From contig JBBSXO010000002.1 of assembly GCA_038045705.1 (NCBI GenBank), forward strand, positions 11,091 through 75,090: a stretch of DNA of 64,000 nucleotides. Direction: 5' to 3'. A program made the translations under genes and the position numbers. The stretch comes from Nanobdellota archaeon (GTDB taxonomy: Archaea; Nanobdellota; Nanobdellia; Pacearchaeales; GW2011-AR1). This document shows, piece by piece, positions 1-64,000 of this stretch (position 1 is its first letter; each line of letters starts with the position of its first letter). Under the pieces are notes generated by a model. The model was given only the letters and a program-made list of their open reading frames with translations, had not been told where the DNA came from and made no database searches.

Positions 1-3000
1 CTTTATCTTCTTATCAACCAGAGCACCAGTTATTTTTACAAGTAATCCAGGTAGTCCTGTACCTACAGGTATAGGTTGGTTAAGAATAATATTTTCGATA
101 ACAGAAGCTAAATCATCTTTCTTACCTTGTATCGTAGCATTTACAAATTGTTTATCAGGTGTCTCGAAAGCTGCTCTAGCAAATATACTTGATTTGTTTG
201 AGATAATTCCCATTCTTGTAACCCCTTTAACGAGGCCAGTATTTGTCATCGCATCAGATATTAAATCCAAGTGTCTCTCATCAATATCTAAACCTTGAGA
301 GTCAAGAACCTTTTTAATTTCAAGTAATATAGCTTCTCTAGCAGCTTCAATTCCAAGAACTTGAGCAACTTCATGAACATTGTTTGTAAAGACTTTATTT
401 TTATCAACTCCCTTAATTTCAATTACTTCTTTAAGATTACTTCCACTAGTTAGTACAACAAAGTCTTTTCCCCTATGAGCAACAACAACTTGTGATATAT
501 CTTTAACCCCTGAAATAATTGTTTTCTTTAATTTCTCTTTCATCTTATACATCTCTTTGAATCCTAATTCAGTTGTCTTCAAAATAATTGAATTATCTTT
601 TTGTTTAGCGTCAATTCCTTTTTCATTTAATCTTTCTGCAATCTTTTGGGCACCAACATGAACTCTCTTAAGAGCATCAGAATCTAGTTCTATCTCTATC
701 TTTTTTCCAGAAAAGTCCATTTTAACTTCTGAAGCAATTTCTTCAAGTTTGACTTCCTTAAGTTTTTCAGCAATGCTTCTTGCATCTTTTTCATTATTGA
801 AATCTTTATCAAGATAAATCTCCATTGCAGGAGTAGAAGGTTCTTTTCTAGCATCAAATATTTCAATTAATCTAGGAAGACCTAAAGTAACCTGCACTTC
901 AGCAACTCCAGCAGAGTGGAATACGTTCAAAACCATCTGCGTTGAAGATTCTCCAAATGATTGTGATGTTGTAACTCCAACAGATTCTCCAGCTTGTATT
1001 TTTTTACCAGTATGTAATTCAGAAACATCTCTACCATCTCCACCATATAAAAATTGAACAATATTCTGTGAAGCATCTCTAACAGTTCCATCATATTCCA
1101 CTTTCAAATCTTGAAGAGCACTTACAAGTCTTCTATACAAGTAACCAGATTTAGGGGTTCTCAAAGCTGTATCCATTAATCCATCTCTTCCAGTAATTGC
1201 TCCAAAGAAAAATTCAGTCGGTTTCAATCCTTCAAAGAATGAAGATTTAATGAATCCCTTAGCCTCTGAACCAACATCTCCTTTCTTGAAGTGAGAAGTT
1301 GTTCTCCCTGCATACCCAAAACTAATACGTTTATTCCACAAGATCTGCTGTCCAACACAACATCCAATTTGTGTAACATTAGTTGCACTACCCTTAGCTC
1401 CAGAAAGAATCATTTTACTTATGCTACTTTCACGAGAAATATTTTCCTTTACAATCTTACTTGCAGAAGATAGAACTTCGTTCAAAGCTTGAGAAATCTT
1501 AATTTCTTTAGTTTCATCAATAGTTTTACCGGGAAGCAATTCCAAGTCTCCAGATCTTGCATCTTCAGCAATCTTATTAGTTTTCTTTACAGTTTCTTCG
1601 ATAATATTATCTGTAAGTTCCTTAACTTTACCAGATACATCTAAATCACGTAAACCTATAGAGAAACCTCTTCTAGTCAAATATGAAACTCCAAGTGCAG
1701 ATGCTCTTTGAATTGTATCAAATGTAGCATCTCGCCCATGCACTTTATCAATTTGTTTTACCATAGAACCATCTTCAAGTCCTAACGTTGATTCACTTGT
1801 GATATCTTTAGGTACAGTAAGCTCATTGCCCTTAGGAAGAATACCACCAAAGACATCTATCCCACTAATATTTTTTTGTTTAACATTAAATATCACTCCA
1901 GCACTAAACAGCAACTGTTCAGCGTCAGATTTTTCAAAATTATCCTTTCCTAAAACATAATTTCCAGTAAGAGAATCAAGAGTAAGTCCAATCAAGTTCG
2001 AATTGTTTTTCGTAGACATTATATTATGTTTAATATTAAGCAAAGTTTCAGCCTCAGATCTAGCTTCTTCAGTTTGTGGAGAGTGTATGTTAACTTCATC
2101 TCCATCAAAGTCAGCGTTATATGGAAATACAACTGCAGGATGCAATCTAAATGTCTTATAAGGCAAAACTCTAACATAATGAGCCATTAAGCTCTGCTTA
2201 TGAAGTGAAGGATGTCTGTTAAACAGTACAATATCCCCATCAACCAAATGTCTTTCAACTTTATATCCAGGGACAAGTTCAGTGCAAATTTCTTCTTTTA
2301 ATTCCTCTGTGATTCTCTTTTTCTTCCCGTCAGGTCTTATAACATAATTGGCTCCCGGGTGTTGATCTCCCTTTCTCACAAGTGCCCTCATATATTCTAA
2401 GTTTGTACTTGTAACCCCCTCAGCAACAGTGATTATTTTAGCAACTTCAAAAGGAACTCCAACTTCATCAAGAGCCAAATAAGGATCAGGTGAAACTACA
2501 GTTCTTGCAGAGAAGTTAACTCTTTTACCAGCTAAGTTCTTCCTAATTCTTCCTTCTTTACCTTTAATCCTTTCAGTTATTGTCTTCAAAGGCTGTCCAG
2601 ACCTATGCCTTGCTGGAGGAATCTTAGAAATATTATTATCAAAGAATGTTGTAACATGGTATTGTAATAAGTCCCAAAGGTCTTCAATAATTACTTCAGG
2701 AGCTCCAGCATTCAAATTTTCCCACAATCTCTGATTTGCTCTTATAATATCTGAAATCTTGTGAGTCAAGTCATCTTCACTTCTTTCTCCTGTGTCAAGA
2801 GTAATAGAAGGTCTCATTGTAACACTAGGTACAAGCAACTGTGAAAGAATTGCCCACTCAGGTCTAAATGTTTTAGGATTAACTCCAATCTTTTTTATTT
2901 CTTCATCCTTAATCTTAACAAGCATCTCTCTTATTTCGTTAGGGAATAATCTTTTTTTTCCAGTATAGAAAGAAGTTGGTTTCTCTAATTTTATTTTTTC

Positions 3001-3423
3001 AGCATCAACGTTACAGAAAGGACACTTTTTCTTATCTCTAGCCTTCTTAGCTCTTTCGATAGGTGTGTATTTCTTCTGTTTATCTTCTTCCAAAGTTAAT
3101 TTTCCGCAAGAGTGACAGAAACTTCTCAAGAATAACTCAATCAAAGGAATATATTTAATATGCACAATAGGTCTAGCCAATTCAACACTACCGGGATGTC
3201 CAAGACATTCCTTAAGACGACCACCACAAGTTCTACATCTTACCCCAGGGTCAACAGCTCCAAGACGTAGATCCATAAGACCCCCATCTACAGGGAATCC
3301 ATCAATATCATAAAGTTCAGGTGTTACAATTTTAGCAGTACTTAACTTCTTAATTTGTTCTGGATTGACTAAACTAAATCTAAGTGATTTTACTTGCTTC
3401 TTTATTATTTCAGGGTTTGCCAT
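1..3423 (-). CDS. rpoA: DNA-directed RNA polymerase subunit A, with the A' and A'' regions in one continuous frame; the C-terminus lies beyond the window edge
   Basis: The minus-strand frame is open from the ATG at 3423 to nt 1. It is missing from the ORF track only because no stop falls inside the window. My translation gives MANPEIIKKQVKSLRFSLVNPEQ..., the zinc site CRTCGG, PYNADFDGDEVNIH at about 2098-2125, then ...VQFLYGGDGRDVSELHTGKKIQAGESVGVTTSQSFGESSTQMVLNVFHSAGVAEVQVTLGLPRLIEIF (about 1060-850), which is A''-type sequence. It sits directly downstream of rpoB in the canonical archaeal order. Confidence 0.9.
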   Translation of the reverse strand, partial: MANPEIIKKQVKSLRFSLVNPEQIKKLSTAKIVTPELYDIDGFPVDGGLMDLRLGAVDPGVRCRTCGGRLKECLGHPGSVELARPIVHIKYIPLIELFLRSFCHSCGKLTLEEDKQKKYTPIERAKKARDKKKCPFCNVDAEKIKLEKPTSFYTGKKRLFPNEIREMLVKIKDEEIKKIGVNPKTFRPEWAILSQLLVPSVTMRPSITLDTGERSEDDLTHKISDIIRANQRLWENLNAGAPEVIIEDLWDLLQYHVTTFFDNNISKIPPARHRSGQPLKTITERIKGKEGRIRKNLAGKRVNFSARTVVSPDPYLALDEVGVPFEVAKIITVAEGVTSTNLEYMRALVRKGDQHPGANYVIRPDGKKKRITEELKEEICTELVPGYKVERHLVDGDIVLFNRHPSLHKQSLMAHYVRVLPYKTFRLHPAVVFPYNADFDGDEVNIHSPQTEEARSEAETLLNIKHNIMSTKNNSNLIGLTLDSLTGNYVLGKDNFEKSDAEQLLFSAGVIFNVKQKNISGIDVFGGILPKGNELTVPKDITSESTLGLEDGSMVKQIDKVHGRDATFDTIQRASALGVSYLTRRGFSIGLRDLDVSGKVKELTDNIIEETVKKTNKIAEDARSGDLELLPGKTIDETKEIKISQALNEVLSSASKIVKENISRESSISKMILSGAKGSATNVTQIGCCVGQQILWNKRISFGYAGRTTSHFKKGDVGSEAKGFIKSSFFEGLKPTEFFFGAITGRDGLMDTALRTPKSGYLYRRLVSALQDLKVEYDGTVRDASQNIVQFLYGGDGRDVSELHTGKKIQAGESVGVTTSQSFGESSTQMVLNVFHSAGVAEVQVTLGLPRLIEIFDARKEPSTPAMEIYLDKDFNNEKDARSIAEKLKEVKLEEIASEVKMDFSGKKIEIELDSDALKRVHVGAQKIAERLNEKGIDAKQKDNSIILKTTELGFKEMYKMKEKLKKTIISGVKDISQVVVAHRGKDFVVLTSGSNLKEVIEIKGVDKNKVFTNNVHEVAQVLGIEAAREAILLEIKKVLDSQGLDIDERHLDLISDAMTNTGLVKGVTRMGIISNKSSIFARAAFETPDKQFVNATIQGKKDDLASVIENIILNQPIPVGTGLPGLLVKITGALVDKKIK

Positions 3424-3424
3424 T

Positions 3425-6400
3425 TTATTGTTCGTATTTGTTTTTTAGTTCAAATGAAGTTAATATATGTAATCCTAGTAATTCTTCAACTAGAAGTTTG
3501 AAAGCGTAAGCAACTTCAATAGGTTCAATGTCATTTCCTCCACAGATAGGACAGTAAGTCTTGTTTCTAATTCCATCCTTAACCCCAATATTTCCACAAG
3601 ATGAACAAATGTAAATGGTAGTTTTATCAGAATCATATCTTTCTTTCAATAACAATGAAGCTCCATGCGCAACCAGTGCTTGTTGTTCCATTTCTCCAAG
3701 TCTTAATGCTCCACCTCTAGCTCTTCCTTCAACTGGCTGACGAGTCAACAATGTAACTTTACCAGAAGCACGAGCCTGTAATTTGTTTTTTACCATATGA
3801 ACAAGTTTTAAGTAATACATATTACCAACATAAATTCTTGCATCCATTTTTCTTCCTGTAACTCCATCATACATTTCTTCTTTTCCATCAAAACTAAAGC
3901 CCATATGTGTCAATTGTTTTTCCAAATCTTCAACCTTAGCACCTGTGAAAGGCGTGCCATCAATGAATCTTCCAGTAATTGCTCCAACTTTTCCAGCAAG
4001 AACTTCAATCATATACCCAACAGTCATTCTAGAAGGAATACCATGAGGATTGAAAATTAAGTCAGGTTTAACTCCCTTTGATGTGAATGGGATATCTTTC
4101 GGATCAGCCAATAAACCAACTACACCTTTCTGTCCATGAGGTGTAGAAAATTTGTCTCCCGGTTCAGGTAGTCTATGATCTCTTATTCTTACTCTCGCAA
4201 TTTTATTTCCTTCACTATCAGTTGTTATAAATACGCTGTCAACAATTCCTGATTCTCCTTGTTTAATCGCAACACTCCCTTCTTTCTTTGATTGTATACT
4301 TAAGTTCCTTGCTTCAGAAAGGAATTTAGGAGGCGTAGTTCTACCAATAATAACTTCAGATGCAGACAATTGAGCTTCAGGGTAAACAATTCCATCATCT
4401 TCAAGCAATCTGTAAGATGTTTCTGTCCTATATCCAGAAACGTCCTTATCAGGAATAGTAATTTCATCTTTTAACCCACCAGCATAATTGAATTCAATAG
4501 ATTCATATGGTTTGAAATAAGTACTTCTACCCATCCCTCTTTCAACACTTGCTCTATTCAATATTGTAGCGTCTTCTAAGTTATATCCTTCATAAGGCAT
4601 AACTGCAACAACGATGTTTTGACCAGCAGGATAAAGCTTCAAAGTGTCAAAAACGAAACTCTTTACAAGAGGATTTTGTGGATAATGTAATATAGAAGAA
4701 TTAGTATCCATTCTAACTAAATAGTTAGCAGCATAAATTCCAAGGCTTTGACGTAAAGTTTTACTCCCTCTTAACAAACGTGAAGCCTGGTCATGATTTG
4801 CGAAAGGTACAAGTGAAGTTACTAAACCAAATATAGCTACAGGGTCAATCTCCAAATGAGTATGTTTATCAGTTACACCTTCAAGTGTCTGAGCAACAAA
4901 TGCATCTTCTTCTTCAGCAGCATCAATGTATTCTAAAACTCCCTCTTTCAATAACTCGCGCCAATTTAGCGAGCCTTGTTCAAGCAAAACTAAATGTTCA
5001 TCTTTAAGCCTACTAGCGCCATGTTCGACGACTATCAAAGGTCTTAAAACTCTTCCAACTTCAGTAGAAATTATGACTGTCTTTGCTGGACTATCACTAG
5101 TGATACTTAATTCAATAGGGAAATGTCCCTTTCTTCTTTCCTTTCTAACTGCATTTACAAATAATTCTACATCCTTAGACATTCCAATATATTTACCATT
5201 AAAGAATACATCTTTACCATCTTCTTCATTCAATCCAAGAGATTGTATTTGTTTAACAAGATTTTTTTCATCAATATCAACAGCATTAGAAATCTTAGAT
5301 AATATAGCAAGATTTTTTCTCAAACCAATTTCAGTTCCTTCTGGTGTCTCAGTAGGACAGAATCTTCCATAGTGAGTAGGATGCAGTGTTCTTGCTAAAA
5401 AGTTCTCTTGCTCATCAGGTAACATTGAAGAAACTCTTTGAAGAGAAGATAACATGTCAAGATAATTGTTCTTAGACATATTCTGAGTAACACCACTTCT
5501 CTCTCCAATCCAAGCACCTGTAGCAATAGCACTTTCAACTCTGTGTGTAAATAATGTAGACTTAGCAACAGTTTTTACTGAATAGAATTTCTTTCTTTTT
5601 GCAACTTTTTGTAATGTATACTGAATATCCTTCACAAGTATATTCATATTAACTCTAAACAAATCAGCAAGTAAGTCTCCAGAAAGCTTTATCCTCTTAT
5701 TAGCATAATGGTCTTTGTCTGTTCTAAGATTATCATCTTGTTTTGCCTGTAAAAACTGCTTAAGCATCTTGCACAAGTTAATTGCCTTTTCAATCCTGTA
5801 TTCTTTTGTTAAACCAATATGGGGTATAAAGTAAGAATCAACTCTTTGTTTTACTCTATCAAGGATCTCTTTTTCAGTTCCTTGTATTCCCGAAAGTTCA
5901 GCAACTATCATAAAGGCATCTTTAGACTGTTGTATCTTAGCATATTCATATAAATTAACAATAACTGAATCATCTTGTCTACCAATATACTTAGCAATTT
6001 CAGCTTCAGTTAATACACCTAGTGCTTTAATCATGACAATAGCTGGGATATTCTTCAATCTTGAGAATGTAACCTCAAGAATTCCCTCTGCAGTTTCAGA
6101 AATTGTTGTGGGTATTCTATAAGGTCCCCTTTGAGAAAACATACGCAATGTTAATCCGCGTCTTCCCTCTTCAATAAATGGCTGATTAGGTGCAAGATCC
6201 TCTGCCATAACAATTACTCTTTCATTTCCATTAACTATAAAATATCCTCCAGGGTCAAGAGGATCCATTAAAGATTCTCTTAATTCATCTTTAGACATAC
6301 CATGGGTATTACATGTATCACTCTTTACAATAACTGGTATTCTTCCAATTTCAACTTCAGCACTGTCAGAATTATCTCCAAAATTAACCGTAATTTCAAC

Positions 6401-6676
6401 ATAAATAGGCGCAGAATATGTAATTCTTCTTAACCTCGCTTCGGTTGGTGTTATCAACGAAATACTACCATCAGATTCAGTTACATTTGGTTTTCCAATT
6501 CTTATCTTTCCAAATTTTATCTTAACTTCCTCTTGAGGGATGGTATCATTTAATTCATAAACTATCTGTTGCATTCTCCTTGAAACAAAATCATTAAAGC
6601 TTCTTATACTTGATTCCACTAACGAATGCTGTTGCAAATATTTCTTAATCAAAATATGCTTATCAGTTACGGTCAT
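3425..6676 (-). CDS. rpoB: DNA-directed RNA polymerase subunit B (unsplit, 1083 aa)
   Basis: Full-length ORF with typical Rpo2 motifs (GYFIVNGNERV, GEMEQQALVAHGA, C-terminal zinc ribbon CSSCG...CPICG). It overlaps rpoH by 4 nt and ends 1 nt before the rpoA start. Confidence 0.95.
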   Translation of the reverse strand: MTVTDKHILIKKYLQQHSLVESSIRSFNDFVSRRMQQIVYELNDTIPQEEVKIKFGKIRIGKPNVTESDGSISLITPTEARLRRITYSAPIYVEITVNFGDNSDSAEVEIGRIPVIVKSDTCNTHGMSKDELRESLMDPLDPGGYFIVNGNERVIVMAEDLAPNQPFIEEGRRGLTLRMFSQRGPYRIPTTISETAEGILEVTFSRLKNIPAIVMIKALGVLTEAEIAKYIGRQDDSVIVNLYEYAKIQQSKDAFMIVAELSGIQGTEKEILDRVKQRVDSYFIPHIGLTKEYRIEKAINLCKMLKQFLQAKQDDNLRTDKDHYANKRIKLSGDLLADLFRVNMNILVKDIQYTLQKVAKRKKFYSVKTVAKSTLFTHRVESAIATGAWIGERSGVTQNMSKNNYLDMLSSLQRVSSMLPDEQENFLARTLHPTHYGRFCPTETPEGTEIGLRKNLAILSKISNAVDIDEKNLVKQIQSLGLNEEDGKDVFFNGKYIGMSKDVELFVNAVRKERRKGHFPIELSITSDSPAKTVIISTEVGRVLRPLIVVEHGASRLKDEHLVLLEQGSLNWRELLKEGVLEYIDAAEEEDAFVAQTLEGVTDKHTHLEIDPVAIFGLVTSLVPFANHDQASRLLRGSKTLRQSLGIYAANYLVRMDTNSSILHYPQNPLVKSFVFDTLKLYPAGQNIVVAVMPYEGYNLEDATILNRASVERGMGRSTYFKPYESIEFNYAGGLKDEITIPDKDVSGYRTETSYRLLEDDGIVYPEAQLSASEVIIGRTTPPKFLSEARNLSIQSKKEGSVAIKQGESGIVDSVFITTDSEGNKIARVRIRDHRLPEPGDKFSTPHGQKGVVGLLADPKDIPFTSKGVKPDLIFNPHGIPSRMTVGYMIEVLAGKVGAITGRFIDGTPFTGAKVEDLEKQLTHMGFSFDGKEEMYDGVTGRKMDARIYVGNMYYLKLVHMVKNKLQARASGKVTLLTRQPVEGRARGGALRLGEMEQQALVAHGASLLLKERYDSDKTTIYICSSCGNIGVKDGIRNKTYCPICGGNDIEPIEVAYAFKLLVEELLGLHILTSFELKNKYEQ

Positions 6677-6900
6677 GCCACTACCCTAAAATAAACATTT
6701 ATTTTATCTCTAAACTTTCTTTCAATTTGAATAATATCTCCAGCAACGCAGTCTTGAGGCAATGCAAGATCATCAGATTTAATTCTTGGTAATTGTGATA
6801 CAGAAATGTTATACTTCTCTAGAAGTTTCTTAACCTCGTCGGATTTTAGCTTTGAATGTTTTGGTTGAAGGGCGTGCATTTTTAGTCGCAAAAGCCACAC
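6673..6900 (-). CDS. rpoH: RNA polymerase subunit H (Rpo5)
   Basis: Small ORF immediately upstream of rpoB. The sequence HALQPKHSKLKSDEVKKLLEKYNISVSQLPRIKSDD...GDIIQIER...VYFRVV matches the RpoH/Rpb5 C-domain pattern. The true start is probably the internal Met at 6879. Confidence 0.8.
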   Translation of the reverse strand: MWLLRLKMHALQPKHSKLKSDEVKKLLEKYNISVSQLPRIKSDDLALPQDCVAGDIIQIERKFRDKINVYFRVVA

Positions 6901-7058
6901 ATAAGTGATGACCTTGAAGATAAAGACAATTGTAAAAAGTGGTTTTTAAATCTTCCTATTTATCGAGATTAATAGTCTACAAACTAAATAATTATAAAAT
7001 TAGTGAAAAATATCTAAAATAACAACAGTTAAATATGGATTTTTCAGATCTTTAATGT

Positions 7059-7133
7059 GGCCTCGTAGCTCAGCCTGGTCAGAGTACCGCGCTCTTAACG
7101 CGGGTGTCGTGGGTTCAAATCCCATCGGGGCCA
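7059..7133 (+). tRNA. tRNA-Lys (anticodon CUU)
   Basis: Hand-folded cloverleaf: acceptor GGCCTCG/CGGGGCC plus discriminator A, D arm GCTC..GAGT, anticodon stem CCGCG/CGCGG with loop CTCTTAA, T arm GTGGG-TTCAAAT-CCCAT. No intron. Confidence 0.85.
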
Positions 7134-7166
7134 TAATTTTTAAACAAGTTTTATGTTATTTTTTAT

Positions 7167-7613
7167 ATGATAACATTTTCACATTCTCTAGAAGACCTAA
7201 AAGAAATAACTAGACAAAGTCTGAGGGATAAATTTCCTTTATTCGAAGAAAGTCATAAAGTAGATGCAAGCCGATTATCTTCAAATAATTTATGGATAGG
7301 ATATAGAACTAAATGGGGTAGTGCAATAGAAGTAATGGAAAATACTCATTTTGATCTAAATATAACTGCTGGAATATTTTATGGAGTAAGTTTATTTCTT
7401 GATCAAATCCAAAGAGGTAATGGCCTAGGTTGGAGATTATATGAGACAACTCACGAAGTAGCTAAAAAACTTGGATTTGAGTTTATTAGAAGAAGTCCTT
7501 CAGGGGGATTTCATAGGAGTGGCAAATTGATAGAATCAAGAAGAGATTATTTGTTAAGAAGGGGTTACATTCCAGCAGGAGAAAATCAACTAGATTTTAG
7601 ATTAATTACTTAA
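7167..7613 (+). CDS. hypothetical protein, possibly a GNAT-type acetyltransferase
   Basis: 148 aa ORF. QIQRGNGLGWRLYETTHEVAKKLGF resembles the GNAT acetyl-CoA-binding motif (Q/RxxGxG/A). This is motif-level evidence only. Confidence 0.35.
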   Translation: MITFSHSLEDLKEITRQSLRDKFPLFEESHKVDASRLSSNNLWIGYRTKWGSAIEVMENTHFDLNITAGIFYGVSLFLDQIQRGNGLGWRLYETTHEVAKKLGFEFIRRSPSGGFHRSGKLIESRRDYLLRRGYIPAGENQLDFRLIT

Positions 7614-7923
7614 TCTTTTCAGCCATCTTTACAATATCATTCTCGCTAAGAGCACCAACTCTCATATCAACAGCTTGTCCATTCTTGAAAGCAATAGTGC
7701 TCGGAATACTCATCACTCCGTAACGAATTGCAATGTCTTGAGCTCCATCAACATTAAGCTTTGCAAACTTAACTGAAGACACCTTAGTAGAGGCTTTCTC
7801 AAAAGCAGGAGCCATTATTTTACAGGGCCCACACCAATCCGCATAAAAGTCAACAATAGTTGAACCTTTAGAAATAACCGCATCAAAATTTTTAGAGTCT
7901 AAAACTTCAATATTTCCAGCCAT
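7606..7923 (-). CDS. trxA: thioredoxin
   Basis: 105 aa with the WCGPCK active site and typical thioredoxin length and sequence. Confidence 0.9.
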   Translation of the reverse strand: MAGNIEVLDSKNFDAVISKGSTIVDFYADWCGPCKIMAPAFEKASTKVSSVKFAKLNVDGAQDIAIRYGVMSIPSTIAFKNGQAVDMRVGALSENDIVKMAEKIK

Positions 7924-7955
7924 GTTATTTTTTCAGAGAGTATTGTTAATAAAGA

Positions 7956-8195
7956 TTATGGTGTGTTTTTAACAAAAACATTTTCGTTTGGATTAACACA
8001 TATCCCAGGATAAACTTGTATTATTGAACGTCCTGAAACAACACAATCATCAAAGTTACCAATAACATTTTCACCATCGTTGTTACTTCTATTATCAAAG
8101 TATTTCCCAACTTCATAACAAGCGAAAGCTCCAGCTGAATAAACAACAAGCATAATTATTGCAAGTCCAATTATTTTTATCATGTCAGCAAGCAA
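7956..8195 (-). CDS. small membrane-anchored or secreted protein
   Basis: 79 aa ORF with an N-terminal hydrophobic helix (IIGLAIIMLVVYSAGAFA). No recognisable domain. Confidence 0.4.
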   Translation of the reverse strand: MLADMIKIIGLAIIMLVVYSAGAFACYEVGKYFDNRSNNDGENVIGNFDDCVVSGRSIIQVYPGICVNPNENVFVKNTP

Positions 8196-8375
8196 TATTT
8201 TTAGTATATAAAAGAATTCTAGACTTCAAAGCTATTTGAAGCATTAAATGACTTTATTCATTTTTATATTTTGTAATAACAAAATCCTATAATCCCAACG
8301 TTTATATAGGCATTTTTGACAAATATTATAATACTAGTCACAGATAACTTCTTTATCTTTTATTAGCAATTAACA

Positions 8376-9683
8376 ATGGAAAAATTTAAGCAATTAAATC
8401 TAAGCGAAGATTTACTCGAAGCAATCCGCAGAGAAGGATTTGAAACTCCTAGTGAGATACAGGAAAAAACAATCCCTTTAGTACTAGCTGGAAAAGATGT
8501 CATTGGTTCTTCAGCAACTGGTTCAGGTAAAACTTTGGCTTTCGGAGCAGGTATTATAGATAAAGTTACAGCAGGACAAGGAATACAAGCATTAATTCTA
8601 ACACCTACAAGAGAGTTAGCAGAACAAGTTGGAAAAACAATCTATAAATTTTCCCATAGAAAAGGAATTAGAGTATCTCAAATATATGGTGGGGTATCAA
8701 TGGATCCTCAAGTGAGAGCAATTAGAAATTCAGACATTGTCGTGGGAACACCTGGAAGATTGCTAGATCATTTAGAAAGAAGAACTCTAAATCTTTCAAG
8801 AATTAAATTTTTAGTTTTAGATGAAGCAGATAGAATGTTAGATATGGGTTTTATTAGAGATGTTGAAAAAATAATAAAATCATGTCCTGCAAATAAACAA
8901 ACACTATTATTCACAGCAACACTTTCTCAAGATATCGAATATATGGCTAGAAAGTACATGAATAATCCAATACATATTGAAGCAGGAGAAAGAGTAGACC
9001 CTTCTAAATTATACCAAGTATATTATGATGTCAACCATGAACAAAAGTTTTCTCTTCTTGCTCATTTATTAAAACAAGAAAAGAACGGAGTAGTAATGGT
9101 ATTTTGTAATACTAGAAGGAACACAGACAAATTAACAAGAAACCTGTCAATACATGGAATACATGCAGAATCCATTCATGGAGGACACTCGCAAAATAGA
9201 AGGTCAAATACATTACAAGCATTTCATGAAAGAGGAATCTTAATACTTGTTTGTACAGACGTGGCTGCAAGAGGTCTGGATATTAAAGATGTTTCTCATG
9301 TATACAACTATGATATTCCAAAAACAGGATCAGAATATGTTCACAGAATAGGAAGAACAGCAAGAGCTGGAAAAAATGGAATTGCAGTTAGTTTTGTTTC
9401 AAGCGGAGACCATTCAGAATTTAGACAGATAATGAGACAAGTGGATTCTGCGATAGAAAAACAGTCAATTCCAAAATTTGAAATTTTACAGACGCAATCA
9501 AAAACACAAGATAGAGGTCACAACATAACTCATGGAAATAGAGAGAGCCGTTTTGGATCGCACAGAAAATTTGGAGGAAACTTCAGAGGGAGTAGAAATG
9601 ACAGAGATAACAGAAGTAGAGGAGACGAAAATCAAAATAATAGATATAATAAACAAAATGGGAGAAGATTTGGCAGGCGTTAG
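8376..9683 (+). CDS. DEAD-box ATP-dependent RNA helicase with an Arg/Gly/Asn-rich C-terminal tail
   Basis: Q-motif (FETPSEIQ), AxTGSGKT, PTRELA, DEAD (VLDEADRM), TAT, HRIGRTARAG, and an RG/RN-rich tail. Confidence 0.92.
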   Translation: MEKFKQLNLSEDLLEAIRREGFETPSEIQEKTIPLVLAGKDVIGSSATGSGKTLAFGAGIIDKVTAGQGIQALILTPTRELAEQVGKTIYKFSHRKGIRVSQIYGGVSMDPQVRAIRNSDIVVGTPGRLLDHLERRTLNLSRIKFLVLDEADRMLDMGFIRDVEKIIKSCPANKQTLLFTATLSQDIEYMARKYMNNPIHIEAGERVDPSKLYQVYYDVNHEQKFSLLAHLLKQEKNGVVMVFCNTRRNTDKLTRNLSIHGIHAESIHGGHSQNRRSNTLQAFHERGILILVCTDVAARGLDIKDVSHVYNYDIPKTGSEYVHRIGRTARAGKNGIAVSFVSSGDHSEFRQIMRQVDSAIEKQSIPKFEILQTQSKTQDRGHNITHGNRESRFGSHRKFGGNFRGSRNDRDNRSRGDENQNNRYNKQNGRRFGRR

Positions 9684-9725
9684 CAAATAGCGAATATTTA
9701 AATACCCACAAATAAAAACATTAAT

Positions 9726-9917
9726 ATGAAAGGCAAAATAAAGTTCTTTAACGATATCAAAGGATTTGGATTTGTTACAGGCGAAGACGGAAAAGACTAT
9801 TTCGTTCATAGCACTGGTATGACCCCTGGAACATCTTTAACAAAAGATGACGAAGTAACCTTTGAAATCGAGCAAGGCGACAAAGGTCCAAAAGCTGTTA
9901 AAGTTAAGAAAGCTTGA
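9726..9917 (+). CDS. csp: cold-shock protein (CspA family, S1-like OB fold)
   Basis: 63 aa. KGKIKFFNDIKGFGFV...DYFVH carries the RNP1/RNP2-like motifs of bacterial-type Csp. Confidence 0.9.
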   Translation: MKGKIKFFNDIKGFGFVTGEDGKDYFVHSTGMTPGTSLTKDDEVTFEIEQGDKGPKAVKVKKA

Positions 9918-10038
9918 TTAAAAATTGTTTTATAGTTCAATTTATTGACTTTTTTAATCACAAAACTCTGATGAGTTCTCTAGTGTTTTGTGAGTACAGT
10001 TGAAAATATACAACATACTAACTCCAATCTTTAAATTG

Positions 10039-10078
10039 GAGATTTCAACTAGTATTAATTAATATCCGTTGAAATCTC
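10039..10078. repeat. 40-bp near-perfect palindrome (GAGATTTCAAC-tag-TATTAATTAATA-tcc-GTTGAAATCTC)
   Basis: Read directly: 11-bp perfect inverted arms flank an internally palindromic AT core. It lies in a 300-nt noncoding gap after csp. Confidence 0.7.
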
Positions 10079-10216
10079 AAAACTATTAGTAAAATCTAGA
10101 GTTAAAACCTATAAAGTTTGGATTTACATTAATCCTTGTTGTATTAGTTTATTTGTGACCCTTATACTCCTAGGTCTAGACGCATAATCTTGAAGTTATC
10201 TTGAACTGTTTTATTC

Positions 10217-10753
10217 TTAGATCAACTCTTTTTGTATTAACTTATGAGCTCCATTAATCTTCTGAAACATCTCATGATTTCCTTCTGGCATATCTGGATG
10301 ATATTTCTTTGCTAAATTCTTGTATTTCTTGCTTATTACTTCAAAATCTTTCTCATTTTCATCTACATCTAATGTTTTTCTTGCCTCTATAAGTTGGTTA
10401 GGTAAATCATCATCTTCAGAAAACTCTTGTTTAAATTCATCAAGAGTTATCTCTCCATCAATTAGTTTTTGTATATAAATTTTTAGAATTTTATCAATAA
10501 CTGCCATGTTCTCAACAAACTTAGGCATTAAAGAATAAGTATATTTCAGGTTTCTACCGTCAAAATAAAAAGATGCAGAAGCAGGGGCTTTTTTACGAGC
10601 AATCATCTCAAGTTTTATTTCAGTGTCATAACGAGTAAGACCCAAAAGTCCAAGAGTATCTATGATGCTATTCTTAAGTTGAATAGCCCTCCTATCAAAA
10701 GAAGTCTCTATATTAGGAGCTTCTATCTCATTTCCTTTAATCTTAATAATCAT
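10217..10753 (-). CDS. J-domain protein (J domain at the C-terminus)
   Basis: KKYKNLAKKYHPDMPEGNHEMFQKINGAHKLI carries the HPD tripeptide and surrounding J-domain helices. The N-terminal 120 aa are unassigned. Confidence 0.7.
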   Translation of the reverse strand: MIIKIKGNEIEAPNIETSFDRRAIQLKNSIIDTLGLLGLTRYDTEIKLEMIARKKAPASASFYFDGRNLKYTYSLMPKFVENMAVIDKILKIYIQKLIDGEITLDEFKQEFSEDDDLPNQLIEARKTLDVDENEKDFEVISKKYKNLAKKYHPDMPEGNHEMFQKINGAHKLIQKELI

Positions 10754-10834
10754 AAAAAGATACCAAAAAATCGGTATTTAAAGTTCTCTAATTACTTACT
10801 TTGAGATTTTACCTTATCTAACTATAAAATCTAT

Positions 10835-11149
10835 TCACCGATGAATACAACCAGCCCAACAACAAGGCCTTCGTTTTCCTTCCATAAGTTCTGTGCATGT
10901 CCTTTCGATTCTATGAGTTCTAGTCTCCGTTTTCTTAGCGTCCTCAATCCAGCAGATAAACTCGTTCCTAGCAAGGGGTGTAATATCATTCCATGCCTCT
11001 CTTGCTTTTGGGAAAGAAGTAAGAACTATCTTTAAATCAGCTGGTACTTTATGCACCACACCTGATGAAATCTCTTTTTTCATAATAATAATATTCATCA
11101 AGATTTTATAAAAATATGCTCGAGACGAACCTATGACTCTTGGATTCAA
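10835..11149 (-). CDS. YdeI/OmpD-associated family protein
   Basis: VPADLKIVL...AREAWNDITPLARNEFICWIEDAKKTETRTHRIERTCTELMEGKRRPCCW matches the YdeI-like C-terminal domain pattern. The likely true start is the internal Met at 11083. Confidence 0.6.
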   Translation of the reverse strand: MNPRVIGSSRAYFYKILMNIIIMKKEISSGVVHKVPADLKIVLTSFPKAREAWNDITPLARNEFICWIEDAKKTETRTHRIERTCTELMEGKRRPCCWAGCIHR

Positions 11150-11163
11150 TTGATGGAACTAAA

Positions 11164-11277
11164 TCAAACTAAAAAAATCTTATTCATGGCTTCTTTAATT
11201 TTAGGAATATCGTTCTTTACAATATTCCAAACCATATGCATACTTACTTCATAGTAGCTATGCCATATAACTAAATA
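11164..11277 (-). pseudogene. C-terminal fragment of a HepT/DUF86-type (HEPN) toxin gene
   Basis: The minus-strand frame reads (stop)RLQYLVIWHSYYEVSMHMVWNIVKNDIPKIKEAMNKIFLV(stop). The xHxY..v....VWxIVxxDlPxLK tail is characteristic of DUF86. Only about 38 codons are open, and the fragment abuts the 3' end of the neighbouring toxin gene. Confidence 0.4.
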
Positions 11278-11615
11278 CTGAAGCCTTCAGGACCTAAATT
11301 TGTTAATATCTTCTTTATCTCATTGATTGTTTCTTGTTGATCTTTTTTATTTGACATTCTAACAAATCTTATTAGCAAATCAACTAAATTTGCCTCATCC
11401 ATGACCTTTAGTTTGTATCCATCTGTAATAAAGTAAAATCTAAAATTTTTATATTTTAATTCTTTTATTACTATTCCTCCAACTTGGCCTAACATTTTGC
11501 CCTTTTTTGGATTATTCTCCAAAGTTTCTAATAAATCAATAATTTCGTGTGCTTCTCCTTTAAATTTTTTCTGAATTTCTTCAAATAAAGATTTGATTAT
11601 TTCGACCTTGGCCAT
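11271..11615 (-). CDS. RelE/HigB (Gp49)-like toxin
   Basis: 114 aa. LENNPKKGKMLGQVGGIVIKELKYKNFRFYFITDG...FVRMSNKKDQQETINEIKK fits the RelE/Gp49 pattern (ElR..yRfyf...F.KK.qk.p..ei). It overlaps the upstream small gene by 19 nt. A paralog lies at 63353-63691. Confidence 0.6.
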   Translation of the reverse strand: MAKVEIIKSLFEEIQKKFKGEAHEIIDLLETLENNPKKGKMLGQVGGIVIKELKYKNFRFYFITDGYKLKVMDEANLVDLLIRFVRMSNKKDQQETINEIKKILTNLGPEGFSI

Positions 11616-11809
11616 TTTTTATTCAACTCTTTTCTAGCCTCTTCTATAGAAATAGTGCCTTCTGAGGAAAGTAGGAATTCTCTTAGTTGTTCTTTAACTG
11701 CTAGAGAATAAATTCTTTTAAGAATTTCTTCATAACTTTCATTCTTTGTTCCAAATGAAGAGAGCTTATCTTTCATTTCTTTGCTTAATTGAATTGTTGT
11801 TATGTCCAT
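11597..11809 (-). CDS. putative antitoxin (ribbon-helix-helix-like)
   Basis: 70 aa. The N-terminal TTIQLSKEMKDKL strand followed by helices is RHH-like. It is translationally coupled to the toxin gene. A paralog lies at 63679-63885. Confidence 0.55.
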   Translation of the reverse strand: MDITTIQLSKEMKDKLSSFGTKNESYEEILKRIYSLAVKEQLREFLLSSEGTISIEEARKELNKKWPRSK

Positions 11810-12010
11810 TTTAACCTATAGTCACCATAGTAGCTATAGTTTATAAATCTTTTCATTAGTTTTAAACTCTTGCGGTAAAACTTCAGTGTTTACATGTACC
11901 TAAGAAATGAAGATACTAAAAGTCGAGTAGTCAGCAATTCGATTTTCCCTGAGACCATTAATTAAGAGATATTATAAACCTTAATTGCCTTAACAATTAA
12001 AGAAAGTAAA

Positions 12011-13105
12011 ATGAAAAAGAGATTTATAATAATTGGGACAATTATTGTAGTTATAGTATTACTTCTTGTATTAAAACAACTTACAAATCCAGAAAAAAAC
12101 GAGTTAAATACACAGACAATGCAAAATGAACAAATAAACCAGCAAAGTCCAGGAAATGTAAGAAATGAAGAAGAAACAAATTGTCCTCCGGTGTTTAGTT
12201 ATGAATTCACAGACTTTTCAAAGATTGATGCATTTCAGCCTATCGGTTCAATCGCAGGAGCATCACGTGGCAGAAGTTATATTAATGTAAAAAATGGGGT
12301 GAGCGTACCAGTCTATGCTCCTATGGATGCTACTTTAGTTTCAATAATCTATGCATATCGCGGACCTGAAGCAGATCATGGAGAATATGGATTAAAATTT
12401 GATACTAAATGTGGTGTGATCTTTCTTCTTGATCATTTAGATTCTGCATCAGATGAAATAAAAAAATATGCTCCAGCAGAACCAGTTAGATCAACAGCTA
12501 CGAATGACAATTTAGCAATTCCAATAAAAGCTGGAACTCTTTTAGGTTATACTGATGGCACTCCTCAAGCAAGGACTTTTGACTTTTTAGTAATAGACCA
12601 AACAAAAAAAGCTTATTATATTAATCCAGAAAGATGGAAATGGGAACAATCTCTTTATTCAGTTTGTCCTTATGATCTCTATACAGAGGATTTAAAGGAA
12701 AAATATTATCAAAAAATAGGAGTAGCATATGATGGCGGTTTTAAAAAAGCTGAAAATTGTGGAAACCCTTCATATGACGTTGAAAACACAATTTCAGGAG
12801 GGTGGTTTCTAGACGAACAAGCCACAGATCTTAAAGGAGAATTCCTGTTAATAGGAAAAGCAATGGGCTCTGTTGATGTAGTGGTTAAAGAAGAGAGCGA
12901 GGGAACAAAATTAAGAATAACAGATAATAATCCAGAGAAAAACCCAATAGATATTGGAATTGGCGAATCAGTTTGTTATGAAGGATTTAACAATAATTGG
13001 GCATATCTTCATTTAGTTGATAAAACAACAATTGAATTATCTAGCGGACAAGGCGAATGTCCGTCATCTTTTCCTCAAACTAATTCAAAGAAATATTATA
13101 GATAA
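12011..13105 (+). CDS. exported or membrane-anchored hypothetical protein
   Basis: 364 aa with an N-terminal TM/signal segment (FIIIGTIIVVIVLLLVL). No confident domain; any resemblance to LytM-type peptidases is too weak to call. Confidence 0.5.
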   Translation: MKKRFIIIGTIIVVIVLLLVLKQLTNPEKNELNTQTMQNEQINQQSPGNVRNEEETNCPPVFSYEFTDFSKIDAFQPIGSIAGASRGRSYINVKNGVSVPVYAPMDATLVSIIYAYRGPEADHGEYGLKFDTKCGVIFLLDHLDSASDEIKKYAPAEPVRSTATNDNLAIPIKAGTLLGYTDGTPQARTFDFLVIDQTKKAYYINPERWKWEQSLYSVCPYDLYTEDLKEKYYQKIGVAYDGGFKKAENCGNPSYDVENTISGGWFLDEQATDLKGEFLLIGKAMGSVDVVVKEESEGTKLRITDNNPEKNPIDIGIGESVCYEGFNNNWAYLHLVDKTTIELSSGQGECPSSFPQTNSKKYYR

Positions 13106-13284
13106 AAAATAATTAAACTAATTAAGTTATATTATTATTTTAAGTCTAGGAAATATGTTATGGTTTACACCAAGGATATGGTTTTACTAACCAATATTAA
13201 TAACCTTTTTATTTACTTAAATAAAACAAAAGATTAATTATATATATTAAATGTCTCTTGAGATCATGGAAATAAAAATCTTTC

Positions 13285-13674
13285 TTAATTTAAGAAAGTT
13301 TGAGCATAATTAATATATTCTCCGGTTAAAAAAAGAGTTCTTTTTTTACCATCTGGTCCTATTGGCTTTCTTTCAGGACTATTAAAGTATCCAATGCCCA
13401 TTTCTCCTTCTTTGAACTTAGAGTGTTCTCTTAAGAGATTTCGATAACTCCTCAATTGTCTTAATCCAGGCTTTAGACGATGAATATAGTCTTCTATTCT
13501 CTCACCATCTTCTCTAACATGTAATCTCACTGCACTTAATGAAGCACAAATATTCCCAATAATGTGGCAAAAATGTCCTTGATTTCCTTTATTTTCTTCA
13601 ATAAGGCTCTCTTGTAGATCTCTGCCTGCTTTAGCTACTCTCTCAAATCTTCTCAATATTTTTTCCGTATCCAT
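13285..13674 (-). CDS. hypothetical protein
   Basis: 129 aa ORF with no recognised motif. Confidence 0.4.
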   Translation of the reverse strand: MDTEKILRRFERVAKAGRDLQESLIEENKGNQGHFCHIIGNICASLSAVRLHVREDGERIEDYIHRLKPGLRQLRSYRNLLREHSKFKEGEMGIGYFNSPERKPIGPDGKKRTLFLTGEYINYAQTFLN

Positions 13675-13961
13675 AAAAGACCTAAAAAATAACTCTTTTT
13701 AAACATAACTAAAACTACTAGTTCTGAGAGTAAGCCTACTCCACCATTAGCGTTAAACCTGTTCTCGAGCCTATTGGTATACCAAGTCCAGAGCATAGCT
13801 TTACTTAATTTGACCAGCCATTGCTTTATATTATTACAAGGACTTTCCTCGTTAAAGAATTTAAAATGTTCTTATTCTCCATTAGATAAATCATCTTACT
13901 ATTTACACAAATAACCTAATTTTTACTTAGCAAGTCTTCACCAGAAAAATCCCTATAAAAA

Positions 13962-16874
13962 TCATTCACCACAACCACTACGCTGTGTAGTATTGCAAGA
14001 ACTACATTTAATCGCGCAATTGCCAATTCTCTTCGCAGGGCCACCGCACAAACCACAGACTAAACCCTCATCACTTGTAAAAGATATTAAGTCTTTTTGT
14101 TCTTCATTCACTAATGGATTTTCCATTTGAGGAATTTCTAACTCTATTGCTTGAGCTTTCCCAAATGTATTCAACATAAATTGTGCAATATAATCTACAA
14201 TACTTGATGCTGTTCTGATTGGGGATTGCATCTCATCTAAGGCTCCGCGTTCTTCAGCATTCCTAACAAATCCGCTAGGTTCAAACTTCTGATGTCTAAA
14301 TTTTCCGAACAAATCTTTAACAGTTACACCATACTGTAAGTTCATTGACATAGATAATGCCCATGCATCAATCAGACCGCGAACAGTAGAACCTTGTTTT
14401 GCAATAGTCACAAATATTTCTCCAGGACGACCATCATCATATAATCCTACAGTCAAGTAACCTTTATGGTCTGCAAGCTCAAACTTATGAGTTATAGACC
14501 TTCTAGTCTGAGGAAGCTGTTCCCTACTCTGTTTAACTGTTACAACATCTGCCTTCTTAGTCATCTCACCTTCTGTCTTCTTTACATTCAAAGGCTGACT
14601 TCTTTTTGAGTTCTCTCTATAAATTGCAACCGCTTTCAATCCTCTCTCCCAAGCAAACATGTAAGCATCCATTATCTCTTCAACAGTCGCAGATTCAGGC
14701 ATGTTAATCGTCTTAGAGATAGCCCCAGATACATAAGGCTGACAAACCGCCATCATTAAAACATGACCTTTATAGTGAATAGATCTTTTACCTTTAGCAG
14801 CCTTGAAAGCACAATCAAATACTGGTAAATGTTCAGACTTTAGGTAAGGAGTCCCTTCAATAGTATCATTCTTATTAATATAATCAAGAATGTTTTTAAC
14901 ATCATTTTCACCATAACCTAGTCTATTCAAAGCAAGCCCGACAGAACGATTAACTATTTTCAACATTCCTCCGCCAGATAAGACTTTATACTTTACCATT
15001 GCAATATCTGGTTCGATCCCAGTTGTATCGCAATCAAGCATAAAAGATATAGTTCCAGTCGGAGCAAGTACTGTGGCTTGTGAGTTTCTAAAACCATATT
15101 GTTTACCAAGTTCATAAGCATCGCTCCATGAGTCCCATGCTTCATTTACCAAATATCTCAAATCATAAGGAATCTTATTTACATCAATATCTTTAACATG
15201 ATCGCGATGCATCTTAATTACTTCTAACATTGACTCGCGATTTTCATTATATCTTGGAAATGGTCCAACAATAGAAGCAATGTTTGCAGATGCCTTGTAA
15301 GCTTGTCCACACATCAAAGCAGTTATTGCAGCACTAACTGCACGACCTTCATCTGAATCATAAGGTAATCCAAAACTCATAAGTAAGGCACCTAAGTTAG
15401 CATATCCAAGTCCAAGAGGACGAAAATCATGAGAATTCTGAGCTATCTTTTCAGTTGGGTAACTAGAACCATCAACTAACAATTCCATTGATGTGATAAA
15501 TCTATCAACTACTTTCTTAAATGATTCAGTATCAAACTTTCTATCATTATTCAAAAACTTCATCAAATTAATTGAAGCCAAATTACAAGCAGAGTCATCT
15601 AAAAACAAATATTCAGAACATGGGTTAGAAGCATTTATTCTTCCTGAAACTTTAGAGGTATGATATTTGTTAATTATTGTATCGAACTGCATTCCAGGGT
15701 CACCACAAACATGTGTTCCTTCAGCTATTTTGCGCAAAATATCTTTGGCCTTAAAAGTTTCGCAGACTCCACCAGTTCTGACAAACTTAGTCTGCCATTC
15801 CCCATCTGTTTTAACCGCATCCATAAAATTATCAGAAGCCCTAACTGACATATTACAGTTCTGAAAAGCAACACTTGCATAGGCTTCACCATTCATCCCA
15901 CCAGAATATCCTTGCTCTATCAATGCCCAAGCTTTTCTTTCTTCTTTCTGTTTAGATTCAATAAAATCAAGAACATCAGGATGATCAACATTAAGAATTT
16001 CCATCTTAGCAGCACGCCTAGTCTTGCCCCCAGATTTAATAGCTCCAGCGTAAGCATCATAGCCCTTCATAAAAGACATAGGACCACTAGACCTTCCACC
16101 ACCAGTTAACTTTTCCTTACTGCTCCTAAGAGTAGAACGGTTAGTTCCAGTCCCACTTCCAGCTTTAAATAAATTAGCTTCAGCAACTTGAACAGCCATT
16201 ATAGAGTCCATTGTGTCTTCCATGCTTTGTATAAAACAAGCAGAACATTGAGGTCTATCCATTGTCTTCTGAGATTTTATAATTTTATCACTAATAGAAT
16301 CCCAAACATAAGCAGAAACTCCTCCTGCATTAGAATCATACTCTTGAATTCCAACGTTAAACCAAACAGGAGAGTTAAAAACAGCCATTTGATGCAAACA
16401 AATAGAAGCTACCTCATCTCTCAAAGAATCAGCTTGTTCTTGATTGAATAGTTTCTGTTTAACAGCTTGTCTTCCAATAAATTTAGAAACCCTGCTAATA
16501 ATTTTTTCAACAGAATCTTCTCGTTCATTTTTTACCTGATCCCCCCAGAAATATTTACTAGCAACAACTTTCAAAGCAAGAGAGCTCCAAAATTCAGGTT
16601 TCTTAACATTTTTTTGAGTAAATACAACTTTCCCCATATCATCTGTAACCGCAACATCTTCACTAACCCAGTTAATCTCATTTCCATACATATTGTATCT
16701 AAAAGCATCCCTTCCAAGCTTAGTAAAGTATCTATCGACTAAAGAATTTGGATTTGCAAAATCAGAGGCCTGTTTTGAAACAAATATAGAAGAATTTTTA
16801 TCTTCAGATTCGTTGTTTTCAAGGCTCATTATTTTTTGTTTTCTCCTTTTTATCGAATGTAAAAAACACTTCAT
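13962..16874 (-). CDS. nrdJ: ribonucleoside-triphosphate/diphosphate reductase, class II (adenosylcobalamin-dependent)
   Basis: Long single-chain RNR with the active-site SNPCSEY...CNLASINL, no adjacent small subunit, and a C-terminal Cys-rich tail (CGLCGG...CSSCN...GCGE) typical of class II enzymes. The probable start is the Met at 16829 (MSLENNE). Confidence 0.87.
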   Translation of the reverse strand: MKCFLHSIKRRKQKIMSLENNESEDKNSSIFVSKQASDFANPNSLVDRYFTKLGRDAFRYNMYGNEINWVSEDVAVTDDMGKVVFTQKNVKKPEFWSSLALKVVASKYFWGDQVKNEREDSVEKIISRVSKFIGRQAVKQKLFNQEQADSLRDEVASICLHQMAVFNSPVWFNVGIQEYDSNAGGVSAYVWDSISDKIIKSQKTMDRPQCSACFIQSMEDTMDSIMAVQVAEANLFKAGSGTGTNRSTLRSSKEKLTGGGRSSGPMSFMKGYDAYAGAIKSGGKTRRAAKMEILNVDHPDVLDFIESKQKEERKAWALIEQGYSGGMNGEAYASVAFQNCNMSVRASDNFMDAVKTDGEWQTKFVRTGGVCETFKAKDILRKIAEGTHVCGDPGMQFDTIINKYHTSKVSGRINASNPCSEYLFLDDSACNLASINLMKFLNNDRKFDTESFKKVVDRFITSMELLVDGSSYPTEKIAQNSHDFRPLGLGYANLGALLMSFGLPYDSDEGRAVSAAITALMCGQAYKASANIASIVGPFPRYNENRESMLEVIKMHRDHVKDIDVNKIPYDLRYLVNEAWDSWSDAYELGKQYGFRNSQATVLAPTGTISFMLDCDTTGIEPDIAMVKYKVLSGGGMLKIVNRSVGLALNRLGYGENDVKNILDYINKNDTIEGTPYLKSEHLPVFDCAFKAAKGKRSIHYKGHVLMMAVCQPYVSGAISKTINMPESATVEEIMDAYMFAWERGLKAVAIYRENSKRSQPLNVKKTEGEMTKKADVVTVKQSREQLPQTRRSITHKFELADHKGYLTVGLYDDGRPGEIFVTIAKQGSTVRGLIDAWALSMSMNLQYGVTVKDLFGKFRHQKFEPSGFVRNAEERGALDEMQSPIRTASSIVDYIAQFMLNTFGKAQAIELEIPQMENPLVNEEQKDLISFTSDEGLVCGLCGGPAKRIGNCAIKCSSCNTTQRSGCGE

Positions 16875-17036
16875 CGCTCATTTCTTACAATCTGATTTCT
16901 CAATACAAAATCTATATTTAAACTTTTATGTAATTCACTATTTATCTAATTAATTTTTCAGTAGTAATGTTCGTTTTACTGTAAAAAATAAAAATTTTTC
17001 AGAAAGTTATTTAAACCAAAACTATTTATTAAAATT

Positions 17037-17291
17037 ATGAATCCATTACTAAGTGATTATCAATTTTTGGCAAATATCCCCCCAATTCTGTTAGCAATAG
17101 TATTGATTTGGTCTTTAATTTGGAAAGGTCTTGCATTATGGAAAGCTTCAAAAAGAGATAGTAAGGGTTGGTTTGTGGCAATTTTAATAATTAACACAGT
17201 AGGTATTTTAGAAATTCTCTATTTCTTTCTGTTCTCAAAGATAGATTTAGATGAAAAGAATAGTAAATCTAAAGTGAAGAAAAGAAAGTAA
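17037..17291 (+). CDS. small two-TM membrane protein
   Basis: 84 aa with two hydrophobic helices and a Lys-rich tail. Confidence 0.5.
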   Translation: MNPLLSDYQFLANIPPILLAIVLIWSLIWKGLALWKASKRDSKGWFVAILIINTVGILEILYFFLFSKIDLDEKNSKSKVKKRK

Positions 17292-17293
17292 TT

Positions 17294-18205
17294 TTATTTA
17301 GCAGTTTCAGTAAACTGGACGTCGTCGGGTAAAAAGAGAACTGCCTTTTTCTGAATTTCTTCATAGCTTTTTATGAGCTCATCGTAATTTGTGTTATTAT
17401 CTTTTTTATAATTACACCAATCACAATATCTACCATTGCAAGATGGCCATTCAGTTGTAGACTCTATCTTTTTTATCAATTCAATGGTATCATACCTTAA
17501 TTTATCAAGTTGTTCAGGAGTTCTTTCAGAAACGACCTGTTTATTAAAATTAAGGAAATGCCAAATTAATTTTACCTTTATTTCTTTTCCAAATGCTTCT
17601 TTTAATCCAATATGGTACAGTGCAAGTTGTCTATCATTCTCAAAGTCCTCTTTCTTTTTCATGGACTGATTTGTCTTATAATCATGAACTTCATAAGTTC
17701 CATCCTCAGCCATATCTAACCTATCTATAAATCCTTGAATTTTATATTTTCCTTCTGGGTCTAATGAGAATAAGACTTTACGTTCTATAGCCAAAACATT
17801 TTGCTTAAACGGTTTGTTCTTAGTATAATAATCTGTCAAAAACCTAACCCCTTTATTATAAGCTTGAATATCATCTCCATCCTCTGCTCTTAGACTTTCA
17901 TCTTGAAGAAGAGAAATCCATCGTTCAGTAAAGTATTCCATTAATTCATCAATACTAACTTCTCTATGTTTTACCTGGTAGTATAACCATTCCAAAGCCT
18001 CATGTACAGCACTCCCCAAAAAGAGAGGAATTGTAGTAGGCATTTGAGGTGCTTTCTTATCAATATATTTCAGTTTGTAAAATTCAGGGCAACTCTCGTA
18101 AAGCCACAATCGAGAGTGTGAATAGATAGTTTCACCACTCCCATTACTCGATTTTCTCATCACCATGTTACAGACACAAAAATGTCTATTATAAAAATCT
18201 ATCAA
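17294..18205 (-). CDS. PD-(D/E)XK nuclease, Cas4/AddB-like, with a predicted 4-Cys cluster
   Basis: N-terminal Cys (YESCPEFYKLKY), nuclease core GFIDRLD...YEVHDYKT, and C-terminal CNGRYCDWCNYK. This is the Cas4/RecB-family arrangement. No cas genes or CRISPR array are nearby. Confidence 0.7.
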   Translation of the reverse strand: MIDFYNRHFCVCNMVMRKSSNGSGETIYSHSRLWLYESCPEFYKLKYIDKKAPQMPTTIPLFLGSAVHEALEWLYYQVKHREVSIDELMEYFTERWISLLQDESLRAEDGDDIQAYNKGVRFLTDYYTKNKPFKQNVLAIERKVLFSLDPEGKYKIQGFIDRLDMAEDGTYEVHDYKTNQSMKKKEDFENDRQLALYHIGLKEAFGKEIKVKLIWHFLNFNKQVVSERTPEQLDKLRYDTIELIKKIESTTEWPSCNGRYCDWCNYKKDNNTNYDELIKSYEEIQKKAVLFLPDDVQFTETAK

Positions 18206-18522
18206 TCATCAACAAGTCTATTTTTCTGAATCCAATCTCTCTTTGCCTGACAATGCATTTCTCGAGTAAGTCCATACCCCAGATCAATATCTGTATTTGT
18301 ATATCCTGATGGTTTTCTACATAGGGGTGGAAAATCTTGTTTCATTAAATCCATTGATGGAAATTCTCTTTTTCGATGAGTAAGACCAGATTTACCAATA
18401 GTTGCACGATGAGTTATATAGTGTTCTTTTCCATTAGAATCTACAAAAAGTAATGCACTACAAATAATTCTATCCATTTCAATACAACTTAACATTTCTA
18501 ATCTTTGGGGCATGAAAAACAA
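18202..18522 (-). CDS. hypothetical protein
   Basis: 106 aa ORF overlapping the downstream nuclease ORF by 4 nt. No recognised motif. Confidence 0.35.
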   Translation of the reverse strand: MFFMPQRLEMLSCIEMDRIICSALLFVDSNGKEHYITHRATIGKSGLTHRKREFPSMDLMKQDFPPLCRKPSGYTNTDIDLGYGLTREMHCQAKRDWIQKNRLVDD

Positions 18523-18564
18523 CTGAAACCATACATATTAAAATCTTTTTATAGCCTAAAACAA

Positions 18565-18642
18565 TTATCTTCCAGCAACTCTTCTATTTACTTTTCTCTT
18601 AAGAATTGCTTTTCTTCTCGATCTTCGAACTGTTTTCCTCAT
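18565..18642 (-). CDS. possible 25-aa Arg/Lys-rich peptide (MRKTVRRSRRKAILKRKVNRRVAGR)
   Basis: Read by hand; it falls below the ORF-track size cut-off. Its composition recalls tiny basic ribosomal proteins, but I recognise no sequence match. Confidence 0.2.
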   Translation of the reverse strand: MRKTVRRSRRKAILKRKVNRRVAGR

Positions 18643-18672
18643 AATAAAATAAGTAAGAACTAATTTTTAAAC

Positions 18673-19788
18673 CTATCTAATTAATTCTTTCAAAATCTTC
18701 AAAAAATAATCTGCATCTTTCTTTGTAATATCAACTGGAAGAGATATACGAATAGAACTTTTTATCTTCAAAGTAGATAAACCAATAGCTTTCAAGACAC
18801 TATCTTCTTTTTCTTTCTTAGAATCACAAGCACTCCCTATAGAAACATAAACTCCTTTATTTGACAAGTCATAAAGTAATTTTTCAGCATTAATCCCAGA
18901 AAAAGTAACAAAGATATTATTTTGGATTCTACATTTTGATGAACCGACAAGTTTAGCTCCAAAATGTCCTAATTTCTCAATTAAATAATCTCTAATTTCA
19001 GAAACAGCTTTCCAATCATTTTTATATGAAATATCAAGAGACTTAGAAAAACCAACAATTCCAGGAACATTTTCAGTACCACTACGAAGACCATTTTCTT
19101 GTCCACCACCATAAATTAAAGGTGTAATTTTAACTCCGTCACGAATATAAAGTAAACCTATTCCTTTAGGTCCTGAAATCTTATGAGCAGAAGCAGAAAG
19201 TAAATCTATATTCCAATCATGCACAAATATCTTCATCTTTCCAAATGTCTGGGCTACATCTGTATGGAATAAAACATTCTTGTTTTTACAAATATCCCCA
19301 ATTTTCTTCAAATTCTGAATAGTTCCAAATACATTATTTCCATGAATAACTGAAACAACTAATGTGTTAGAATCTATATTCCTTTCAATAAAATTCAAAT
19401 CAACAAACCCATCATTATCTACAGGAATTTCAACTATTTTGTATCCAAGATGTTCTAGTCTTAAGCAAACCGCTCTAACAGAAGGATGTTCAATAGAAGA
19501 GATTAATATTTTTTTCCTGTTCGGATAAGATTTCGCAAGTCCAAATAAAGCCCAGTTATTCGATTCTGTTGTTCCAGAAGTAAAGAATATTTCATTTGCT
19601 CTAGCACCAAGATGTCTAGCAATATTTATCCTAGACTCAAGAACAATCTTATTAGAAGAATCACCGAAAGCATGAGAAGAACTAGGATTTCCATAATCTT
19701 CAAGCATAACTTTATTCATTGATTTAACTACTTCCTCATCAACACGAGTAGTTGCGTTATTGTCAAAGCATAGTTTTTTCATACACAA
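18673..19788 (-). CDS. cysteine desulfurase (NifS/IscS-like class V aminotransferase)
   Basis: 371 aa. PLP-lysine motif SASAHKISGPKGIGLLY, catalytic-loop Cys (GSACDS) and a NifS-like N-terminus (DNNATTRV). Confidence 0.88.
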   Translation of the reverse strand: MCMKKLCFDNNATTRVDEEVVKSMNKVMLEDYGNPSSSHAFGDSSNKIVLESRINIARHLGARANEIFFTSGTTESNNWALFGLAKSYPNRKKILISSIEHPSVRAVCLRLEHLGYKIVEIPVDNDGFVDLNFIERNIDSNTLVVSVIHGNNVFGTIQNLKKIGDICKNKNVLFHTDVAQTFGKMKIFVHDWNIDLLSASAHKISGPKGIGLLYIRDGVKITPLIYGGGQENGLRSGTENVPGIVGFSKSLDISYKNDWKAVSEIRDYLIEKLGHFGAKLVGSSKCRIQNNIFVTFSGINAEKLLYDLSNKGVYVSIGSACDSKKEKEDSVLKAIGLSTLKIKSSIRISLPVDITKKDADYFLKILKELIR

Positions 19789-19832
19789 TGAAGCAAGATA
19801 AGACTTTTAACCTTAACCTTCTAAACAAAACA

Positions 19833-20591
19833 ATGAAACTAGTCTCATGGAATGTCAATGGAATTCGTTCAGTATTAGGAAAAGATTTTATCAAAAGCAT
19901 AGAACAAGAAAATCCGGATATTTTATGCATTCAGGAAATAAAAGCACGCCCTGAACAAGTTGACAAGATTTTATCCCAATATCAAGAACATATATGGAAT
20001 CCAGCTGAAAAGAAAGGTTATGCTGGAACAGCAATATTCAGCAAATTAAAGCCTATTTCAGTAACTTTAGGCAAGCAAATTTTAGAAGATACAGAAGGCC
20101 GAGTTATAATAGCAGAATTCTCACATTTCTATTTAGTTAATGTTTACACCCCTAACTCACAAAGAGGTTTATTGAGACTGAAGCACAGGCTCGAGTGGGA
20201 TAAGAAATTTATCCAGCTATTAAAAGATTTAGAAAACCAAAAACCAATAATCTTCTGTGGAGATTTAAATGTAGCCCATGAAGAAATAGATATAGCAAGA
20301 CCAAAAGAAAATGTAAAAAATGCAGGTTTTACTCCAGAGGAAAGAGAAAGCTTCAGTAGTTACATCAAACACGGTTTTATAGATGCATTTAGACATTTTC
20401 ATTTAGAAGAAAAGAACCATTATAGTTGGTGGAGTTACATGCATAATGCAAGGACAAAAAATATAGGATGGAGAATAGATTATTTCTGTATTTCAAACTC
20501 ATTAAAGAACAATTTAGTTTCAGCTCAAATTTTAAAAAACATTTATGGAAGTGATCATTGTCCAGTTTCAATTAAATTGAATTTTAGTTAA
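19833..20591 (+). CDS. xth: exodeoxyribonuclease III (AP endonuclease)
   Basis: MKLVSWNVNGIRS..., CIQEIK, GDLNVAHEEIDI, WWSY, GSDHCPV. Start chosen at the ATG at 19833; the longer ORF from 19752 would overlap the divergent desulfurase gene. Confidence 0.88.
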   Translation: MKLVSWNVNGIRSVLGKDFIKSIEQENPDILCIQEIKARPEQVDKILSQYQEHIWNPAEKKGYAGTAIFSKLKPISVTLGKQILEDTEGRVIIAEFSHFYLVNVYTPNSQRGLLRLKHRLEWDKKFIQLLKDLENQKPIIFCGDLNVAHEEIDIARPKENVKNAGFTPEERESFSSYIKHGFIDAFRHFHLEEKNHYSWWSYMHNARTKNIGWRIDYFCISNSLKNNLVSAQILKNIYGSDHCPVSIKLNFS

Positions 20592-20997
20592 CATCACAAC
20601 CAGAGATTTTAATAAGATCATCCAAATTCTTCAAACCATAATAAGTCTGTTTTCCAATAGTCCATGCAGGAACTCCTCCTTCAGGACAAGATTCAGCATT
20701 TTCACAAACCACAACATTCAAGATTTTAGAAGCATCTCTCCCAAACAGTTCAAGCTGTTTTTCACAGTCTGGACATGTACTTGAAGTGTAAAAAACAGCA
20801 TTCTTAGTACCTAAACAGCTGGCAAGTTTTGTTTTCTCATCATCTCCCAAAACATAACCAGTTGTTCTAGAAAACCAATCACTAAAATAATACAAGCCAA
20901 ACAATACAATAACTAAAACTCCGAAAGTAATCATAGTCTTTCTGTATTGTTCCATAATTACTAAATAGATAGAACCTATAAAAACATTTATAATCAA
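20584..20997 (-). CDS. membrane-anchored thioredoxin/glutaredoxin-fold protein
   Basis: 137 aa with an N-terminal TM helix and a CPDC redox motif (YTSSTCPDCEKQ). Confidence 0.55.
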   Translation of the reverse strand: MIINVFIGSIYLVIMEQYRKTMITFGVLVIVLFGLYYFSDWFSRTTGYVLGDDEKTKLASCLGTKNAVFYTSSTCPDCEKQLELFGRDASKILNVVVCENAESCPEGGVPAWTIGKQTYYGLKNLDDLIKISGCDVN

Positions 20998-21015
20998 GAG
21001 TTTTTACAAAAGAAC

Positions 21016-21564
21016 ATGTTAACTTGGATTTTATTGGTAATTGGAGTAATAGTAGTGATAATGTTCATATATTATTACAATCGCCTGGTCAGTTTAAGTA
21101 ATCAAATTGATAATTCCCTATCACAAATAGATGTTCAATTAAAGAAAAGAGCAGACCTAGTTCCTAACTTACTTGCTTCAGTTAAAGGATATATGAAACA
21201 TGAAAAAGAAGCAATATCAGAGGTAACAAATGCTAGAAAAGCTCTTCTAGGAGCAAAGTCATTTGAAGGAAAAGTAAAAGCAGGAGCACAATTAGAATCT
21301 GCTTTAGGCTCAATATTTGTAATCGCAGAAAATTACCCTCAGTTAAGAGCAAGTGAAAACTTTATACAGCTACAGCAAGAATTGTCAGCAATAGAAGATA
21401 AAATAGCATATGCCCGTCAATTTTACAATGATGGAATACTATCTTATAATAATACATGTACAACATTCCCTGGAAAAATATTCGCATCAATATACAATAG
21501 AAAAGAAAAAACATTCTTGCAAATAACAAAGGAAGAAAAAGCTGTTCCAAAAGTTAGTTTCTAA
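21016..21564 (+). CDS. lemA: LemA family protein
   Basis: N-terminal TM, YNRLV...QLKKRADLVPNL...NYPQLRA..F..LQ.EL...E..I..AR..YN is the LemA signature. Confidence 0.85.
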   Translation: MLTWILLVIGVIVVIMFIYYYNRLVSLSNQIDNSLSQIDVQLKKRADLVPNLLASVKGYMKHEKEAISEVTNARKALLGAKSFEGKVKAGAQLESALGSIFVIAENYPQLRASENFIQLQQELSAIEDKIAYARQFYNDGILSYNNTCTTFPGKIFASIYNRKEKTFLQITKEEKAVPKVSF

Positions 21565-21596
21565 AAATTTAAATAGCCTTTAAATTTATACACATC

Positions 21597-21866
21597 ATGG
21601 TTTCTTACCAAGGTAGACCTGAGTCAGCATATTCTGACAATCTAAAAATATTAGAAGCCAGACGAGTTCAAACAGGAGATCTGAAGCTAGTTCTACGGGA
21701 TAATTCTCTTAGAAAATATGATCATACTGTACCAGCAAAAGAATCTAAAAGTCTCGGAAGTAAACCTGTCAGAGGACTTGAGGGTAGAAATGTTTTAGGA
21801 ATTATTAATCTCAGAGGTCATAGCTTAACATTAAAAGCAGTTTTTTTAGATTATATGATACCTTAA
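21597..21866 (+). CDS. hypothetical protein (weak call)
   Basis: 89 aa ORF with a TATA-like AATTTAAATA about 25 nt upstream. No motif. I also considered a structured RNA here (see rejected list). Confidence 0.25.
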   Translation: MVSYQGRPESAYSDNLKILEARRVQTGDLKLVLRDNSLRKYDHTVPAKESKSLGSKPVRGLEGRNVLGIINLRGHSLTLKAVFLDYMIP

Positions 21867-21914
21867 AATCCAAGAATTCTAAAGATTTAAATATGTCTTA
21901 AACTTAACAGAAAC

Positions 21915-22553
21915 ATGATAAAAAGAGTTTTTGTTTCAAGTATAATAGCCTTACTTATTATGTCAACATTTGTTTTGGCAGCGGGATCATCTTCTGGAAA
22001 TGCTCGAGTAAGTCCAACCACTGCAGATCGAGTAGCAGAATCAACAGTTTCAACATGTGAAGACAAAGAAACGGTAAGAGATAGAATCAAATGCAGGATC
22101 GAAAACCCTCAAGTTGCTAGAGCTGAAGCTTATGATGCAGTTGAAGAGGCATGTAGAGATAGCGATAAAAAAGATGCTTGTGAAAGATTATATAAATCTT
22201 CAGCTTACTGTTATGATCAAACAGATCCAGCTGAAAAGAAAAGATGTTTCTTGAAAGAATCAGGAGTAAACATTAATTCTAAAGGTACATTTAGAGCAGC
22301 TCCAGATGAAACAAAAAGAAATTATGTAGTTTTATTATTCTATGAATTGCAGGAAAGAATCGAAAAAATGCAAGAAGAAGGCAAAATAACTGCGGATCAA
22401 GCAACAAGTCTTATTACAAAAATAGTAGAGATAAAGAAGATGATTATAGCTGGAGAAAAAAGAGAAGATATAGTTGTCAAAATAATAGACTTTAAAAAAG
22501 AATATAGATCCGTTGTTTCAAGCTTCATTCCAGGAGTTGCTAACGACTCATGA
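21915..22553 (+). CDS. secreted hypothetical protein
   Basis: 212 aa with a signal-like N-terminus (VFVSSIIALLIMSTFVLAAG) and several Cys. Confidence 0.5.
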   Translation: MIKRVFVSSIIALLIMSTFVLAAGSSSGNARVSPTTADRVAESTVSTCEDKETVRDRIKCRIENPQVARAEAYDAVEEACRDSDKKDACERLYKSSAYCYDQTDPAEKKRCFLKESGVNINSKGTFRAAPDETKRNYVVLLFYELQERIEKMQEEGKITADQATSLITKIVEIKKMIIAGEKREDIVVKIIDFKKEYRSVVSSFIPGVANDS

Positions 22554-22747
22554 AAATTCTTATTTGGATTATAGTTGCGTTAGTTATAGTTGGTGGATTA
22601 GCTTGGTTTATGTCAGGAGATAAAGAAACAAGCACAAACACCCAACAAAACAGCCTAGAGAATACAGGAATAACAGAATCAAGTAGCATTGGATCAGATG
22701 ATCAAGTATTTACAGAGATAGATAATGCATTATCAGAATTAGAATGA
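22550..22747 (+). CDS. small membrane protein
   Basis: 65 aa with one TM helix. Overlaps the upstream gene by 4 nt. Confidence 0.4.
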   Translation: MKILIWIIVALVIVGGLAWFMSGDKETSTNTQQNSLENTGITESSSIGSDDQVFTEIDNALSELE

Positions 22748-22750
22748 AAT

Positions 22751-23179
22751 TTATTTTTTATCTTTTTTCTTATCACCTTCAATATCCACTAAATTAGAAA
22801 GACTAATAATAGAATAACCAATTAATAAAACATATAATCCACACATCAAATCATGGTCGTCTAAAGTTAAATGTTCATTATTCCAGGTATCATATCTTCT
22901 GACATCATTAGACTCCACTAAAATTTCAAGGTTTTTATTAAATTTATCTATCTTGCTATCTAAATGAACAAGTTTATGATCATTTTCTTGCAAAGATGCT
23001 CTTTGATTCCACAAGCTATCTAAAGAATAAATAGTCTCTTTATACTTATTAACAACCTCAATTTGAGAGTATGGATTTGCACAACTGTTACTGGTTGCAT
23101 TATAAATTCCAGCAATAGGCAAAATAGGCAATGGAATCAGAGCGAGAGAAATGATACGGTCAAGTCTTTTTGAAACCAT
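22751..23179 (-). CDS. membrane hypothetical protein
   Basis: 142 aa with hydrophobic segments at the N- and C-termini. Confidence 0.4.
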   Translation of the reverse strand: MVSKRLDRIISLALIPLPILPIAGIYNATSNSCANPYSQIEVVNKYKETIYSLDSLWNQRASLQENDHKLVHLDSKIDKFNKNLEILVESNDVRRYDTWNNEHLTLDDHDLMCGLYVLLIGYSIISLSNLVDIEGDKKKDKK

Positions 23180-23264
23180 GCAGAAAACGAATAACTATAA
23201 TTTATAATGATTGTTATGCCTCGATTTTCAAAGGCTTTATATAATTTAAAATACACATAATAAA

Positions 23265-24170
23265 ATGAAAGAAAGATTATCATTTCACACAGAAATTCAA
23301 AATAATAATATTAAATCTATTGTATTGATGATTTTTATGATTCTAATCCTTATAGGAATTGGATATATTGTAACACTTTTCTTTGACCCATCTTATTTCT
23401 TCTTCATCATGATTTTATCAATAATTATTTCTTTAAGTTACACAATTTTTAGTTATTACAATTCAGATAAAATAGCGTTAGCTTCAGTAAAAGCAAAACC
23501 AGCTTCATCAATTTATCACAGACAACTACTAGCCTCAGTTGAAAATATGGCCTTAGCTTCAGGTTTACCGATGCCAAGAGTTTATGTGATGAATTCGCCA
23601 CAAATTAATGCCTTCGCTTCTGGAAGAAACCCAAAAAATGCAGTAATTTGCGTAACAACAGGGACATTAGAGAAATTAAGTAAACAAGAATTAGAAGGAG
23701 TAATAGCTCATGAAATGTCTCACATAGCAAACTATGATATAAAATTCATGACATTTACTGCAATAGTAATAGGGATGATTTCGATCATAGCAGAGATATT
23801 CTTGAGAAGTTTATGGTTCTCAGGAGGCAACAATAATAGAGACGGTAAATCTCATGCTTTTCTTATAGTTATGGGTATAGCCCTATCAATAATAGCACCG
23901 ATACTTTCAAATTTAGTTTCACTAGCAATATCTAGGAGAAGAGAATATACAGCAGATGCAACAGGAGTTAAATTAACAAGATATCCAGTAGGTCTTGCAT
24001 CTGCATTAAGAAAAATTAAGAGTGAGCACGTTTCAGAAGAGGATAAGCATAGATTTCCTAAAGCAGTAGCACCACTATTTATTTCAGATCCATACAAGAA
24101 AAAATTTAGAAATCTTTTCTCAAGCCATCCACCTATAGACAATAGAATCGCGAAGTTAGAGAGAATGTAA
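23265..24170 (+). CDS. htpX: HtpX-like M48 zinc metalloprotease
   Basis: Multi-TM protein with the HEMSH zinc motif (GVIAHEMSHIANYD) and an HtpX-like C-terminus (SHPPIDNRI). Confidence 0.88.
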   Translation: MKERLSFHTEIQNNNIKSIVLMIFMILILIGIGYIVTLFFDPSYFFFIMILSIIISLSYTIFSYYNSDKIALASVKAKPASSIYHRQLLASVENMALASGLPMPRVYVMNSPQINAFASGRNPKNAVICVTTGTLEKLSKQELEGVIAHEMSHIANYDIKFMTFTAIVIGMISIIAEIFLRSLWFSGGNNNRDGKSHAFLIVMGIALSIIAPILSNLVSLAISRRREYTADATGVKLTRYPVGLASALRKIKSEHVSEEDKHRFPKAVAPLFISDPYKKKFRNLFSSHPPIDNRIAKLERM

Positions 24171-24322
24171 CCTAAAGTTCTCTTTAATATATAACAAAAA
24201 ATCATAGAAAAGATTATAAACTAAATAATATAAAAGATAAGATGAGTAGACATACAAACAGTATAAAAACAAAAAATACTAATTGGAAATCTACTAAAGT
24301 TAAGTTTTACGGCATTAATTAG

Positions 24323-24697
24323 TTGCCATCTAAATTTCCTTTAAATTCTTATCACAAAATGAGCGACAACATCAACAATTCAAATGAAATTCTTTTAAAG
24401 AATAATCTTAGTAGGCAAAGCTGTGTTCGAGTAGTCAGAAAATCAAATCTACCACTTATACTTAAAGCGGAAGCAGAAAAATTCATAGAAAGAAATATCC
24501 TTCAGGATTGCGGAATGGTTCCACCAAATTGTTTAAAAGCATTTATGTTAAAAACTGCTCAGAAAATGGGTTTGCAAAAAATAGTTCCTTATGTAAAAGA
24601 CTTGTTTAGATCCAAAATAGGTTATGATGGCTATTATTTAGATGGAGGAAAGCTGTTCAGAGTTGATTTGGTTGATAACTCCAGAGACTTTACTTAA
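24323..24697 (+). CDS. hypothetical protein (doubtful)
   Basis: TTG-start ORF whose 3' end overlaps the convergent HAD gene by 60 nt. No motif. Confidence 0.25.
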   Translation: MPSKFPLNSYHKMSDNINNSNEILLKNNLSRQSCVRVVRKSNLPLILKAEAEKFIERNILQDCGMVPPNCLKAFMLKTAQKMGLQKIVPYVKDLFRSKIGYDGYYLDGGKLFRVDLVDNSRDFT

Positions 24698-25330
24698 ATC
24701 AGTAAGTAAATAGTCAGGTCTTTTTTTAATTATATCTTTCCTTGAAGACCATGAACTTTGATTCGAAATAATTATACTATATACTCCAGCACATCTTGCC
24801 ACATCAACGTCAATATCTTTATCACCTATATAGATTATTTCTGACCTGGATAGACCATACTTTTTGCGCAACTTATCAATCATCCAAGATTTATTATGTT
24901 TAAATCTATCCGCTCCATAAACGCCATCAAAGAAGTTTGCTTTCAGAAAATTCAGAGATTTTTCAATAAAGAAAGTAACATTATTAGAAAGAATTATTTT
25001 TCTTATTTTAATATTTTTAACACTCATAAAGTTTTTACAAGGTTTTATTTTATGATATTCTTTAAAAAAGTCATCATGGATTCCAGCGCAAACACTTCTG
25101 ACTAAATCTGTAGGAAGCCCAGTAAGCATCAAATAATGTTCTAAAGGAGTATTCCCAAAAAATCTAATCAAATCTTTAGTCAAAGATATTTCAAAAGAAA
25201 AAAGATGTTTTTTTATTATGCGCAAAAGTAACTCCCTTGTATCTGCAAGTGTACCATCAAAATCAAAGATGACTAACTTTATCCCAGGATCCTCTCTATT
25301 AGAAATTATCCTCCTAAAAAGATATGTCAT
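24638..25330 (-). CDS. HAD-superfamily hydrolase (phosphoglycolate phosphatase-like)
   Basis: Motif I VIFDFDGTLADT, motif II (ILSNN) and motif IV (YIGDKDIDVDVA). Confidence 0.8.
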   Translation of the reverse strand: MTYLFRRIISNREDPGIKLVIFDFDGTLADTRELLLRIIKKHLFSFEISLTKDLIRFFGNTPLEHYLMLTGLPTDLVRSVCAGIHDDFFKEYHKIKPCKNFMSVKNIKIRKIILSNNVTFFIEKSLNFLKANFFDGVYGADRFKHNKSWMIDKLRKKYGLSRSEIIYIGDKDIDVDVARCAGVYSIIISNQSSWSSRKDIIKKRPDYLLTDLSKVSGVINQINSEQLSSI

Positions 25331-27411
25331 TATTTATTCCTATCGGAAAACCTTTTAATAAAATCTTTACTAGAGGAATGATCTATTACTCTAAGTACTT
25401 CCCAAACACCTTGAAAAGGAGATCTTTCAGCTTTAACTGTACTTATTACTTTTCTCCTTATAGAATCTGAAATCAAAAGCTTTGTATTAGATGCATTGGC
25501 AAGTCTTTTCGCATAACTTATTAGATTGCCTGTACTCGTGAAATGAAATTTATTATTTTCAACTTCACTTATTATTTCCCCATCACTAACTCCAATTCCG
25601 AAGTTTATTCCATCATTATTAATGCTACTATGTTCAAGGAATAAAGCTTGTATACGCCTTGCAACACTAATTGCAGAGGATTCATTATCTTGACTTCCAG
25701 TCAATCTAGGAGATAACAAAACTATCTTATATTCACCGTCCACGTAGACTTTAGCTTTAACTTCTTGTGCAAGGGACAATGCTCTATTAAGAGTCTCAGA
25801 AACAGAAGGTGAATTAGCATGTATATATAATGCAATAGCTACAGCTCTCTCTCTAATTCCCTGTCCTTGAGTTCCAAACAAATTGGTAGGACTTACTTTA
25901 GCAACAGGTAAAAATGAATTAACACTTGAAGTTGCTGAAGATGGAACTTTAGGTTTATTAAACCAAGACATATCAAACTTACTCTTATTATCAGAAGAAT
26001 CAAATATATTGCTTCTAGTATTGGGTGTAAACTCGGTCTTGGCAGGCTTCATCTCAACCTTATTTGAAGACATGCTAGAAATTGAGGATCTAGGGTTAAC
26101 TTTCTGCATTCTAAGCCTAACCTGAACAAGTATTATCACCAAAATTAAAAGAATTACTCCTAGCCACCAAATTAAAGGATTAGTAAATGTATAAATAACA
26201 TCTTCTCTGAAATCTGTTACTTTTACCGCATTTCCAGTTAGAAAAGCACTACCAAGTGTCTTAATTTCACCAGCTTTATCTGAAACAGCAATTGAATAAT
26301 CTCCATCAGGTGCTCTCAATGTAAACTTCTGAGTTTCTCCTGGACCAAGCTTAACTTGTTTAACTTCTACAAACGAACCAATAGTTATCTCTAACGGTCC
26401 AGAATAAGGAGCATTTCCAACATTAGTAACTATTAGAGTATTATTTATCAAACTAGTCTGTAAAGTATTTATTTCAGAAAGATAAAATAATTTTCTATTC
26501 AATAAACCATCAACATCTGTTTCAATACTCCAGTAACCAGGACTATCATTAAGAAAGAAACTTATTTTCTGATCTTCTCCAGATTTAACAATCTTCTTAA
26601 TAAATGGAATCCCTTTAGGTTTATTTACGGTTAGACTAACTTCCTTATCTATTAAATCTCCTGCCTGATCAAGCGTATCAATTCTAAAAATAAATTCAGA
26701 CTCGGGTTTTGCAATTTCATCATTCAAATGAATGTTAACTTCTTTCAATATTTGACCAACACTAAAAGTATTATAATAAGAACCAGAATTTATTTTTCTA
26801 GAATTATAATCTGTATTATGCACTTCAACGGTAAAATTATGATCTCCAGATTTTGAATTAGATGGTAAAACGATAGTAATATTAAAAAATCCATCAATAA
26901 CAAGCGCAGATTTATACAGATTTAAAGCAGGAATAAAAAGTTCGGCGAATCCATCAACAGGTACACTACTTCTCTTAATTGCGCTTCCAGAAACATATAA
27001 TGTCTGTCCAGGATTAAGACTCTCAACTTCGAGTTCCGCGTCAACATCTATCAATTTAGAAATCATAAACGAATTGCTGTTCACAACCTCATTTGCAAAA
27101 CTAGCCCTCAAAAAGCAAGAACTTGTCATATTTTCTAGAAGAGGGCTTAAAAGCTCTGTAGTGACAGTCACAGGTATTTCAACATTAGCTTGAGCTTCAA
27201 AAAAGCTATTAAAAACATTAGCAGTAAAATTTGTCCCGCACTTTAAGTCTACAACATAATGGGAACTAGTGGTTACAGATGGAACTATTGTTGTATCAAC
27301 ACTAACTTGATCCCCATAATTATAAATCTGTCTCAAAGGTTCAACAAAAATACTCGACGATACCAAAGGCAACACCAAAACTAGTAGAACTAACATCAAC
27401 CTCACTTTCAT
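25330..27411 (-). CDS. large surface protein with one TM helix and a cytoplasmic degenerate class III cyclase-like domain
   Basis: Signal peptide, an extracellular beta-rich region of about 400 aa, a TM helix (LIWWLGVILLILVIILVQV), a Ser-rich linker, then RAVAIALYIHA...FGIGVSDGEIISEV...FTSTGNLISYAKRLANASNTKLLISDSI. The last part follows the cyclase-homology-domain pattern but lacks the metal-binding Asp residues. Confidence 0.5.
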   Translation of the reverse strand: MKVRLMLVLLVLVLPLVSSSIFVEPLRQIYNYGDQVSVDTTIVPSVTTSSHYVVDLKCGTNFTANVFNSFFEAQANVEIPVTVTTELLSPLLENMTSSCFLRASFANEVVNSNSFMISKLIDVDAELEVESLNPGQTLYVSGSAIKRSSVPVDGFAELFIPALNLYKSALVIDGFFNITIVLPSNSKSGDHNFTVEVHNTDYNSRKINSGSYYNTFSVGQILKEVNIHLNDEIAKPESEFIFRIDTLDQAGDLIDKEVSLTVNKPKGIPFIKKIVKSGEDQKISFFLNDSPGYWSIETDVDGLLNRKLFYLSEINTLQTSLINNTLIVTNVGNAPYSGPLEITIGSFVEVKQVKLGPGETQKFTLRAPDGDYSIAVSDKAGEIKTLGSAFLTGNAVKVTDFREDVIYTFTNPLIWWLGVILLILVIILVQVRLRMQKVNPRSSISSMSSNKVEMKPAKTEFTPNTRSNIFDSSDNKSKFDMSWFNKPKVPSSATSSVNSFLPVAKVSPTNLFGTQGQGIRERAVAIALYIHANSPSVSETLNRALSLAQEVKAKVYVDGEYKIVLLSPRLTGSQDNESSAISVARRIQALFLEHSSINNDGINFGIGVSDGEIISEVENNKFHFTSTGNLISYAKRLANASNTKLLISDSIRRKVISTVKAERSPFQGVWEVLRVIDHSSSKDFIKRFSDRNK

Positions 27412-27467
27412 GTAAATAGCAGTTATGTAAGATATATAAATATTATCAAAAAGCTTTTGACATCAAA

Positions 27468-28124
27468 TTATCTATTTGATGATCTCTGAGTTGCTAAACT
27501 ACAAGCGCATTTTAGTAAGAGATCACGGTTTGATTCAATACGTTTTTTAAGCCCGCCCATTCCATTAATTTCAGCATTTAAATATTCCTCACGATTAGCA
27601 TATTCAATTGCAGCTTCTCTGATTCTTCCTTTATTAAGTAATTCGCGAGTCTTAGGACTATCTGCAAGATCTCCTCTATAAGCCATATCAACAAGAGCTT
27701 TTTTTCCATTCAAAGGGAAATTTTTAAAATCAGGAACAAGTCTTTGAGCAACCTCTAAATGTCTCTTTAAGTCAGCTAAAAACAAAATATTAACTTGTTT
27801 ATCAGTTAAGAAAATTTTTCCGTTTTTTACTGAATCATAATCTACTCCTTCTAAAGCATCTTCAAATGTTTTTTTGGATCTAGGTGCCCCAAGATAATGT
27901 CCTATCCCTATAGTTGGTTCATAAACTGTAGCAGAAGGATTAGCATCATATACCTTATTTCTTCTGCCCTCGAAACTCCCAGTATATTCTGCAAAGATTT
28001 GCATTTCATCAATCAACCTAAGTTCTACATTTGCCAGATCTTTTCTAAATAAATATTTTAATCCAATAAATCCAACAGTAAAACCAGTCAATGCTAACAA
28101 AGATTTTTTTAATGTTTTGTGCAT
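27468..28124 (-). CDS. membrane-anchored GH24 (T4/lambda-type) lysozyme-like protein
   Basis: N-terminal TM helix, then FEGRRNKVYDANP...EPTIGIGHYLG...LTDKQVNILFLADL...KKALVDMAYRG. This follows the GH24 pattern (E-G....Y.D....TIGyGH; it..qa..ll..dl; aL.s..fN.G). Confidence 0.6.
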   Translation of the reverse strand: MHKTLKKSLLALTGFTVGFIGLKYLFRKDLANVELRLIDEMQIFAEYTGSFEGRRNKVYDANPSATVYEPTIGIGHYLGAPRSKKTFEDALEGVDYDSVKNGKIFLTDKQVNILFLADLKRHLEVAQRLVPDFKNFPLNGKKALVDMAYRGDLADSPKTRELLNKGRIREAAIEYANREEYLNAEINGMGGLKKRIESNRDLLLKCACSLATQRSSNR

Positions 28125-28201
28125 AAAAATAAAACTTTAATCTCTTTTTAAAGTTTACTATTTAATGTCATAAATTAGTAGTAACGATAATAAAGAGCAT
28201 A

Positions 28202-28210
28202 TTTTAAATA
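28202..28210 (+). promoter_or_regulatory. TATA-box-like element upstream of thrS (leaderless spacing)
   Basis: TTTTAAATA is centred about 26 nt upstream of the thrS ATG at 28232, matching the archaeal TATA-to-start distance for leaderless mRNAs. Confidence 0.5.
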
Positions 28211-28231
28211 TTATCTAATTGTATATCAAAT

Positions 28232-29956
28232 ATGAGGATACTTACATTACATTGCGACTATATCAAGTTCAAAGCTCTTAAAAAAGCAATAAAGAGCATA
28301 GAAGATTTATCTGAAGAAGAAAAAGAGTCTAAAGAAGTGAAAGAATGTCTTGTTATTTTAACTTCAATAGAACAAGGAGACACAGAAAAAACAATCCATC
28401 AATTAGTAGAAGCGGTTGAAAAAACAGCAAAAGAAGTCAAAACAGATAAAATAGTACTATATCCTTATGCACATCTGTCATCAAACTTAGCAAAACCACA
28501 AATAGCTTTAGAATTATTAAAAGAAGCAGAATCTCAATTAAGTAAAAAATTCAAAACAATTAGAGCTCCATTTGGTTATTATAAGGAATTTGAATTCAAA
28601 TGCAAAGGTCATCCATTGGCAGAGTTAAGTAAGGAATTTAGGCAAGAAGACTCAGTAGAGACTAAATCAAAAATGGTCTCGAAAGAAGAACCAATAGATT
28701 CTTCAAAATTATTAAATCAAATATCTCGTTCAAAGCTAGATACATCAAAACTAAAAGACAACGACCACAGAATCCTAGGACAAAGACTTGACTTATTCAG
28801 TTTCAATGAAGTAGCTCCTGGAATGGTTTTCTGGCATAATAACGGTTTAACAATATATAATGAATTAGTGGGCTTCTGGAGAGATGAACAGAAAAAAGAG
28901 AATTATCTAGAAATAAAAACTCCTCAAATAATGGATTCAAAATTATGGAAAGTATCAGGTCATTGGGACAAATATAAAGAAAATAACTTTATCACAGATT
29001 ATGAAGGCAGATCATTCCTTGTCAAACCAATGAACTGTCCTGGAGGAATGCTGGTCTTCAAAGCAAACTCAAAATCCTACAGAGACTTACCTTTAAAAGT
29101 TTCAGAAATGGGGACAGTTCACAGAACTGAGCTTTCAGGTGTCATTAACGGACTGTTTAGAGTAATACAATTTACCCAAGATGATGCTCATATATTCTGC
29201 GCAGACGAACCTCAGGCAGAATTAGAGATATTAGAAGTAATAAAACTAATAAAAAGATTTTATGAAAAATTCAAATTAGAATTTGATCACGTAGAACTCT
29301 CAACAAGACCTGAAAAAAGAATAGGTTCTGACGAAATGTGGAATAATGCTGAAAGTTTGTTAGAAAAAGCATTAAAGAAAGCTAAGATTAAATATGGTGT
29401 AAAAAAAGGAGAAGGTGCATTCTATGGTCCAAAAATCGACTTTCACGTGAAAGACTCTTTAGAAAGAACTTGGCAGGTTTCAACCATACAGCTTGATTTT
29501 GCGATGCCCGAAAGATTCGAATTAGAATTCACAGATAAAGATAATCATCAAAAAAGACCAATAATGCTTCACAGAGTAATCTATGGTTCATTAGAAAGAT
29601 TTATAGGCATTTTACTAGAGCACACAAACGGAGCTTTACCATTATGGTTATCTCCAAGACAAGTCAGAGTTATATCATTTACAGATAGAAATGATAAGGC
29701 AACTGAAAAACTAGCTCAAGAACTAAAAGAATTAATCCCATCAATAAGAATAGATACTGATACTCGTTCAGACACAGTTCAATCAAAGATCAGAGATGCA
29801 GAAATGCTAAAAGTAAATTATACATTAGTTGTAGGAGATAAAGAAGAAGAAAATGATACTCTAGCTATAAGACCTAGAGGTGGAAAACCGCAATTTAATG
29901 TAAATAAAGATAAATTTGTAAAACAGTTAAAAGAAGAATTATCCAAAAGACTATAA
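28232..29956 (+). CDS. thrS: threonyl-tRNA synthetase, archaeal type with an N-terminal editing domain
   Basis: Class II motifs (FRVIQFTQDDAHIF, GEGAFYGPKIDF), the archaeal editing-domain N-terminus (MRILTLHCDYIKF...) and a C-terminal anticodon-binding domain. Confidence 0.93.
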   Translation: MRILTLHCDYIKFKALKKAIKSIEDLSEEEKESKEVKECLVILTSIEQGDTEKTIHQLVEAVEKTAKEVKTDKIVLYPYAHLSSNLAKPQIALELLKEAESQLSKKFKTIRAPFGYYKEFEFKCKGHPLAELSKEFRQEDSVETKSKMVSKEEPIDSSKLLNQISRSKLDTSKLKDNDHRILGQRLDLFSFNEVAPGMVFWHNNGLTIYNELVGFWRDEQKKENYLEIKTPQIMDSKLWKVSGHWDKYKENNFITDYEGRSFLVKPMNCPGGMLVFKANSKSYRDLPLKVSEMGTVHRTELSGVINGLFRVIQFTQDDAHIFCADEPQAELEILEVIKLIKRFYEKFKLEFDHVELSTRPEKRIGSDEMWNNAESLLEKALKKAKIKYGVKKGEGAFYGPKIDFHVKDSLERTWQVSTIQLDFAMPERFELEFTDKDNHQKRPIMLHRVIYGSLERFIGILLEHTNGALPLWLSPRQVRVISFTDRNDKATEKLAQELKELIPSIRIDTDTRSDTVQSKIRDAEMLKVNYTLVVGDKEEENDTLAIRPRGGKPQFNVNKDKFVKQLKEELSKRL

Positions 29957-30202
29957 TTATAACACAAATACCCAATATCTATCTTTACGCTCTTCAAGTG
30001 AATAAAAACTTAAAGTCTTGTTATTTGGCAAAACAAATGTTCTTTTTAAATAAGGATCTAAATCAATCCTTTCAAGACCTAAGACATCACAAAATGCCCT
30101 CTGTATTTCAGAGTATGATCTATAACCACTAGACCACCACCCTAACAACCTTCTTTTTAGTACAGGAATTTCTCTTCTAGTTATCAAAGGTTCATCTTCC
30201 AC
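29957..30202 (-). CDS. hypothetical protein downstream of the sigma-like gene
   Basis: 81 aa ORF on the same strand as 30267-30803. No motif. Confidence 0.35.
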   Translation of the reverse strand: MEDEPLITRREIPVLKRRLLGWWSSGYRSYSEIQRAFCDVLGLERIDLDPYLKRTFVLPNNKTLSFYSLEERKDRYWVFVL

Positions 30203-30266
30203 AATAATACCATGAAAATAGTATTATTAAACTTAATTTATTATAACCCATTTATACATTAATTAT

Positions 30267-30803
30267 TCAATCATCTCTATCTTGAGATCTACAGTATTCT
30301 CCAACAGATTTTATTGCGTTCCTTATTCTTCTACAAACTTCCTCCATTTTCAATCCAAGTAATTCAGAAATTTCTTTATAATCTACGCCATTAAGCGCAA
30401 GAGAAAGAGCTTCACCGCGACGACGAGGAATCAGGGGTAATACTCTTCTTACTTTTTCAAATTCTTCCCGTTCAATAATTTTATCTAATGTATTAGGAGC
30501 CTCTACATAACAAATCAAACTTGGATTTTTTAATGATTTTAATCTTTTCGCATTGCGGAAGTAATCCATACAAGAATTAGTAAAAATAACATATGCGAGT
30601 CCTCGTAAAGTTCTAGGTATTAATTTACCATCTCTGGCAAGAACAAGTAATTTATAAGCAGTATCTTGAAAAAAGTCTTGAGCTACATCTAAAGAAAGAT
30701 TATATCTCATACGACCCAAATTAACTAGGAGTCGTTCCAAATAGACTAATGACTCAGCTAAATCAGTATCTTTTTCTTCAATAGTTTCATCAAAACGAAC
30801 CAT
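30267..30803 (-). CDS. sigma-70 family (ECF-like) protein with region 2 and region 4
   Basis: Region-2-like AQDFFQDTAYKLLVLARDGKLIPRTLRGLAYVIFTNSCMDYFRNAKR (D..Q.....l......f..wl..I..N...D..R). Region-4 HTH LPLIPRRRGEALSLALNGVDYKEISELLGLKMEEVCRRIRNAIKSV. Confidence 0.65.
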   Translation of the reverse strand: MVRFDETIEEKDTDLAESLVYLERLLVNLGRMRYNLSLDVAQDFFQDTAYKLLVLARDGKLIPRTLRGLAYVIFTNSCMDYFRNAKRLKSLKNPSLICYVEAPNTLDKIIEREEFEKVRRVLPLIPRRRGEALSLALNGVDYKEISELLGLKMEEVCRRIRNAIKSVGEYCRSQDRDD

Positions 30804-30907
30804 GACTTAAAAATTATAAATTTACTTTTAAAACTATCTCCTGTGGTAAAAATTGGCGACATATTTATATATCAATTATTCAATAACTAAATATCAAGAG
30901 GCTCATA

Positions 30908-31543
30908 ATGAAAATTCAACCATACGTCCAAAAACTTCAAACATCTGAAAAATATAAAAAGTTTATAAAAGAAAACGCAGAATCATTTCTAGTCGCAGGA
31001 TTCTTTGTTTTAGATTATGAGGCTGGGATGAATGTACATCAAATAGATTATTATGTACCATCGAAAAGACAAGTTGCAGCATTTAATTTAGACGGGGAAG
31101 TCGAAGTTCGTCTTTTAGATATGATGCATAAAGAAAAAAAACCTGAAAAATTAGATATTAGAACAAAAGTAGATCTTGACGCATTAAAAGGAATTCTTGA
31201 AGATGAGATGAAGAACAGAAATATAACTGAAACTATAAAAAAATGTGTTGCAGTTATTCAGATGGTAGATGGCAAAAAATTATGGGTATTAAATTGTGTC
31301 CTTTCAGGCATGGAAATATTAAAAGCCCATGTAGATGATGAATCAAGAACAGTTTTAAAAATGGAAAAATCTTCAATGCTTGACTATGTAAAAAAAATGC
31401 CTGCTATGCCTCAACAAAGTCCTAAAGCAAATAAAGAAACTCTTCAAAAACAAATTGAGCAATTAAATAAATTAAAAGAACAATTAGAGAATGAAAAAGC
31501 CCAATTAGATAAGCAAGGAAAGTCTAGTGAAAACGTAGAATAA
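30908..31543 (+). CDS. hypothetical protein with a C-terminal coiled coil
   Basis: 211 aa. The tail KETLQKQIEQLNKLKEQLENEKAQLDKQ is coiled-coil-like. Confidence 0.45.
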   Translation: MKIQPYVQKLQTSEKYKKFIKENAESFLVAGFFVLDYEAGMNVHQIDYYVPSKRQVAAFNLDGEVEVRLLDMMHKEKKPEKLDIRTKVDLDALKGILEDEMKNRNITETIKKCVAVIQMVDGKKLWVLNCVLSGMEILKAHVDDESRTVLKMEKSSMLDYVKKMPAMPQQSPKANKETLQKQIEQLNKLKEQLENEKAQLDKQGKSSENVE

Positions 31544-32092
31544 TTATTTATTTCTCAATGACCAAAGTTGTTTTGTGTAACCCCTTTGTTCACAATCAGA
31601 CTCCTTAAACCCAAGACTATTCCTAACATCTATAATTTTATTTCTAGCAACATTAACCTCTTTAATAGAACACAGAACTTCCAATTCTAAAAACCAACCT
31701 AATTTCTTAACATAATTCAGTTCTATATTTACCCCACTCTTAGTCTTATAAAGTTCAGTAGTTTTTTCCTTATGAAGCCACTTTCTAAAACCAAAGTCTT
31801 TAATCAAATCAAAAAAACCATCAATATCAGATATCTGGAACTGGACTTCTTTTTTTGCATGAATACAATTAGATAAGTTAATTCTTTTCTTAAAATTAAC
31901 CTCTCTAATTTTTCCCATATCTCTAACACGAAGGCTCTTTTCAGGATACTGAAAATATTCTAATGTATAATAATCATCTTTTTTATTTTGTTTTTTAACA
32001 AACTTAGCAATTTTTTTTATTCTATTTCTAACGCTATACAAATCTTTTTTTTCAAATGGTATTTTAGTTTCAACTTCTATCCAGCTCATCAT
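31544..32092 (-). CDS. CYTH-domain protein (CyaB/ThTPase-like)
   Basis: N-terminal ExExK signature (WIEVETKI), a length of about 180 aa, and ELNYV...FLELEV strands typical of CYTH. Confidence 0.65.
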   Translation of the reverse strand: MMSWIEVETKIPFEKKDLYSVRNRIKKIAKFVKKQNKKDDYYTLEYFQYPEKSLRVRDMGKIREVNFKKRINLSNCIHAKKEVQFQISDIDGFFDLIKDFGFRKWLHKEKTTELYKTKSGVNIELNYVKKLGWFLELEVLCSIKEVNVARNKIIDVRNSLGFKESDCEQRGYTKQLWSLRNK

Positions 32093-32127
32093 AACCTCAA
32101 TTAATTCTAGTTCTTTGTCTTTTTAAA

Positions 32128-32655
32128 TTAAGGCACATAAGTATCACAAATAACTTGTTGTCTTGTAGGATTACAAATAGTATCTGATTTTCCTACAACT
32201 GCACTAACAGTTACAGACAAAGGAGTGTAATCAAGATTCCTAACTGCAGCTTCAACAGAGTTGTATTCAACTAACCTAGAGTAATTTGTATCAATATTAA
32301 TATCTAGTATGTCTAGTTCAACTGGACTCTCAACATGCAAATTGCCAATATCATCTGTAACTGAAAATCTCAAATCATTAATATCTTTACCACCCGGAAA
32401 TCTTTCAACATTAATAAGAATTCCATCACCAGTAGTACCAGGTAATCCGATACTCTGAAGAAATTCTCTTGTGAAAATAAGACAATTATTTACTTCTAAA
32501 TCTATCCCAAAACATAAAGAAGAATCTCCAGAAGTGTTTTTATTAACATTTCCAAGGTAAGCTCTTAAAAATATAGATGTCCCTACAACAGCAATAAGAA
32601 TAAGAATAATATAAGCAACAACAGAACCAACGCCATTTCTTTTCATACTAATCAT
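32128..32655 (-). CDS. archaeal type IV pilin-like protein (class III signal peptide)
   Basis: MKRNG|VGSVVAYIILILIAVVGTSIF is a basic leader, a G-V/I cleavage-type motif and a hydrophobic helix. Confidence 0.6.
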   Translation of the reverse strand: MISMKRNGVGSVVAYIILILIAVVGTSIFLRAYLGNVNKNTSGDSSLCFGIDLEVNNCLIFTREFLQSIGLPGTTGDGILINVERFPGGKDINDLRFSVTDDIGNLHVESPVELDILDINIDTNYSRLVEYNSVEAAVRNLDYTPLSVTVSAVVGKSDTICNPTRQQVICDTYVP

Positions 32656-33425
32656 CTAACTATTGTTATAGACCCTCCAGTATTAGGATTAACTTGACAA
32701 CAAACAGTTTTATTTCCAGGAGGTAATATTCCATTTATTAATTGACGAGTAATTGGATTAATTGGATAAGATTGATCCATTCCATTATAACACTCACTGT
32801 AATTAACAGGGTGTTGACAACAATTCCCAGCCCTATTACTATTAGAATATGTTCCTCCAGTATATGTATTATTAGACACATTTCCAAGTGGAGGGGTCAT
32901 AGTTACAGAAGGACATCTTACAGAGTTGGATGCAATAGGGCAGACATCTTTATTTTTTCCAATTAAAGCAGCAACACGTAATAAATGAGGTTCTCCCGCC
33001 TGAACAGGTATAGCATCATAAGGATCTGTAAATTGTAAACTCTGTAATTCTCCCAACCCAATTGCATTTAAATTTCTATCATAAGTACCCTTTCCCCCAA
33101 GCCAATTTTCAAATATAAATCTTAGACCTGTTACATTTCCTTGTCCAACACTTCTTTTAACAAGAACATTTGCTTCATAATAACCGCCTCCAATTTGATA
33201 ATTACATGCCCCATAAGTCTGACAGTTCATAAGTTCAAGATTAACTGTCAAGCAATCAGGATCAACAATTTCACTAGAAGCGTTTTCTATATTTTTTGAA
33301 ATAAATGCCCAAAGTAACGCTACTCCTATAATTGCCCCAAGAGTTATTAGTGCAACAGAAACAACAGAACTAATACCTCCCCGATCAATCATCAATAAAA
33401 ATATAATTCCATTATTTATAAACAA
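32652..33425 (-). CDS. archaeal type IV pilin-like protein with a Cys-rich C-terminal domain
   Basis: DRGG|ISSVVSVALITLGAIIGVALLW is a class III signal-like N-terminus. Overlaps the downstream pilin gene by 4 nt. Confidence 0.55.
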   Translation of the reverse strand: MFINNGIIFLLMIDRGGISSVVSVALITLGAIIGVALLWAFISKNIENASSEIVDPDCLTVNLELMNCQTYGACNYQIGGGYYEANVLVKRSVGQGNVTGLRFIFENWLGGKGTYDRNLNAIGLGELQSLQFTDPYDAIPVQAGEPHLLRVAALIGKNKDVCPIASNSVRCPSVTMTPPLGNVSNNTYTGGTYSNSNRAGNCCQHPVNYSECYNGMDQSYPINPITRQLINGILPPGNKTVCCQVNPNTGGSITIVR

Positions 33426-33530
33426 TACCTCGCCATATCCATAACTATATATAATCTCAAATGACGTTAATTTAAGTTATAAGACAAATAAGGCTTTGAA
33501 AATCGCATATTTCTTTATAATCAAAGCTAA

Positions 33531-33731
33531 ATGAATAATCGTAGAAATAGTTTTTGGAACAAAGCAGACACAACAAGAAGTTGTTCGTGTGGTAGAACTC
33601 TAAAACAAAAGAAAAGAGTTAACTATCCATTCGGTAGAAATTCACAACCCATAGTAACAAAATTCTACAAATGCGACACTTGTCAGAAAAATCTAAAACC
33701 CTTAGTTAGGGAAAGTAAAAAATTAGTATAA
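33531..33731 (+). CDS. small basic zinc-ribbon-like protein
   Basis: 66 aa with two Cys pairs (CSCG...CDTC). Confidence 0.35.
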   Translation: MNNRRNSFWNKADTTRSCSCGRTLKQKKRVNYPFGRNSQPIVTKFYKCDTCQKNLKPLVRESKKLV

Positions 33732-33761
33732 AAAATAAAATAAAAAATAAATAGTAATTAA

Positions 33762-34214
33762 CTAACAATCAATAGGTTGTGTAGTTATCTGACACAATTG
33801 TCCACCACTAACAACGACTGTATTAACACTTATAGCGTCAAATGTTGAAGAAGTTGTACCTACAACTGTCAATGTACTAAGCTCAGATAAAGTAGTGTCA
33901 CTAGCAACAGGAGTTGTTACAACTTTTTGAGTCTCTTCATTAGCATTTTCAAATACAAGATCTACAGAATCAAATTCTCCGGCTCCCGGGTTACGTTTCA
34001 CTACGACATTCCATTGACCTTCAGTACTGCCAGGTACACAACTAATCGGCTCCACACTAACTGTAAAACAATCAGCTTGAATTCCAGCAGCGCCCTTATC
34101 AATTGTTGGTTTTACAACAGACCATATAACAGCAATTCCGACAATTACCAGAAGTACTATGAGGACATTAGCGACAACTTCACTCACTCCTTTTTTTGAA
34201 TTAAACATTCTCAT
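33762..34214 (-). CDS. archaeal type IV pilin-like protein (class III signal peptide)
   Basis: SKKG|VSEVVANVLIVLLVIVGIAVIW is a canonical archaeal prepilin-like N-terminus. Confidence 0.65.
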   Translation of the reverse strand: MRMFNSKKGVSEVVANVLIVLLVIVGIAVIWSVVKPTIDKGAAGIQADCFTVSVEPISCVPGSTEGQWNVVVKRNPGAGEFDSVDLVFENANEETQKVVTTPVASDTTLSELSTLTVVGTTSSTFDAISVNTVVVSGGQLCQITTQPIDC

Positions 34215-34269
34215 AAACCTCCTTTACAGTTAAGACAATATCAAGGACTTTATAAATTATTCGCCCAAA

Positions 34270-35946
34270 TCAGGGGTGTGAAAACCAATATTCAGCAATC
34301 TCTTCATGAACTCTGTCAAACTTTACAAACCCAAACCTTTCAAACTGAACAACCGTTCCAGACTTTATTTTAGCGCCAGCAGGCTCTACAAAACCTGCAA
34401 TCCAATTCCCATCAGGCATCAATATTCGAGTTTTTACTGCTCCAGATGAAACCCAGTTTATTTTAGGTATCTTCTTATTATCTATAGAAGTAATTTCAGT
34501 TCTCTCTCCTATTTTTACATTAAATAAATGTAAAAGTCTAACTTCATTTCCACGATTTTTATCAAAGTCTTTTCCAGAAATTGCAATATCATCACTAACT
34601 AAAACCTCTCTAGTATCTTCAGGTCTATCTGGATGATTGGGTACAATAATTCTATCTACCCCATTCATTTCAGAAGCAGAGATATTCAGCTTCTTAGGGT
34701 CCTCAACAAAAGAATAACGTAAAGTTTCTGAATCAATCATCTGACGATTTATTGCATAAAGAACATCAATAGGCACAATAATATCTTGTTTATTCAAACC
34801 AATTCTTTTAACAAACTCTCGTATAGCTTCAGGTTTTATTCCTCTTCTAGCTAAACTCTGAACGCTCCAAGTTCTAGGATCATCCCATCCGCTAAACTCT
34901 CCAGAACTAACTTCTTTAGCAGCTTTTGATTTAGAGATTTTAGCACCAACACCTTCAAGCCTAATAACTCCAACGTGAATTAAAATAGGGTGCTTCCACT
35001 TAAATAAATCCCAAATATATTTTTCCATATCACTCTCAATCATTAATTCATTTCCTCTTATTATATGTGTAATTCCAAGCAAATGATCATCTACTGCCCA
35101 GCACATTTCAAGAGTTGGCCAGACTCTATACTTCGTTCCTACTCTAGGATGAGGTCTATCCGCAATTCTAAAAAGTACTCTGTCCCTAAAAGCAGGATTA
35201 GGATGTTGCATATCCGTTTTAATTCGTAAAACTGCTTCTCCTTCTTTAACTTTAGAATTGAACAATTCTTTCCATCTAGAATGTTGAATTCCAGTGGGAT
35301 ATTGTCTGCAAGAACATTCTTTTCCTTCGGCTCTATTTTGCCTTAATAATTCAGCCTTGCAGTAGCAAACATAAGCTTTATTCATTTCAATTAATTTTTC
35401 AGCATATTCATAATAAATCTCGAGCCTATCTGATTTAAAATAAGTCTTTTTATAATTAATTCCAAGCCATTTAAATGCATCAGGAATTAAATCATAAGCC
35501 TCCTTCACAATAGGTTTTTCAACACTTCCTATAGTATCATCCATAACAAGAAGCAAATCCCCGTTATATTTTTCAGCATATAATGCATTAAGCAAGTAAG
35601 TCTTAGTATTTCCTATATGCAATGCTCCAGATGGAAAAGGCGCAAGTCTCAAGACCATTTTTTTACCAATATCTGAAGGTGGTAATTCAGGAAGTTCATA
35701 ATCTTCAGTTTTATCAGTTTTCTTAACTAAATCTTTAACACTATCAAATAATTTAGCCCTATTTTTCTCATTTAATAAATTAACATCATCAACAGTTTTG
35801 TTAACAATCTTCATAACAAGAGGGATTTCCTTCTTATCCAAACCATGCTGAAACAGTTTTGTTAAGACTCTTGAAGCATCTGCCTTGCCATGTTCCATGG
35901 CATTTTGTAATGCATATGCCAGTATTTCCCTAGAAAAATCTTTCAT
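34270..35946 (-). CDS. gltX: glutamyl-tRNA synthetase (archaeal type)
   Basis: Class I HIGH variant (PSGALHIGNTKT), KMSKS variant (GAKISKSK) and an archaeal GluRS-like architecture of 558 aa. Confidence 0.9.
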   Translation of the reverse strand: MKDFSREILAYALQNAMEHGKADASRVLTKLFQHGLDKKEIPLVMKIVNKTVDDVNLLNEKNRAKLFDSVKDLVKKTDKTEDYELPELPPSDIGKKMVLRLAPFPSGALHIGNTKTYLLNALYAEKYNGDLLLVMDDTIGSVEKPIVKEAYDLIPDAFKWLGINYKKTYFKSDRLEIYYEYAEKLIEMNKAYVCYCKAELLRQNRAEGKECSCRQYPTGIQHSRWKELFNSKVKEGEAVLRIKTDMQHPNPAFRDRVLFRIADRPHPRVGTKYRVWPTLEMCWAVDDHLLGITHIIRGNELMIESDMEKYIWDLFKWKHPILIHVGVIRLEGVGAKISKSKAAKEVSSGEFSGWDDPRTWSVQSLARRGIKPEAIREFVKRIGLNKQDIIVPIDVLYAINRQMIDSETLRYSFVEDPKKLNISASEMNGVDRIIVPNHPDRPEDTREVLVSDDIAISGKDFDKNRGNEVRLLHLFNVKIGERTEITSIDNKKIPKINWVSSGAVKTRILMPDGNWIAGFVEPAGAKIKSGTVVQFERFGFVKFDRVHEEIAEYWFSHP

Positions 35947-35976
35947 TAAAATTACAAATTAATTGTATATTTAAAA

Positions 35977-36195
35977 TTACCTTCTATAATCAATATAAGC
36001 AAGATGTTTATCAGAATCCTCTGATTCTGAAATGATTTCAAGATTACTAATTTCATCCCTCTTACCTGCAGAAGAAGATAGAGATCCATATAGACCAATT
36101 CCAAGGCTCAAAAGAATAATGGACAAATCAATCAAATAATTATTTCTAGAAGATTCATGCACAGGAACATATTGTCCGCGTAACATAATCAACAA
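35977..36195 (-). CDS. small membrane protein (weak)
   Basis: 72 aa with one TM helix. Confidence 0.3.
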   Translation of the reverse strand: MLIMLRGQYVPVHESSRNNYLIDLSIILLSLGIGLYGSLSSSAGKRDEISNLEIISESEDSDKHLAYIDYRR

Positions 36196-36215
36196 AGAAC
36201 TATTTAATATATAAA

Positions 36216-38204
36216 CTATTCTAAAGGAGCTCCAGAAAATGAGCTATTATTTGCTTTTCCAGGAATTTCTCCTCCAAGAGATGCTGGCAGACCACTAAAC
36301 CCTCCCCCATAAACTGAATGGTGTATCTCTGGGTTAATAGGGCCTAGTCCACCAAAGTAACCTCCATCATTCATTATTGCGCTATTCCAGTAAGCAGACC
36401 CAGCATTACCCATTGAACCTTCAGCATACACTGGAGCAGTCAATCCAGAAAGAGATTCAGCAACAGGCGTCTTAGTCATTCCTAACCCACCTTGACGTGA
36501 AAACCAGTCTCCTGTTTCTATTGCCTTTTTAGCCTTTCTAAAATTTTCCCCCCATTCCTGATTGTTAAGAATTTCATCAATAGGAACGTTACCCATTCCA
36601 GCAGGCAATTCAGCATCTTCAAACCCTAAGTTATCAGCAATATGCATATGCTTAACATGTTTAGAGATTGTTTTAGCCTGATTCAAAACATCTTGTCGAT
36701 TATAACCCCATTTCTGAATTGAATTAATATGTCCAACGTCCCAAGTTGCTCCAATAATTTTTTCAGCTGTCTTTTTTGCCTCATCTTTAGAAAGACCCAA
36801 TCCACCATTTTTTGTAGGAGCACTAGCTTTTTCAATAAATTTCCTTTGAGTTTCTTCAACAAGTTCAGCAATTTCATCAGCCCTGGTTAATCCAGACATT
36901 CCAGCAGGAGGATTTTCAATACTAATTATTCCAGGAGCAAATCCATGTTTTTTAGCATTTTGATAAGCATGTATTGCAACATTAGAAAAAGTATCAGACC
37001 CTTTATCAACGGCAAATTTTCGAAGTGGCTTAAACAACTCAGGTTTAATCCCCTCGCTACCTAGCAGTCTCGTACCTTCCGAAATTTTATCTTGTAAATC
37101 AACAAAATTATAATCTTTATTGAATCTATCCCATGCACCCATTAACTCTTTCTTATAATTTCCAAGTTTAGCCAAAGCCTTTCCATTATCTTTTTCTTTA
37201 TTTCTCAAAGCTTCACCATAAGCCTCACTATACAAATCTTTAAGCTGGTCATAAGATTCTCTGACGAAAAAATCAGCATTTTGTAAACCTGAAACTCCAT
37301 TATTAATTAAAGAAGCAACCTGCGGATTTTTCTGCCTTATTTCTTCAAGATCTTTTTTATATCTTTCATAATCTTTGCTATAAACCTTATAACCCTCAAA
37401 AAGACTCTCTGAATATTCAGGTGCAATTTCTTTTATCTTTGAATTATTTTCTTTCACATTAGTTAGATTCTCAATAACTTCTCTATTCACCCGAGTATTA
37501 TTAACATAAACAGATTCTATTTGTTTTTTCCACTGCTCCTTATTAAATTCATCAAGAGTTTTTTTCATTTCATAGTCTTCTTTTTTGCCATCATCAAAAT
37601 AATCTTTTTTTGGAATAGGCAAATTTCCAATCTGTCCAGAACGCTCATTATAAACAGCCATCTGAACTGTCTTTTCTCTACGATCATTCTTATCATCAAC
37701 AACAATAATTTTTCTTTCAACTTCAGGTAATCCATTATTAGAGTGAAATGTCATTACTATTCCCTTCTCTTTATCATCTGAATTCATCTGCTGTGCCAAT
37801 TCAACAGCAGCCTTCATCTGTTTTTCAGCTTCAACTCTCTGATCTTCAGACCAATTACCTCTAGAAAATCCAGTAGACTCAACAAGAGGTCCATGAAAAG
37901 TTAAATCAACACCAGTCAGTTTTCTAAGTCTGTCTATTTCTTTCCAATGCTGTTTAGGAATGGAAGCTAAATGTTTCATAGGCCCTGCCCCACTTAACCC
38001 AAGACCTGAAACCTCGATAGTCTGAGCACCAGTATTCAATTTATCAGAAACTTTTTTCAACTGATTGGCAGTCAACGGATCAGTAGGATATGCAATATCT
38101 TTCACAGAAGGGTGATAAGCTTTAGCACCTAAGAAACCACCATATGGTTTCTCAAAAGGATAACTAGAACCATTTTCAGGATAAAAAGTCTCGTAACTTG
38201 CCAT
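36216..38204 (-). CDS. xylose-isomerase-like (AP-endonuclease-2 type) TIM-barrel protein interrupted by a helical insertion of about 270 aa, with a Gly-rich tail
   Basis: N-terminal barrel strands (IEVSG, LTFHGP, VMTFHSNNG) and C-terminal barrel strands (ISIENPP, ATWDVGHIN, HMHIADNLGFEDAELPAGMGNVPI) are separated by a Lys/Glu-rich helical region. The C-terminal tail is G/S-rich. Confidence 0.5.
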   Translation of the reverse strand: MASYETFYPENGSSYPFEKPYGGFLGAKAYHPSVKDIAYPTDPLTANQLKKVSDKLNTGAQTIEVSGLGLSGAGPMKHLASIPKQHWKEIDRLRKLTGVDLTFHGPLVESTGFSRGNWSEDQRVEAEKQMKAAVELAQQMNSDDKEKGIVMTFHSNNGLPEVERKIIVVDDKNDRREKTVQMAVYNERSGQIGNLPIPKKDYFDDGKKEDYEMKKTLDEFNKEQWKKQIESVYVNNTRVNREVIENLTNVKENNSKIKEIAPEYSESLFEGYKVYSKDYERYKKDLEEIRQKNPQVASLINNGVSGLQNADFFVRESYDQLKDLYSEAYGEALRNKEKDNGKALAKLGNYKKELMGAWDRFNKDYNFVDLQDKISEGTRLLGSEGIKPELFKPLRKFAVDKGSDTFSNVAIHAYQNAKKHGFAPGIISIENPPAGMSGLTRADEIAELVEETQRKFIEKASAPTKNGGLGLSKDEAKKTAEKIIGATWDVGHINSIQKWGYNRQDVLNQAKTISKHVKHMHIADNLGFEDAELPAGMGNVPIDEILNNQEWGENFRKAKKAIETGDWFSRQGGLGMTKTPVAESLSGLTAPVYAEGSMGNAGSAYWNSAIMNDGGYFGGLGPINPEIHHSVYGGGFSGLPASLGGEIPGKANNSSFSGAPLE

Positions 38205-38244
38205 CTCCCCTCTATATAATGATTAATTCAGAATATATAAACCT

Positions 38245-38733
38245 TTAAAGGTCTCGTCTTCTATCTTTTTTCTGTTGATCTTGTTCACGCTCGCCAACAT
38301 AGGTTCTACCAGGATTTATCTCTCCTCTTGATTGTTGTTGTTCCACCTTATTATTTTGAAAAGTTCTATCTTGTTCAAAATTTCTTTCTCCAAAGTTTCT
38401 AGTGCCACTATCTGTTGCCTCAGCAGAACCAACAGGTTTGTAATTATTACCTTGATAAGAATTATTTCCCCCTCCAACATAAGATGGTCTGAAATCAATC
38501 TCATCTCTATCTTTTTTAGCAACTCTAACTGACCTTTCTTCAGGAGTACTTTGAGAACCTTCAGTAGCATCTAAAGTTGAAGTTTTGTTAAATCTTCTTA
38601 CAGAAACCGAAGAGAAATCATTTCCTGCTTCTTCAAATTCTTCTTCATCAAACTCATCATCTATAGACTCAACTTTTTTTGGAATTTCTTTAATGGGAGA
38701 TTCAATTTTCTTTATTTCTTTTATTTTTGACAT
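38245..38733 (-). CDS. low-complexity, charged (likely disordered) protein
   Basis: 162 aa with an acidic block (DDEFDEEEFEE) and an N/Q/R/G-rich remainder. It sits between two larger genes on the same strand. Confidence 0.4.
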   Translation of the reverse strand: MSKIKEIKKIESPIKEIPKKVESIDDEFDEEEFEEAGNDFSSVSVRRFNKTSTLDATEGSQSTPEERSVRVAKKDRDEIDFRPSYVGGGNNSYQGNNYKPVGSAEATDSGTRNFGERNFEQDRTFQNNKVEQQQSRGEINPGRTYVGEREQDQQKKDRRRDL

Positions 38734-38766
38734 ATTTATTTAGATTAAGGATAGTTAAATATTTTC

Positions 38767-40407
38767 CTATTGAGCATCATATGGATTAGCATGTGAAGGC
38801 ATACCATGTGCTTTCTTATAAGTATCAAATATAGTAAAACAAGATTCTCTTGCACTTAATGCAGTTTGAGAACGCACAACCTTTTCATATTCATTATCAG
38901 GATCTACACCTTTAGTTAAATCTGCTTTTTCTTTGTCTTTTTTCTTAATTCTAAAAGCAGAAAAGAAAGCTTTCAGACCAAAATCATCTCCTGAACCTTT
39001 CTTTCTTTTTTCATCTTCTTCTTTCTTTTTCTTATCCTCTTCTTCTATTTCCGATTCTTCTTTTCCTTCGGTTAATGCCCTAATCTCTTTCTCAATCTGT
39101 TTCAAACTATCATCAGTTACACCTTGAACAAGTTTCAAAACACTATTAAGATCGTCTTTCTCAAGCTCATCTTTTAAAACCTTAAGCTCTTGTTCATTTA
39201 GAGCATAACTAGTAAATTTAACTTCAGTCTTTCCACCAAAAGACCAATCTCCTCTTTGGGATATTCTTTGTGGTATACCTCTAAAACTTAATTCTAAAAT
39301 TAGAACTTTATTATACTTCCTATCAAACTTAATTTTTTTAAATAAATCTGGAAGCAATCCAGCATCAACATCATCTTTAATATCGTAAGGTGAATTTGCA
39401 ATTAACTGCAATTCTAAAATCATTGTGTTAAAAGCAGTAACAAGAGCAGGATTTTTACTTTCTATGTTTTGTGCAAGTTTTTGTGCAGCAATTAAGTAAG
39501 GTTTAACCCACCTTGCATACATCTTAAGCATATTTACTTGAGATTTTAAGTAATTTCTTTCTATTTCATATCTCTGTTTAAGAGATGTATGAGACTCATC
39601 TATCCACATAAAGAATTCCTGAGCTCTCTGTTGTAAGATTCTTTTTACTCTCTCATTTAAATCAATACCTTCTCCTTTCGCATTCTGTAATTTATCATTT
39701 ACTACAGACATAAAAGCATCACGAAGTGTCACAAAGTCTAATTCCCCTGAAGATAAAGCGTTAATACTTCCTCTGCCCTTACGAATATCTACATTATCCA
39801 GCCAAATCTGTTTTAAGGAAAGCAACTGTTTATTTTTATCATCTTTGCTAGATTTTTCATCCATATAAACCTTGTAAGGTTTCAACCTTAACCTAAACTC
39901 TTTCAGATCATAGACTAAATTAAGAACAGATTTCAAAACGGTATTTACATTTCCCATTGTTCGTGAAGCTTCCTGTTGCATTTGAGTAGCCTTTCCCTGT
40001 AGTTCTGAGAAATGTCCAGATCCTGGAGAAGAGATAAAATTATCAGTTATCTTGTTTATTTCTCCACCTGCATATATGGCCTTAAGAAAATCTAGTAACC
40101 AAAAATAAATTGGTTCTAAACCTTCTGCAGGAGAATCATAAGTAAGGCTATGTTCTTCTTTTGGAGATTTCAGACCCCATAAATTTAAAGCATCAGCTTT
40201 AGCATCATCATAATTATAAGCAGGAAGGCTACTAGATTTAATTGGTTTAACTTCCTTCATTACTTTATCAGAAGAATAACCTTCTCGCTTAACAAGTTCC
40301 CTTACAATCTTAACTAAATCTATAGTCTTTCCATTCTCTCCTTCTTTAGTTTTCTCACAATAAATCTCGGGACTAATAGCTGCAATTAACTTATGAATAT
40401 CAACCAT
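38767..40407 (-). CDS. hypothetical 546-aa protein with a helical core and a Lys/Glu-rich C-terminal region
   Basis: Long ORF with no motif I recognise. It is the first gene of the 40407-36216 same-strand cluster. Confidence 0.5.
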   Translation of the reverse strand: MVDIHKLIAAISPEIYCEKTKEGENGKTIDLVKIVRELVKREGYSSDKVMKEVKPIKSSSLPAYNYDDAKADALNLWGLKSPKEEHSLTYDSPAEGLEPIYFWLLDFLKAIYAGGEINKITDNFISSPGSGHFSELQGKATQMQQEASRTMGNVNTVLKSVLNLVYDLKEFRLRLKPYKVYMDEKSSKDDKNKQLLSLKQIWLDNVDIRKGRGSINALSSGELDFVTLRDAFMSVVNDKLQNAKGEGIDLNERVKRILQQRAQEFFMWIDESHTSLKQRYEIERNYLKSQVNMLKMYARWVKPYLIAAQKLAQNIESKNPALVTAFNTMILELQLIANSPYDIKDDVDAGLLPDLFKKIKFDRKYNKVLILELSFRGIPQRISQRGDWSFGGKTEVKFTSYALNEQELKVLKDELEKDDLNSVLKLVQGVTDDSLKQIEKEIRALTEGKEESEIEEEDKKKKEEDEKRKKGSGDDFGLKAFFSAFRIKKKDKEKADLTKGVDPDNEYEKVVRSQTALSARESCFTIFDTYKKAHGMPSHANPYDAQ

Positions 40408-40486
40408 CTTCTTTTAATTACAAATAGAATCTATTTATTTAAAGGTGTTGGAGTATATTTATATAAGATAAAACGCTAAAAAGAAG

Positions 40487-40873
40487 ATGTTCAAAAAAAG
40501 AGAAAGTATAGAGATTTTAGATATTCCAGAATTGCATAGAAAAAAATTAATCAAATTACCAGAAGTACAAAAAGAAGAGTCTACAAAAATAACAAATGAC
40601 GGTTTTTTTGATCTTTCACAAATTACTCCTCAAAACAACAATATTTCTGAAGTAACTCAAAAAAATGAAGAAATAAAAACTCAAGAAACTAACCAGTTAA
40701 CAAACTTCTTGACAGATTTTGCTTCAATAGGAACATCAAACCCAACACAAAATGTCCAAAAAGAAACAAAAACAGAAGACAGCTCTGAAGTAAAAGACTT
40801 AAAATGGAGAATAGAAAATCTAGAGTTTAAATTAGAGCAATTAATAGAAAAAGTAAACTCAATAAATGAATAA
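40487..40873 (+). CDS. hypothetical coiled-coil protein
   Basis: 128 aa. The C-terminal VKDLKWRIENLEFKLEQLIEKV is coiled-coil-like. Confidence 0.4.
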   Translation: MFKKRESIEILDIPELHRKKLIKLPEVQKEESTKITNDGFFDLSQITPQNNNISEVTQKNEEIKTQETNQLTNFLTDFASIGTSNPTQNVQKETKTEDSSEVKDLKWRIENLEFKLEQLIEKVNSINE

Positions 40874-40930
40874 TTACACCTCCGGAGTAATGTTTAAATA
40901 ATGCTTTATCATTAAAACGTCGAGAGGAAG

Positions 40931-41770
40931 ATGAATAAAGAAAAAATACCTAGCAAGCCTGTTAAAAAGAATTATTCTAAATTCAGAACAGACAAAGATA
41001 TTGCAATGGACTTTGCGACAAAAGTTCAAAGAAAATTTGACCATTTAATTAAAGCAACAGTTCTATTTGGTTCACAAGTTTCAGGAGAAATAAAACCAGG
41101 TTCTGATATAGATATTGTAATAATTTTAGATGATGCATCAATAAATTGGGACATGGAATTAACTGCATGGTACAGAGAAGAGCTGTCAAAATTAATTACA
41201 GAACAAAACTATTCTAGAGACTTACATGTAAACACAATTAGATTGACGACATGGTGGCGCGATTTATTGCACGGAGACCCAGTAGTACTAAACATAGTGA
41301 GGCAAGGTCAAGTCCTAATTGATATAGGAGGATTCTTCAATCCAATAAAATCATTAATGATTCAAGGTAAGATACACTCAACTCCTGAAGCAGTTTATGC
41401 CGCGTTACAAAGATCTCCTTATCATTTAACGAGAAGCAAAATGTCTATGCTAAACGCAGTAGAAGGAGTTTATTGGTGCATGGTAGAAGCAGCCCAAGCA
41501 GCTTTAATCACTTTGGGAAAATTACCTCCTTCACCAGAACATATAACTAAAATGTTACATGAAAATTTTGTTGAAACAGGAGTCTTAAAGTCAGAATTTG
41601 TAAAATGGTACCATAACATACACATTTTACACAAACAAATAGCTCACGGCGAAATAAAAATGGTAAAAGCACAAGAAATAGAGACATCCCAAATAAGAGC
41701 AGAAGAATTTATGAAAAAAATGGTTGAAATTATAGACAAATTAATAGAAGCTCGTAAAGATCAAAAATAA
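40931..41770 (+). CDS. nucleotidyltransferase-domain protein with a helical (HEPN-like) C-terminal half
   Basis: Pol-beta-type NTase motif LFGSQVSGEIKPGSDIDIVIILDD. It is a paralog of the central part of the 47932-49752 protein. Confidence 0.7.
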   Translation: MNKEKIPSKPVKKNYSKFRTDKDIAMDFATKVQRKFDHLIKATVLFGSQVSGEIKPGSDIDIVIILDDASINWDMELTAWYREELSKLITEQNYSRDLHVNTIRLTTWWRDLLHGDPVVLNIVRQGQVLIDIGGFFNPIKSLMIQGKIHSTPEAVYAALQRSPYHLTRSKMSMLNAVEGVYWCMVEAAQAALITLGKLPPSPEHITKMLHENFVETGVLKSEFVKWYHNIHILHKQIAHGEIKMVKAQEIETSQIRAEEFMKKMVEIIDKLIEARKDQK

Positions 41771-41784
41771 AGATTGATAAAAAA

Positions 41785-42519
41785 TTAAGCTGCTTTCTTC
41801 TTAGCGCGTTCTTTCTCTTTTTCAACACTATATTGAGCAACAGCTATTCCAAGACCATAAGCTTCAGCAGGTCTATCTTTATCTTTTGTAGCATCATATC
41901 CTGCCATAGCATATCCTCTTAAAAGATCATCTTCTAAAGCATCGAAAGCCCTTATTTTATTAATAGCATCAGTTTGCACAGCACTCTTAGCAATGTTAAG
42001 ATTATTTCTTAATACCCATGCAATAGAACCCTTTAGAGAGTTAGATTTGGCTCCATTGATAAGATCTTCATTATATTTATTAGCAACTTCATTCAAAGCA
42101 TTTTCATCAGTAAGTATTTGTTGTGCATTGTAAGCATCTTTATGTGCTTTAATTACATCAGTAAGACCAAATGGTAACGAGAAAGGTTTCTTACTCATTA
42201 AATATTGTCTTAAAGTTTTACCTCCAATACCATCAATAGCTTCACGTACATCAGATTGCACTTCAGTCACAACTCCACTAAAGACTTCTCCCAAATAAGC
42301 TTCAAGCCTTTCTCCTTGTCTAGCGGAAGTCATGTCTGCAGAATAAGCCTGTAAATGTTCCCATCTTTCAACATCCTTAGGATTTTTTGATTTATCAAGA
42401 CCTTGCATCTTAGCAATTTCTAAAGCAGCATTTAAACCCCTAACCTTAGTAAATTTATCTCTGAAAGCCTCAGCTACCATTGCACCATTACCTGCTTTTA
42501 TGATTGTTTCCAATGTCAT
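41785..42519 (-). CDS. hypothetical alpha-helical protein
   Basis: 244 aa, Ala/Lys-rich, with no recognised motif. Confidence 0.45.
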   Translation of the reverse strand: MTLETIIKAGNGAMVAEAFRDKFTKVRGLNAALEIAKMQGLDKSKNPKDVERWEHLQAYSADMTSARQGERLEAYLGEVFSGVVTEVQSDVREAIDGIGGKTLRQYLMSKKPFSLPFGLTDVIKAHKDAYNAQQILTDENALNEVANKYNEDLINGAKSNSLKGSIAWVLRNNLNIAKSAVQTDAINKIRAFDALEDDLLRGYAMAGYDATKDKDRPAEAYGLGIAVAQYSVEKEKERAKKKAA

Positions 42520-42581
42520 AAAAACAATATAAGTTCGTACTATTTAAATCTTTCTATTTTGTTCACACTATATAGTAACAA

Positions 42582-45338
42582 CTATTCAGCAGACTCAATT
42601 TGACCCTGAGGCTCAAGCATCTTTCTAACAGCAGGATTATTCTCAACTTCACCAAACACAATAGCATCAAATAATATATCCTGCTGTACTTCATAAGGTA
42701 TCTCTGAAACTTCCATTTTTTCACTAGATAACTCAATAATCTCTTCTTCAACTTTTTTAGAAGCAAAATCCTCCGAACTCAAAGACATAGAGTCATTCAA
42801 CGCTGGTATCTCACTAGAAGCCCCCTTTCCAGGATTATAATCTCCCTCTTCAACACCCCAACTTTCTATATGTTTCATAACATCATTATGAGCTATGGCA
42901 GGTTCAACATGCTCAGAAGCTTGAAGCATAGGCCTTATAGTCTGCAAACCAATCCCTTGAGAAGGCGCATGGTGAACTGGAGTATCAATTCCATGAGAGA
43001 TTCTCTTTATCTTTACAGTTCTTTCTACATCATTAAACTTCTCATGAACTTTAGTCTTAGTATTTTCGATCTCATTAATCAAAAGAGAAACAGCATGTGC
43101 GGCATCAGCATTTACTGAAATACTGTCTATCCCCTCTGAAATTAAAAACTTGACCATCTCAGGCTTACTTCCAGCCTGTCCACAAATAGATGTTTCAACA
43201 CCATATTTCTTACAACGTCTTATAACATAAGAAATAGAATTAAGTATAGCAGGATTAAGCTCATTATACAAATTCTGAACATCTTCATTATTTCTATCTA
43301 GCGCTAAGGTATACTGAGTTAAGTCATTAGTTCCAAAGCTAACAAAGTTAATCCCTTCTTCACAAAGGTCATTTATTATTTGAACAGCAGCTGGTGTTTC
43401 AACCATGATTCCTAGTTTAACATTACTCGGAAATTTAACTTTAGAAGCAATTCTTTTGGCAGACTTCACTTCATCAACAGAGATTATCTGAGGAAACATC
43501 ACACCAAATATTTTTTTACTATATTCGTCAGCAAGCTCTTTAATAGCCATGAATTCAGCTTCAAGTAAATCTTCATTCTTTAAACTAAATCTTATTCCGT
43601 GATCTCCTAACATCGGATTCATCTCTATAGTTTCAGGAGCACCTTCCAAATTTCTATATTCATCACTTCTAATATCTGAAGTTCTAATCCACATTTCATC
43701 AAAATGTTTTGCTATTTTCTTAAGACCAGAGTGTATAGTTGAAACATACTCATTCAGTTTATTCTTTTTGACAAACCAAACTGGATGTTTACCAGAAGTA
43801 GCAATTAAAGTCTCCAATCTAATCAAACCTACACCAGTAACACCAGATAAAGCAGCACGTTCTGCATAATCTGGCAAATCAACTATTGTTTTTATCTTTG
43901 TCTTTTTAGTTGGAACTATCTGTTTAATTTCCACCTTTTTTTCAAAAGTCTTTCCGTCAAATATACGACCAGTAAATCCATCAACAGTAACTAATTGTCC
44001 ATCCTTAAGTCTTTCAGTAGAATTGCGAGTTCCAACAACCGCAGGAATTCCCATCTCACGAGAAATAATAGCTGCATGTGATGTTGCTCCACCTTCATCC
44101 GTAATTATTGCTGAAGCCCTTGCCATTGCAACAACCATATCAGGATTAGTCATCTTAGTTACGAGAATAGACCCTTTACTAACTTTAGAAAGCTCATCAA
44201 GAGAATGAACTATTTTAACTATTCCAGATGCAACTCCAGGAGAAGCAGCTAAACCAGAAAGTAAAACATTACCTTCTATTTCTTGATTACTTTCATGAAC
44301 TTTGGTAGTAATGGGTCTTGATTGCACAATATAGACGCCATCTCTATCTATAGCAAACTCAATATCTTGAGGTTTACCATAATGCTCTTCAAGTTTCAGA
44401 CCATATTGACCTAGAATCTTAAGCTCATGACCTGTCAAAACTTCCCTATTACTTATTTCATGACTTAATTTTACTTCTTCGGTTTTTCCTGAAGAGCTTC
44501 TTGTTAAAGCTATTTTTTTATCTGATATTTTATGATCTACCAAATCAAGCTTGGAATTCATCACATAATGATCTGGAGAAATCATCCCAGAGACTATCCC
44601 CTCTCCTAAACCAAAAACAGCTTCAATAACAATATTTCCATCGTTCTTCAAAGGATTTTTAGAAAACATAACACCAGATTTTTGCGAATCAATCATTCTT
44701 TGAACTACAACAGCTAAATATCCTTTTTCAGTTGCAAACCCTTTCTTTTTACGATAATAAATTGCTCTAGCAGTAAACAAAGAGGCAAAACATTTTTTTA
44801 CAGACTCAATTAAAGAATCAGCCCCTTTAACATTTAAGAAAGTCTCTTGTTGCCCTGCAAAACTAGCATCTGCTAAATCTTCCATCGTAGCACTAGAACG
44901 AACTGCAACAAATGGAGGTTCATGAGAGTTCTTCAATATTGATAGGGCTCCATCAGTCATCCCTTTATGTTTGATTCTTTCCCTCTCAACATCTAAAACT
45001 TGATATGCTTCAGCAATATCATTTCTCATTTCATGAGACATAGGAGCATCGACTATCAATCCTCTAATCTTTTTAGCAGTAGACTCAAGTTGTTTTGTAT
45101 CATCAACATCAATTGAATTTACAAGATTAATTATCTGATTTCTAAGTCCAGATTTTTCGATAAAATAATCATAAGCCTGTGCAGTTACAATAAATCCAGG
45201 AGGCACAGGAAATTTATTGTTATACATCTCCGCTAAACTTGCACCTTTACCACCAGCAATGGAAATATCCTTATTACTCAATTCGGAAAACCATTTAACA
45301 AATCCTTTATTAGCATCACCCATAAAGAAAGAAAACAC
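42582..45338 (-). CDS. ppsA: phosphoenolpyruvate synthase / pyruvate, water dikinase with a C-terminal extension of about 150 aa
   Basis: N-terminal ATP-grasp (GGKGASLAEM), phosphohistidine swivel (TDEGGATSHAAIISREMGIPAVVG), PEP-utilising TIM barrel (FVSFGTNDLTQY, CGQAG), then an unassigned tail. Confidence 0.9.
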   Translation of the reverse strand: MFSFFMGDANKGFVKWFSELSNKDISIAGGKGASLAEMYNNKFPVPPGFIVTAQAYDYFIEKSGLRNQIINLVNSIDVDDTKQLESTAKKIRGLIVDAPMSHEMRNDIAEAYQVLDVERERIKHKGMTDGALSILKNSHEPPFVAVRSSATMEDLADASFAGQQETFLNVKGADSLIESVKKCFASLFTARAIYYRKKKGFATEKGYLAVVVQRMIDSQKSGVMFSKNPLKNDGNIVIEAVFGLGEGIVSGMISPDHYVMNSKLDLVDHKISDKKIALTRSSSGKTEEVKLSHEISNREVLTGHELKILGQYGLKLEEHYGKPQDIEFAIDRDGVYIVQSRPITTKVHESNQEIEGNVLLSGLAASPGVASGIVKIVHSLDELSKVSKGSILVTKMTNPDMVVAMARASAIITDEGGATSHAAIISREMGIPAVVGTRNSTERLKDGQLVTVDGFTGRIFDGKTFEKKVEIKQIVPTKKTKIKTIVDLPDYAERAALSGVTGVGLIRLETLIATSGKHPVWFVKKNKLNEYVSTIHSGLKKIAKHFDEMWIRTSDIRSDEYRNLEGAPETIEMNPMLGDHGIRFSLKNEDLLEAEFMAIKELADEYSKKIFGVMFPQIISVDEVKSAKRIASKVKFPSNVKLGIMVETPAAVQIINDLCEEGINFVSFGTNDLTQYTLALDRNNEDVQNLYNELNPAILNSISYVIRRCKKYGVETSICGQAGSKPEMVKFLISEGIDSISVNADAAHAVSLLINEIENTKTKVHEKFNDVERTVKIKRISHGIDTPVHHAPSQGIGLQTIRPMLQASEHVEPAIAHNDVMKHIESWGVEEGDYNPGKGASSEIPALNDSMSLSSEDFASKKVEEEIIELSSEKMEVSEIPYEVQQDILFDAIVFGEVENNPAVRKMLEPQGQIESAE

Positions 45339-45415
45339 AATCAGTTAATAAATATTACTTCAATTCAAGCTGATCTTTTATTATGATGTCATAATCTTCA
45401 ACAACATTAAATAGG

Positions 45416-46498
45416 TTATGTTTTCTCTGTAGAAAGCTTAGTTTTAACGAATTCAATAATATTTTTCTTAAATCTATCCAAATCTTTCTTCATAAAACTA
45501 CCACCAGATGCATTAGGATGTCCAGCACCCATTGCATTTTCAAGTCCTTTAACTCCATATCCAAGCATTTCATTCATAAAGTAGATAAGTTTATCAGCAT
45601 TATTACGAACAGAGACTTTTAGCCTATCAGTTCCATTAATTTCAGAAAAAGTAATTATTGTAGAACCCCTATGTCTGACAGAGAGTATTGTAGACATTTT
45701 TGAACCCATAGAAAATCGAGATTTAAATAAATAAAAATACAAATGATTATCAAAATGTCTTTCAGCATTTTTCTCAAAATCTTGTAAACACCTCTCCATT
45801 TCAGAAGAAACTTCAGAATGAATATTGTCAATAACCTCAAAATCTTTCTTTAGTAAAATATCGTAAGCTTTTAAAGAATCTTTTGAATAATAAATCACTA
45901 AAGAACTTGTCTTATTTACAACATTAAATATTTCTGAATTCTCAACATTCTTTGCATCAAAATCAGGGTAATGTTTCTGTATAAATTTCAAGTTCTCATC
46001 ACCCTTATAAGAAAACTCTGAAATAGCAGTAACACAAGCTAACCAAGTCCATTTACTATAATCTATTATTCCTTCGCCAAATCTATAAATAACTAGCCCA
46101 GTACAATCATGACCATCTGTTTTAATCACATTCTCATCCATTATTAATTTAAGATTAACAGGGTGATGATCTATAAAACAAACATTAAAATTTTTTCTAA
46201 ATTTTTCAAATTCATCTATCATCTCCATATCAACATTCAAATCAAGAACAAAAACCCTCTTTATTTCAATTTTGTTAAATCTTTCAGCAAGTTTGTCAAG
46301 AGCCCCAGTGGTATAAGAGATAAAATTAATATCTGCTTTAATTATGGGATACTTCTTTTTCAATATCTCAACCATAAAAATAGCAGAAGTCATACCATCA
46401 AGACAATTAGCATGTGAAACTATTCCAACCATTTCTTCATCTTTCAAGCTATCTAAGAAATTAAAGAAATTTCTTTTATGTTTTTCAAAATCCTGCAT
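45416..46498 (-). CDS. DHH/DHHA1-family phosphoesterase
   Basis: Motifs SHANCLDGMTSA, FIDHHP (DHH) and GAGHPNASGG (DHHA1 GGGH-type). Confidence 0.8.
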   Translation of the reverse strand: MQDFEKHKRNFFNFLDSLKDEEMVGIVSHANCLDGMTSAIFMVEILKKKYPIIKADINFISYTTGALDKLAERFNKIEIKRVFVLDLNVDMEMIDEFEKFRKNFNVCFIDHHPVNLKLIMDENVIKTDGHDCTGLVIYRFGEGIIDYSKWTWLACVTAISEFSYKGDENLKFIQKHYPDFDAKNVENSEIFNVVNKTSSLVIYYSKDSLKAYDILLKKDFEVIDNIHSEVSSEMERCLQDFEKNAERHFDNHLYFYLFKSRFSMGSKMSTILSVRHRGSTIITFSEINGTDRLKVSVRNNADKLIYFMNEMLGYGVKGLENAMGAGHPNASGGSFMKKDLDRFKKNIIEFVKTKLSTEKT

Positions 46499-46563
46499 TA
46501 ATCAAAACAATAAAAGCTATATAAAATCCTTTCTAAAATGAAACACCTTTGAGTTCCTCATAA

Positions 46564-47133
46564 TTATTGAGAAACAGGAGTAGGAGAATGAGCCTTATCT
46601 TCAACTTTATCAAACAAAACACGAGTTCTACAAGGCAACTTTGCCTTAGCCATAGAAATTATTTCTCGAGCTACCTTAACGGTAGATTCAGAATCACAAG
46701 CAACCATAAATAATTCCTGACCTCCCAAAACACGAGCAGCTCTGCCCTCAATAATACCAAATGACTGTTTCATACCAGTAGATAAACGGTCTGCTCCAGC
46801 CCCAGCAGCTGCTTTATTATTTCTCAAAATGTGATGTGGGTGTATCTTAACCCAAAGATAAAATTTACCAGCTAATCTTGTCTCAAGATTCTTAGTCAAA
46901 ACCATTCTTCCAGCTTCAATTGCTAAATCTTTAATAACAATCATCTCATCTGAAATAAGTCTTAAAATAAAAGGTAACTTTCCTTCAACAAAAGCCTTCT
47001 GATTCCCAATATTATATTTAACAACTTTATTTGGAGGAACAACTTTAATGTAAGACTTTGATTTTGCTTTAGAAACACGAGTATAAGGTCTATTGTGTTT
47101 TTTAGAATATGAAAGGGATTTACGAACAGCCAT
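46564..47133 (-). CDS. rpl10e: 50S ribosomal protein uL16 (L10e)
   Basis: 189 aa. The RPYTRVSK...YI opening and overall L10e pattern. Confidence 0.9.
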   Translation of the reverse strand: MAVRKSLSYSKKHNRPYTRVSKAKSKSYIKVVPPNKVVKYNIGNQKAFVEGKLPFILRLISDEMIVIKDLAIEAGRMVLTKNLETRLAGKFYLWVKIHPHHILRNNKAAAGAGADRLSTGMKQSFGIIEGRAARVLGGQELFMVACDSESTVKVAREIISMAKAKLPCRTRVLFDKVEDKAHSPTPVSQ

Positions 47134-47216
47134 GTTAAATTTTATCCTCGAAAATGAAATTCAATTCACTGTTATATTGTGAGTGAAGGCGAGCAGTGTG
47201 AGTTAAATAAATCATT

Positions 47217-47471
47217 TTATTTTACTTCCACATCTGTTGTTACAGCTTGTCCAGGCAATCCAGTTTCAAAAATAGCTCTAACAAGACCTTTATTTCCATG
47301 AGCATCACTTATCTTTCCATGAATTGCTTTTCCAGCTGTACTCTTCCAAATAACCTGTTTTCCAACAAGTTTTTTAGCATCATCACGAGAATTAAACCCT
47401 AAGTCTAGTAAGTAGTGTCTTTCATGAATCCTGTGTCTGCTTCTTCTAAACTGCACTATAATTCCTTTCAT
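47217..47471 (-). CDS. rpl35ae: 50S ribosomal protein eL33 (L35Ae)
   Basis: 84 aa. GIIVQFRRSRHR...AKKLVGKQVIWKS..GK.IHGKI...HGNKGLVRAIFETGLPGQA matches the L35Ae pattern. Confidence 0.85.
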   Translation of the reverse strand: MKGIIVQFRRSRHRIHERHYLLDLGFNSRDDAKKLVGKQVIWKSTAGKAIHGKISDAHGNKGLVRAIFETGLPGQAVTTDVEVK

Positions 47472-47518
47472 CTTTTTACGATAGAAAATAGGGTTTTTAA
47501 AGCTTGCTTGTAAGAGCC

Positions 47519-47833
47519 CTAACGTTGATATTTTCTTTTATCAAATACATTGGATGCAATTTCTTCTCCAAGAAAAGACCCAATATAAGGTAATGTAGGT
47601 ACTCGATCTTTCCACATAGCATATGAAACACCAGTAAAACCAGCAATAGAAATCCCCCAAGAAACAGGATCTTCAAAAAAAGGACTATCTATAAAACCAT
47701 TAATTGCTAAATATGAAAGACTCTTTATTAAAAAGATAGGGACAAAAAAACCCAAAACACACCCAATAGTTCTTCCAGCCACTGAAATAACCTTATCTTC
47801 AAGCTTAGATTCGATACCCATACAAAAAAACAA
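47519..47833 (-). CDS. small membrane protein
   Basis: 104 aa with 2-3 hydrophobic helices. Confidence 0.4.
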   Translation of the reverse strand: MFFCMGIESKLEDKVISVAGRTIGCVLGFFVPIFLIKSLSYLAINGFIDSPFFEDPVSWGISIAGFTGVSYAMWKDRVPTLPYIGSFLGEEIASNVFDKRKYQR

Positions 47834-47931
47834 GATACATTATTTTTAAAGCTTTAGATCAAATTTTTAAAAAGACATATTACTATAAAATAAGAGATTA
47901 TAATCCTATGTTGTCGTGATTTTGCAACAAA

Positions 47932-49752
47932 TCACAGTAAAATCTCAAAATCTCCAAGTTCTTTACTTAAGGCAGAAAGTACAGAAGAAGAAATTTTAAC
48001 CTGAGTTTTATCATTCTTATGAGTTACTAAGGCTTTCTCCAAAGCAATACTATCGCTCAACTTGAAAGAATTACCGACTATCTGCATCACACGACCAGAT
48101 TCAATAAAGAAATTTCCAGAACCAGTCAAAACAAGTTCTCCTTTTTTATCTCCAAAGACAACTTCAACAACTTCTTTTTCCTCAAGAAGCAAATCAGCTC
48201 TCTGTGTATAATCAAGCAATTCTTTAATCAATTCAATTGCATCTCTACGAAGAGCACCCATTTCCAAAGAAGTAATTTTTCCAGATTTAACCCTAGATTT
48301 CATAGCAACAATTTCTTTCAAAGGCTTGGCAAATCTAGGTTGCAATTTACCCTTGGCAATCAGTTCATTATTTACATCCTTAACAAGAGCATCAACACTC
48401 TTATCACCAAATATTTTCTTAAGTAAATCAAAAACCTCTTTATAGCTACGATCAGCATCATGAACAATCAATCTAGCTTCTAGTTTTTTCCTTATTTCTT
48501 GAAGTTTCTTATCATATTTTTTAGACTCTTCAAGTAGCTCATCAACTTCTTTTCCAGGAATAGTTTTCAAAGTTCCATGTTCATAATCTTTATACAATTT
48601 AATAACTCTTTCAAGGAACTTCAATTCATTTACAGACATTATTTTTTCCGTATCGACTAAAACTTTCTTAACATCTGCAACCATATGTTTTGGAGCAGGA
48701 GGAGCATGACCTGCAAGCATCACAAGAGCTTGCGTAGGAGTTACGACTCCCCAATAAATATCAACCATCGCATCAATTAATCTTCTAGTGACAAGAGACT
48801 CATTTTGCTCTCCATATTTCATAAATTTATCGACCGCCTCAGGAGATGGCTTAACTTTACCCATCTGGAGTAATAATTTCCAAGGCAAGAATGTACCCCT
48901 GTCATACATTGGTACACCATCACGAATAAAGGTAAACATTACAGGATTTGCATCTTTAACATTATCCCAGAAATCAGTCAACAAATAGACTTGAACATTT
49001 AAAACATTTTTAGTTCCAGATAAAGCAGTTGCTTCACGAATATAATCATGAATCATTCCCCTAAGTTTTTCAAGCAACTGTAACCGAGGCATTCTTTTTA
49101 CATCAGTATCATCAATAATAACAAAAGTATCTACATCACTTGTTTTATCAGCAGTACCTCTAACAAGACTCCCACCAACAACATAACTAGCAACATATTT
49201 TTCAAACTTACGTAAAACCAAAGTCTTATGGATATTAGCAAGTCTCATTGAACCAAGCAAACCTTTATCATGCAATGGGAAACTGGAAGCAATAGCATCA
49301 ACAAATTCAAATTTGCTATCTAAACCATAATTCCACAAATCAACTTCAGTTTTTATGTGAACCCATAACTCTTGTTTTGATTCCTTAACCAACTTCAAAA
49401 TCTCAGGTTTAATCTTCTTAGGAATATTCTTAAATTCATCTTCGGGAATAAGCATAACCATGTGAATAGGCTTTTTAGCAATTTCTTCAGGAAGCAAACC
49501 TTCATCTTCTTCAAACAACTTGAAAGCAGGCGCAGGCAAGATACTCAAAAAAGTAGTAAATGGAAACTTCTTAACTAATTTTTTCTTAAAATCCTCAAAA
49601 CTTTCCTTGAGTTTCTCATTCTTAGCTAAATTCTCATCAGAAATTTGAGGCATAGAACCAGGAATATTCCCAGGTGGAACATAAGTATTAGTAGAAGACA
49701 TAGCATCACTCAGGCCATGAGATTTCTTTTCCTGCATATCAACAAAAAGCAT
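47932..49752 (-). CDS. large nucleotidyltransferase-domain protein (606 aa)
   Basis: NTase motif VVGGSLVRGTADKTSDVDTFVIIDD. The following region is co-linear with the 40931-41770 protein (DFWDNV..ANPVMFTFIRDGVPMYDRG...KPSPEAV versus TWWRDL..GDPVVLNIVRQGQVLIDIG...HSTPEAV). Confidence 0.6.
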   Translation of the reverse strand: MLFVDMQEKKSHGLSDAMSSTNTYVPPGNIPGSMPQISDENLAKNEKLKESFEDFKKKLVKKFPFTTFLSILPAPAFKLFEEDEGLLPEEIAKKPIHMVMLIPEDEFKNIPKKIKPEILKLVKESKQELWVHIKTEVDLWNYGLDSKFEFVDAIASSFPLHDKGLLGSMRLANIHKTLVLRKFEKYVASYVVGGSLVRGTADKTSDVDTFVIIDDTDVKRMPRLQLLEKLRGMIHDYIREATALSGTKNVLNVQVYLLTDFWDNVKDANPVMFTFIRDGVPMYDRGTFLPWKLLLQMGKVKPSPEAVDKFMKYGEQNESLVTRRLIDAMVDIYWGVVTPTQALVMLAGHAPPAPKHMVADVKKVLVDTEKIMSVNELKFLERVIKLYKDYEHGTLKTIPGKEVDELLEESKKYDKKLQEIRKKLEARLIVHDADRSYKEVFDLLKKIFGDKSVDALVKDVNNELIAKGKLQPRFAKPLKEIVAMKSRVKSGKITSLEMGALRRDAIELIKELLDYTQRADLLLEEKEVVEVVFGDKKGELVLTGSGNFFIESGRVMQIVGNSFKLSDSIALEKALVTHKNDKTQVKISSSVLSALSKELGDFEILL

Positions 49753-49822
49753 TAATGCTATTTAAGGCTTACCAAAAGCGTTAATAAAGCTTAATCTCTT
49801 TAATAAAAAGGAAAAAGAAAAG

Positions 49823-50365
49823 ATGCCACAAGCAGTTACACACGTTTTAATACCTATAATTTTATTATCAATATTTAGACACATCTATCAAAAAAGAACT
49901 AATAAAAAATTCCCATTACAATACGTCTTAATAGGAGGTCTAGCAGGAGTAATTCCAGATTTAGATATTCCTTTATTCTGGATAATGCATTACTTCGGCT
50001 ACAGCCTAGAACAAATCCATCGAACTTTTTTACACACAATTTTCATCCCGCTAATTTTTTTAGCACTGGCATTTATATCAAAATATACAATAAAAAAGAA
50101 AATTGGCAGAAATAAACTTTCAATTCCAGTGATCTTAATTTTATTTGCATTTGGCAGCACAATACACCTTATCCTAGACTCAACTTTGGCAGGATATATA
50201 ACTCCATTATATCCATTTTCAGAAACAAAGTTTGGAACAGGTTTTCCATTCAGCATCTTACCCGAACATCTAGCAATATTTTTCTTAGCAACTTTAGATG
50301 GAGTTCTATTTATATTATGGATTTTATATCTAGAAATAAAACACAAAATATCGGATTTTATATGA
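49823..50365 (+). CDS. membrane-bound metal-dependent hydrolase-like protein (YdjM/DUF457-like)
   Basis: 180 aa, multi-TM, with a conserved-looking N-terminal His (AVTHVLIP) and His residues in loops. Confidence 0.5.
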   Translation: MPQAVTHVLIPIILLSIFRHIYQKRTNKKFPLQYVLIGGLAGVIPDLDIPLFWIMHYFGYSLEQIHRTFLHTIFIPLIFLALAFISKYTIKKKIGRNKLSIPVILILFAFGSTIHLILDSTLAGYITPLYPFSETKFGTGFPFSILPEHLAIFFLATLDGVLFILWILYLEIKHKISDFI

Positions 50366-50781
50366 ATATATTATTTCTATGCAAAGCAAATATGTTCAGA
50401 AGCCAAATGGCAGAAGCATGGTGCAACCTTCTGTCTAAAAACAAAGTAAAAAGTGCAGCATTAATAGCACATGAAGGGAAATTATCTTGGTTAGTTATAG
50501 ATTCTAGTAAAGAATTTGGATTAGATCTATCAAATCATATATCTAAAGACGTAACCAAATCAATGATTCAAAAAGCAGATCTTATCATAATTATGAACAA
50601 AAATTTACGTGAACATTTTGAGAAATATAAAAAGTTGCTAAAGAAAAATGCTTTAGTTGAAATGTGGGAAATTCAAGATATAGTAGCAAAAGATACAGAC
50701 AATGATATTTATCCTGAATTTGTTAAAACTTGTAAAATTATAGGGGAAAAAGTAAAATCTTTAGTTAAAAGATATGGATGA
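50362..50781 (+). CDS. low-molecular-weight phosphotyrosine phosphatase / ArsC-type protein
   Basis: MNILFLCKANMFRSQMAE is the CX5R(S) P-loop at the N-terminus. The ATG at 50362 overlaps the upstream stop (ATGA). Confidence 0.75.
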   Translation: MNILFLCKANMFRSQMAEAWCNLLSKNKVKSAALIAHEGKLSWLVIDSSKEFGLDLSNHISKDVTKSMIQKADLIIIMNKNLREHFEKYKKLLKKNALVEMWEIQDIVAKDTDNDIYPEFVKTCKIIGEKVKSLVKRYG

Positions 50782-50913
50782 AGAAATAGACTCTAATTAT
50801 GTTTGTGAAGCTCGTGGTTATCAATCACTAAATTCTTCTATTGCTTTTATACTATCCAAAATTACTTGGTGTAAATAATATTGTCTTAAAGGTTAAATTC
50901 TTTGTTATATGAA

Positions 50914-51180
50914 TTACATTGCTCTCAATTTATCTTTGTATTCATGAAAAGAAATTTCAGCTGGTCTTATATCTAGTACTTCTTTAAGTCTTGAAGCAAT
51001 ACACCCAAGCTGAGAACCTGCTTCAAAAGGACCCTCTACAAGCCCTAATCTAACAGCTTCTTTTAAATCTTGAAAACTCTTTCCTTCTTTGTAACCTGCA
51101 ACCTTCTCTAGACTGTTTGCATCTATTCCTTCAAAAAAAATCCTCTCGACAAGAGCAACGTAATATCGATGATTCTCCAT
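50914..51180 (-). CDS. hypothetical protein
   Basis: 88 aa ORF with no motif. Confidence 0.35.
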   Translation of the reverse strand: MENHRYYVALVERIFFEGIDANSLEKVAGYKEGKSFQDLKEAVRLGLVEGPFEAGSQLGCIASRLKEVLDIRPAEISFHEYKDKLRAM

Positions 51181-51241
51181 TGATGTTTATTTAATTAATA
51201 TGTTTTTAATAATTTGTGTAATCTGACTGTATATTACTATA

Positions 51242-51277
51242 TGGCCCGTGGAAGAATCGGACTTCCGCCTTCTCGGT
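51242..51277 (-). other. tRNA 3'-half-like fragment (anticodon-stem 3' strand, variable loop, T arm, acceptor 3' strand)
   Basis: The minus strand reads CCGAG-AAGGC-GGAAG-TCCGATT-CTTCC-ACGGGCC-A. The T loop departs from canonical at position 55 (C instead of T). No matching 5' half (GGCCCGT...) was found in the window. It lies directly 3' of the intron-containing tRNA at 51299-51399. Confidence 0.4.
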
Positions 51278-51298
51278 GTATAAATGCTCTTCTTATAA

Positions 51299-51399
51299 TG
51301 GCCCCACGCAGACTCGAACTGCGAATTACTCGGCTTTTAGTGTCTTCATTTCTTCCAACAGATGTAAACGAGTCGTTTGAACCCTTAGACTATGGGGCC
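51299..51399 (-). tRNA. intron-containing tRNA, most likely tRNA-Val (anticodon UAC), with a 29-nt intron at 37/38
   Basis: Hand fold: acceptor GGCCCCA/TGGGGCC plus A, D arm GTCT..AAAC (one mismatch), anticodon stem ACTCG/CGAGT, loop TTTACA|intron|C, T arm CGCAG-TTCGAGT-CTGCG. The 101 nt minus 29 nt gives a 72-nt mature tRNA. Confidence 0.7.
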
Positions 51400-51403
51400 A
51401 TAC

Positions 51404-52351
51404 TTACGATTTTATTTTACTTATTATAAACGTTTCTACCTGTTCTTTTTTTGGTACTTTTCCAGTTCTTAGAAACTCTTTATATTTGTAATTATTCTTA
51501 AAATTTGAGAATCCTATTTTATCATAAAAATCTTTTACTTTCTCTTTTGTATAAATCATAATTCCTTTGTTGTATACTCCATGCTTTATTTCTAACATCT
51601 TTAACCCTTGACTTACAGAATCTATTAAAGACTTTATTGTAATGGATAAATGAATCATTATTTTTGAATTTGGGTGTGAAGATAAACTTCCATCTGTATC
51701 CATTAATCCCCTTATACAAGACGCCACGGCTTCTTTATTAGCCATAATATAACCAGGAATTACTGGATTTGAGCCATATTTTACTCCTATTGGAAATCCG
51801 CATTTGTTTAGATATTCTGCTACTTTCTTACTATAAATTAAGCACCTTATCACCCTTTCTCTTTTATTAGTATAAATTTTTGGATAAAATCCAAAGAGAT
51901 TATTAATTAGATTATTCAAAAAATTGTTATAATAAAAATAGTCCACTATTTTATCTCCTGTAATAGATGTAGCTTTTTTATCTGAAAATATGCACCCATC
52001 TCCTAATAATACTCCATACAATTCTGCAAAATGAGGATTTTCTTTATCTGGAAAAGTTACTTCTTTTATTTGTAACTTCTGACCCCAGAAAGGTTCAGTT
52101 CTTTTAATATCTAATTTAGTAATATCAACATCTGCTAATTTTATTAATTTATTAAACTTTGATGATGCAATTGTTCTATTAGGTATTAACCAATCATGAA
52201 TTACTGCTTGCAGGTTAATTTCTAGTTTAGAGGCTAGTTGCTTCCAAGTTAGATTATTCTTTATCTTAGCTGAATTAAGAATTTCTTTTAAAGATCTCTT
52301 ATCTAATAGTATTCTTTCTTCTATAAACCTACCGTCAGTTGTTCTTTTCAT
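51404..52351 (-). CDS. free-standing LAGLIDADG-type homing endonuclease-like protein with an N-terminal HTH region
   Basis: Two LAGLIDADG motifs (LYGVLLGDGCI and IRGLMDTDGSL) about 100 aa apart. The gene is not inside an intron or intein and lies between two intron-containing tRNA genes. Confidence 0.8.
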   Translation of the reverse strand: MKRTTDGRFIEERILLDKRSLKEILNSAKIKNNLTWKQLASKLEINLQAVIHDWLIPNRTIASSKFNKLIKLADVDITKLDIKRTEPFWGQKLQIKEVTFPDKENPHFAELYGVLLGDGCIFSDKKATSITGDKIVDYFYYNNFLNNLINNLFGFYPKIYTNKRERVIRCLIYSKKVAEYLNKCGFPIGVKYGSNPVIPGYIMANKEAVASCIRGLMDTDGSLSSHPNSKIMIHLSITIKSLIDSVSQGLKMLEIKHGVYNKGIMIYTKEKVKDFYDKIGFSNFKNNYKYKEFLRTGKVPKKEQVETFIISKIKS

Positions 52352-52453
52352 TTCTTTTAATAATGCTCTTTTATTTATATTTATTCATACTACTAGACTA
52401 ATATTATGATTAGAATAAAGCTTTATAAAACCTTTCTGTCCACTAACAAATAA

Positions 52454-52557
52454 GCGCGGGTAGTATAGTGGTTAGTATACGACGTTGCCACTTTTTCCCT
52501 TTAGTAAGAAGAGAAAGCAAAGACGTTGTGGCCCGGGTTCAATTCCCGGCCCGCGCA
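52454..52557 (+). tRNA. tRNA-Gly (anticodon GCC) with a 32-nt intron at the canonical 37/38 position
   Basis: Exon 1 is exactly 37 nt (GCGCGGG TA GTAT AGTGGTTA GTAT A CGACG TTGCCA). The intron is CTTTTTCCCTTTAGTAAGAAGAGAAAGCAAAG. Exon 2 is A CGTTG TGGC CCGGG TTCAATT CCCGG CCCGCGC A. Conserved T8, A14, G18G19, A21 and T33 are all in place. Confidence 0.85.
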
Positions 52558-52561
52558 TACC
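52547..52561 (+). repeat. att-like core, copy 1 (3' end of tRNA-Gly): CGGCCCGCGCATACC
   Basis: An identical 15-mer recurs at 54018-54032 and its first 12 nt at 58854-58865, all in the same orientation. Confidence 0.8.
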
Positions 52562-52637
52562 TCCATCATGGCTCCTTTCATGTGAACTCGCCTTATTGTC
52601 CGAACCTTTCATTAAAAAAAATATAAACTCTTTTAAT

Positions 52638-53378
52638 CTAAACTTCTTTAGAAAGATTCCATAGAAAGTCAAATTGCTTTCTAAAAGTATTAAACACTTC
52701 TTCATTCTTGATTACCACCCCAAGAGGCTCTCCTGAATAGACTATTATAGCAACTTGATCCTCAAACAGCATAATCTCAGTTACCTGAATTAATTGTCGA
52801 GGCAGTTTCTTACGTTCGCTAAGAGCTTTAGTTATTCCAACTGTATTCTTAAAATCTGCATTAAAAAGGAGATGTTCTTTTATTTTACGATTTTTTCTTA
52901 ACTGATTAAAATGCGTCCAGTAGGTTTCGCCTAATATTTCTACAGAAGCGTTACTTACTCCAATTATCCAAAACTCTTTACTGGATAACATATCTTGCAA
53001 TATTTTCTTTACGCCTTGAATTCCTCTAAATAAGAATGTTTCCTGTTCAGTCTTACTAGTTGAAAGTATTGAATTGATCTCTGGGATAAGATTTGTTGCA
53101 GATTTTATTTCTTCTTCTAGATTCTTCTTTTTTGTTTCCAAAAAATCAATAATGCTTTCTGGTTTCTCGGCAATGAATTTTCTCTTTGTTCCTTCAACCA
53201 CATAAGAAACAAGCCCTTTATCAATCAGTTTTTCAAGATTATCATATATTATATTTCTATGAACCCCTACAGACTTTACTAATTCGGAAGCTGTAGCTTG
53301 TCCTTTCTTAAGTAGGCCAAAATACACCTTGGCTTCATTTTTATTCAACCCTAGTTTCTCTAAATCTGCAATGTGCAT
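52638..53378 (-). CDS. TrmB-family transcriptional regulator
   Basis: N-terminal wHTH LEKLGLNKNEAKVYFGLLKKGQATASELVKSVGVHRNIIYDNLEKLIDKGLV plus a TrmB-type C-terminal domain. A paralog lies at 54685-55422. Confidence 0.8.
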   Translation of the reverse strand: MHIADLEKLGLNKNEAKVYFGLLKKGQATASELVKSVGVHRNIIYDNLEKLIDKGLVSYVVEGTKRKFIAEKPESIIDFLETKKKNLEEEIKSATNLIPEINSILSTSKTEQETFLFRGIQGVKKILQDMLSSKEFWIIGVSNASVEILGETYWTHFNQLRKNRKIKEHLLFNADFKNTVGITKALSERKKLPRQLIQVTEIMLFEDQVAIIVYSGEPLGVVIKNEEVFNTFRKQFDFLWNLSKEV

Positions 53379-53490
53379 ATCTTTAGATTAATTATTTCTA
53401 TTTAAATCTATCTTATGCTGTCACAACTTATTGCAACATTCTATTAAATAGCCTTGTTTTTCAAACTACTTTATAGGGATAATAAGAACA

Positions 53491-53985
53491 ATGGAAAACA
53501 AAGATAACTCGGAATTTGAATTTGGAGAAAGCAAACATAGATGGAATGATTGGTTTCCATTAGCTAGCGAACTTCATTCGACCTTTGTTCATTTTAAAGG
53601 CCATTCTTTGGTAGTAGGGGAAGCAAAAGATTTGATTAGAAAATGGATTTCAGAACCACGATATTCAGAAAGTAGAACACCACTTTGGAGTATAATCACA
53701 AGATCTTATTTGAGAGATTATGGAATTGACTTGCAAACAATAACAAAAGTTGATTTTGAAAATAAACTTGGAGATTTAGTTAGAAGAGGTCTGAAGTTTG
53801 AAGTTGTTAAAAGTCTAGATGATTTAGCTGTTGAGGTAAATAGATCTACAAAAGATGCAGTAGATGGAAAAGGACCATTTGAGTGGAGAAAATATGCTGA
53901 AGCTTGTAAGATAGCAGGACACTTAATATATGGACCTAATGCAGAAGTATTTGCAGATAAGATAGTAATTCCTGAACAGTTTTAG
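53491..53985 (+). CDS. hypothetical protein
   Basis: 164 aa, divergent from the TrmB-like gene. Its composition (W, R, G, H-rich) is atypical for this genome. Confidence 0.45.
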   Translation: MENKDNSEFEFGESKHRWNDWFPLASELHSTFVHFKGHSLVVGEAKDLIRKWISEPRYSESRTPLWSIITRSYLRDYGIDLQTITKVDFENKLGDLVRRGLKFEVVKSLDDLAVEVNRSTKDAVDGKGPFEWRKYAEACKIAGHLIYGPNAEVFADKIVIPEQF

Positions 53986-54017
53986 TTCCCATCAGGATGC
54001 GCGAAGTGTATTGAACA

Positions 54018-54032
54018 CGGCCCGCGCATACC
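54018..54032 (+). repeat. att-like core, copy 2: CGGCCCGCGCATACC, embedded in the alternating inverted repeats ATGCGCG...CGCGCAT...ATGCGC
   Basis: Exact 15-nt match to the tRNA-Gly 3' end, GC-rich in an AT-rich background. The neighbouring CATGCGCACCC (54049-54059) is the reverse complement of GGTGCGCATG seen at 60359 and 63280. Confidence 0.8.
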
Positions 54033-54072
54033 CCTCTTCGTATCCTTTCATGCGCACCCAATTAATCCACAG

Positions 54073-54630
54073 TTATTGCTCTGGAGAAACATAATGATTT
54101 GGGTGCACTGCTGGTAGTGTTTCAAGATGTGCTTTCTCATCTGCACTTAAACATGCGTATTGAGCAAAACGCTCGATATAACCTTCTCTTTTTGTCTCCA
54201 ATGTCAAAACACTTCTGCGTAATTTAGGGTAAGGTGGATCAGTAGAAATTAATTTCGCAATAGTTCTAAAACTCACTTTAAGAGCCATAGCTAATTCTCT
54301 ATTTCTTGGTCTTACCTGTTTAGCAAAATCCCTAATTGCTCCGAATACATCAAGATATTTATTTTGATCATATTTAAAGCCAGAACGTGTAATTTTACCT
54401 CTTAAAGCCCTTTCTCTATCAATCTGGCTGGCAGGTAAAATATGCGCTTCTCCATTTTGTAAAGAAGTTAAGATCTGTTCCAAATCCCCTACTAACATAT
54501 TTGCATCTCTACTTGACTTGGTACCCCTTATACGTTCCACTAAGGCTTCTGTTATTCTTTTTGGATAAAATTCAGAAACATATCTTAGATAGTGTTCTTT
54601 TGCATGTTCCCAAGCTTGATCGTTTGCCAT
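54073..54630 (-). CDS. hypothetical protein (possible HTH)
   Basis: 185 aa, divergent from the second TrmB-like gene. RNRELAMALKVSFRTIAKLIS looks HTH-like. Confidence 0.45.
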   Translation of the reverse strand: MANDQAWEHAKEHYLRYVSEFYPKRITEALVERIRGTKSSRDANMLVGDLEQILTSLQNGEAHILPASQIDRERALRGKITRSGFKYDQNKYLDVFGAIRDFAKQVRPRNRELAMALKVSFRTIAKLISTDPPYPKLRRSVLTLETKREGYIERFAQYACLSADEKAHLETLPAVHPNHYVSPEQ

Positions 54631-54684
54631 AGAAAAAAGTCAAAAGAAAGGTATATAAAGATAATGTGTAACTAATAGTTACCT

Positions 54685-55422
54685 ATGATTGAACCTACTC
54701 AACTACGTGCATTAGGTATCTCAGAAAATGAAGCAGTTATACTTGCAGAGATCATACAAAATTCTTCATGTACTGCAACAGAACTCATTGAATCGACAGG
54801 GATGAACCGTAAAGTAGTCTATGATGGACTTAAGAGACTTGCACATAAAGCTCTTATTAATTCATTAAAAAGTGGCAAGGAGCGTAAATACTCTTTTGGA
54901 GGAGAACCAAGTATAAGAGCACTTATAGAAAGAGAAAAACAATCTATGGAAATAAGAGCAAAAGAAATGCTTGCAATAACTCAGGCAATAAAAAAAATTC
55001 AAGTTGAAGAACCAGTAGAAGTAACTACCTTTAGTGGTACGCAAGGGGTGAGGGTTACCCTAAACAAGCTATTAGAATTAAACTCAGATTATGTTGCATT
55101 TGGTGGCCCATTAGAATCAGAAGCAATAATGACTGAAACTTTTTGGCTTAATTTTCAGCAAAAACAAAAAGATATGAATATTAAAATAAAATTGCTTTTC
55201 AATAATTCTCTAAAGAAATGGATTGGAAAAATAGATAACTCTAATATAAATATTAAATTTCTAAAGGAAGTCGAACCTTTAGCAGAAACAATTATATGTA
55301 AAGATCATGTATTCCTTATTATATGGACAGCAAACCCATCAGGAACAATTATAATAAATAAAGCTCTAGCAAAATCATATACTCAAATTTTTGATATGTT
55401 ATGGGAACGTGCTTCAAAATAA
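54685..55422 (+). CDS. TrmB-family transcriptional regulator (second copy)
   Basis: LRALGISENEAVILAEIIQNSSCTATELIESTGMNRKVVYDGLKRLAHKALI. The length matches the first copy (245 versus 246 aa), as does the C-terminal FDMLWE versus FDFLWN. Confidence 0.75.
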   Translation: MIEPTQLRALGISENEAVILAEIIQNSSCTATELIESTGMNRKVVYDGLKRLAHKALINSLKSGKERKYSFGGEPSIRALIEREKQSMEIRAKEMLAITQAIKKIQVEEPVEVTTFSGTQGVRVTLNKLLELNSDYVAFGGPLESEAIMTETFWLNFQQKQKDMNIKIKLLFNNSLKKWIGKIDNSNINIKFLKEVEPLAETIICKDHVFLIIWTANPSGTIIINKALAKSYTQIFDMLWERASK

Positions 55423-55456
55423 ATAGCTCACTTAAATTCAAACACGGACCCAAATT

Positions 55457-55467
55457 AGTAAGAGCCA
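55457..55467 (+). repeat. 11-nt direct repeat AGTAAGAGCCA (copy 1), second copy at 57836-57846
   Basis: Exact match read in both GC-rich spacers flanking the four-gene block 55663-57771. An 11-mer match alone can occur by chance in 64 kb. Confidence 0.4.
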
Positions 55468-55662
55468 TGGAGTTACAGAGAGCCTAATTTTGGGCTGTTT
55501 CTCCCGCGTACGTAACGAATTCTAAATTATTTAATTGTGGGCTACAACCCTTGCCGCACTCTGGGCTCACTTGGCATTTTCATGGGATTTATTTCTTTTC
55601 TCTTAATATTTTTATTATATTAGATACATAAAGATTAAATAGACTCAATTTTCATATTTTTT

Positions 55663-56139
55663 ATGAAAAAAGCAAGATTACAAATGGGAGATTTGCCTTA
55701 CCCTCAATATATGGGTGAAGCACCAGATACTACCAATGATGGAAACATTAGATGGATAGGTGTTAAAGCATATGGGCTATCGGGTAAAGTAGAAGACTTC
55801 TTGTGGTGGAGAAATTTCAAAGTAGGCAACCTAAATGATGAAAGAGCAAGACATGAAGCAGCAGCATTTATAGCAAGATTAAAAATTGGGATGAATACTG
55901 ATTCAGCTTTTGGCCGTGCCTTAGATCTAAGTAATTGTGATCAAGCTACTGGAAGGGTTGCCGCATCTAATGAGCGTGGATTATATGGAGTATATGTTGA
56001 AGCAGAAAAGAGACCATTATTTAATTTTATGACTATGATGAATGGTCTTGAAACTGAAGAAGCATTTAGAAGAAAAGACTCTAAGGAATTTGAGAGAATT
56101 TACTTACAAGCAAAAACAGTTCTCCCTTATAGTAAATAA
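55663..56139 (+). CDS. hypothetical protein
   Basis: 158 aa, convergent with the macro-domain operon. No motif. Confidence 0.45.
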   Translation: MKKARLQMGDLPYPQYMGEAPDTTNDGNIRWIGVKAYGLSGKVEDFLWWRNFKVGNLNDERARHEAAAFIARLKIGMNTDSAFGRALDLSNCDQATGRVAASNERGLYGVYVEAEKRPLFNFMTMMNGLETEEAFRRKDSKEFERIYLQAKTVLPYSK

Positions 56140-56154
56140 TTATAATTTTGCTAA

Positions 56155-56838
56155 TCACTTAGACTTTTTATATGGAAGCTTCTTTGGGCCTTTTGGTTCT
56201 GGTTGAGCTTTTGTAAAATCTGGAATAATGAAGACTTCTCCTCTAACTTGACTTTGATCAGTATAAGTTACATCTCTACCAGATACTACACTGGCAACCA
56301 AATTTAGTCTTCTATGGCCTAACTCTTTTCCTTCAACCCCAAAAACTTTGTCTCCTTCTGTTCCATGATATTCAACTGCAATTAATGTTCCAGGTAAAAA
56401 TGCCATAACACCATATGCTCCACCCTCTACTCCAACTTTTACATAGTCGGGAGTATTTTTATTTCCTCTTACAACTTGTAAATCTGTTACTTTTTTACCA
56501 TTTAGCATTCTCTCAGAAATCTCTCTAATTGGCGAACTACTATTGGTTCTGTGAACTTTTAATTTAGGATCTCTCTTAACTAAAGCGATTCCTAAACTGT
56601 CGCTTTCTTTTTGTTCAGTTCCAAAATAATGTCTTTCTTCCATCGAACCAATACATGTTCCTATGTAACCTGGTCTCTCAAACCTAAAAGTTAGTCTTGT
56701 TCCTTGACTTGTTTCAAAATTAGCCCAATGTTCTGTGTACCACGTTGGATGAAATGTTCTTACAGTTTCTTGTGTAACATCATGAGTAATTCTTTCTAAA
56801 TCGGATTTTTGAGCTAATCTATAATCTTCATTAGCCAT
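56155..56838 (-). CDS. hypothetical protein (third gene of the macro-domain operon)
   Basis: 227 aa. It starts 1 nt after the macro-domain gene stop. No motif recognised. Confidence 0.5.
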   Translation of the reverse strand: MANEDYRLAQKSDLERITHDVTQETVRTFHPTWYTEHWANFETSQGTRLTFRFERPGYIGTCIGSMEERHYFGTEQKESDSLGIALVKRDPKLKVHRTNSSSPIREISERMLNGKKVTDLQVVRGNKNTPDYVKVGVEGGAYGVMAFLPGTLIAVEYHGTEGDKVFGVEGKELGHRRLNLVASVVSGRDVTYTDQSQVRGEVFIIPDFTKAQPEPKGPKKLPYKKSK

Positions 56839-56839
56839 A

Positions 56840-57391
56840 TTAATTAGAAGATAATCCTGATCTTAATTTCATTGCTGTAGCAACATCACCATAAACTACA
56901 AATGTTAGATTATTCATTTTTGTTTTAGCACCGTATTGATCCATAAATCTTCCTATACCTGCTCCAAGCTTAGAAATTGCTTCTTGGGGAGTTTTTTCTA
57001 CTACTCCTGCCATTACACCCATTCTTATAGTTGGGATAAGGATTTTTCCATAATTTTGGCTGTGTGCAGCTTCAAGTCCAGCATAGACTACTTCATCTAG
57101 CGGACTTCTTAAATCATCTACTACAAATACTACATCTCTAAATCCAATTTTTCTATCAGGTCTAGCTCCACCTTTTGCAATTATTGTTTGTAAATTTTGT
57201 AAAGGCATAGCTTTTGAAGCTTGTGAATGATAATGATCTCCAGCTACTCTTTGTATAGCCCCATCAATTCCGCCAAACCACATACCACCAGAATTAATCG
57301 CAGTAATTAAAGCATCAGCTGGTATTTTAGTTATATCTCCATCCACAACATACAAACCAGTTTTACCGATTTTCTTTACCAACCCATCCAT
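56840..57391 (-). CDS. macro-domain protein (ADP-ribose binding/hydrolase fold)
   Basis: VVDGDITKIPADALITAINSGGMWFGGIDGAIQRVAG matches the macro-domain N-terminal signature (GDIT...DAIVNAAN..GGGVDGAI..AAG). Length 183 aa. Confidence 0.75.
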   Translation of the reverse strand: MDGLVKKIGKTGLYVVDGDITKIPADALITAINSGGMWFGGIDGAIQRVAGDHYHSQASKAMPLQNLQTIIAKGGARPDRKIGFRDVVFVVDDLRSPLDEVVYAGLEAAHSQNYGKILIPTIRMGVMAGVVEKTPQEAISKLGAGIGRFMDQYGAKTKMNNLTFVVYGDVATAMKLRSGLSSN

Positions 57392-57393
57392 AA

Positions 57394-57771
57394 TTACTTT
57401 TCTCCAACGATTACATCTTTCTTTTCAAAAGGCTGGAAGTTTCCTCTTCTTGTTTTTACAATTTTTTTCCAACCATTAGATCTCATATTGCTTTGTAAAA
57501 TATCACTATTTGGCACTTCTCTCTTAACATCATCAAGGCTCATAAGTTTCCCAAAATAATGCATTCCAGAACGATTTCTCGGTTCTCCAACAAGAATCTC
57601 TCCATCTTGAGCAACATATTCTTGTCTGTCAAAAAATGCATAACCAAATGCTTCTCTTGGTGTTTGAACTACTGATGGATCTCTTGCTTCAACTTCTTGA
57701 GCAGAACTTTCACTAAAGAAGCTTCCTAGATAAAGGAATTCTACATAATGCTTTAATGTTTCTTTTGCCAT
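57394..57771 (-). CDS. hypothetical protein (first gene of the macro-domain operon)
   Basis: 125 aa. It ends 2 nt before the macro-domain gene start. No motif recognised. Confidence 0.5.
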   Translation of the reverse strand: MAKETLKHYVEFLYLGSFFSESSAQEVEARDPSVVQTPREAFGYAFFDRQEYVAQDGEILVGEPRNRSGMHYFGKLMSLDDVKREVPNSDILQSNMRSNGWKKIVKTRRGNFQPFEKKDVIVGEK

Positions 57772-57835
57772 AATTTTAAAGCTAAATTTAAGTATTTAAA
57801 TGTTTGTATGGTTGTTCTTATTTAGTAACAACTTA

Positions 57836-57846
57836 AGTAAGAGCCA
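57836..57846 (+). repeat. 11-nt direct repeat AGTAAGAGCCA (copy 2)
   Basis: See 55457-55467. Confidence 0.4.
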
Positions 57847-57875
57847 AAGAGAGCCCTTTGAGGCGCTCTGGGAGA

Positions 57876-58032
57876 CATAGAGATACAGAGACCTACTTTT
57901 TTCAATAAATCTCAAATTTAGCGTCGTAAACGCAATTCTCCACCCGCCGAGATCGGGTGGCTTATTCTAGCCATTTTTCTATGGCTTTTTCTGCTTCTGT
58001 TCTCTGGGGAGAAATATTTAAATATCTCAATT
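57876..58032 (+). repeat. noncoding element of about 160 nt, copy 1 (hairpin CCACCCG-n7-CGGGTGG, hairpin AGCCAT-n6-ATGGCT plus T5, then TATA-like TTTAAATATC)
   Basis: It aligns along its length with 60671-60832. The 56-nt core 57952-58007 versus 60746-60801 differs at only about 5 positions. Confidence 0.75.
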
Positions 58033-58046
58033 ACAATAGCATTACC

Positions 58047-58295
58047 ATGGTAATGGATACAATTCAAGTAAGATTAGGACATGGCTTGGTAAAAAAGATT
58101 GACGCACTAGTAGACACTGGCGTTTATTCTAGTAGATCAGATGTACTAAGAGATGCTGTAAGAAGGTTAGTGTTGGATAAACTAATAGGCTTAATTTCCG
58201 ATGAAGGAGATTCTGTTGTTCAAGCTAAGAATTTGAGAAAAAAGTTATCAAAAGAAAAATTTGATTTAAATGAGATAAATAAGTTAGCTGAATGA
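58047..58295 (+). CDS. ribbon-helix-helix (CopG/Arc-type) protein, probable antitoxin or regulator
   Basis: MVMDTIQVRLGHGLVKKIDALVDTGVYSSRSDVLRDAVRRLV is the canonical RHH strand plus two helices. Start chosen at the ATG at 58047, 26 nt from the TATA-like box; the GTG-start extension from 57957 runs through the repeat element. Confidence 0.65.
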   Translation: MVMDTIQVRLGHGLVKKIDALVDTGVYSSRSDVLRDAVRRLVLDKLIGLISDEGDSVVQAKNLRKKLSKEKFDLNEINKLAE

Positions 58296-58766
58296 CTCTT
58301 CTGGTTTTGAAACGTTTACATGTTTTTTTGCGAAAATGATTAAATCTTCATCGCGTGTAATTAATTGTAGATTCAGTCTTTTTGCTATTGCAATATGCAA
58401 GTAATCGTAAAAACTTAGAGTTTCATTTTCTTTCTCCCATTTCCTTGCTAAATCATAATCTCTAGGATCTGTTTTTATAATTTCAATGAAATCAGATTCT
58501 TTAAAAAATTGGTTAACTAACTGAAATCTCTCTTTGAGAGTATAATATAATTCTTTAAGAACAATTGTAGATATAACTATTTTCTCTTGTTTATCCTCAA
58601 TTTTTTCAATGAAATCTTTTGCAAGTTTCCAATATTGTACGCCACTTTTTGGATTAACTTCTTTCTTTAACAAATTTAACCAAATACATGTATCAAGATA
58701 GTATTTCTTTCCCACATAAGTTAAACATTTAATAATTATAAATAACTTTCTCTTTCGTCTCGACAA
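58284..58766 (-). CDS. PIN-domain (VapC-like) nuclease
   Basis: KKYYLDTCIW (first acidic residue), VLKELYY (Glu), FYDYLHIAIA (Asp) and LITRDEDL (Asp) give PIN-like spacing of acidic residues. The true start may be the GTG at 58715 rather than the TTG at 58766. Confidence 0.7.
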   Translation of the reverse strand: MSRRKRKLFIIIKCLTYVGKKYYLDTCIWLNLLKKEVNPKSGVQYWKLAKDFIEKIEDKQEKIVISTIVLKELYYTLKERFQLVNQFFKESDFIEIIKTDPRDYDLARKWEKENETLSFYDYLHIAIAKRLNLQLITRDEDLIIFAKKHVNVSKPEESFS

Positions 58767-58853
58767 GATATATAAATCCTAAGTGTCTTTAAGAATTAAC
58801 AAAATTAAGAACATACTCGATGCTCATCGGATTAGACAAAACTTCCTAGTGCA

Positions 58854-58865
58854 CGGCCCGCGCAT
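58854..58865 (+). repeat. att-like core, copy 3: CGGCCCGCGCAT followed by the inverted repeat GCGCAT-n9-ATGCGA
   Basis: 12-nt exact match to the tRNA-Gly 3' end. It shares CACGGCCCGCGCAT (14 nt) with copy 2. Confidence 0.7.
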
Positions 58866-59061
58866 GGTACCATTATGCGATTTCTAAGAGTAATAAATTG
58901 GCTGAAAAAGATAAGCTAGTTAAGATTAATTAAATGCTATTTTGCGCTATAAGTTACAAAATGTTTACATATAGCTACAAAATAGGTTTATTAATAATAG
59001 ATATCAATACTAAAATGTATTAAAACTTACAAAATATGTAAGAAATAATACCAAATAGCAA

Positions 59062-59070
59062 TATTTATAA
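59062..59070 (+). promoter_or_regulatory. TATA-box-like element upstream of the Fic gene
   Basis: TATTTATAA is centred about 27 nt upstream of the ATG at 59093. Confidence 0.45.
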
Positions 59071-59092
59071 ACTCTAAAACCTTAAGTATATT

Positions 59093-60334
59093 ATGGTAAC
59101 TAAGTATGATGCTTTTGAAATAATTTACAAAAATAGGGCATTGCTTAAACCGATTGAGGTAGTTAAGAAGCTCAATAAAGATGAAAGGGAATATCATATA
59201 ATTCATAGATACTTAAGAGAGTTAGCAAATGAAAATTTATTAGTCAAAAAGAAAGACGGATTTCAAGCAGAGATATCAGAAAAAACGGACCTCTTGTATA
59301 ATCTAATTCTTTATTGCATAAAAAATGGAATAAATTATAATCTTATTTTAGATAAAAACTTTGCGCAATTTATAAGCCAGTCTATACAAAGAGAAGAAAT
59401 TAGTTCTAAGAGCATTAAATTGAATCCTAGAACTATAAAAAAGTATGTCGAGATTTTAGACCGTTATGGTTTAATATTGATAATTTCTGAAAAACCATTA
59501 AGGGCTAAATTATTCTATAATGTCCTTCTTAACAATTTGCTTGTTTATTTTGGGTATAAACACTCTGTAGTTAATGAAAACTCCAGAAATTACATTAGGG
59601 AAATAAAAAAAGAGTTAGAATCCTTTCGAAAGCTAAAGAAGAAAGATGAAGCAAAATATAGAAAGATAGTGAACGAATTTGAGATATCCTTTATTTATCA
59701 TAGCTTATCTCTAGAGGGAAACCCAATAACCCTTCCAGATACGATTAAAATATTAAAAGAAAATTTAGTTCCTGCGAATCTAAAAATAAAGGACGTTGAT
59801 GAAGTTAAAAATTATCAAGAAGCTATGTTTCAAATGCTAAAAGACACAAATGAAAGAAAGCCACTAAGCATACAATCAGTCTTAGATTATCATAGAATTG
59901 CAATGAGACATCAAACATACCTTGCAGGAAGCATTAGAACAATTTCTGTACATATCAAAGGCAATCCAGATTTTAAGACAACCAATGCTGAAAAAATTAA
60001 AGAAGAACTGGATAAGTTATTTGATAGATACAACGAATTCATCAAAAGAAAAAATGTGCCTTTAGAAGAAATATTAAAATTCGCCGTTTATTTTCACAAT
60101 GAGTTTCAGCACATTCATCCATTCATAGATGGAAACAGCAGAACAACCAGATTAATCACATTTCACTTGCTTCAATCCTTAGACATTCCCATTATTGATA
60201 TTCCATTTGGCTTGCTTGATGAATATTTAAGCTCCACGAAAGGCTCAAAGAACAGAGAGGATAGTAAGTTATATCAAAATCTTCAAAAGATAATTTTGTT
60301 TAATCTCAAGAAGATAAATAAGAGATTAGCTTGA
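59093..60334 (+). CDS. Fic-domain protein with an N-terminal wHTH-like region
   Basis: Fic motif HPFIDGNSRTTRL (HxFx[D/E]GNxRxxR) near the C-terminus. 413 aa. Confidence 0.85.
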   Translation: MVTKYDAFEIIYKNRALLKPIEVVKKLNKDEREYHIIHRYLRELANENLLVKKKDGFQAEISEKTDLLYNLILYCIKNGINYNLILDKNFAQFISQSIQREEISSKSIKLNPRTIKKYVEILDRYGLILIISEKPLRAKLFYNVLLNNLLVYFGYKHSVVNENSRNYIREIKKELESFRKLKKKDEAKYRKIVNEFEISFIYHSLSLEGNPITLPDTIKILKENLVPANLKIKDVDEVKNYQEAMFQMLKDTNERKPLSIQSVLDYHRIAMRHQTYLAGSIRTISVHIKGNPDFKTTNAEKIKEELDKLFDRYNEFIKRKNVPLEEILKFAVYFHNEFQHIHPFIDGNSRTTRLITFHLLQSLDIPIIDIPFGLLDEYLSSTKGSKNREDSKLYQNLQKIILFNLKKINKRLA

Positions 60335-60430
60335 CTAAAAGGTTCGTGACAAGTGGTTGGTGCGCATGCAATTCATCCAATCCACGCCTTACCATAAAGT
60401 ATATAAAGTATTAATTTCTTACTTTCTTAC

Positions 60431-60637
60431 ATGGAAATAACTAAAGTCAGTTCAAAAGGTCAAGTAGTAATACCTTCAAAAATAAGGGAAATGTTGGGTC
60501 TAGTGGAAGGCTCAACTGTAGCTTTAGAAGTAATTAATGATATGGCTGTAATAAAAAAGTTAGATGTGGATCTAGTAAGTCAGTTTAAGAACAGCTTGTC
60601 TGATGTTAAGGCTGGTAGAATAAGAAGAGTAGCTTAA
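60431..60637 (+). CDS. AbrB/SpoVT (MazE-like) antitoxin-type protein with no adjacent toxin
   Basis: MEITKVSSKGQVVIPSKIREMLGLVEGSTV is the swapped-hairpin AbrB/SpoVT motif. 68 aa. Confidence 0.75.
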   Translation: MEITKVSSKGQVVIPSKIREMLGLVEGSTVALEVINDMAVIKKLDVDLVSQFKNSLSDVKAGRIRRVA

Positions 60638-60670
60638 TTATTTGATAATCTCTTTTTCATATTATGTATA

Positions 60671-60832
60671 CATATATACAGAGACTGACTCTTTTTAGCA
60701 AAATCGTGAATTTAACGTCGACATTCCATTTCCCCACCAGCGAAAATCGGGTGGCTTATTCCAGCCATTTTTCTATAGCTTTTTCTGCTATGTTCTCTTG
60801 GTGCCCATTAACGATAACTTTAAATATCAATT
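60671..60832 (+). repeat. noncoding element of about 160 nt, copy 2
   Basis: See 57876-58032. It ends in the TATA-like CTTTAAATATC centred about 28 nt upstream of the ATG at 60851. Confidence 0.75.
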
Positions 60833-60850
60833 GATACTAGAAAATATCAG

Positions 60851-61381
60851 ATGAAAATAAAAGATATCAAACAAGCAATTAAGGAGTATTTCTTTGTTAA
60901 TCCTGCTTCTAAGCTTAGAGTCAGAGAAATTGAAAGAACATTAAAACTTTCTCTGCCTTCTGTTATTAGGTACTGCAAAGAATTAGAGCAAGATGGTATT
61001 TTAACAATAAACAAAACTGGAAGTGTTATTTTCTATACTGCAACCAGAAACGAAACCTACTTTTTAGAAAAAAAGCTTTACAATATCAAGCAATTATATG
61101 ATTCTGGGTTAATAGGTTATCTTAAAGTAGAATTAAGCAACCCAGTAATTGTTCTTTTCGGCTCTTATGCAAAAGGAGAAGACACAGAAAATAGCGATGT
61201 TGATTTGTATATAGAAACGCCATCAAAAAAACAAATAAATATTGAAAAATTCAGTAAATTATTACATCGAAAAATCCAATTATTTCAGAATAAAAATCTA
61301 AAAGAAATGACAAACCCGCACCTAGCAAATAATATTATAAACGGTATAACTCTAAATAACCATATTGAGGTCTTCAAATGA
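60851..61381 (+). CDS. wHTH plus minimal nucleotidyltransferase (MNT-type antitoxin)
   Basis: LFGSYAKGEDTENSDVDLYI is the GSxxxGxxxxxSDxD NTase motif. The N-terminus is wHTH-like (REIERTLKLSLPSVIRYCKELEQDGIL). Confidence 0.8.
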   Translation: MKIKDIKQAIKEYFFVNPASKLRVREIERTLKLSLPSVIRYCKELEQDGILTINKTGSVIFYTATRNETYFLEKKLYNIKQLYDSGLIGYLKVELSNPVIVLFGSYAKGEDTENSDVDLYIETPSKKQINIEKFSKLLHRKIQLFQNKNLKEMTNPHLANNIINGITLNNHIEVFK

Positions 61382-61779
61382 AAGAAACAAACTGGAATGA
61401 TTGTTTAATAAATAAAACAGCAAAAAGCATAACTCCTGACATAAACCGAGCAAAGTCACTTATAGAAACTGCAAAAGAAAGAATAAGTCTTATCAAAGAA
61501 ATAAATCAAAAGAACTGCAATTTTGTATTTGAAGATTATTACACATCTTTATTGGAGCTTTTGCAAGCAATAACTTTCAAAAAAGGATTTAATATCATAA
61601 ACCATATATGCTTAGGTTTTTATCTAAGAGATATCCTAAAAAGAGAAGATTTATACTTTCTATTTGATGACCTAAGATTTAAGAGAAACTCTCTCACTTA
61701 TTACGGAAGTAGAATGGATTATGAAACAGCAAAGCAAGCCATAGAAAAATGTAAAAGGCTGATTAATGAGTTGGAATGA
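61378..61779 (+). CDS. HEPN-domain protein (toxin partner of MNT)
   Basis: Overlaps the MNT gene by 4 nt. It is all-helical at 133 aa, with LRFKRNSLTYYG resembling the HEPN Rx4-6H/Y region. Confidence 0.6.
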   Translation: MKETNWNDCLINKTAKSITPDINRAKSLIETAKERISLIKEINQKNCNFVFEDYYTSLLELLQAITFKKGFNIINHICLGFYLRDILKREDLYFLFDDLRFKRNSLTYYGSRMDYETAKQAIEKCKRLINELE

Positions 61780-62044
61780 AATCTATAATAATAGAAGCCC
61801 AGATTGAAGATTTCGCTTAGATATATGTTATGAAATTGTATTAGGGTCTACAAGTGTGAAAAACCCTCTGGAAATACCACAGGACCCTAATGCCTCTGCC
61901 GCACATACCACAAGATATTTAAGCTCTGAATGGGTCTAATTTTTAATAAACTCCATGGAATCTTCACGGACCCCATGATTTTTTTAATTATATTAATTTA
62001 CTAACCAAAAGTCTTATATAACCTTAATTCCTCATAATATTAAC

Positions 62045-62160
62045 ATAATCCCGGGTGATCTTACGGTTGCCCGATGTTTCTTAACCGCAAGATATTTAAT
62101 AGGTCGAAGGTCTTGATTTATTATCTACCCACTAGGTTTGCACTGCAACCCTAGTTTTTT
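62045..62160 (+). ncRNA. candidate small RNA of about 115 nt (two hairpins, oligo-T end)
   Basis: TATA-like TTATATAA at 62014-62021. Hairpin 1 is ATCTTACGGTT-n14-AACCGCAAGAT (62058-62093, 10 of 11 bp). Hairpin 2 spans 62132-62154 (10-bp stem, one mismatch, 3-nt loop) and is followed by TTTTTTGTTTT. There is no ORF. It lies in a 400-nt noncoding spacer. Confidence 0.35.
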
Positions 62161-62178
62161 GTTTTATTATAGCCGTGA

Positions 62179-62598
62179 TTGAATACTATGAATGAATCTA
62201 AAGAGGAATATTTTGTTTTAAGCGAAAGACTTGAAATAGTTAGATGGGCCATTAGTGGAGATTGTGATGACATTGATTGTGATAGATATCTTTACAAGGA
62301 TCTTTTAAGGAAAAAGTATAAGCCTGTTTTAGAACATAATTTTTCTTGTATTAACAAACTGAAAAGAGAGGAAAAAGCTCTTTTAAGAATCCTTAGTGAT
62401 AAAAGGTATAAAAAGTCCCGTTATGAAACCTGTCAGGTCTGTAAAAACTACGCTGATAAGTTAGATGAAAAAAATGAAATTGTTTGTTTTGCTAAAGAAC
62501 TAGGTGATAGAAAAGGTTCAGAAATAAAAACCTTTTTTGTACATAAAAGATGTTACAAGAAAGTTAAATCTCCTAAAGGGTGGAATAAACTAATATAA
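62179..62598 (+). CDS. Cys-rich hypothetical protein
   Basis: TTG-start ORF; the likely ATG start is at 62188 (MNESKEE). CxxC pairs (CQVC, and C...C near the C-terminus) suggest zinc binding. Confidence 0.4.
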   Translation: MNTMNESKEEYFVLSERLEIVRWAISGDCDDIDCDRYLYKDLLRKKYKPVLEHNFSCINKLKREEKALLRILSDKRYKKSRYETCQVCKNYADKLDEKNEIVCFAKELGDRKGSEIKTFFVHKRCYKKVKSPKGWNKLI

Positions 62599-62641
62599 AA
62601 AGGTTTAAATAATATCAATTGATAATATTATCATTAGATAC

Positions 62642-62935
62642 ATGGAAACTCAAGAATTAAAGAAAATGAAATTTAACTTAAATGAAATTATAACGAGAAG
62701 TCCTAGACTAGACACCGTAGTTATGGTAGAACATTTTATCAAAGAGTATAGTGGAGAATATAAAAAAACAGAATTGTTCAATAAACTCCCTAAAAAGATG
62801 ATGTGGGGAACATTTAATGTAATTTTACAATATTTATGGGATAACAATAAAATAGGGATAGATAAAAATGATTATGTTGTTTATATCTGGAATCCTGAAT
62901 TAGTAGAGAAACTTAAAAATAGAAAAGCATATTAA
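62642..62935 (+). CDS. hypothetical small protein (possible wHTH or antitoxin)
   Basis: 97 aa, immediately upstream (5-nt gap) of the RelE-like ORF. Confidence 0.4.
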   Translation: METQELKKMKFNLNEIITRSPRLDTVVMVEHFIKEYSGEYKKTELFNKLPKKMMWGTFNVILQYLWDNNKIGIDKNDYVVYIWNPELVEKLKNRKAY

Positions 62936-62940
62936 ACTTT

Positions 62941-63276
62941 ATGTTGGTTAAACCTGCTAAAGAGCTTAAATTTATAGAGCAAGATATAGAAGATAATTTT
63001 CTTTCTTTACCAAATAATAGTCTTATAAAAAAAGGAATTCAAAGAGCTATTACCAAGCTAAAAGAAAATGTTTTTGCAGGAGAAAATATTCGTAAAGAGC
63101 GAATACCTAAAGAATATATTCAAAAATATTTGATAGATAATTTATGGTGGTATCCACTGCCTGATGCATGGAGATTAGTTTATTCTATTGCAACAAGTAA
63201 ATCAGAAGTATTGGTTACAATTATTGAATATTTTGATCATAAAAATTATGCTAAAAGATTTGGTTACAAATCTTAA
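62941..63276 (+). CDS. RelE/ParE-superfamily-like toxin (tentative)
   Basis: 111 aa. WRLVYSIATSKSEVLVTIIEYFDHKNY resembles the RelE core (yRiiY.i.....v.i..i..H..Y). Confidence 0.45.
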   Translation: MLVKPAKELKFIEQDIEDNFLSLPNNSLIKKGIQRAITKLKENVFAGENIRKERIPKEYIQKYLIDNLWWYPLPDAWRLVYSIATSKSEVLVTIIEYFDHKNYAKRFGYKS

Positions 63277-63279
63277 TTA

Positions 63280-63349
63280 GGTGCGCATGAAAGAATATCC
63301 GTAGGACCCAGTACGGCCCTTGAGCAACTTTCACGTGATATGGGGCAAT
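63280..63349 (+). repeat. spacer element related, in inverted orientation, to the att-like region at 53990-54060
   Basis: GGTGCGCATGAAAGAATATCCGTAGGACCCAGTACGGCCC...CTTTCACGTG compares with the reverse complement of 54059-53990, GGGTGCGCATGAAAGGATACGAAGAGGGGTATGCGCGGGCCGTG.... It has the internal inverted repeat CATGAAAG/CTTTCACG. Confidence 0.5.
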
Positions 63350-63352
63350 TAA

Positions 63353-63691
63353 TTAGAAACCTTCTTCACCAATACTTCTTAAAATTCTTTTGATTTCGTC
63401 AATTACTTTTTGCTGATCTTTCTTATTAGACATTCTTACAAATTTGATTAATAAATCATTTAATTCTTCTTTTTGAAGGACCTTTATTTTGAAACCATTG
63501 GTTATGAAATAGAATCTGTAGTTGTCACGCTTGAGCTCTTTAATCACCATTCCACTTACTTGGCCTACAACTTGGCCTTTATGTGGATTTTGTTCTAATT
63601 CTCTAAATGACTCGAATATTTCTGTTGATTGTTTCTTAAAAATTTTATATATTTCTTCTTCTAGTTTTTTTGTAACTATTACTTTTGCCAT
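63353..63691 (-). CDS. RelE/HigB (Gp49)-like toxin, paralog of 11271-11615
   Basis: The two proteins align end to end (for example GQVSGMVIKELKRDNYRFYFITNGFKIKV...KFVRMSNKKDQQKVIDEIKRIL versus GQVGGIVIKELKYKNFRFYFITDGYKLKV...RFVRMSNKKDQQETINEIKKIL). Confidence 0.6.
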   Translation of the reverse strand: MAKVIVTKKLEEEIYKIFKKQSTEIFESFRELEQNPHKGQVVGQVSGMVIKELKRDNYRFYFITNGFKIKVLQKEELNDLLIKFVRMSNKKDQQKVIDEIKRILRSIGEEGF

Positions 63692-63885
63692 CTTTTTTTA
63701 GAATTCTCTATGGCTTCATCTATCGAAATTGTATCTTCTTCATCCATTAATAAGTCTTGTAATTGTCTTTTCTTAGCACTAGCTATTAATTTTGCAAGTA
63801 TTTGAGAATAAGTTTCTCCTTTATTTCCAAATTCTTTTATTTGATCTTTTATTTCATTACTTAGGGCAATTGTTGTATTTTCCAT
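63679..63885 (-). CDS. putative RHH-like antitoxin, paralog of 11597-11809
   Basis: MENTTIALSNEIKDQIKEFGNKGETYSQILAKLI versus MDITTIQLSKEMKDKLSSFGTKNESYEEILKRIY. Overlaps the toxin gene by 13 nt. Confidence 0.55.
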   Translation of the reverse strand: MENTTIALSNEIKDQIKEFGNKGETYSQILAKLIASAKKRQLQDLLMDEEDTISIDEAIENSKKRWQK

Positions 63886-64000
63886 ATTATAATCGTTATA
63901 ATAATTATAATGGCTATAATATATAAATCTTCGTATTTCAATATAGTTTGTGTTGGTGAATGTGTATCAAGTTCGGACAGTACATAATTAATCTAATTTA

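What the first reader, a model, noticed from the sequence alone, without database searches (positions are those of the whole stretch)
52454..64000. tRNA-Gly-anchored array of small gene cassettes separated by a family of GC-rich, palindromic att-like spacers, with no recombinase in view
**Direct repeats of the tRNA end.** The last 15 nt region of tRNA-Gly, CGGCCCGCGCATACC (52547-52561), recurs exactly at 54018-54032. Its first 12 nt recur at 58854-58865. All three copies are in direct orientation. Copies 2 and 3 share CACGGCCCGCGCAT. These are GC-rich strings in an AT-rich genome, so chance recurrence is very unlikely.

**Degenerate relatives further on:**
- TGCCGCACATACC at about 61897-61909
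- CAC(A)GGACCC motifs at 55443, 61878 and 61964
- GGTGCGCATG at 60359 and 63280, with its reverse complement at 54049-54059
- a spacer of about 70 nt at 63280-63349 that aligns with the reverse complement of 53990-54059

**Spacer structure.** Most spacers contain inverted repeats: ATGCGCG/CGCGCAT/ATGCGC, GTGGTTGG/CCAATCCAC, ATTAGGGTC/GACCCTAAT, and ACCCAAATTAG/CTAATTTTGGG.

**Cassette content.** Between the spacers lie cassettes of 1-4 genes dominated by regulators and toxin-antitoxin or defence-type functions: TrmB x2, the macro-domain operon, RHH/PIN, Fic, an orphan AbrB, MNT-HEPN, a RelE-like trio and RHH-RelE/Gp49.

**Composition.** Proteins in 53.4-58 kb are visibly richer in W, R, G, A and H than the core genome, which suggests foreign origin.

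**Interpretation.** The organisation resembles serial site-specific integration at a tRNA gene, or an integron-like cassette platform. I see no integrase, IntI or transposase within the window, which ends inside the array. I also see no canonical attC R'/R'' cores.
Basis: partly seen in the sequence, partly recalled or inferred. Interest (0 to 1): 0.85.

Follow-up and report, generated by a model that had tools for sequence, protein, structure and literature searches.

The report
Decayed mobile-element array at tRNA-Gly
Downstream of a glycine tRNA gene in a tiny groundwater archaeon lies a 10.8-kb pile-up of worn-down mobile DNA pieces that inserted one after another at the tRNA's end; this kind of genomic island is well known, though it has rarely been documented in this group of archaea.

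Summary
The core observation holds. An intron-containing tRNA-Gly(GCC) lies at 52454-52557. Its 3' end recurs in direct orientation at 54018 (15/15), 58854 (12/15), 61896 (12/15 with a gap) and 63313 (half site); 0.03 matches are expected by chance. The flanks of these copies are the actual tRNA-Gly trailers of related DPANN genomes (43/43 nt; 88-92%), so they are displaced tRNA ends.

Relatives show an empty site, occupied sites with different cargo, and in 7 loci a ~390-aa tyrosine integrase within the fetched flank (directly after the tRNA in 5 of them). There is no integrase between the tRNA and the thermosome gene about 5 kb past the window end.

Not supported:
- Integron-type attC cores, significant palindromy, and a single spacer family. 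There are two unrelated similarity groups.
- The "RelE" labels.
- An array running off the window. It ends near 63.33 kb.

In the window, no module's two arms match as inverted repeats, whereas three elements in relatives have matched arms. The modules are therefore remnants or mosaics.

Verdict: a decayed tandem array of tRNA-Gly-targeted integrative elements that have lost their integrase and retain toxin-antitoxin, defence and regulator genes. It is a new member of a known kind and of modest interest.

The parts
52454..52557 (+). tRNA-Gly(GCC) with a 34-nt intron. Its last 11 nt plus the next base (GGCCCGCGCA|T) form the recombination core (attB/attL).
   Evidence: Rfam RF00005, 53.1 bits. 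The same 3' half is found in 72 fetched tRNA-Gly loci of related DPANN archaea, about 65 of them unique.
52547..52610 (+). Junction 1 (attL): core CGGCCCGCGCATACC plus the right arm (...TCCTTTCATGTGAACTCGCCTTATTGTCCGAACCTTT).
   Evidence: The arm is homologous to the trailers of L186/L198 and to the arm at junction 2.
52562..54017 (.). Module 1 (1.47 kb): TrmB-like regulator (52638-53378, -) and a 164-aa unknown (53491-53985, +).
   Evidence: Pfam TrmB E=3.6e-17. The module is bounded by exact 15-nt direct repeats. A TrmB-like gene beside the core recurs in L249, L208 and L197.
53986..54072 (+). Junction 2: left arm, core 54018-54032 (15/15) and right arm (ACCCCTCTTCGTATCCTTTCATGCGCACCCA).
   Evidence: Core plus right arm (54018-54060) is 43/43 identical to tRNA-Gly plus trailer in L199. 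The left arm (53986-54025) is 87.5% identical to the distal site of L198. Contigs of two other assemblies end at 54025 and 54072.
54033..58853 (.). Module 2 (4.8 kb, composite): 185-aa unknown (-), TrmB-like (54685-55422, +), 158-aa unknown (+), a 227-aa/macro-domain/125-aa operon (56155-57771, -), and RHH (58047-58295, +) with PIN (58284-58715, -).
   Evidence: Pfam and NCBIfam macro hits. Amino-acid composition deviates from the core genome. The internal spacer 55423-55662 holds partial core-like remnants, and its 55480-55521 lies at +71..+112 after the tRNA in L199.
58809..58892 (+). Junction 3: left arm, core 58854-58865 (12/15) and right arm.
   Evidence: The left flank (58753-58865) is 83% identical to the distal att flank of the L208 element and is the inverse of the L182-type trailer. 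The core plus right arm (58854-58892) is 82-85% identical to tRNA-Gly plus trailer of L226/L243; L243 has an integrase at +101.
58866..61895 (.). Module 3 (3.0 kb): Fic (59093-60334, +), a partial arm remnant at 60335-60430 (GGTGCGCATG box), AbrB/MazE (60431-60637, +), MNT (60851-61381, +) and its 133-aa partner (61378-61779, +).
   Evidence: Pfam. PADLOC gives PDC-S04/SoFic and PDC-M05A/B. The 60.36-kb spacer is only marginally related to the other junctions (z 3.6-5.7).
61878..62100 (+). Junction 4: degenerate core 61896-61909 (CTGCCGCACATACC) followed by a trailer-type arm.
   Evidence: 61907-61996 and 62029-62100 are 88-92% identical to the first ~180 nt after tRNA-Gly in L213/L230 and L193/L231/L236. 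CACAAGATATTTAAG follows the core as in L193.
61910..63276 (+). Module 4 (1.4 kb): three small unknown ORFs (139, 97 and 111 aa).
   Evidence: ORFs. No hits in Pfam, PHROGs, NCBIfam or PADLOC, so the 'RelE-like' label is unsupported.
63277..63352 (+). Junction 5, the terminal, half-decayed att site. It has a left arm with a GGTGCGCATGAAAG box and GGACCCAGT, then the half core ACGGCCC (63313-63319).
   Evidence: The left arm matches the left arms of extra cores in L193 and L249. ACGGCCC occurs only 3 times in the window, at junctions 2, 3 and 5, all on the + strand. The left arm is a 25-nt, 92% inverted match to the junction 2 right arm.
63353..64000 (-). Start of the conserved chromosomal flank, not part of the array: a 112-aa ORF plus a 68-aa RHH (DUF7557). 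Beyond the window come 66/97-aa and 98-aa ORFs, GGDEF, a hydrolase, DUF1653 and the thermosome gene.
   Evidence: Homologs (44-86% aa identity) lie beside GGDEF, upstream of the tRNA-Val/tRNA-Gly pair, in L226, L242, L185 and others. The extension comes from L001 and L020.

Best explanation
The region 52558 to about 63330 is a decayed tandem array of integrative genetic elements that inserted one after another into the 3' end of tRNA-Gly(GCC) in a Nanoarchaeota (DPANN) genome.

MECHANISM
- A tyrosine integrase of a large DPANN family recombines a site on a circular element with the tRNA end. The core is GGCCCGCGCAT, i.e. the 3' strand of the acceptor stem, the discriminator base and one more base.
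- The element brings its own copy of the core, so the tRNA is regenerated. The old end, with its old trailer, is pushed outward.
- Each new insertion at the regenerated tRNA moves older junctions further away, where they decay.
- Deletions and recombination between neighbouring elements then removed the integrase genes and fused or truncated the elements. What remains is addiction, defence and regulator genes: VapBC-like, Fic, AbrB, MNT-HEPN-like, a macro operon and TrmB-like regulators.

SHOWN: the tRNA; the direct core copies and their significance; identity of their flanks with real tRNA-Gly trailers elsewhere; empty and otherwise-occupied sites in relatives; the integrase family next to tRNA-Gly in relatives; absence of any integrase in this locus; unmatched arms in the window.

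INFERRED: that this integrase family made these junctions; the order of events; the loss of integrases by deletion.
For: 1. The core copies are far beyond chance: 3 matches against 0.03 expected. All are direct and downstream of the tRNA. Their identity to the tRNA end falls with distance: 15/15, 12/15, 12/15 with a gap, then 9/15.
2. Junction flanks are true tRNA-Gly trailers in other genomes:
   - Junction 2 core plus right arm equals tRNA plus trailer of L199, 43/43 nt.
   - Junction 3 equals tRNA plus trailer of L226/L243 at 82-85%.
   - Junction 4 equals the trailers of L213/L230/L193 at 88-92%.
3. Left arms of junctions 2, 3 and 5 match the left arms of distal att sites in L198, L208, L193 and L249.
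4. The same architecture recurs. Extra direct cores lie downstream of tRNA-Gly in L179 (3), L193, L208 and L226. In L198, L208 and L226 an element's two arms are matched inverted repeats (z = 19, 8, 7).
5. The site is variable. In L185 the conserved flank starts 6 nt after the tRNA (empty site). Other relatives carry 1.2-14.7+ kb of unrelated cargo.
6. A 383-405-aa ORF starts 88-149 nt after tRNA-Gly in L182, L186, L194, L210 and L243, and lies distally in L223 and L242. Evidence that it is a tyrosine integrase:
   - PHROG integrase families, E=7e-20 and 2e-14.
   - Best PDB profile hit is XerA (4a8e), aligned across boxes I and II.
   - At least 2324 related clusters, many with PF00589 and named tyrosine recombinase/integrase in Pacearchaeota or Nanoarchaeota.
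7. The window's modules have unmatched arms (all z<1) and at least two compositional compartments, as expected for remnants of several different elements.
8. Tandem integration and loss of the integrase after integration are documented for archaeal mobile elements (PMC8371274).
Against: - No integrase gene or recognisable fragment exists between the tRNA and the thermosome gene. The link to the integrase family is therefore by analogy with relatives.
- The exact identity segment is short, 12-15 nt.
- Several modules are small (1.4-1.5 kb here; 463-776 nt in L179 and L193). Intact mini-elements mobilised in trans could produce that as well as decay could.
- No excised circle or empty-site read from the same population was seen. 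The contig breaks at 52561, 54025 and 54072 are only suggestive, and L208 from the same sample belongs to another organism.
- The spacers at 55.4 and 60.36 kb are only weakly related to the junction family.
Confidence: 0.8

Rival explanations
1. A functional analogue of an integron. Small modules without an integrase, each carrying a core flanked by arms, are captured and released at the tRNA-Gly end by a tyrosine integrase encoded elsewhere in the genome or on a co-resident element. The tRNA end would play the role of attI.
For: - Very small modules of one or a few genes lie between cores: 741 nt (NYN gene) in L193/L231/L236, 776 and 463 nt in L179, and 1.4-1.5 kb in the window.
- Module 4 of the window and the NYN module of L193 share arm sequences on both sides but carry different genes.
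- A network of shared short arms with different cargo exists across genomes.
- L179's small modules have weakly matched arms (z 2.2-2.6).
- Mobilisation in trans of integrase-less elements at tRNA genes is known in bacteria (CIMEs/IMEs, PMC5704250, listed).
Against: - The window's own modules have unmatched arms (z<1), multiple genes and mixed orientation.
- Core identity decays with distance from the tRNA. That fits passive ageing rather than exchangeable cassettes.
- The integrase is part of the inserted DNA, not a fixed platform. L186 has it, while the closely related L198 shares -207..+71 but lacks it.
- No circular forms were observed.
Confidence: 0.13
2. A true integron or CALIN (a cluster of attC sites lacking an integrase), of the kind reported in archaeal MAGs.
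For: Integrons and CALINs have been reported in archaeal MAGs (PMC9668308). The array is rich in toxin-antitoxin genes and lacks an integrase, as CALINs do.
Against: - No spacer contains an R''(RYYYAAC)...R'(GTTRRRY) pair. The island density of such pairs equals that of the core genome: 0.16 vs 0.19 per kb.
- The spacers do not fold better than shuffles as single strands.
- The repeats are copies of a tRNA 3' end, which attC sites are not.
- Gene orientation is mixed and the modules hold several genes.
- The relatives' integrase scores 18-20 bits against a cut-off of 265 for the integron-integrase model.
Confidence: 0.02
3. SSV-type 'gene capture'. In this model the elements used a partitioning integrase whose gene contains attP and is split on integration, so the elements became trapped and the integrase fragments have since eroded.
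For: On the minus strand the right arms of junctions 1, 2 and 5 read ATGAAAG... into the core, which resembles the start of an Int(N). Gene capture at tRNA genes is the classic archaeal precedent (She et al. 2001, cited in PMC8371274).
Against: - The short minus-strand ORFs across the cores are not conserved at the protein level and stop after 5-26 codons (reading).
- The integrase found at this tRNA in relatives is intact and lies beside the att site, not across it.
- tblastn finds no integrase fragment in the locus.
Confidence: 0.03
4. There is no mobile DNA: the repeats are chance matches or local duplications of the tRNA end in a stable locus.
For: The exact repeats are short (12-15 nt).
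Against: - Expected chance matches are 0.03.
- The flanks match tRNA trailers of other genomes over 40-180 nt.
- The locus content differs completely among relatives.
Confidence: 0.02

Closest known systems
Tandem genomic islands or integrative elements at tRNA genes, made by tyrosine integrases (as catalogued by Islander, PMC4383910; tandem integration in archaea reviewed in PMC8371274)
   Same: Integration at the 3' end of a tRNA gene with regeneration of the tRNA. Displaced tRNA-end fragments mark the island ends. Several elements sit in tandem at one tRNA. The integrase lies directly beside the tRNA in intact relatives.
   Different: All integrases have been lost here. The exact identity segment is short (12-15 nt). 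The host is a DPANN archaeon. The integrase family is divergent: Pfam PF00589 did not score the three members tested. The modules are strongly eroded and mosaic.
'Gene capture' by SSV-type partitioning integrases in Sulfolobales and Thermococcales (She et al. 2001; 'suicidal integrases', PMC7253208)
   Same: Archaeal elements integrated at tRNA genes become trapped and decay, leaving captured genes bounded by direct repeats of the tRNA end.
   Different: In relatives of this genome the integrase gene is intact and adjacent to the att site rather than split by it. No Int(N) or Int(C) fragments are detectable.
Integrons and CALINs, including those reported in Archaea (PMC9668308)
   Same: An array of small gene modules separated by recombination-site-like spacers. 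Toxin-antitoxin genes are abundant. No integrase lies beside the array.
   Different: There is no attC sequence or structure and no IntI. The sites derive from a tRNA end. Orientation is mixed and the modules hold several genes. Site identity decays with distance from the anchor.
Accretion of integrase-less cis-mobilisable elements (CIMEs) and IMEs at tRNA genes in streptococci (PMC5704250)
   Same: Site-specific accretion gives composite tandem arrays in which some units lack their own integrase and are bounded only by att sites.
   Different: That system is bacterial and tied to conjugation. Mobilisation in trans is not shown here, and the window's units do not have matched ends.

Membership tests
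tRNA-targeted integrative elements / genomic islands (tyrosine integrase), tandem array | The insertion lies at the 3' end of a tRNA gene and the tRNA remains intact | tested here: met
   Full-length tRNA-Gly(GCC), Rfam 53.1 bits, with the array starting right after it.
tRNA-targeted integrative elements / genomic islands (tyrosine integrase), tandem array | Direct repeats of the tRNA 3' end bound the inserted DNA | tested here: met
   15/15 at 54018, 12/15 at 58854, 12/15 with a gap at 61896, and a half core at 63313. All are direct. 0.03 matches are expected by chance.
tRNA-targeted integrative elements / genomic islands (tyrosine integrase), tandem array | Displaced junctions carry sequences that are genuine tRNA trailers or element arms elsewhere | tested here: met
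   Junction 2 matches the L199 trailer 43/43. Junction 3 matches L226/L243 at 82-85%. Junction 4 matches L213/L193 at 88-92%. The left arms match L198, L208, L193 and L249.
tRNA-targeted integrative elements / genomic islands (tyrosine integrase), tandem array | The element encodes a tyrosine (or serine) integrase | tested here: not met
   None between 52.5 kb and the thermosome gene at about 67.3-69 kb. The feature is met in relatives at the same tRNA. The window's units are therefore filed as remnants, not as intact elements.
tRNA-targeted integrative elements / genomic islands (tyrosine integrase), tandem array | Empty or differently occupied sites exist in related genomes | tested here: met
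   In L185 the conserved flank starts 6 nt after the tRNA. L195, L236, L213, L208 and L243 carry 1.2 to more than 14.7 kb of unrelated cargo.
tRNA-targeted integrative elements / genomic islands (tyrosine integrase), tandem array | Excision to a circular form and reintegration | not testable with these tools
Only contig ends at 52561, 54025 and 54072 hint at heterogeneity.
Integron / CALIN | IntI: PF00589 plus the IntI-specific additional domain, next to attI | tested here: not met
   There is no recombinase in the locus. The relatives' integrase scores 18-20 bits against TIGR02249, whose cut-off is 265. Criteria taken from PMC9668308.
Integron / CALIN | attC sites with R''/R' cores and the conserved single-strand fold | tested here: not met
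   No RYYYAAC...GTTRRRY pair lies in any spacer. Folding z-scores run from -1.9 to +1.6. The IntegronFinder covariance model itself was not available.
Integron / CALIN | Mostly single-ORF cassettes in one orientation | tested here: not met
   Modules hold 2-8 genes on both strands.
SSV-type (partitioning) integrase elements | The integrase gene is split into Int(N) and Int(C) at the two att junctions | tested here: not met
   No integrase-like fragments by tblastn. The ORFs crossing the cores are short and not conserved. The related integrases are intact beside the tRNA.

The most novel reading that the evidence does not exclude
In DPANN archaea the 3' end of tRNA-Gly, and of other tRNAs such as tRNA-Asp, may act as a docking site for a pool of minimal modules that lack an integrase. 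Each module would be one to a few genes plus a 12-nt core with short arms. Integrases of the large DPANN tyrosine-recombinase family would insert, excise and shuffle these modules in trans. That would be a cassette-exchange system working like an integron but built from tRNA-derived sites. The window would then show an old, partly fossilised array of such modules.
Probability: 0.13. Interest if true: 0.7.

Novelty: new member of a known kind. Interest (0 to 1): 0.35.

Why it matters
DPANN archaea have very small genomes, and their mobile elements are poorly charted; the 2021 review of archaeal tyrosine recombinases does not mention them. This locus and its 72 fetched relatives (about 65 unique) show three things. 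tRNA-Gly is a recurrent integration hotspot in Pacearchaeota, Woesearchaeota and Nanoarchaeota. A large, divergent tyrosine integrase family is associated with it. Toxin-antitoxin, defence and regulator genes, and in relatives metabolic and conjugation-like genes, enter these reduced genomes this way. For annotation, the extra tRNA-end copies are useful markers of island borders. The finding is not a new kind of system.

Tried and rejected
- ARAGORN did not find the tRNA-Gly or the tRNA-Val, both of which contain introns; Rfam did.
- Two IMG/VR scans, with the 15-mer core and with the CTTTCATGCGCACC box, returned only chance hits. The 35 core-scan loci were checked and all lie in GC-rich phage contigs with no tRNA context; the box-scan hits were not inspected.
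- Pfam did not recognise the relatives' integrase, and a single-sequence PDB search gave nothing. PHROGs, a three-sequence profile and the large homolog set settled it.
- tblastn with those integrases found no remnant in the window or its extension.
- Attempts to reach the far end of the 25,960-bp Hainich contig through window genes did not return that contig. The extension came from L001 and L020 instead.
- The idea that the right arms encode an Int(N) start of a split integrase was considered and dropped, because the ORFs are neither conserved nor of consistent length.
- The idea that each junction is a palindrome, or that each window module has matched inverted-repeat ends, failed the shuffle test.
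- L208, from the same sample, was tested as an alternative occupant of the same site in the same population and rejected. Its tRNA-Gly has no intron, so it belongs to another organism.
- No Rfam family matches the junction spacers or the 57.9/60.7-kb repeat.

Full report
**What is there**

The window comes from a low-GC (~32%) archaeon. The exact proteins occur in Hainich aquifer groundwater metagenomes and in NCBI MAG GCA_964357645.1, and NCBI labels one of them 'Nanoarchaeota archaeon'. Rfam finds a tRNA at 52454-52557 (+) with a 34-nt intron at the canonical position and anticodon GCC. ARAGORN misses it. So the tRNA-Gly anchor is real.

**The repeats**

- The 15-mer CGGCCCGCGCATACC, which is the last 11 nt of the tRNA plus 4 nt, is exact at 52547 and 54018 and matches 12/15 at 58854. 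All three are direct. With up to 3 mismatches, 0.03 matches are expected in 64 kb, and none of 100 shuffles reached 3.
- Copies 2 and 3 share CACGGCCCGCGCAT.
- ACGGCCC occurs only three times in the whole window: at copy 2, at copy 3 and at 63313, always on the + strand.

**Are the spacers one family?**

No. I compared all 15 intergenic spacers of 52.5-67.4 kb in both orientations against dinucleotide shuffles. Two unrelated groups stand out.
- Group A is related to the tRNA end: 52.55, 54.0 and 58.85 kb are direct; 63.3 kb has z about 10; 60.36 kb is marginal.
- Group B is a ~120-nt repeat at 57880-58000 and 60670-60795 (z=35, with a 44-nt core at 95%). It has nothing to do with the tRNA.

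Both groups are absent from the other 52 kb of the window. The spacers do not fold better than shuffles as single strands (z from -1.9 to +1.6).

**Extent of the locus**

Other assemblies extend the sequence about 5 kb past the window end. After the 112-aa/68-aa pair come 66/97-aa and 98-aa ORFs, a GGDEF protein, a membrane protein, a hydrolase, DUF1653 and then the thermosome gene. None of these is a recombinase.

In related genomes the homologs of these genes lie together on the other side of the tRNA-Val/tRNA-Gly pair. GGDEF is 68-86% identical. The 112-aa/RHH pair is 54/44% identical in L226 and L242. The 66/97-aa pair is 75/62% identical in L185. These genes are therefore conserved flank, and the array proper is 52558 to about 63330 (10.8 kb).

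**Comparative evidence**

A scan of one genome per GTDB species for the tRNA's T-arm plus acceptor strand gave 22 tRNA-Gly loci in Pacearchaeota, Woesearchaeota and Nanoarchaeota MAGs. The same scan of metagenome contigs gave 50 more. Some are the same contig fetched twice, leaving about 65 unique loci. Five results matter.

1. The junction flanks in the window are the real tRNA-Gly trailers of other genomes.
   - Junction 2 (54018-60) is 43/43 identical to tRNA plus trailer in L199.
   - Junction 3 (58854-92) is 82-85% identical to tRNA plus trailer in L226 and L243.
   - The 61.9-62.1 kb spacer is 88-92% identical to the first ~180 nt after the tRNA in L213, L230, L193, L231 and L236. The degenerate core at 61896 is followed by CACAAGATATTTAAG, as in L193.
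2. The sequences to the left of the window's cores match the left sides of distal cores elsewhere: junction 2 with L198, junction 3 with L208, and junction 5 with L193 and L249.
3. The architecture recurs.
   - L179 has three extra direct cores, giving modules of 3463, 776 and 463 nt.
   - L193 has one, giving a 741-nt module with one NYN gene.
   - L208 has one at +4387 and L226 one at +2307.
   - The last core in L179 is followed by the trailer that follows the tRNA directly in L186 and L198.
4. The site is hypervariable. In L185 the conserved YdjM-side flank begins 6 nt after the tRNA, which is an empty site. Other loci carry 1.2 to more than 14.7 kb of unrelated genes.
5. In L182, L186, L194, L210 and L243 a 383-405-aa ORF starts 88-149 nt after the tRNA on the same strand. 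In L223 and L242 it lies distally on the other strand.

**The recombinase of the relatives**

Pfam did not score these ORFs. The other evidence agrees on a tyrosine integrase.
- They match the PHROG integrase families at E=7e-20 and 2e-14.
- A three-sequence profile finds archaeal XerA (4a8e) as the best PDB hit, aligned across the box I arginine and the box II H-x-x-R.
- A profile search returns at least 2324 related clusters. Many carry PF00589 and NCBI names such as 'tyrosine-type recombinase/integrase [Candidatus Pacearchaeota archaeon]'.
- Other members sit after a tRNA-Asp and beside T4SS-pilin and TraC/VirB4-like genes.
- The closely related L186 and L198 share -207..+71 around the tRNA, yet only L186 has the integrase. 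The integrase therefore belongs to the inserted DNA, not to a fixed platform.

**State of the window's modules**

In L198, L208 and L226 the arm right of the proximal core and the arm left of the distal core are inverted repeats of each other (z = 19, 8, 7). Those elements have intact ends. In the window no module passes this test (all z<1), and no junction is significantly palindromic. The only matched pair is the junction 2 right arm with the junction 5 left arm (25 nt, 92%).

Arms of at least four types occur in the window, judged by which relatives they match. Core identity to the tRNA falls outward: 15/15, 12/15, 12/15 with a gap, then 9/15. Proteins of 54.07-57.77 kb are rich in W/R/G/A/H and poor in K/I/N relative to 23 core ORFs. 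Those of 58.3-63.9 kb deviate the opposite way. tblastn with the relatives' integrases finds no fragment. Together this describes several different elements that have aged, lost their integrases and been fused or truncated.

**Integron reading**

By the criteria used for archaeal integrons (PMC9668308) the locus fails on every point tested.
- There is no IntI, and the relatives' integrase scores 18-20 bits against a cut-off of 265.
- No spacer contains an R''...R' pair, and the density of such pairs equals that of the core genome.
- There is no significant single-strand fold.
- The modules hold several genes in mixed orientation.

**What remains open**

The small modules (463-776 nt in relatives, 1.4-1.5 kb here) and the sharing of arms between modules with different cargo, such as window module 4 and the NYN module of L193, could reflect mini-elements without an integrase that are moved in trans. 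I could not test this.
- The rest of the MAG could not be searched.
- The one candidate alternative occupant from the same sample, L208, belongs to another organism.
- Contig ends at 52561, 54025 and 54072 in other assemblies hint at heterogeneity at junctions 1 and 2 but prove nothing.

**Known context**

Integration at tRNA genes with displaced tRNA fragments marking island ends is standard (Islander, PMC4383910). Tandem integration at one locus and loss of the integrase after integration are described for archaeal elements (PMC8371274). That review does not mention DPANN. This is therefore a new member of a known kind, in a little-studied lineage.

**Cargo labels**

- Confirmed: TrmB x2, macro, RHH+PIN, Fic (also PADLOC PDC-S04/SoFic), AbrB/MazE, MNT (PDC-M05A) with a partner matching PDC-M05B, and an RHH of family DUF7557.
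- Unsupported: the 'RelE-like trio' (139/97/111 aa) and 'RelE/Gp49' (112 aa).

Noticed in passing
window 51299-52351: A tRNA-Val(TAC) with a 30-nt intron lies at 51299-51399 (-), 42.9 bits. ARAGORN and the whole-window Rfam run both missed it. In relatives it sits ~60 nt from tRNA-Gly, head to head. In the window a 315-aa LAGLIDADG ORF (51404-52351, -) lies between the two tRNA genes, apparently an insertion specific to this lineage.
   Followed up: partly
window 47900-52557 and 63353-64000 (plus L001 1-3400); compare L185, L195, L226: The tRNA-Val/tRNA-Gly unit is inverted relative to its conserved flanks in the window, L186 and L198, compared with at least 7 other relatives. There the GGDEF side is upstream and the YdjM side downstream of tRNA-Gly. 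Whether an integrase acting on inverted att sites caused this is unknown.
   Followed up: partly
window 57880-58000 and 60670-60795: A ~120-nt direct repeat (44-nt core 95% identical, z=35), unrelated to the tRNA, lies upstream of the RHH gene and of the MNT gene. It contains two short hairpins followed by a T-run, the motif CATTTTTCTATGGCT (also at 61751 on the minus strand and, in part, at 54637), and a 17-codon minus-strand ORF of equal length in both copies. There is no Rfam match. A 28-nt piece (60663-60690) is identical in L242 at +597. Its function is unknown.
   Followed up: partly
window 56155-57771 (-): A three-gene operon of a 125-aa unknown, a 183-aa macro-domain protein and a 227-aa unknown, with amino-acid composition unlike the core genome. 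The two partners have no hits in Pfam, PHROGs, NCBIfam or PADLOC. It could be an ADP-ribosylation-based toxin-antitoxin or defence module, but this was not tested.
   Followed up: no
L001 1873-2454 (about 64950-65531 in extended window coordinates): A 193-aa GGDEF-domain protein is a conserved neighbour of the tRNA pair across many DPANN relatives (68-86% aa identity). GGDEF proteins are, to my knowledge, uncommon in archaea.
   Followed up: no
window 52638-53378; L208 +3516..+4247; L249 6799-7557; L197 +489..+1175; L183: A TrmB-like regulator gene repeatedly sits directly beside an att core at the edge of these elements. This suggests it may be a backbone gene of the elements, perhaps a regulator of maintenance or excision, rather than random cargo.
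   Followed up: partly
L253/L254 (integrase at 10001-11155 in L253); L243: Members of the same integrase family lie next to TrbC/T4SS-pilin and TraC/VirB4-like ATPase genes and type I restriction-modification genes. In L253 the integrase sits 86 nt after a tRNA-Asp(GTC). This looks like conjugative-type integrative elements in Pacearchaeota.
   Followed up: partly
L208 (+197..+3421 after the tRNA): A 4.4-kb element with matched inverted-repeat arms carries four genes. By eye they resemble archaeal shikimate-pathway enzymes and a methyltransferase, which would be metabolic rather than defence cargo. No HMM search was run on them.
   Followed up: no
L203, L225, L237, L245: In several metagenome loci a second exact or near-exact core lies only 72-156 nt after tRNA-Gly. 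The intervening trailer contains an inverted copy of the tRNA T-arm (CGGGAATTGAAC). The nature of these very short units is unclear.
   Followed up: no
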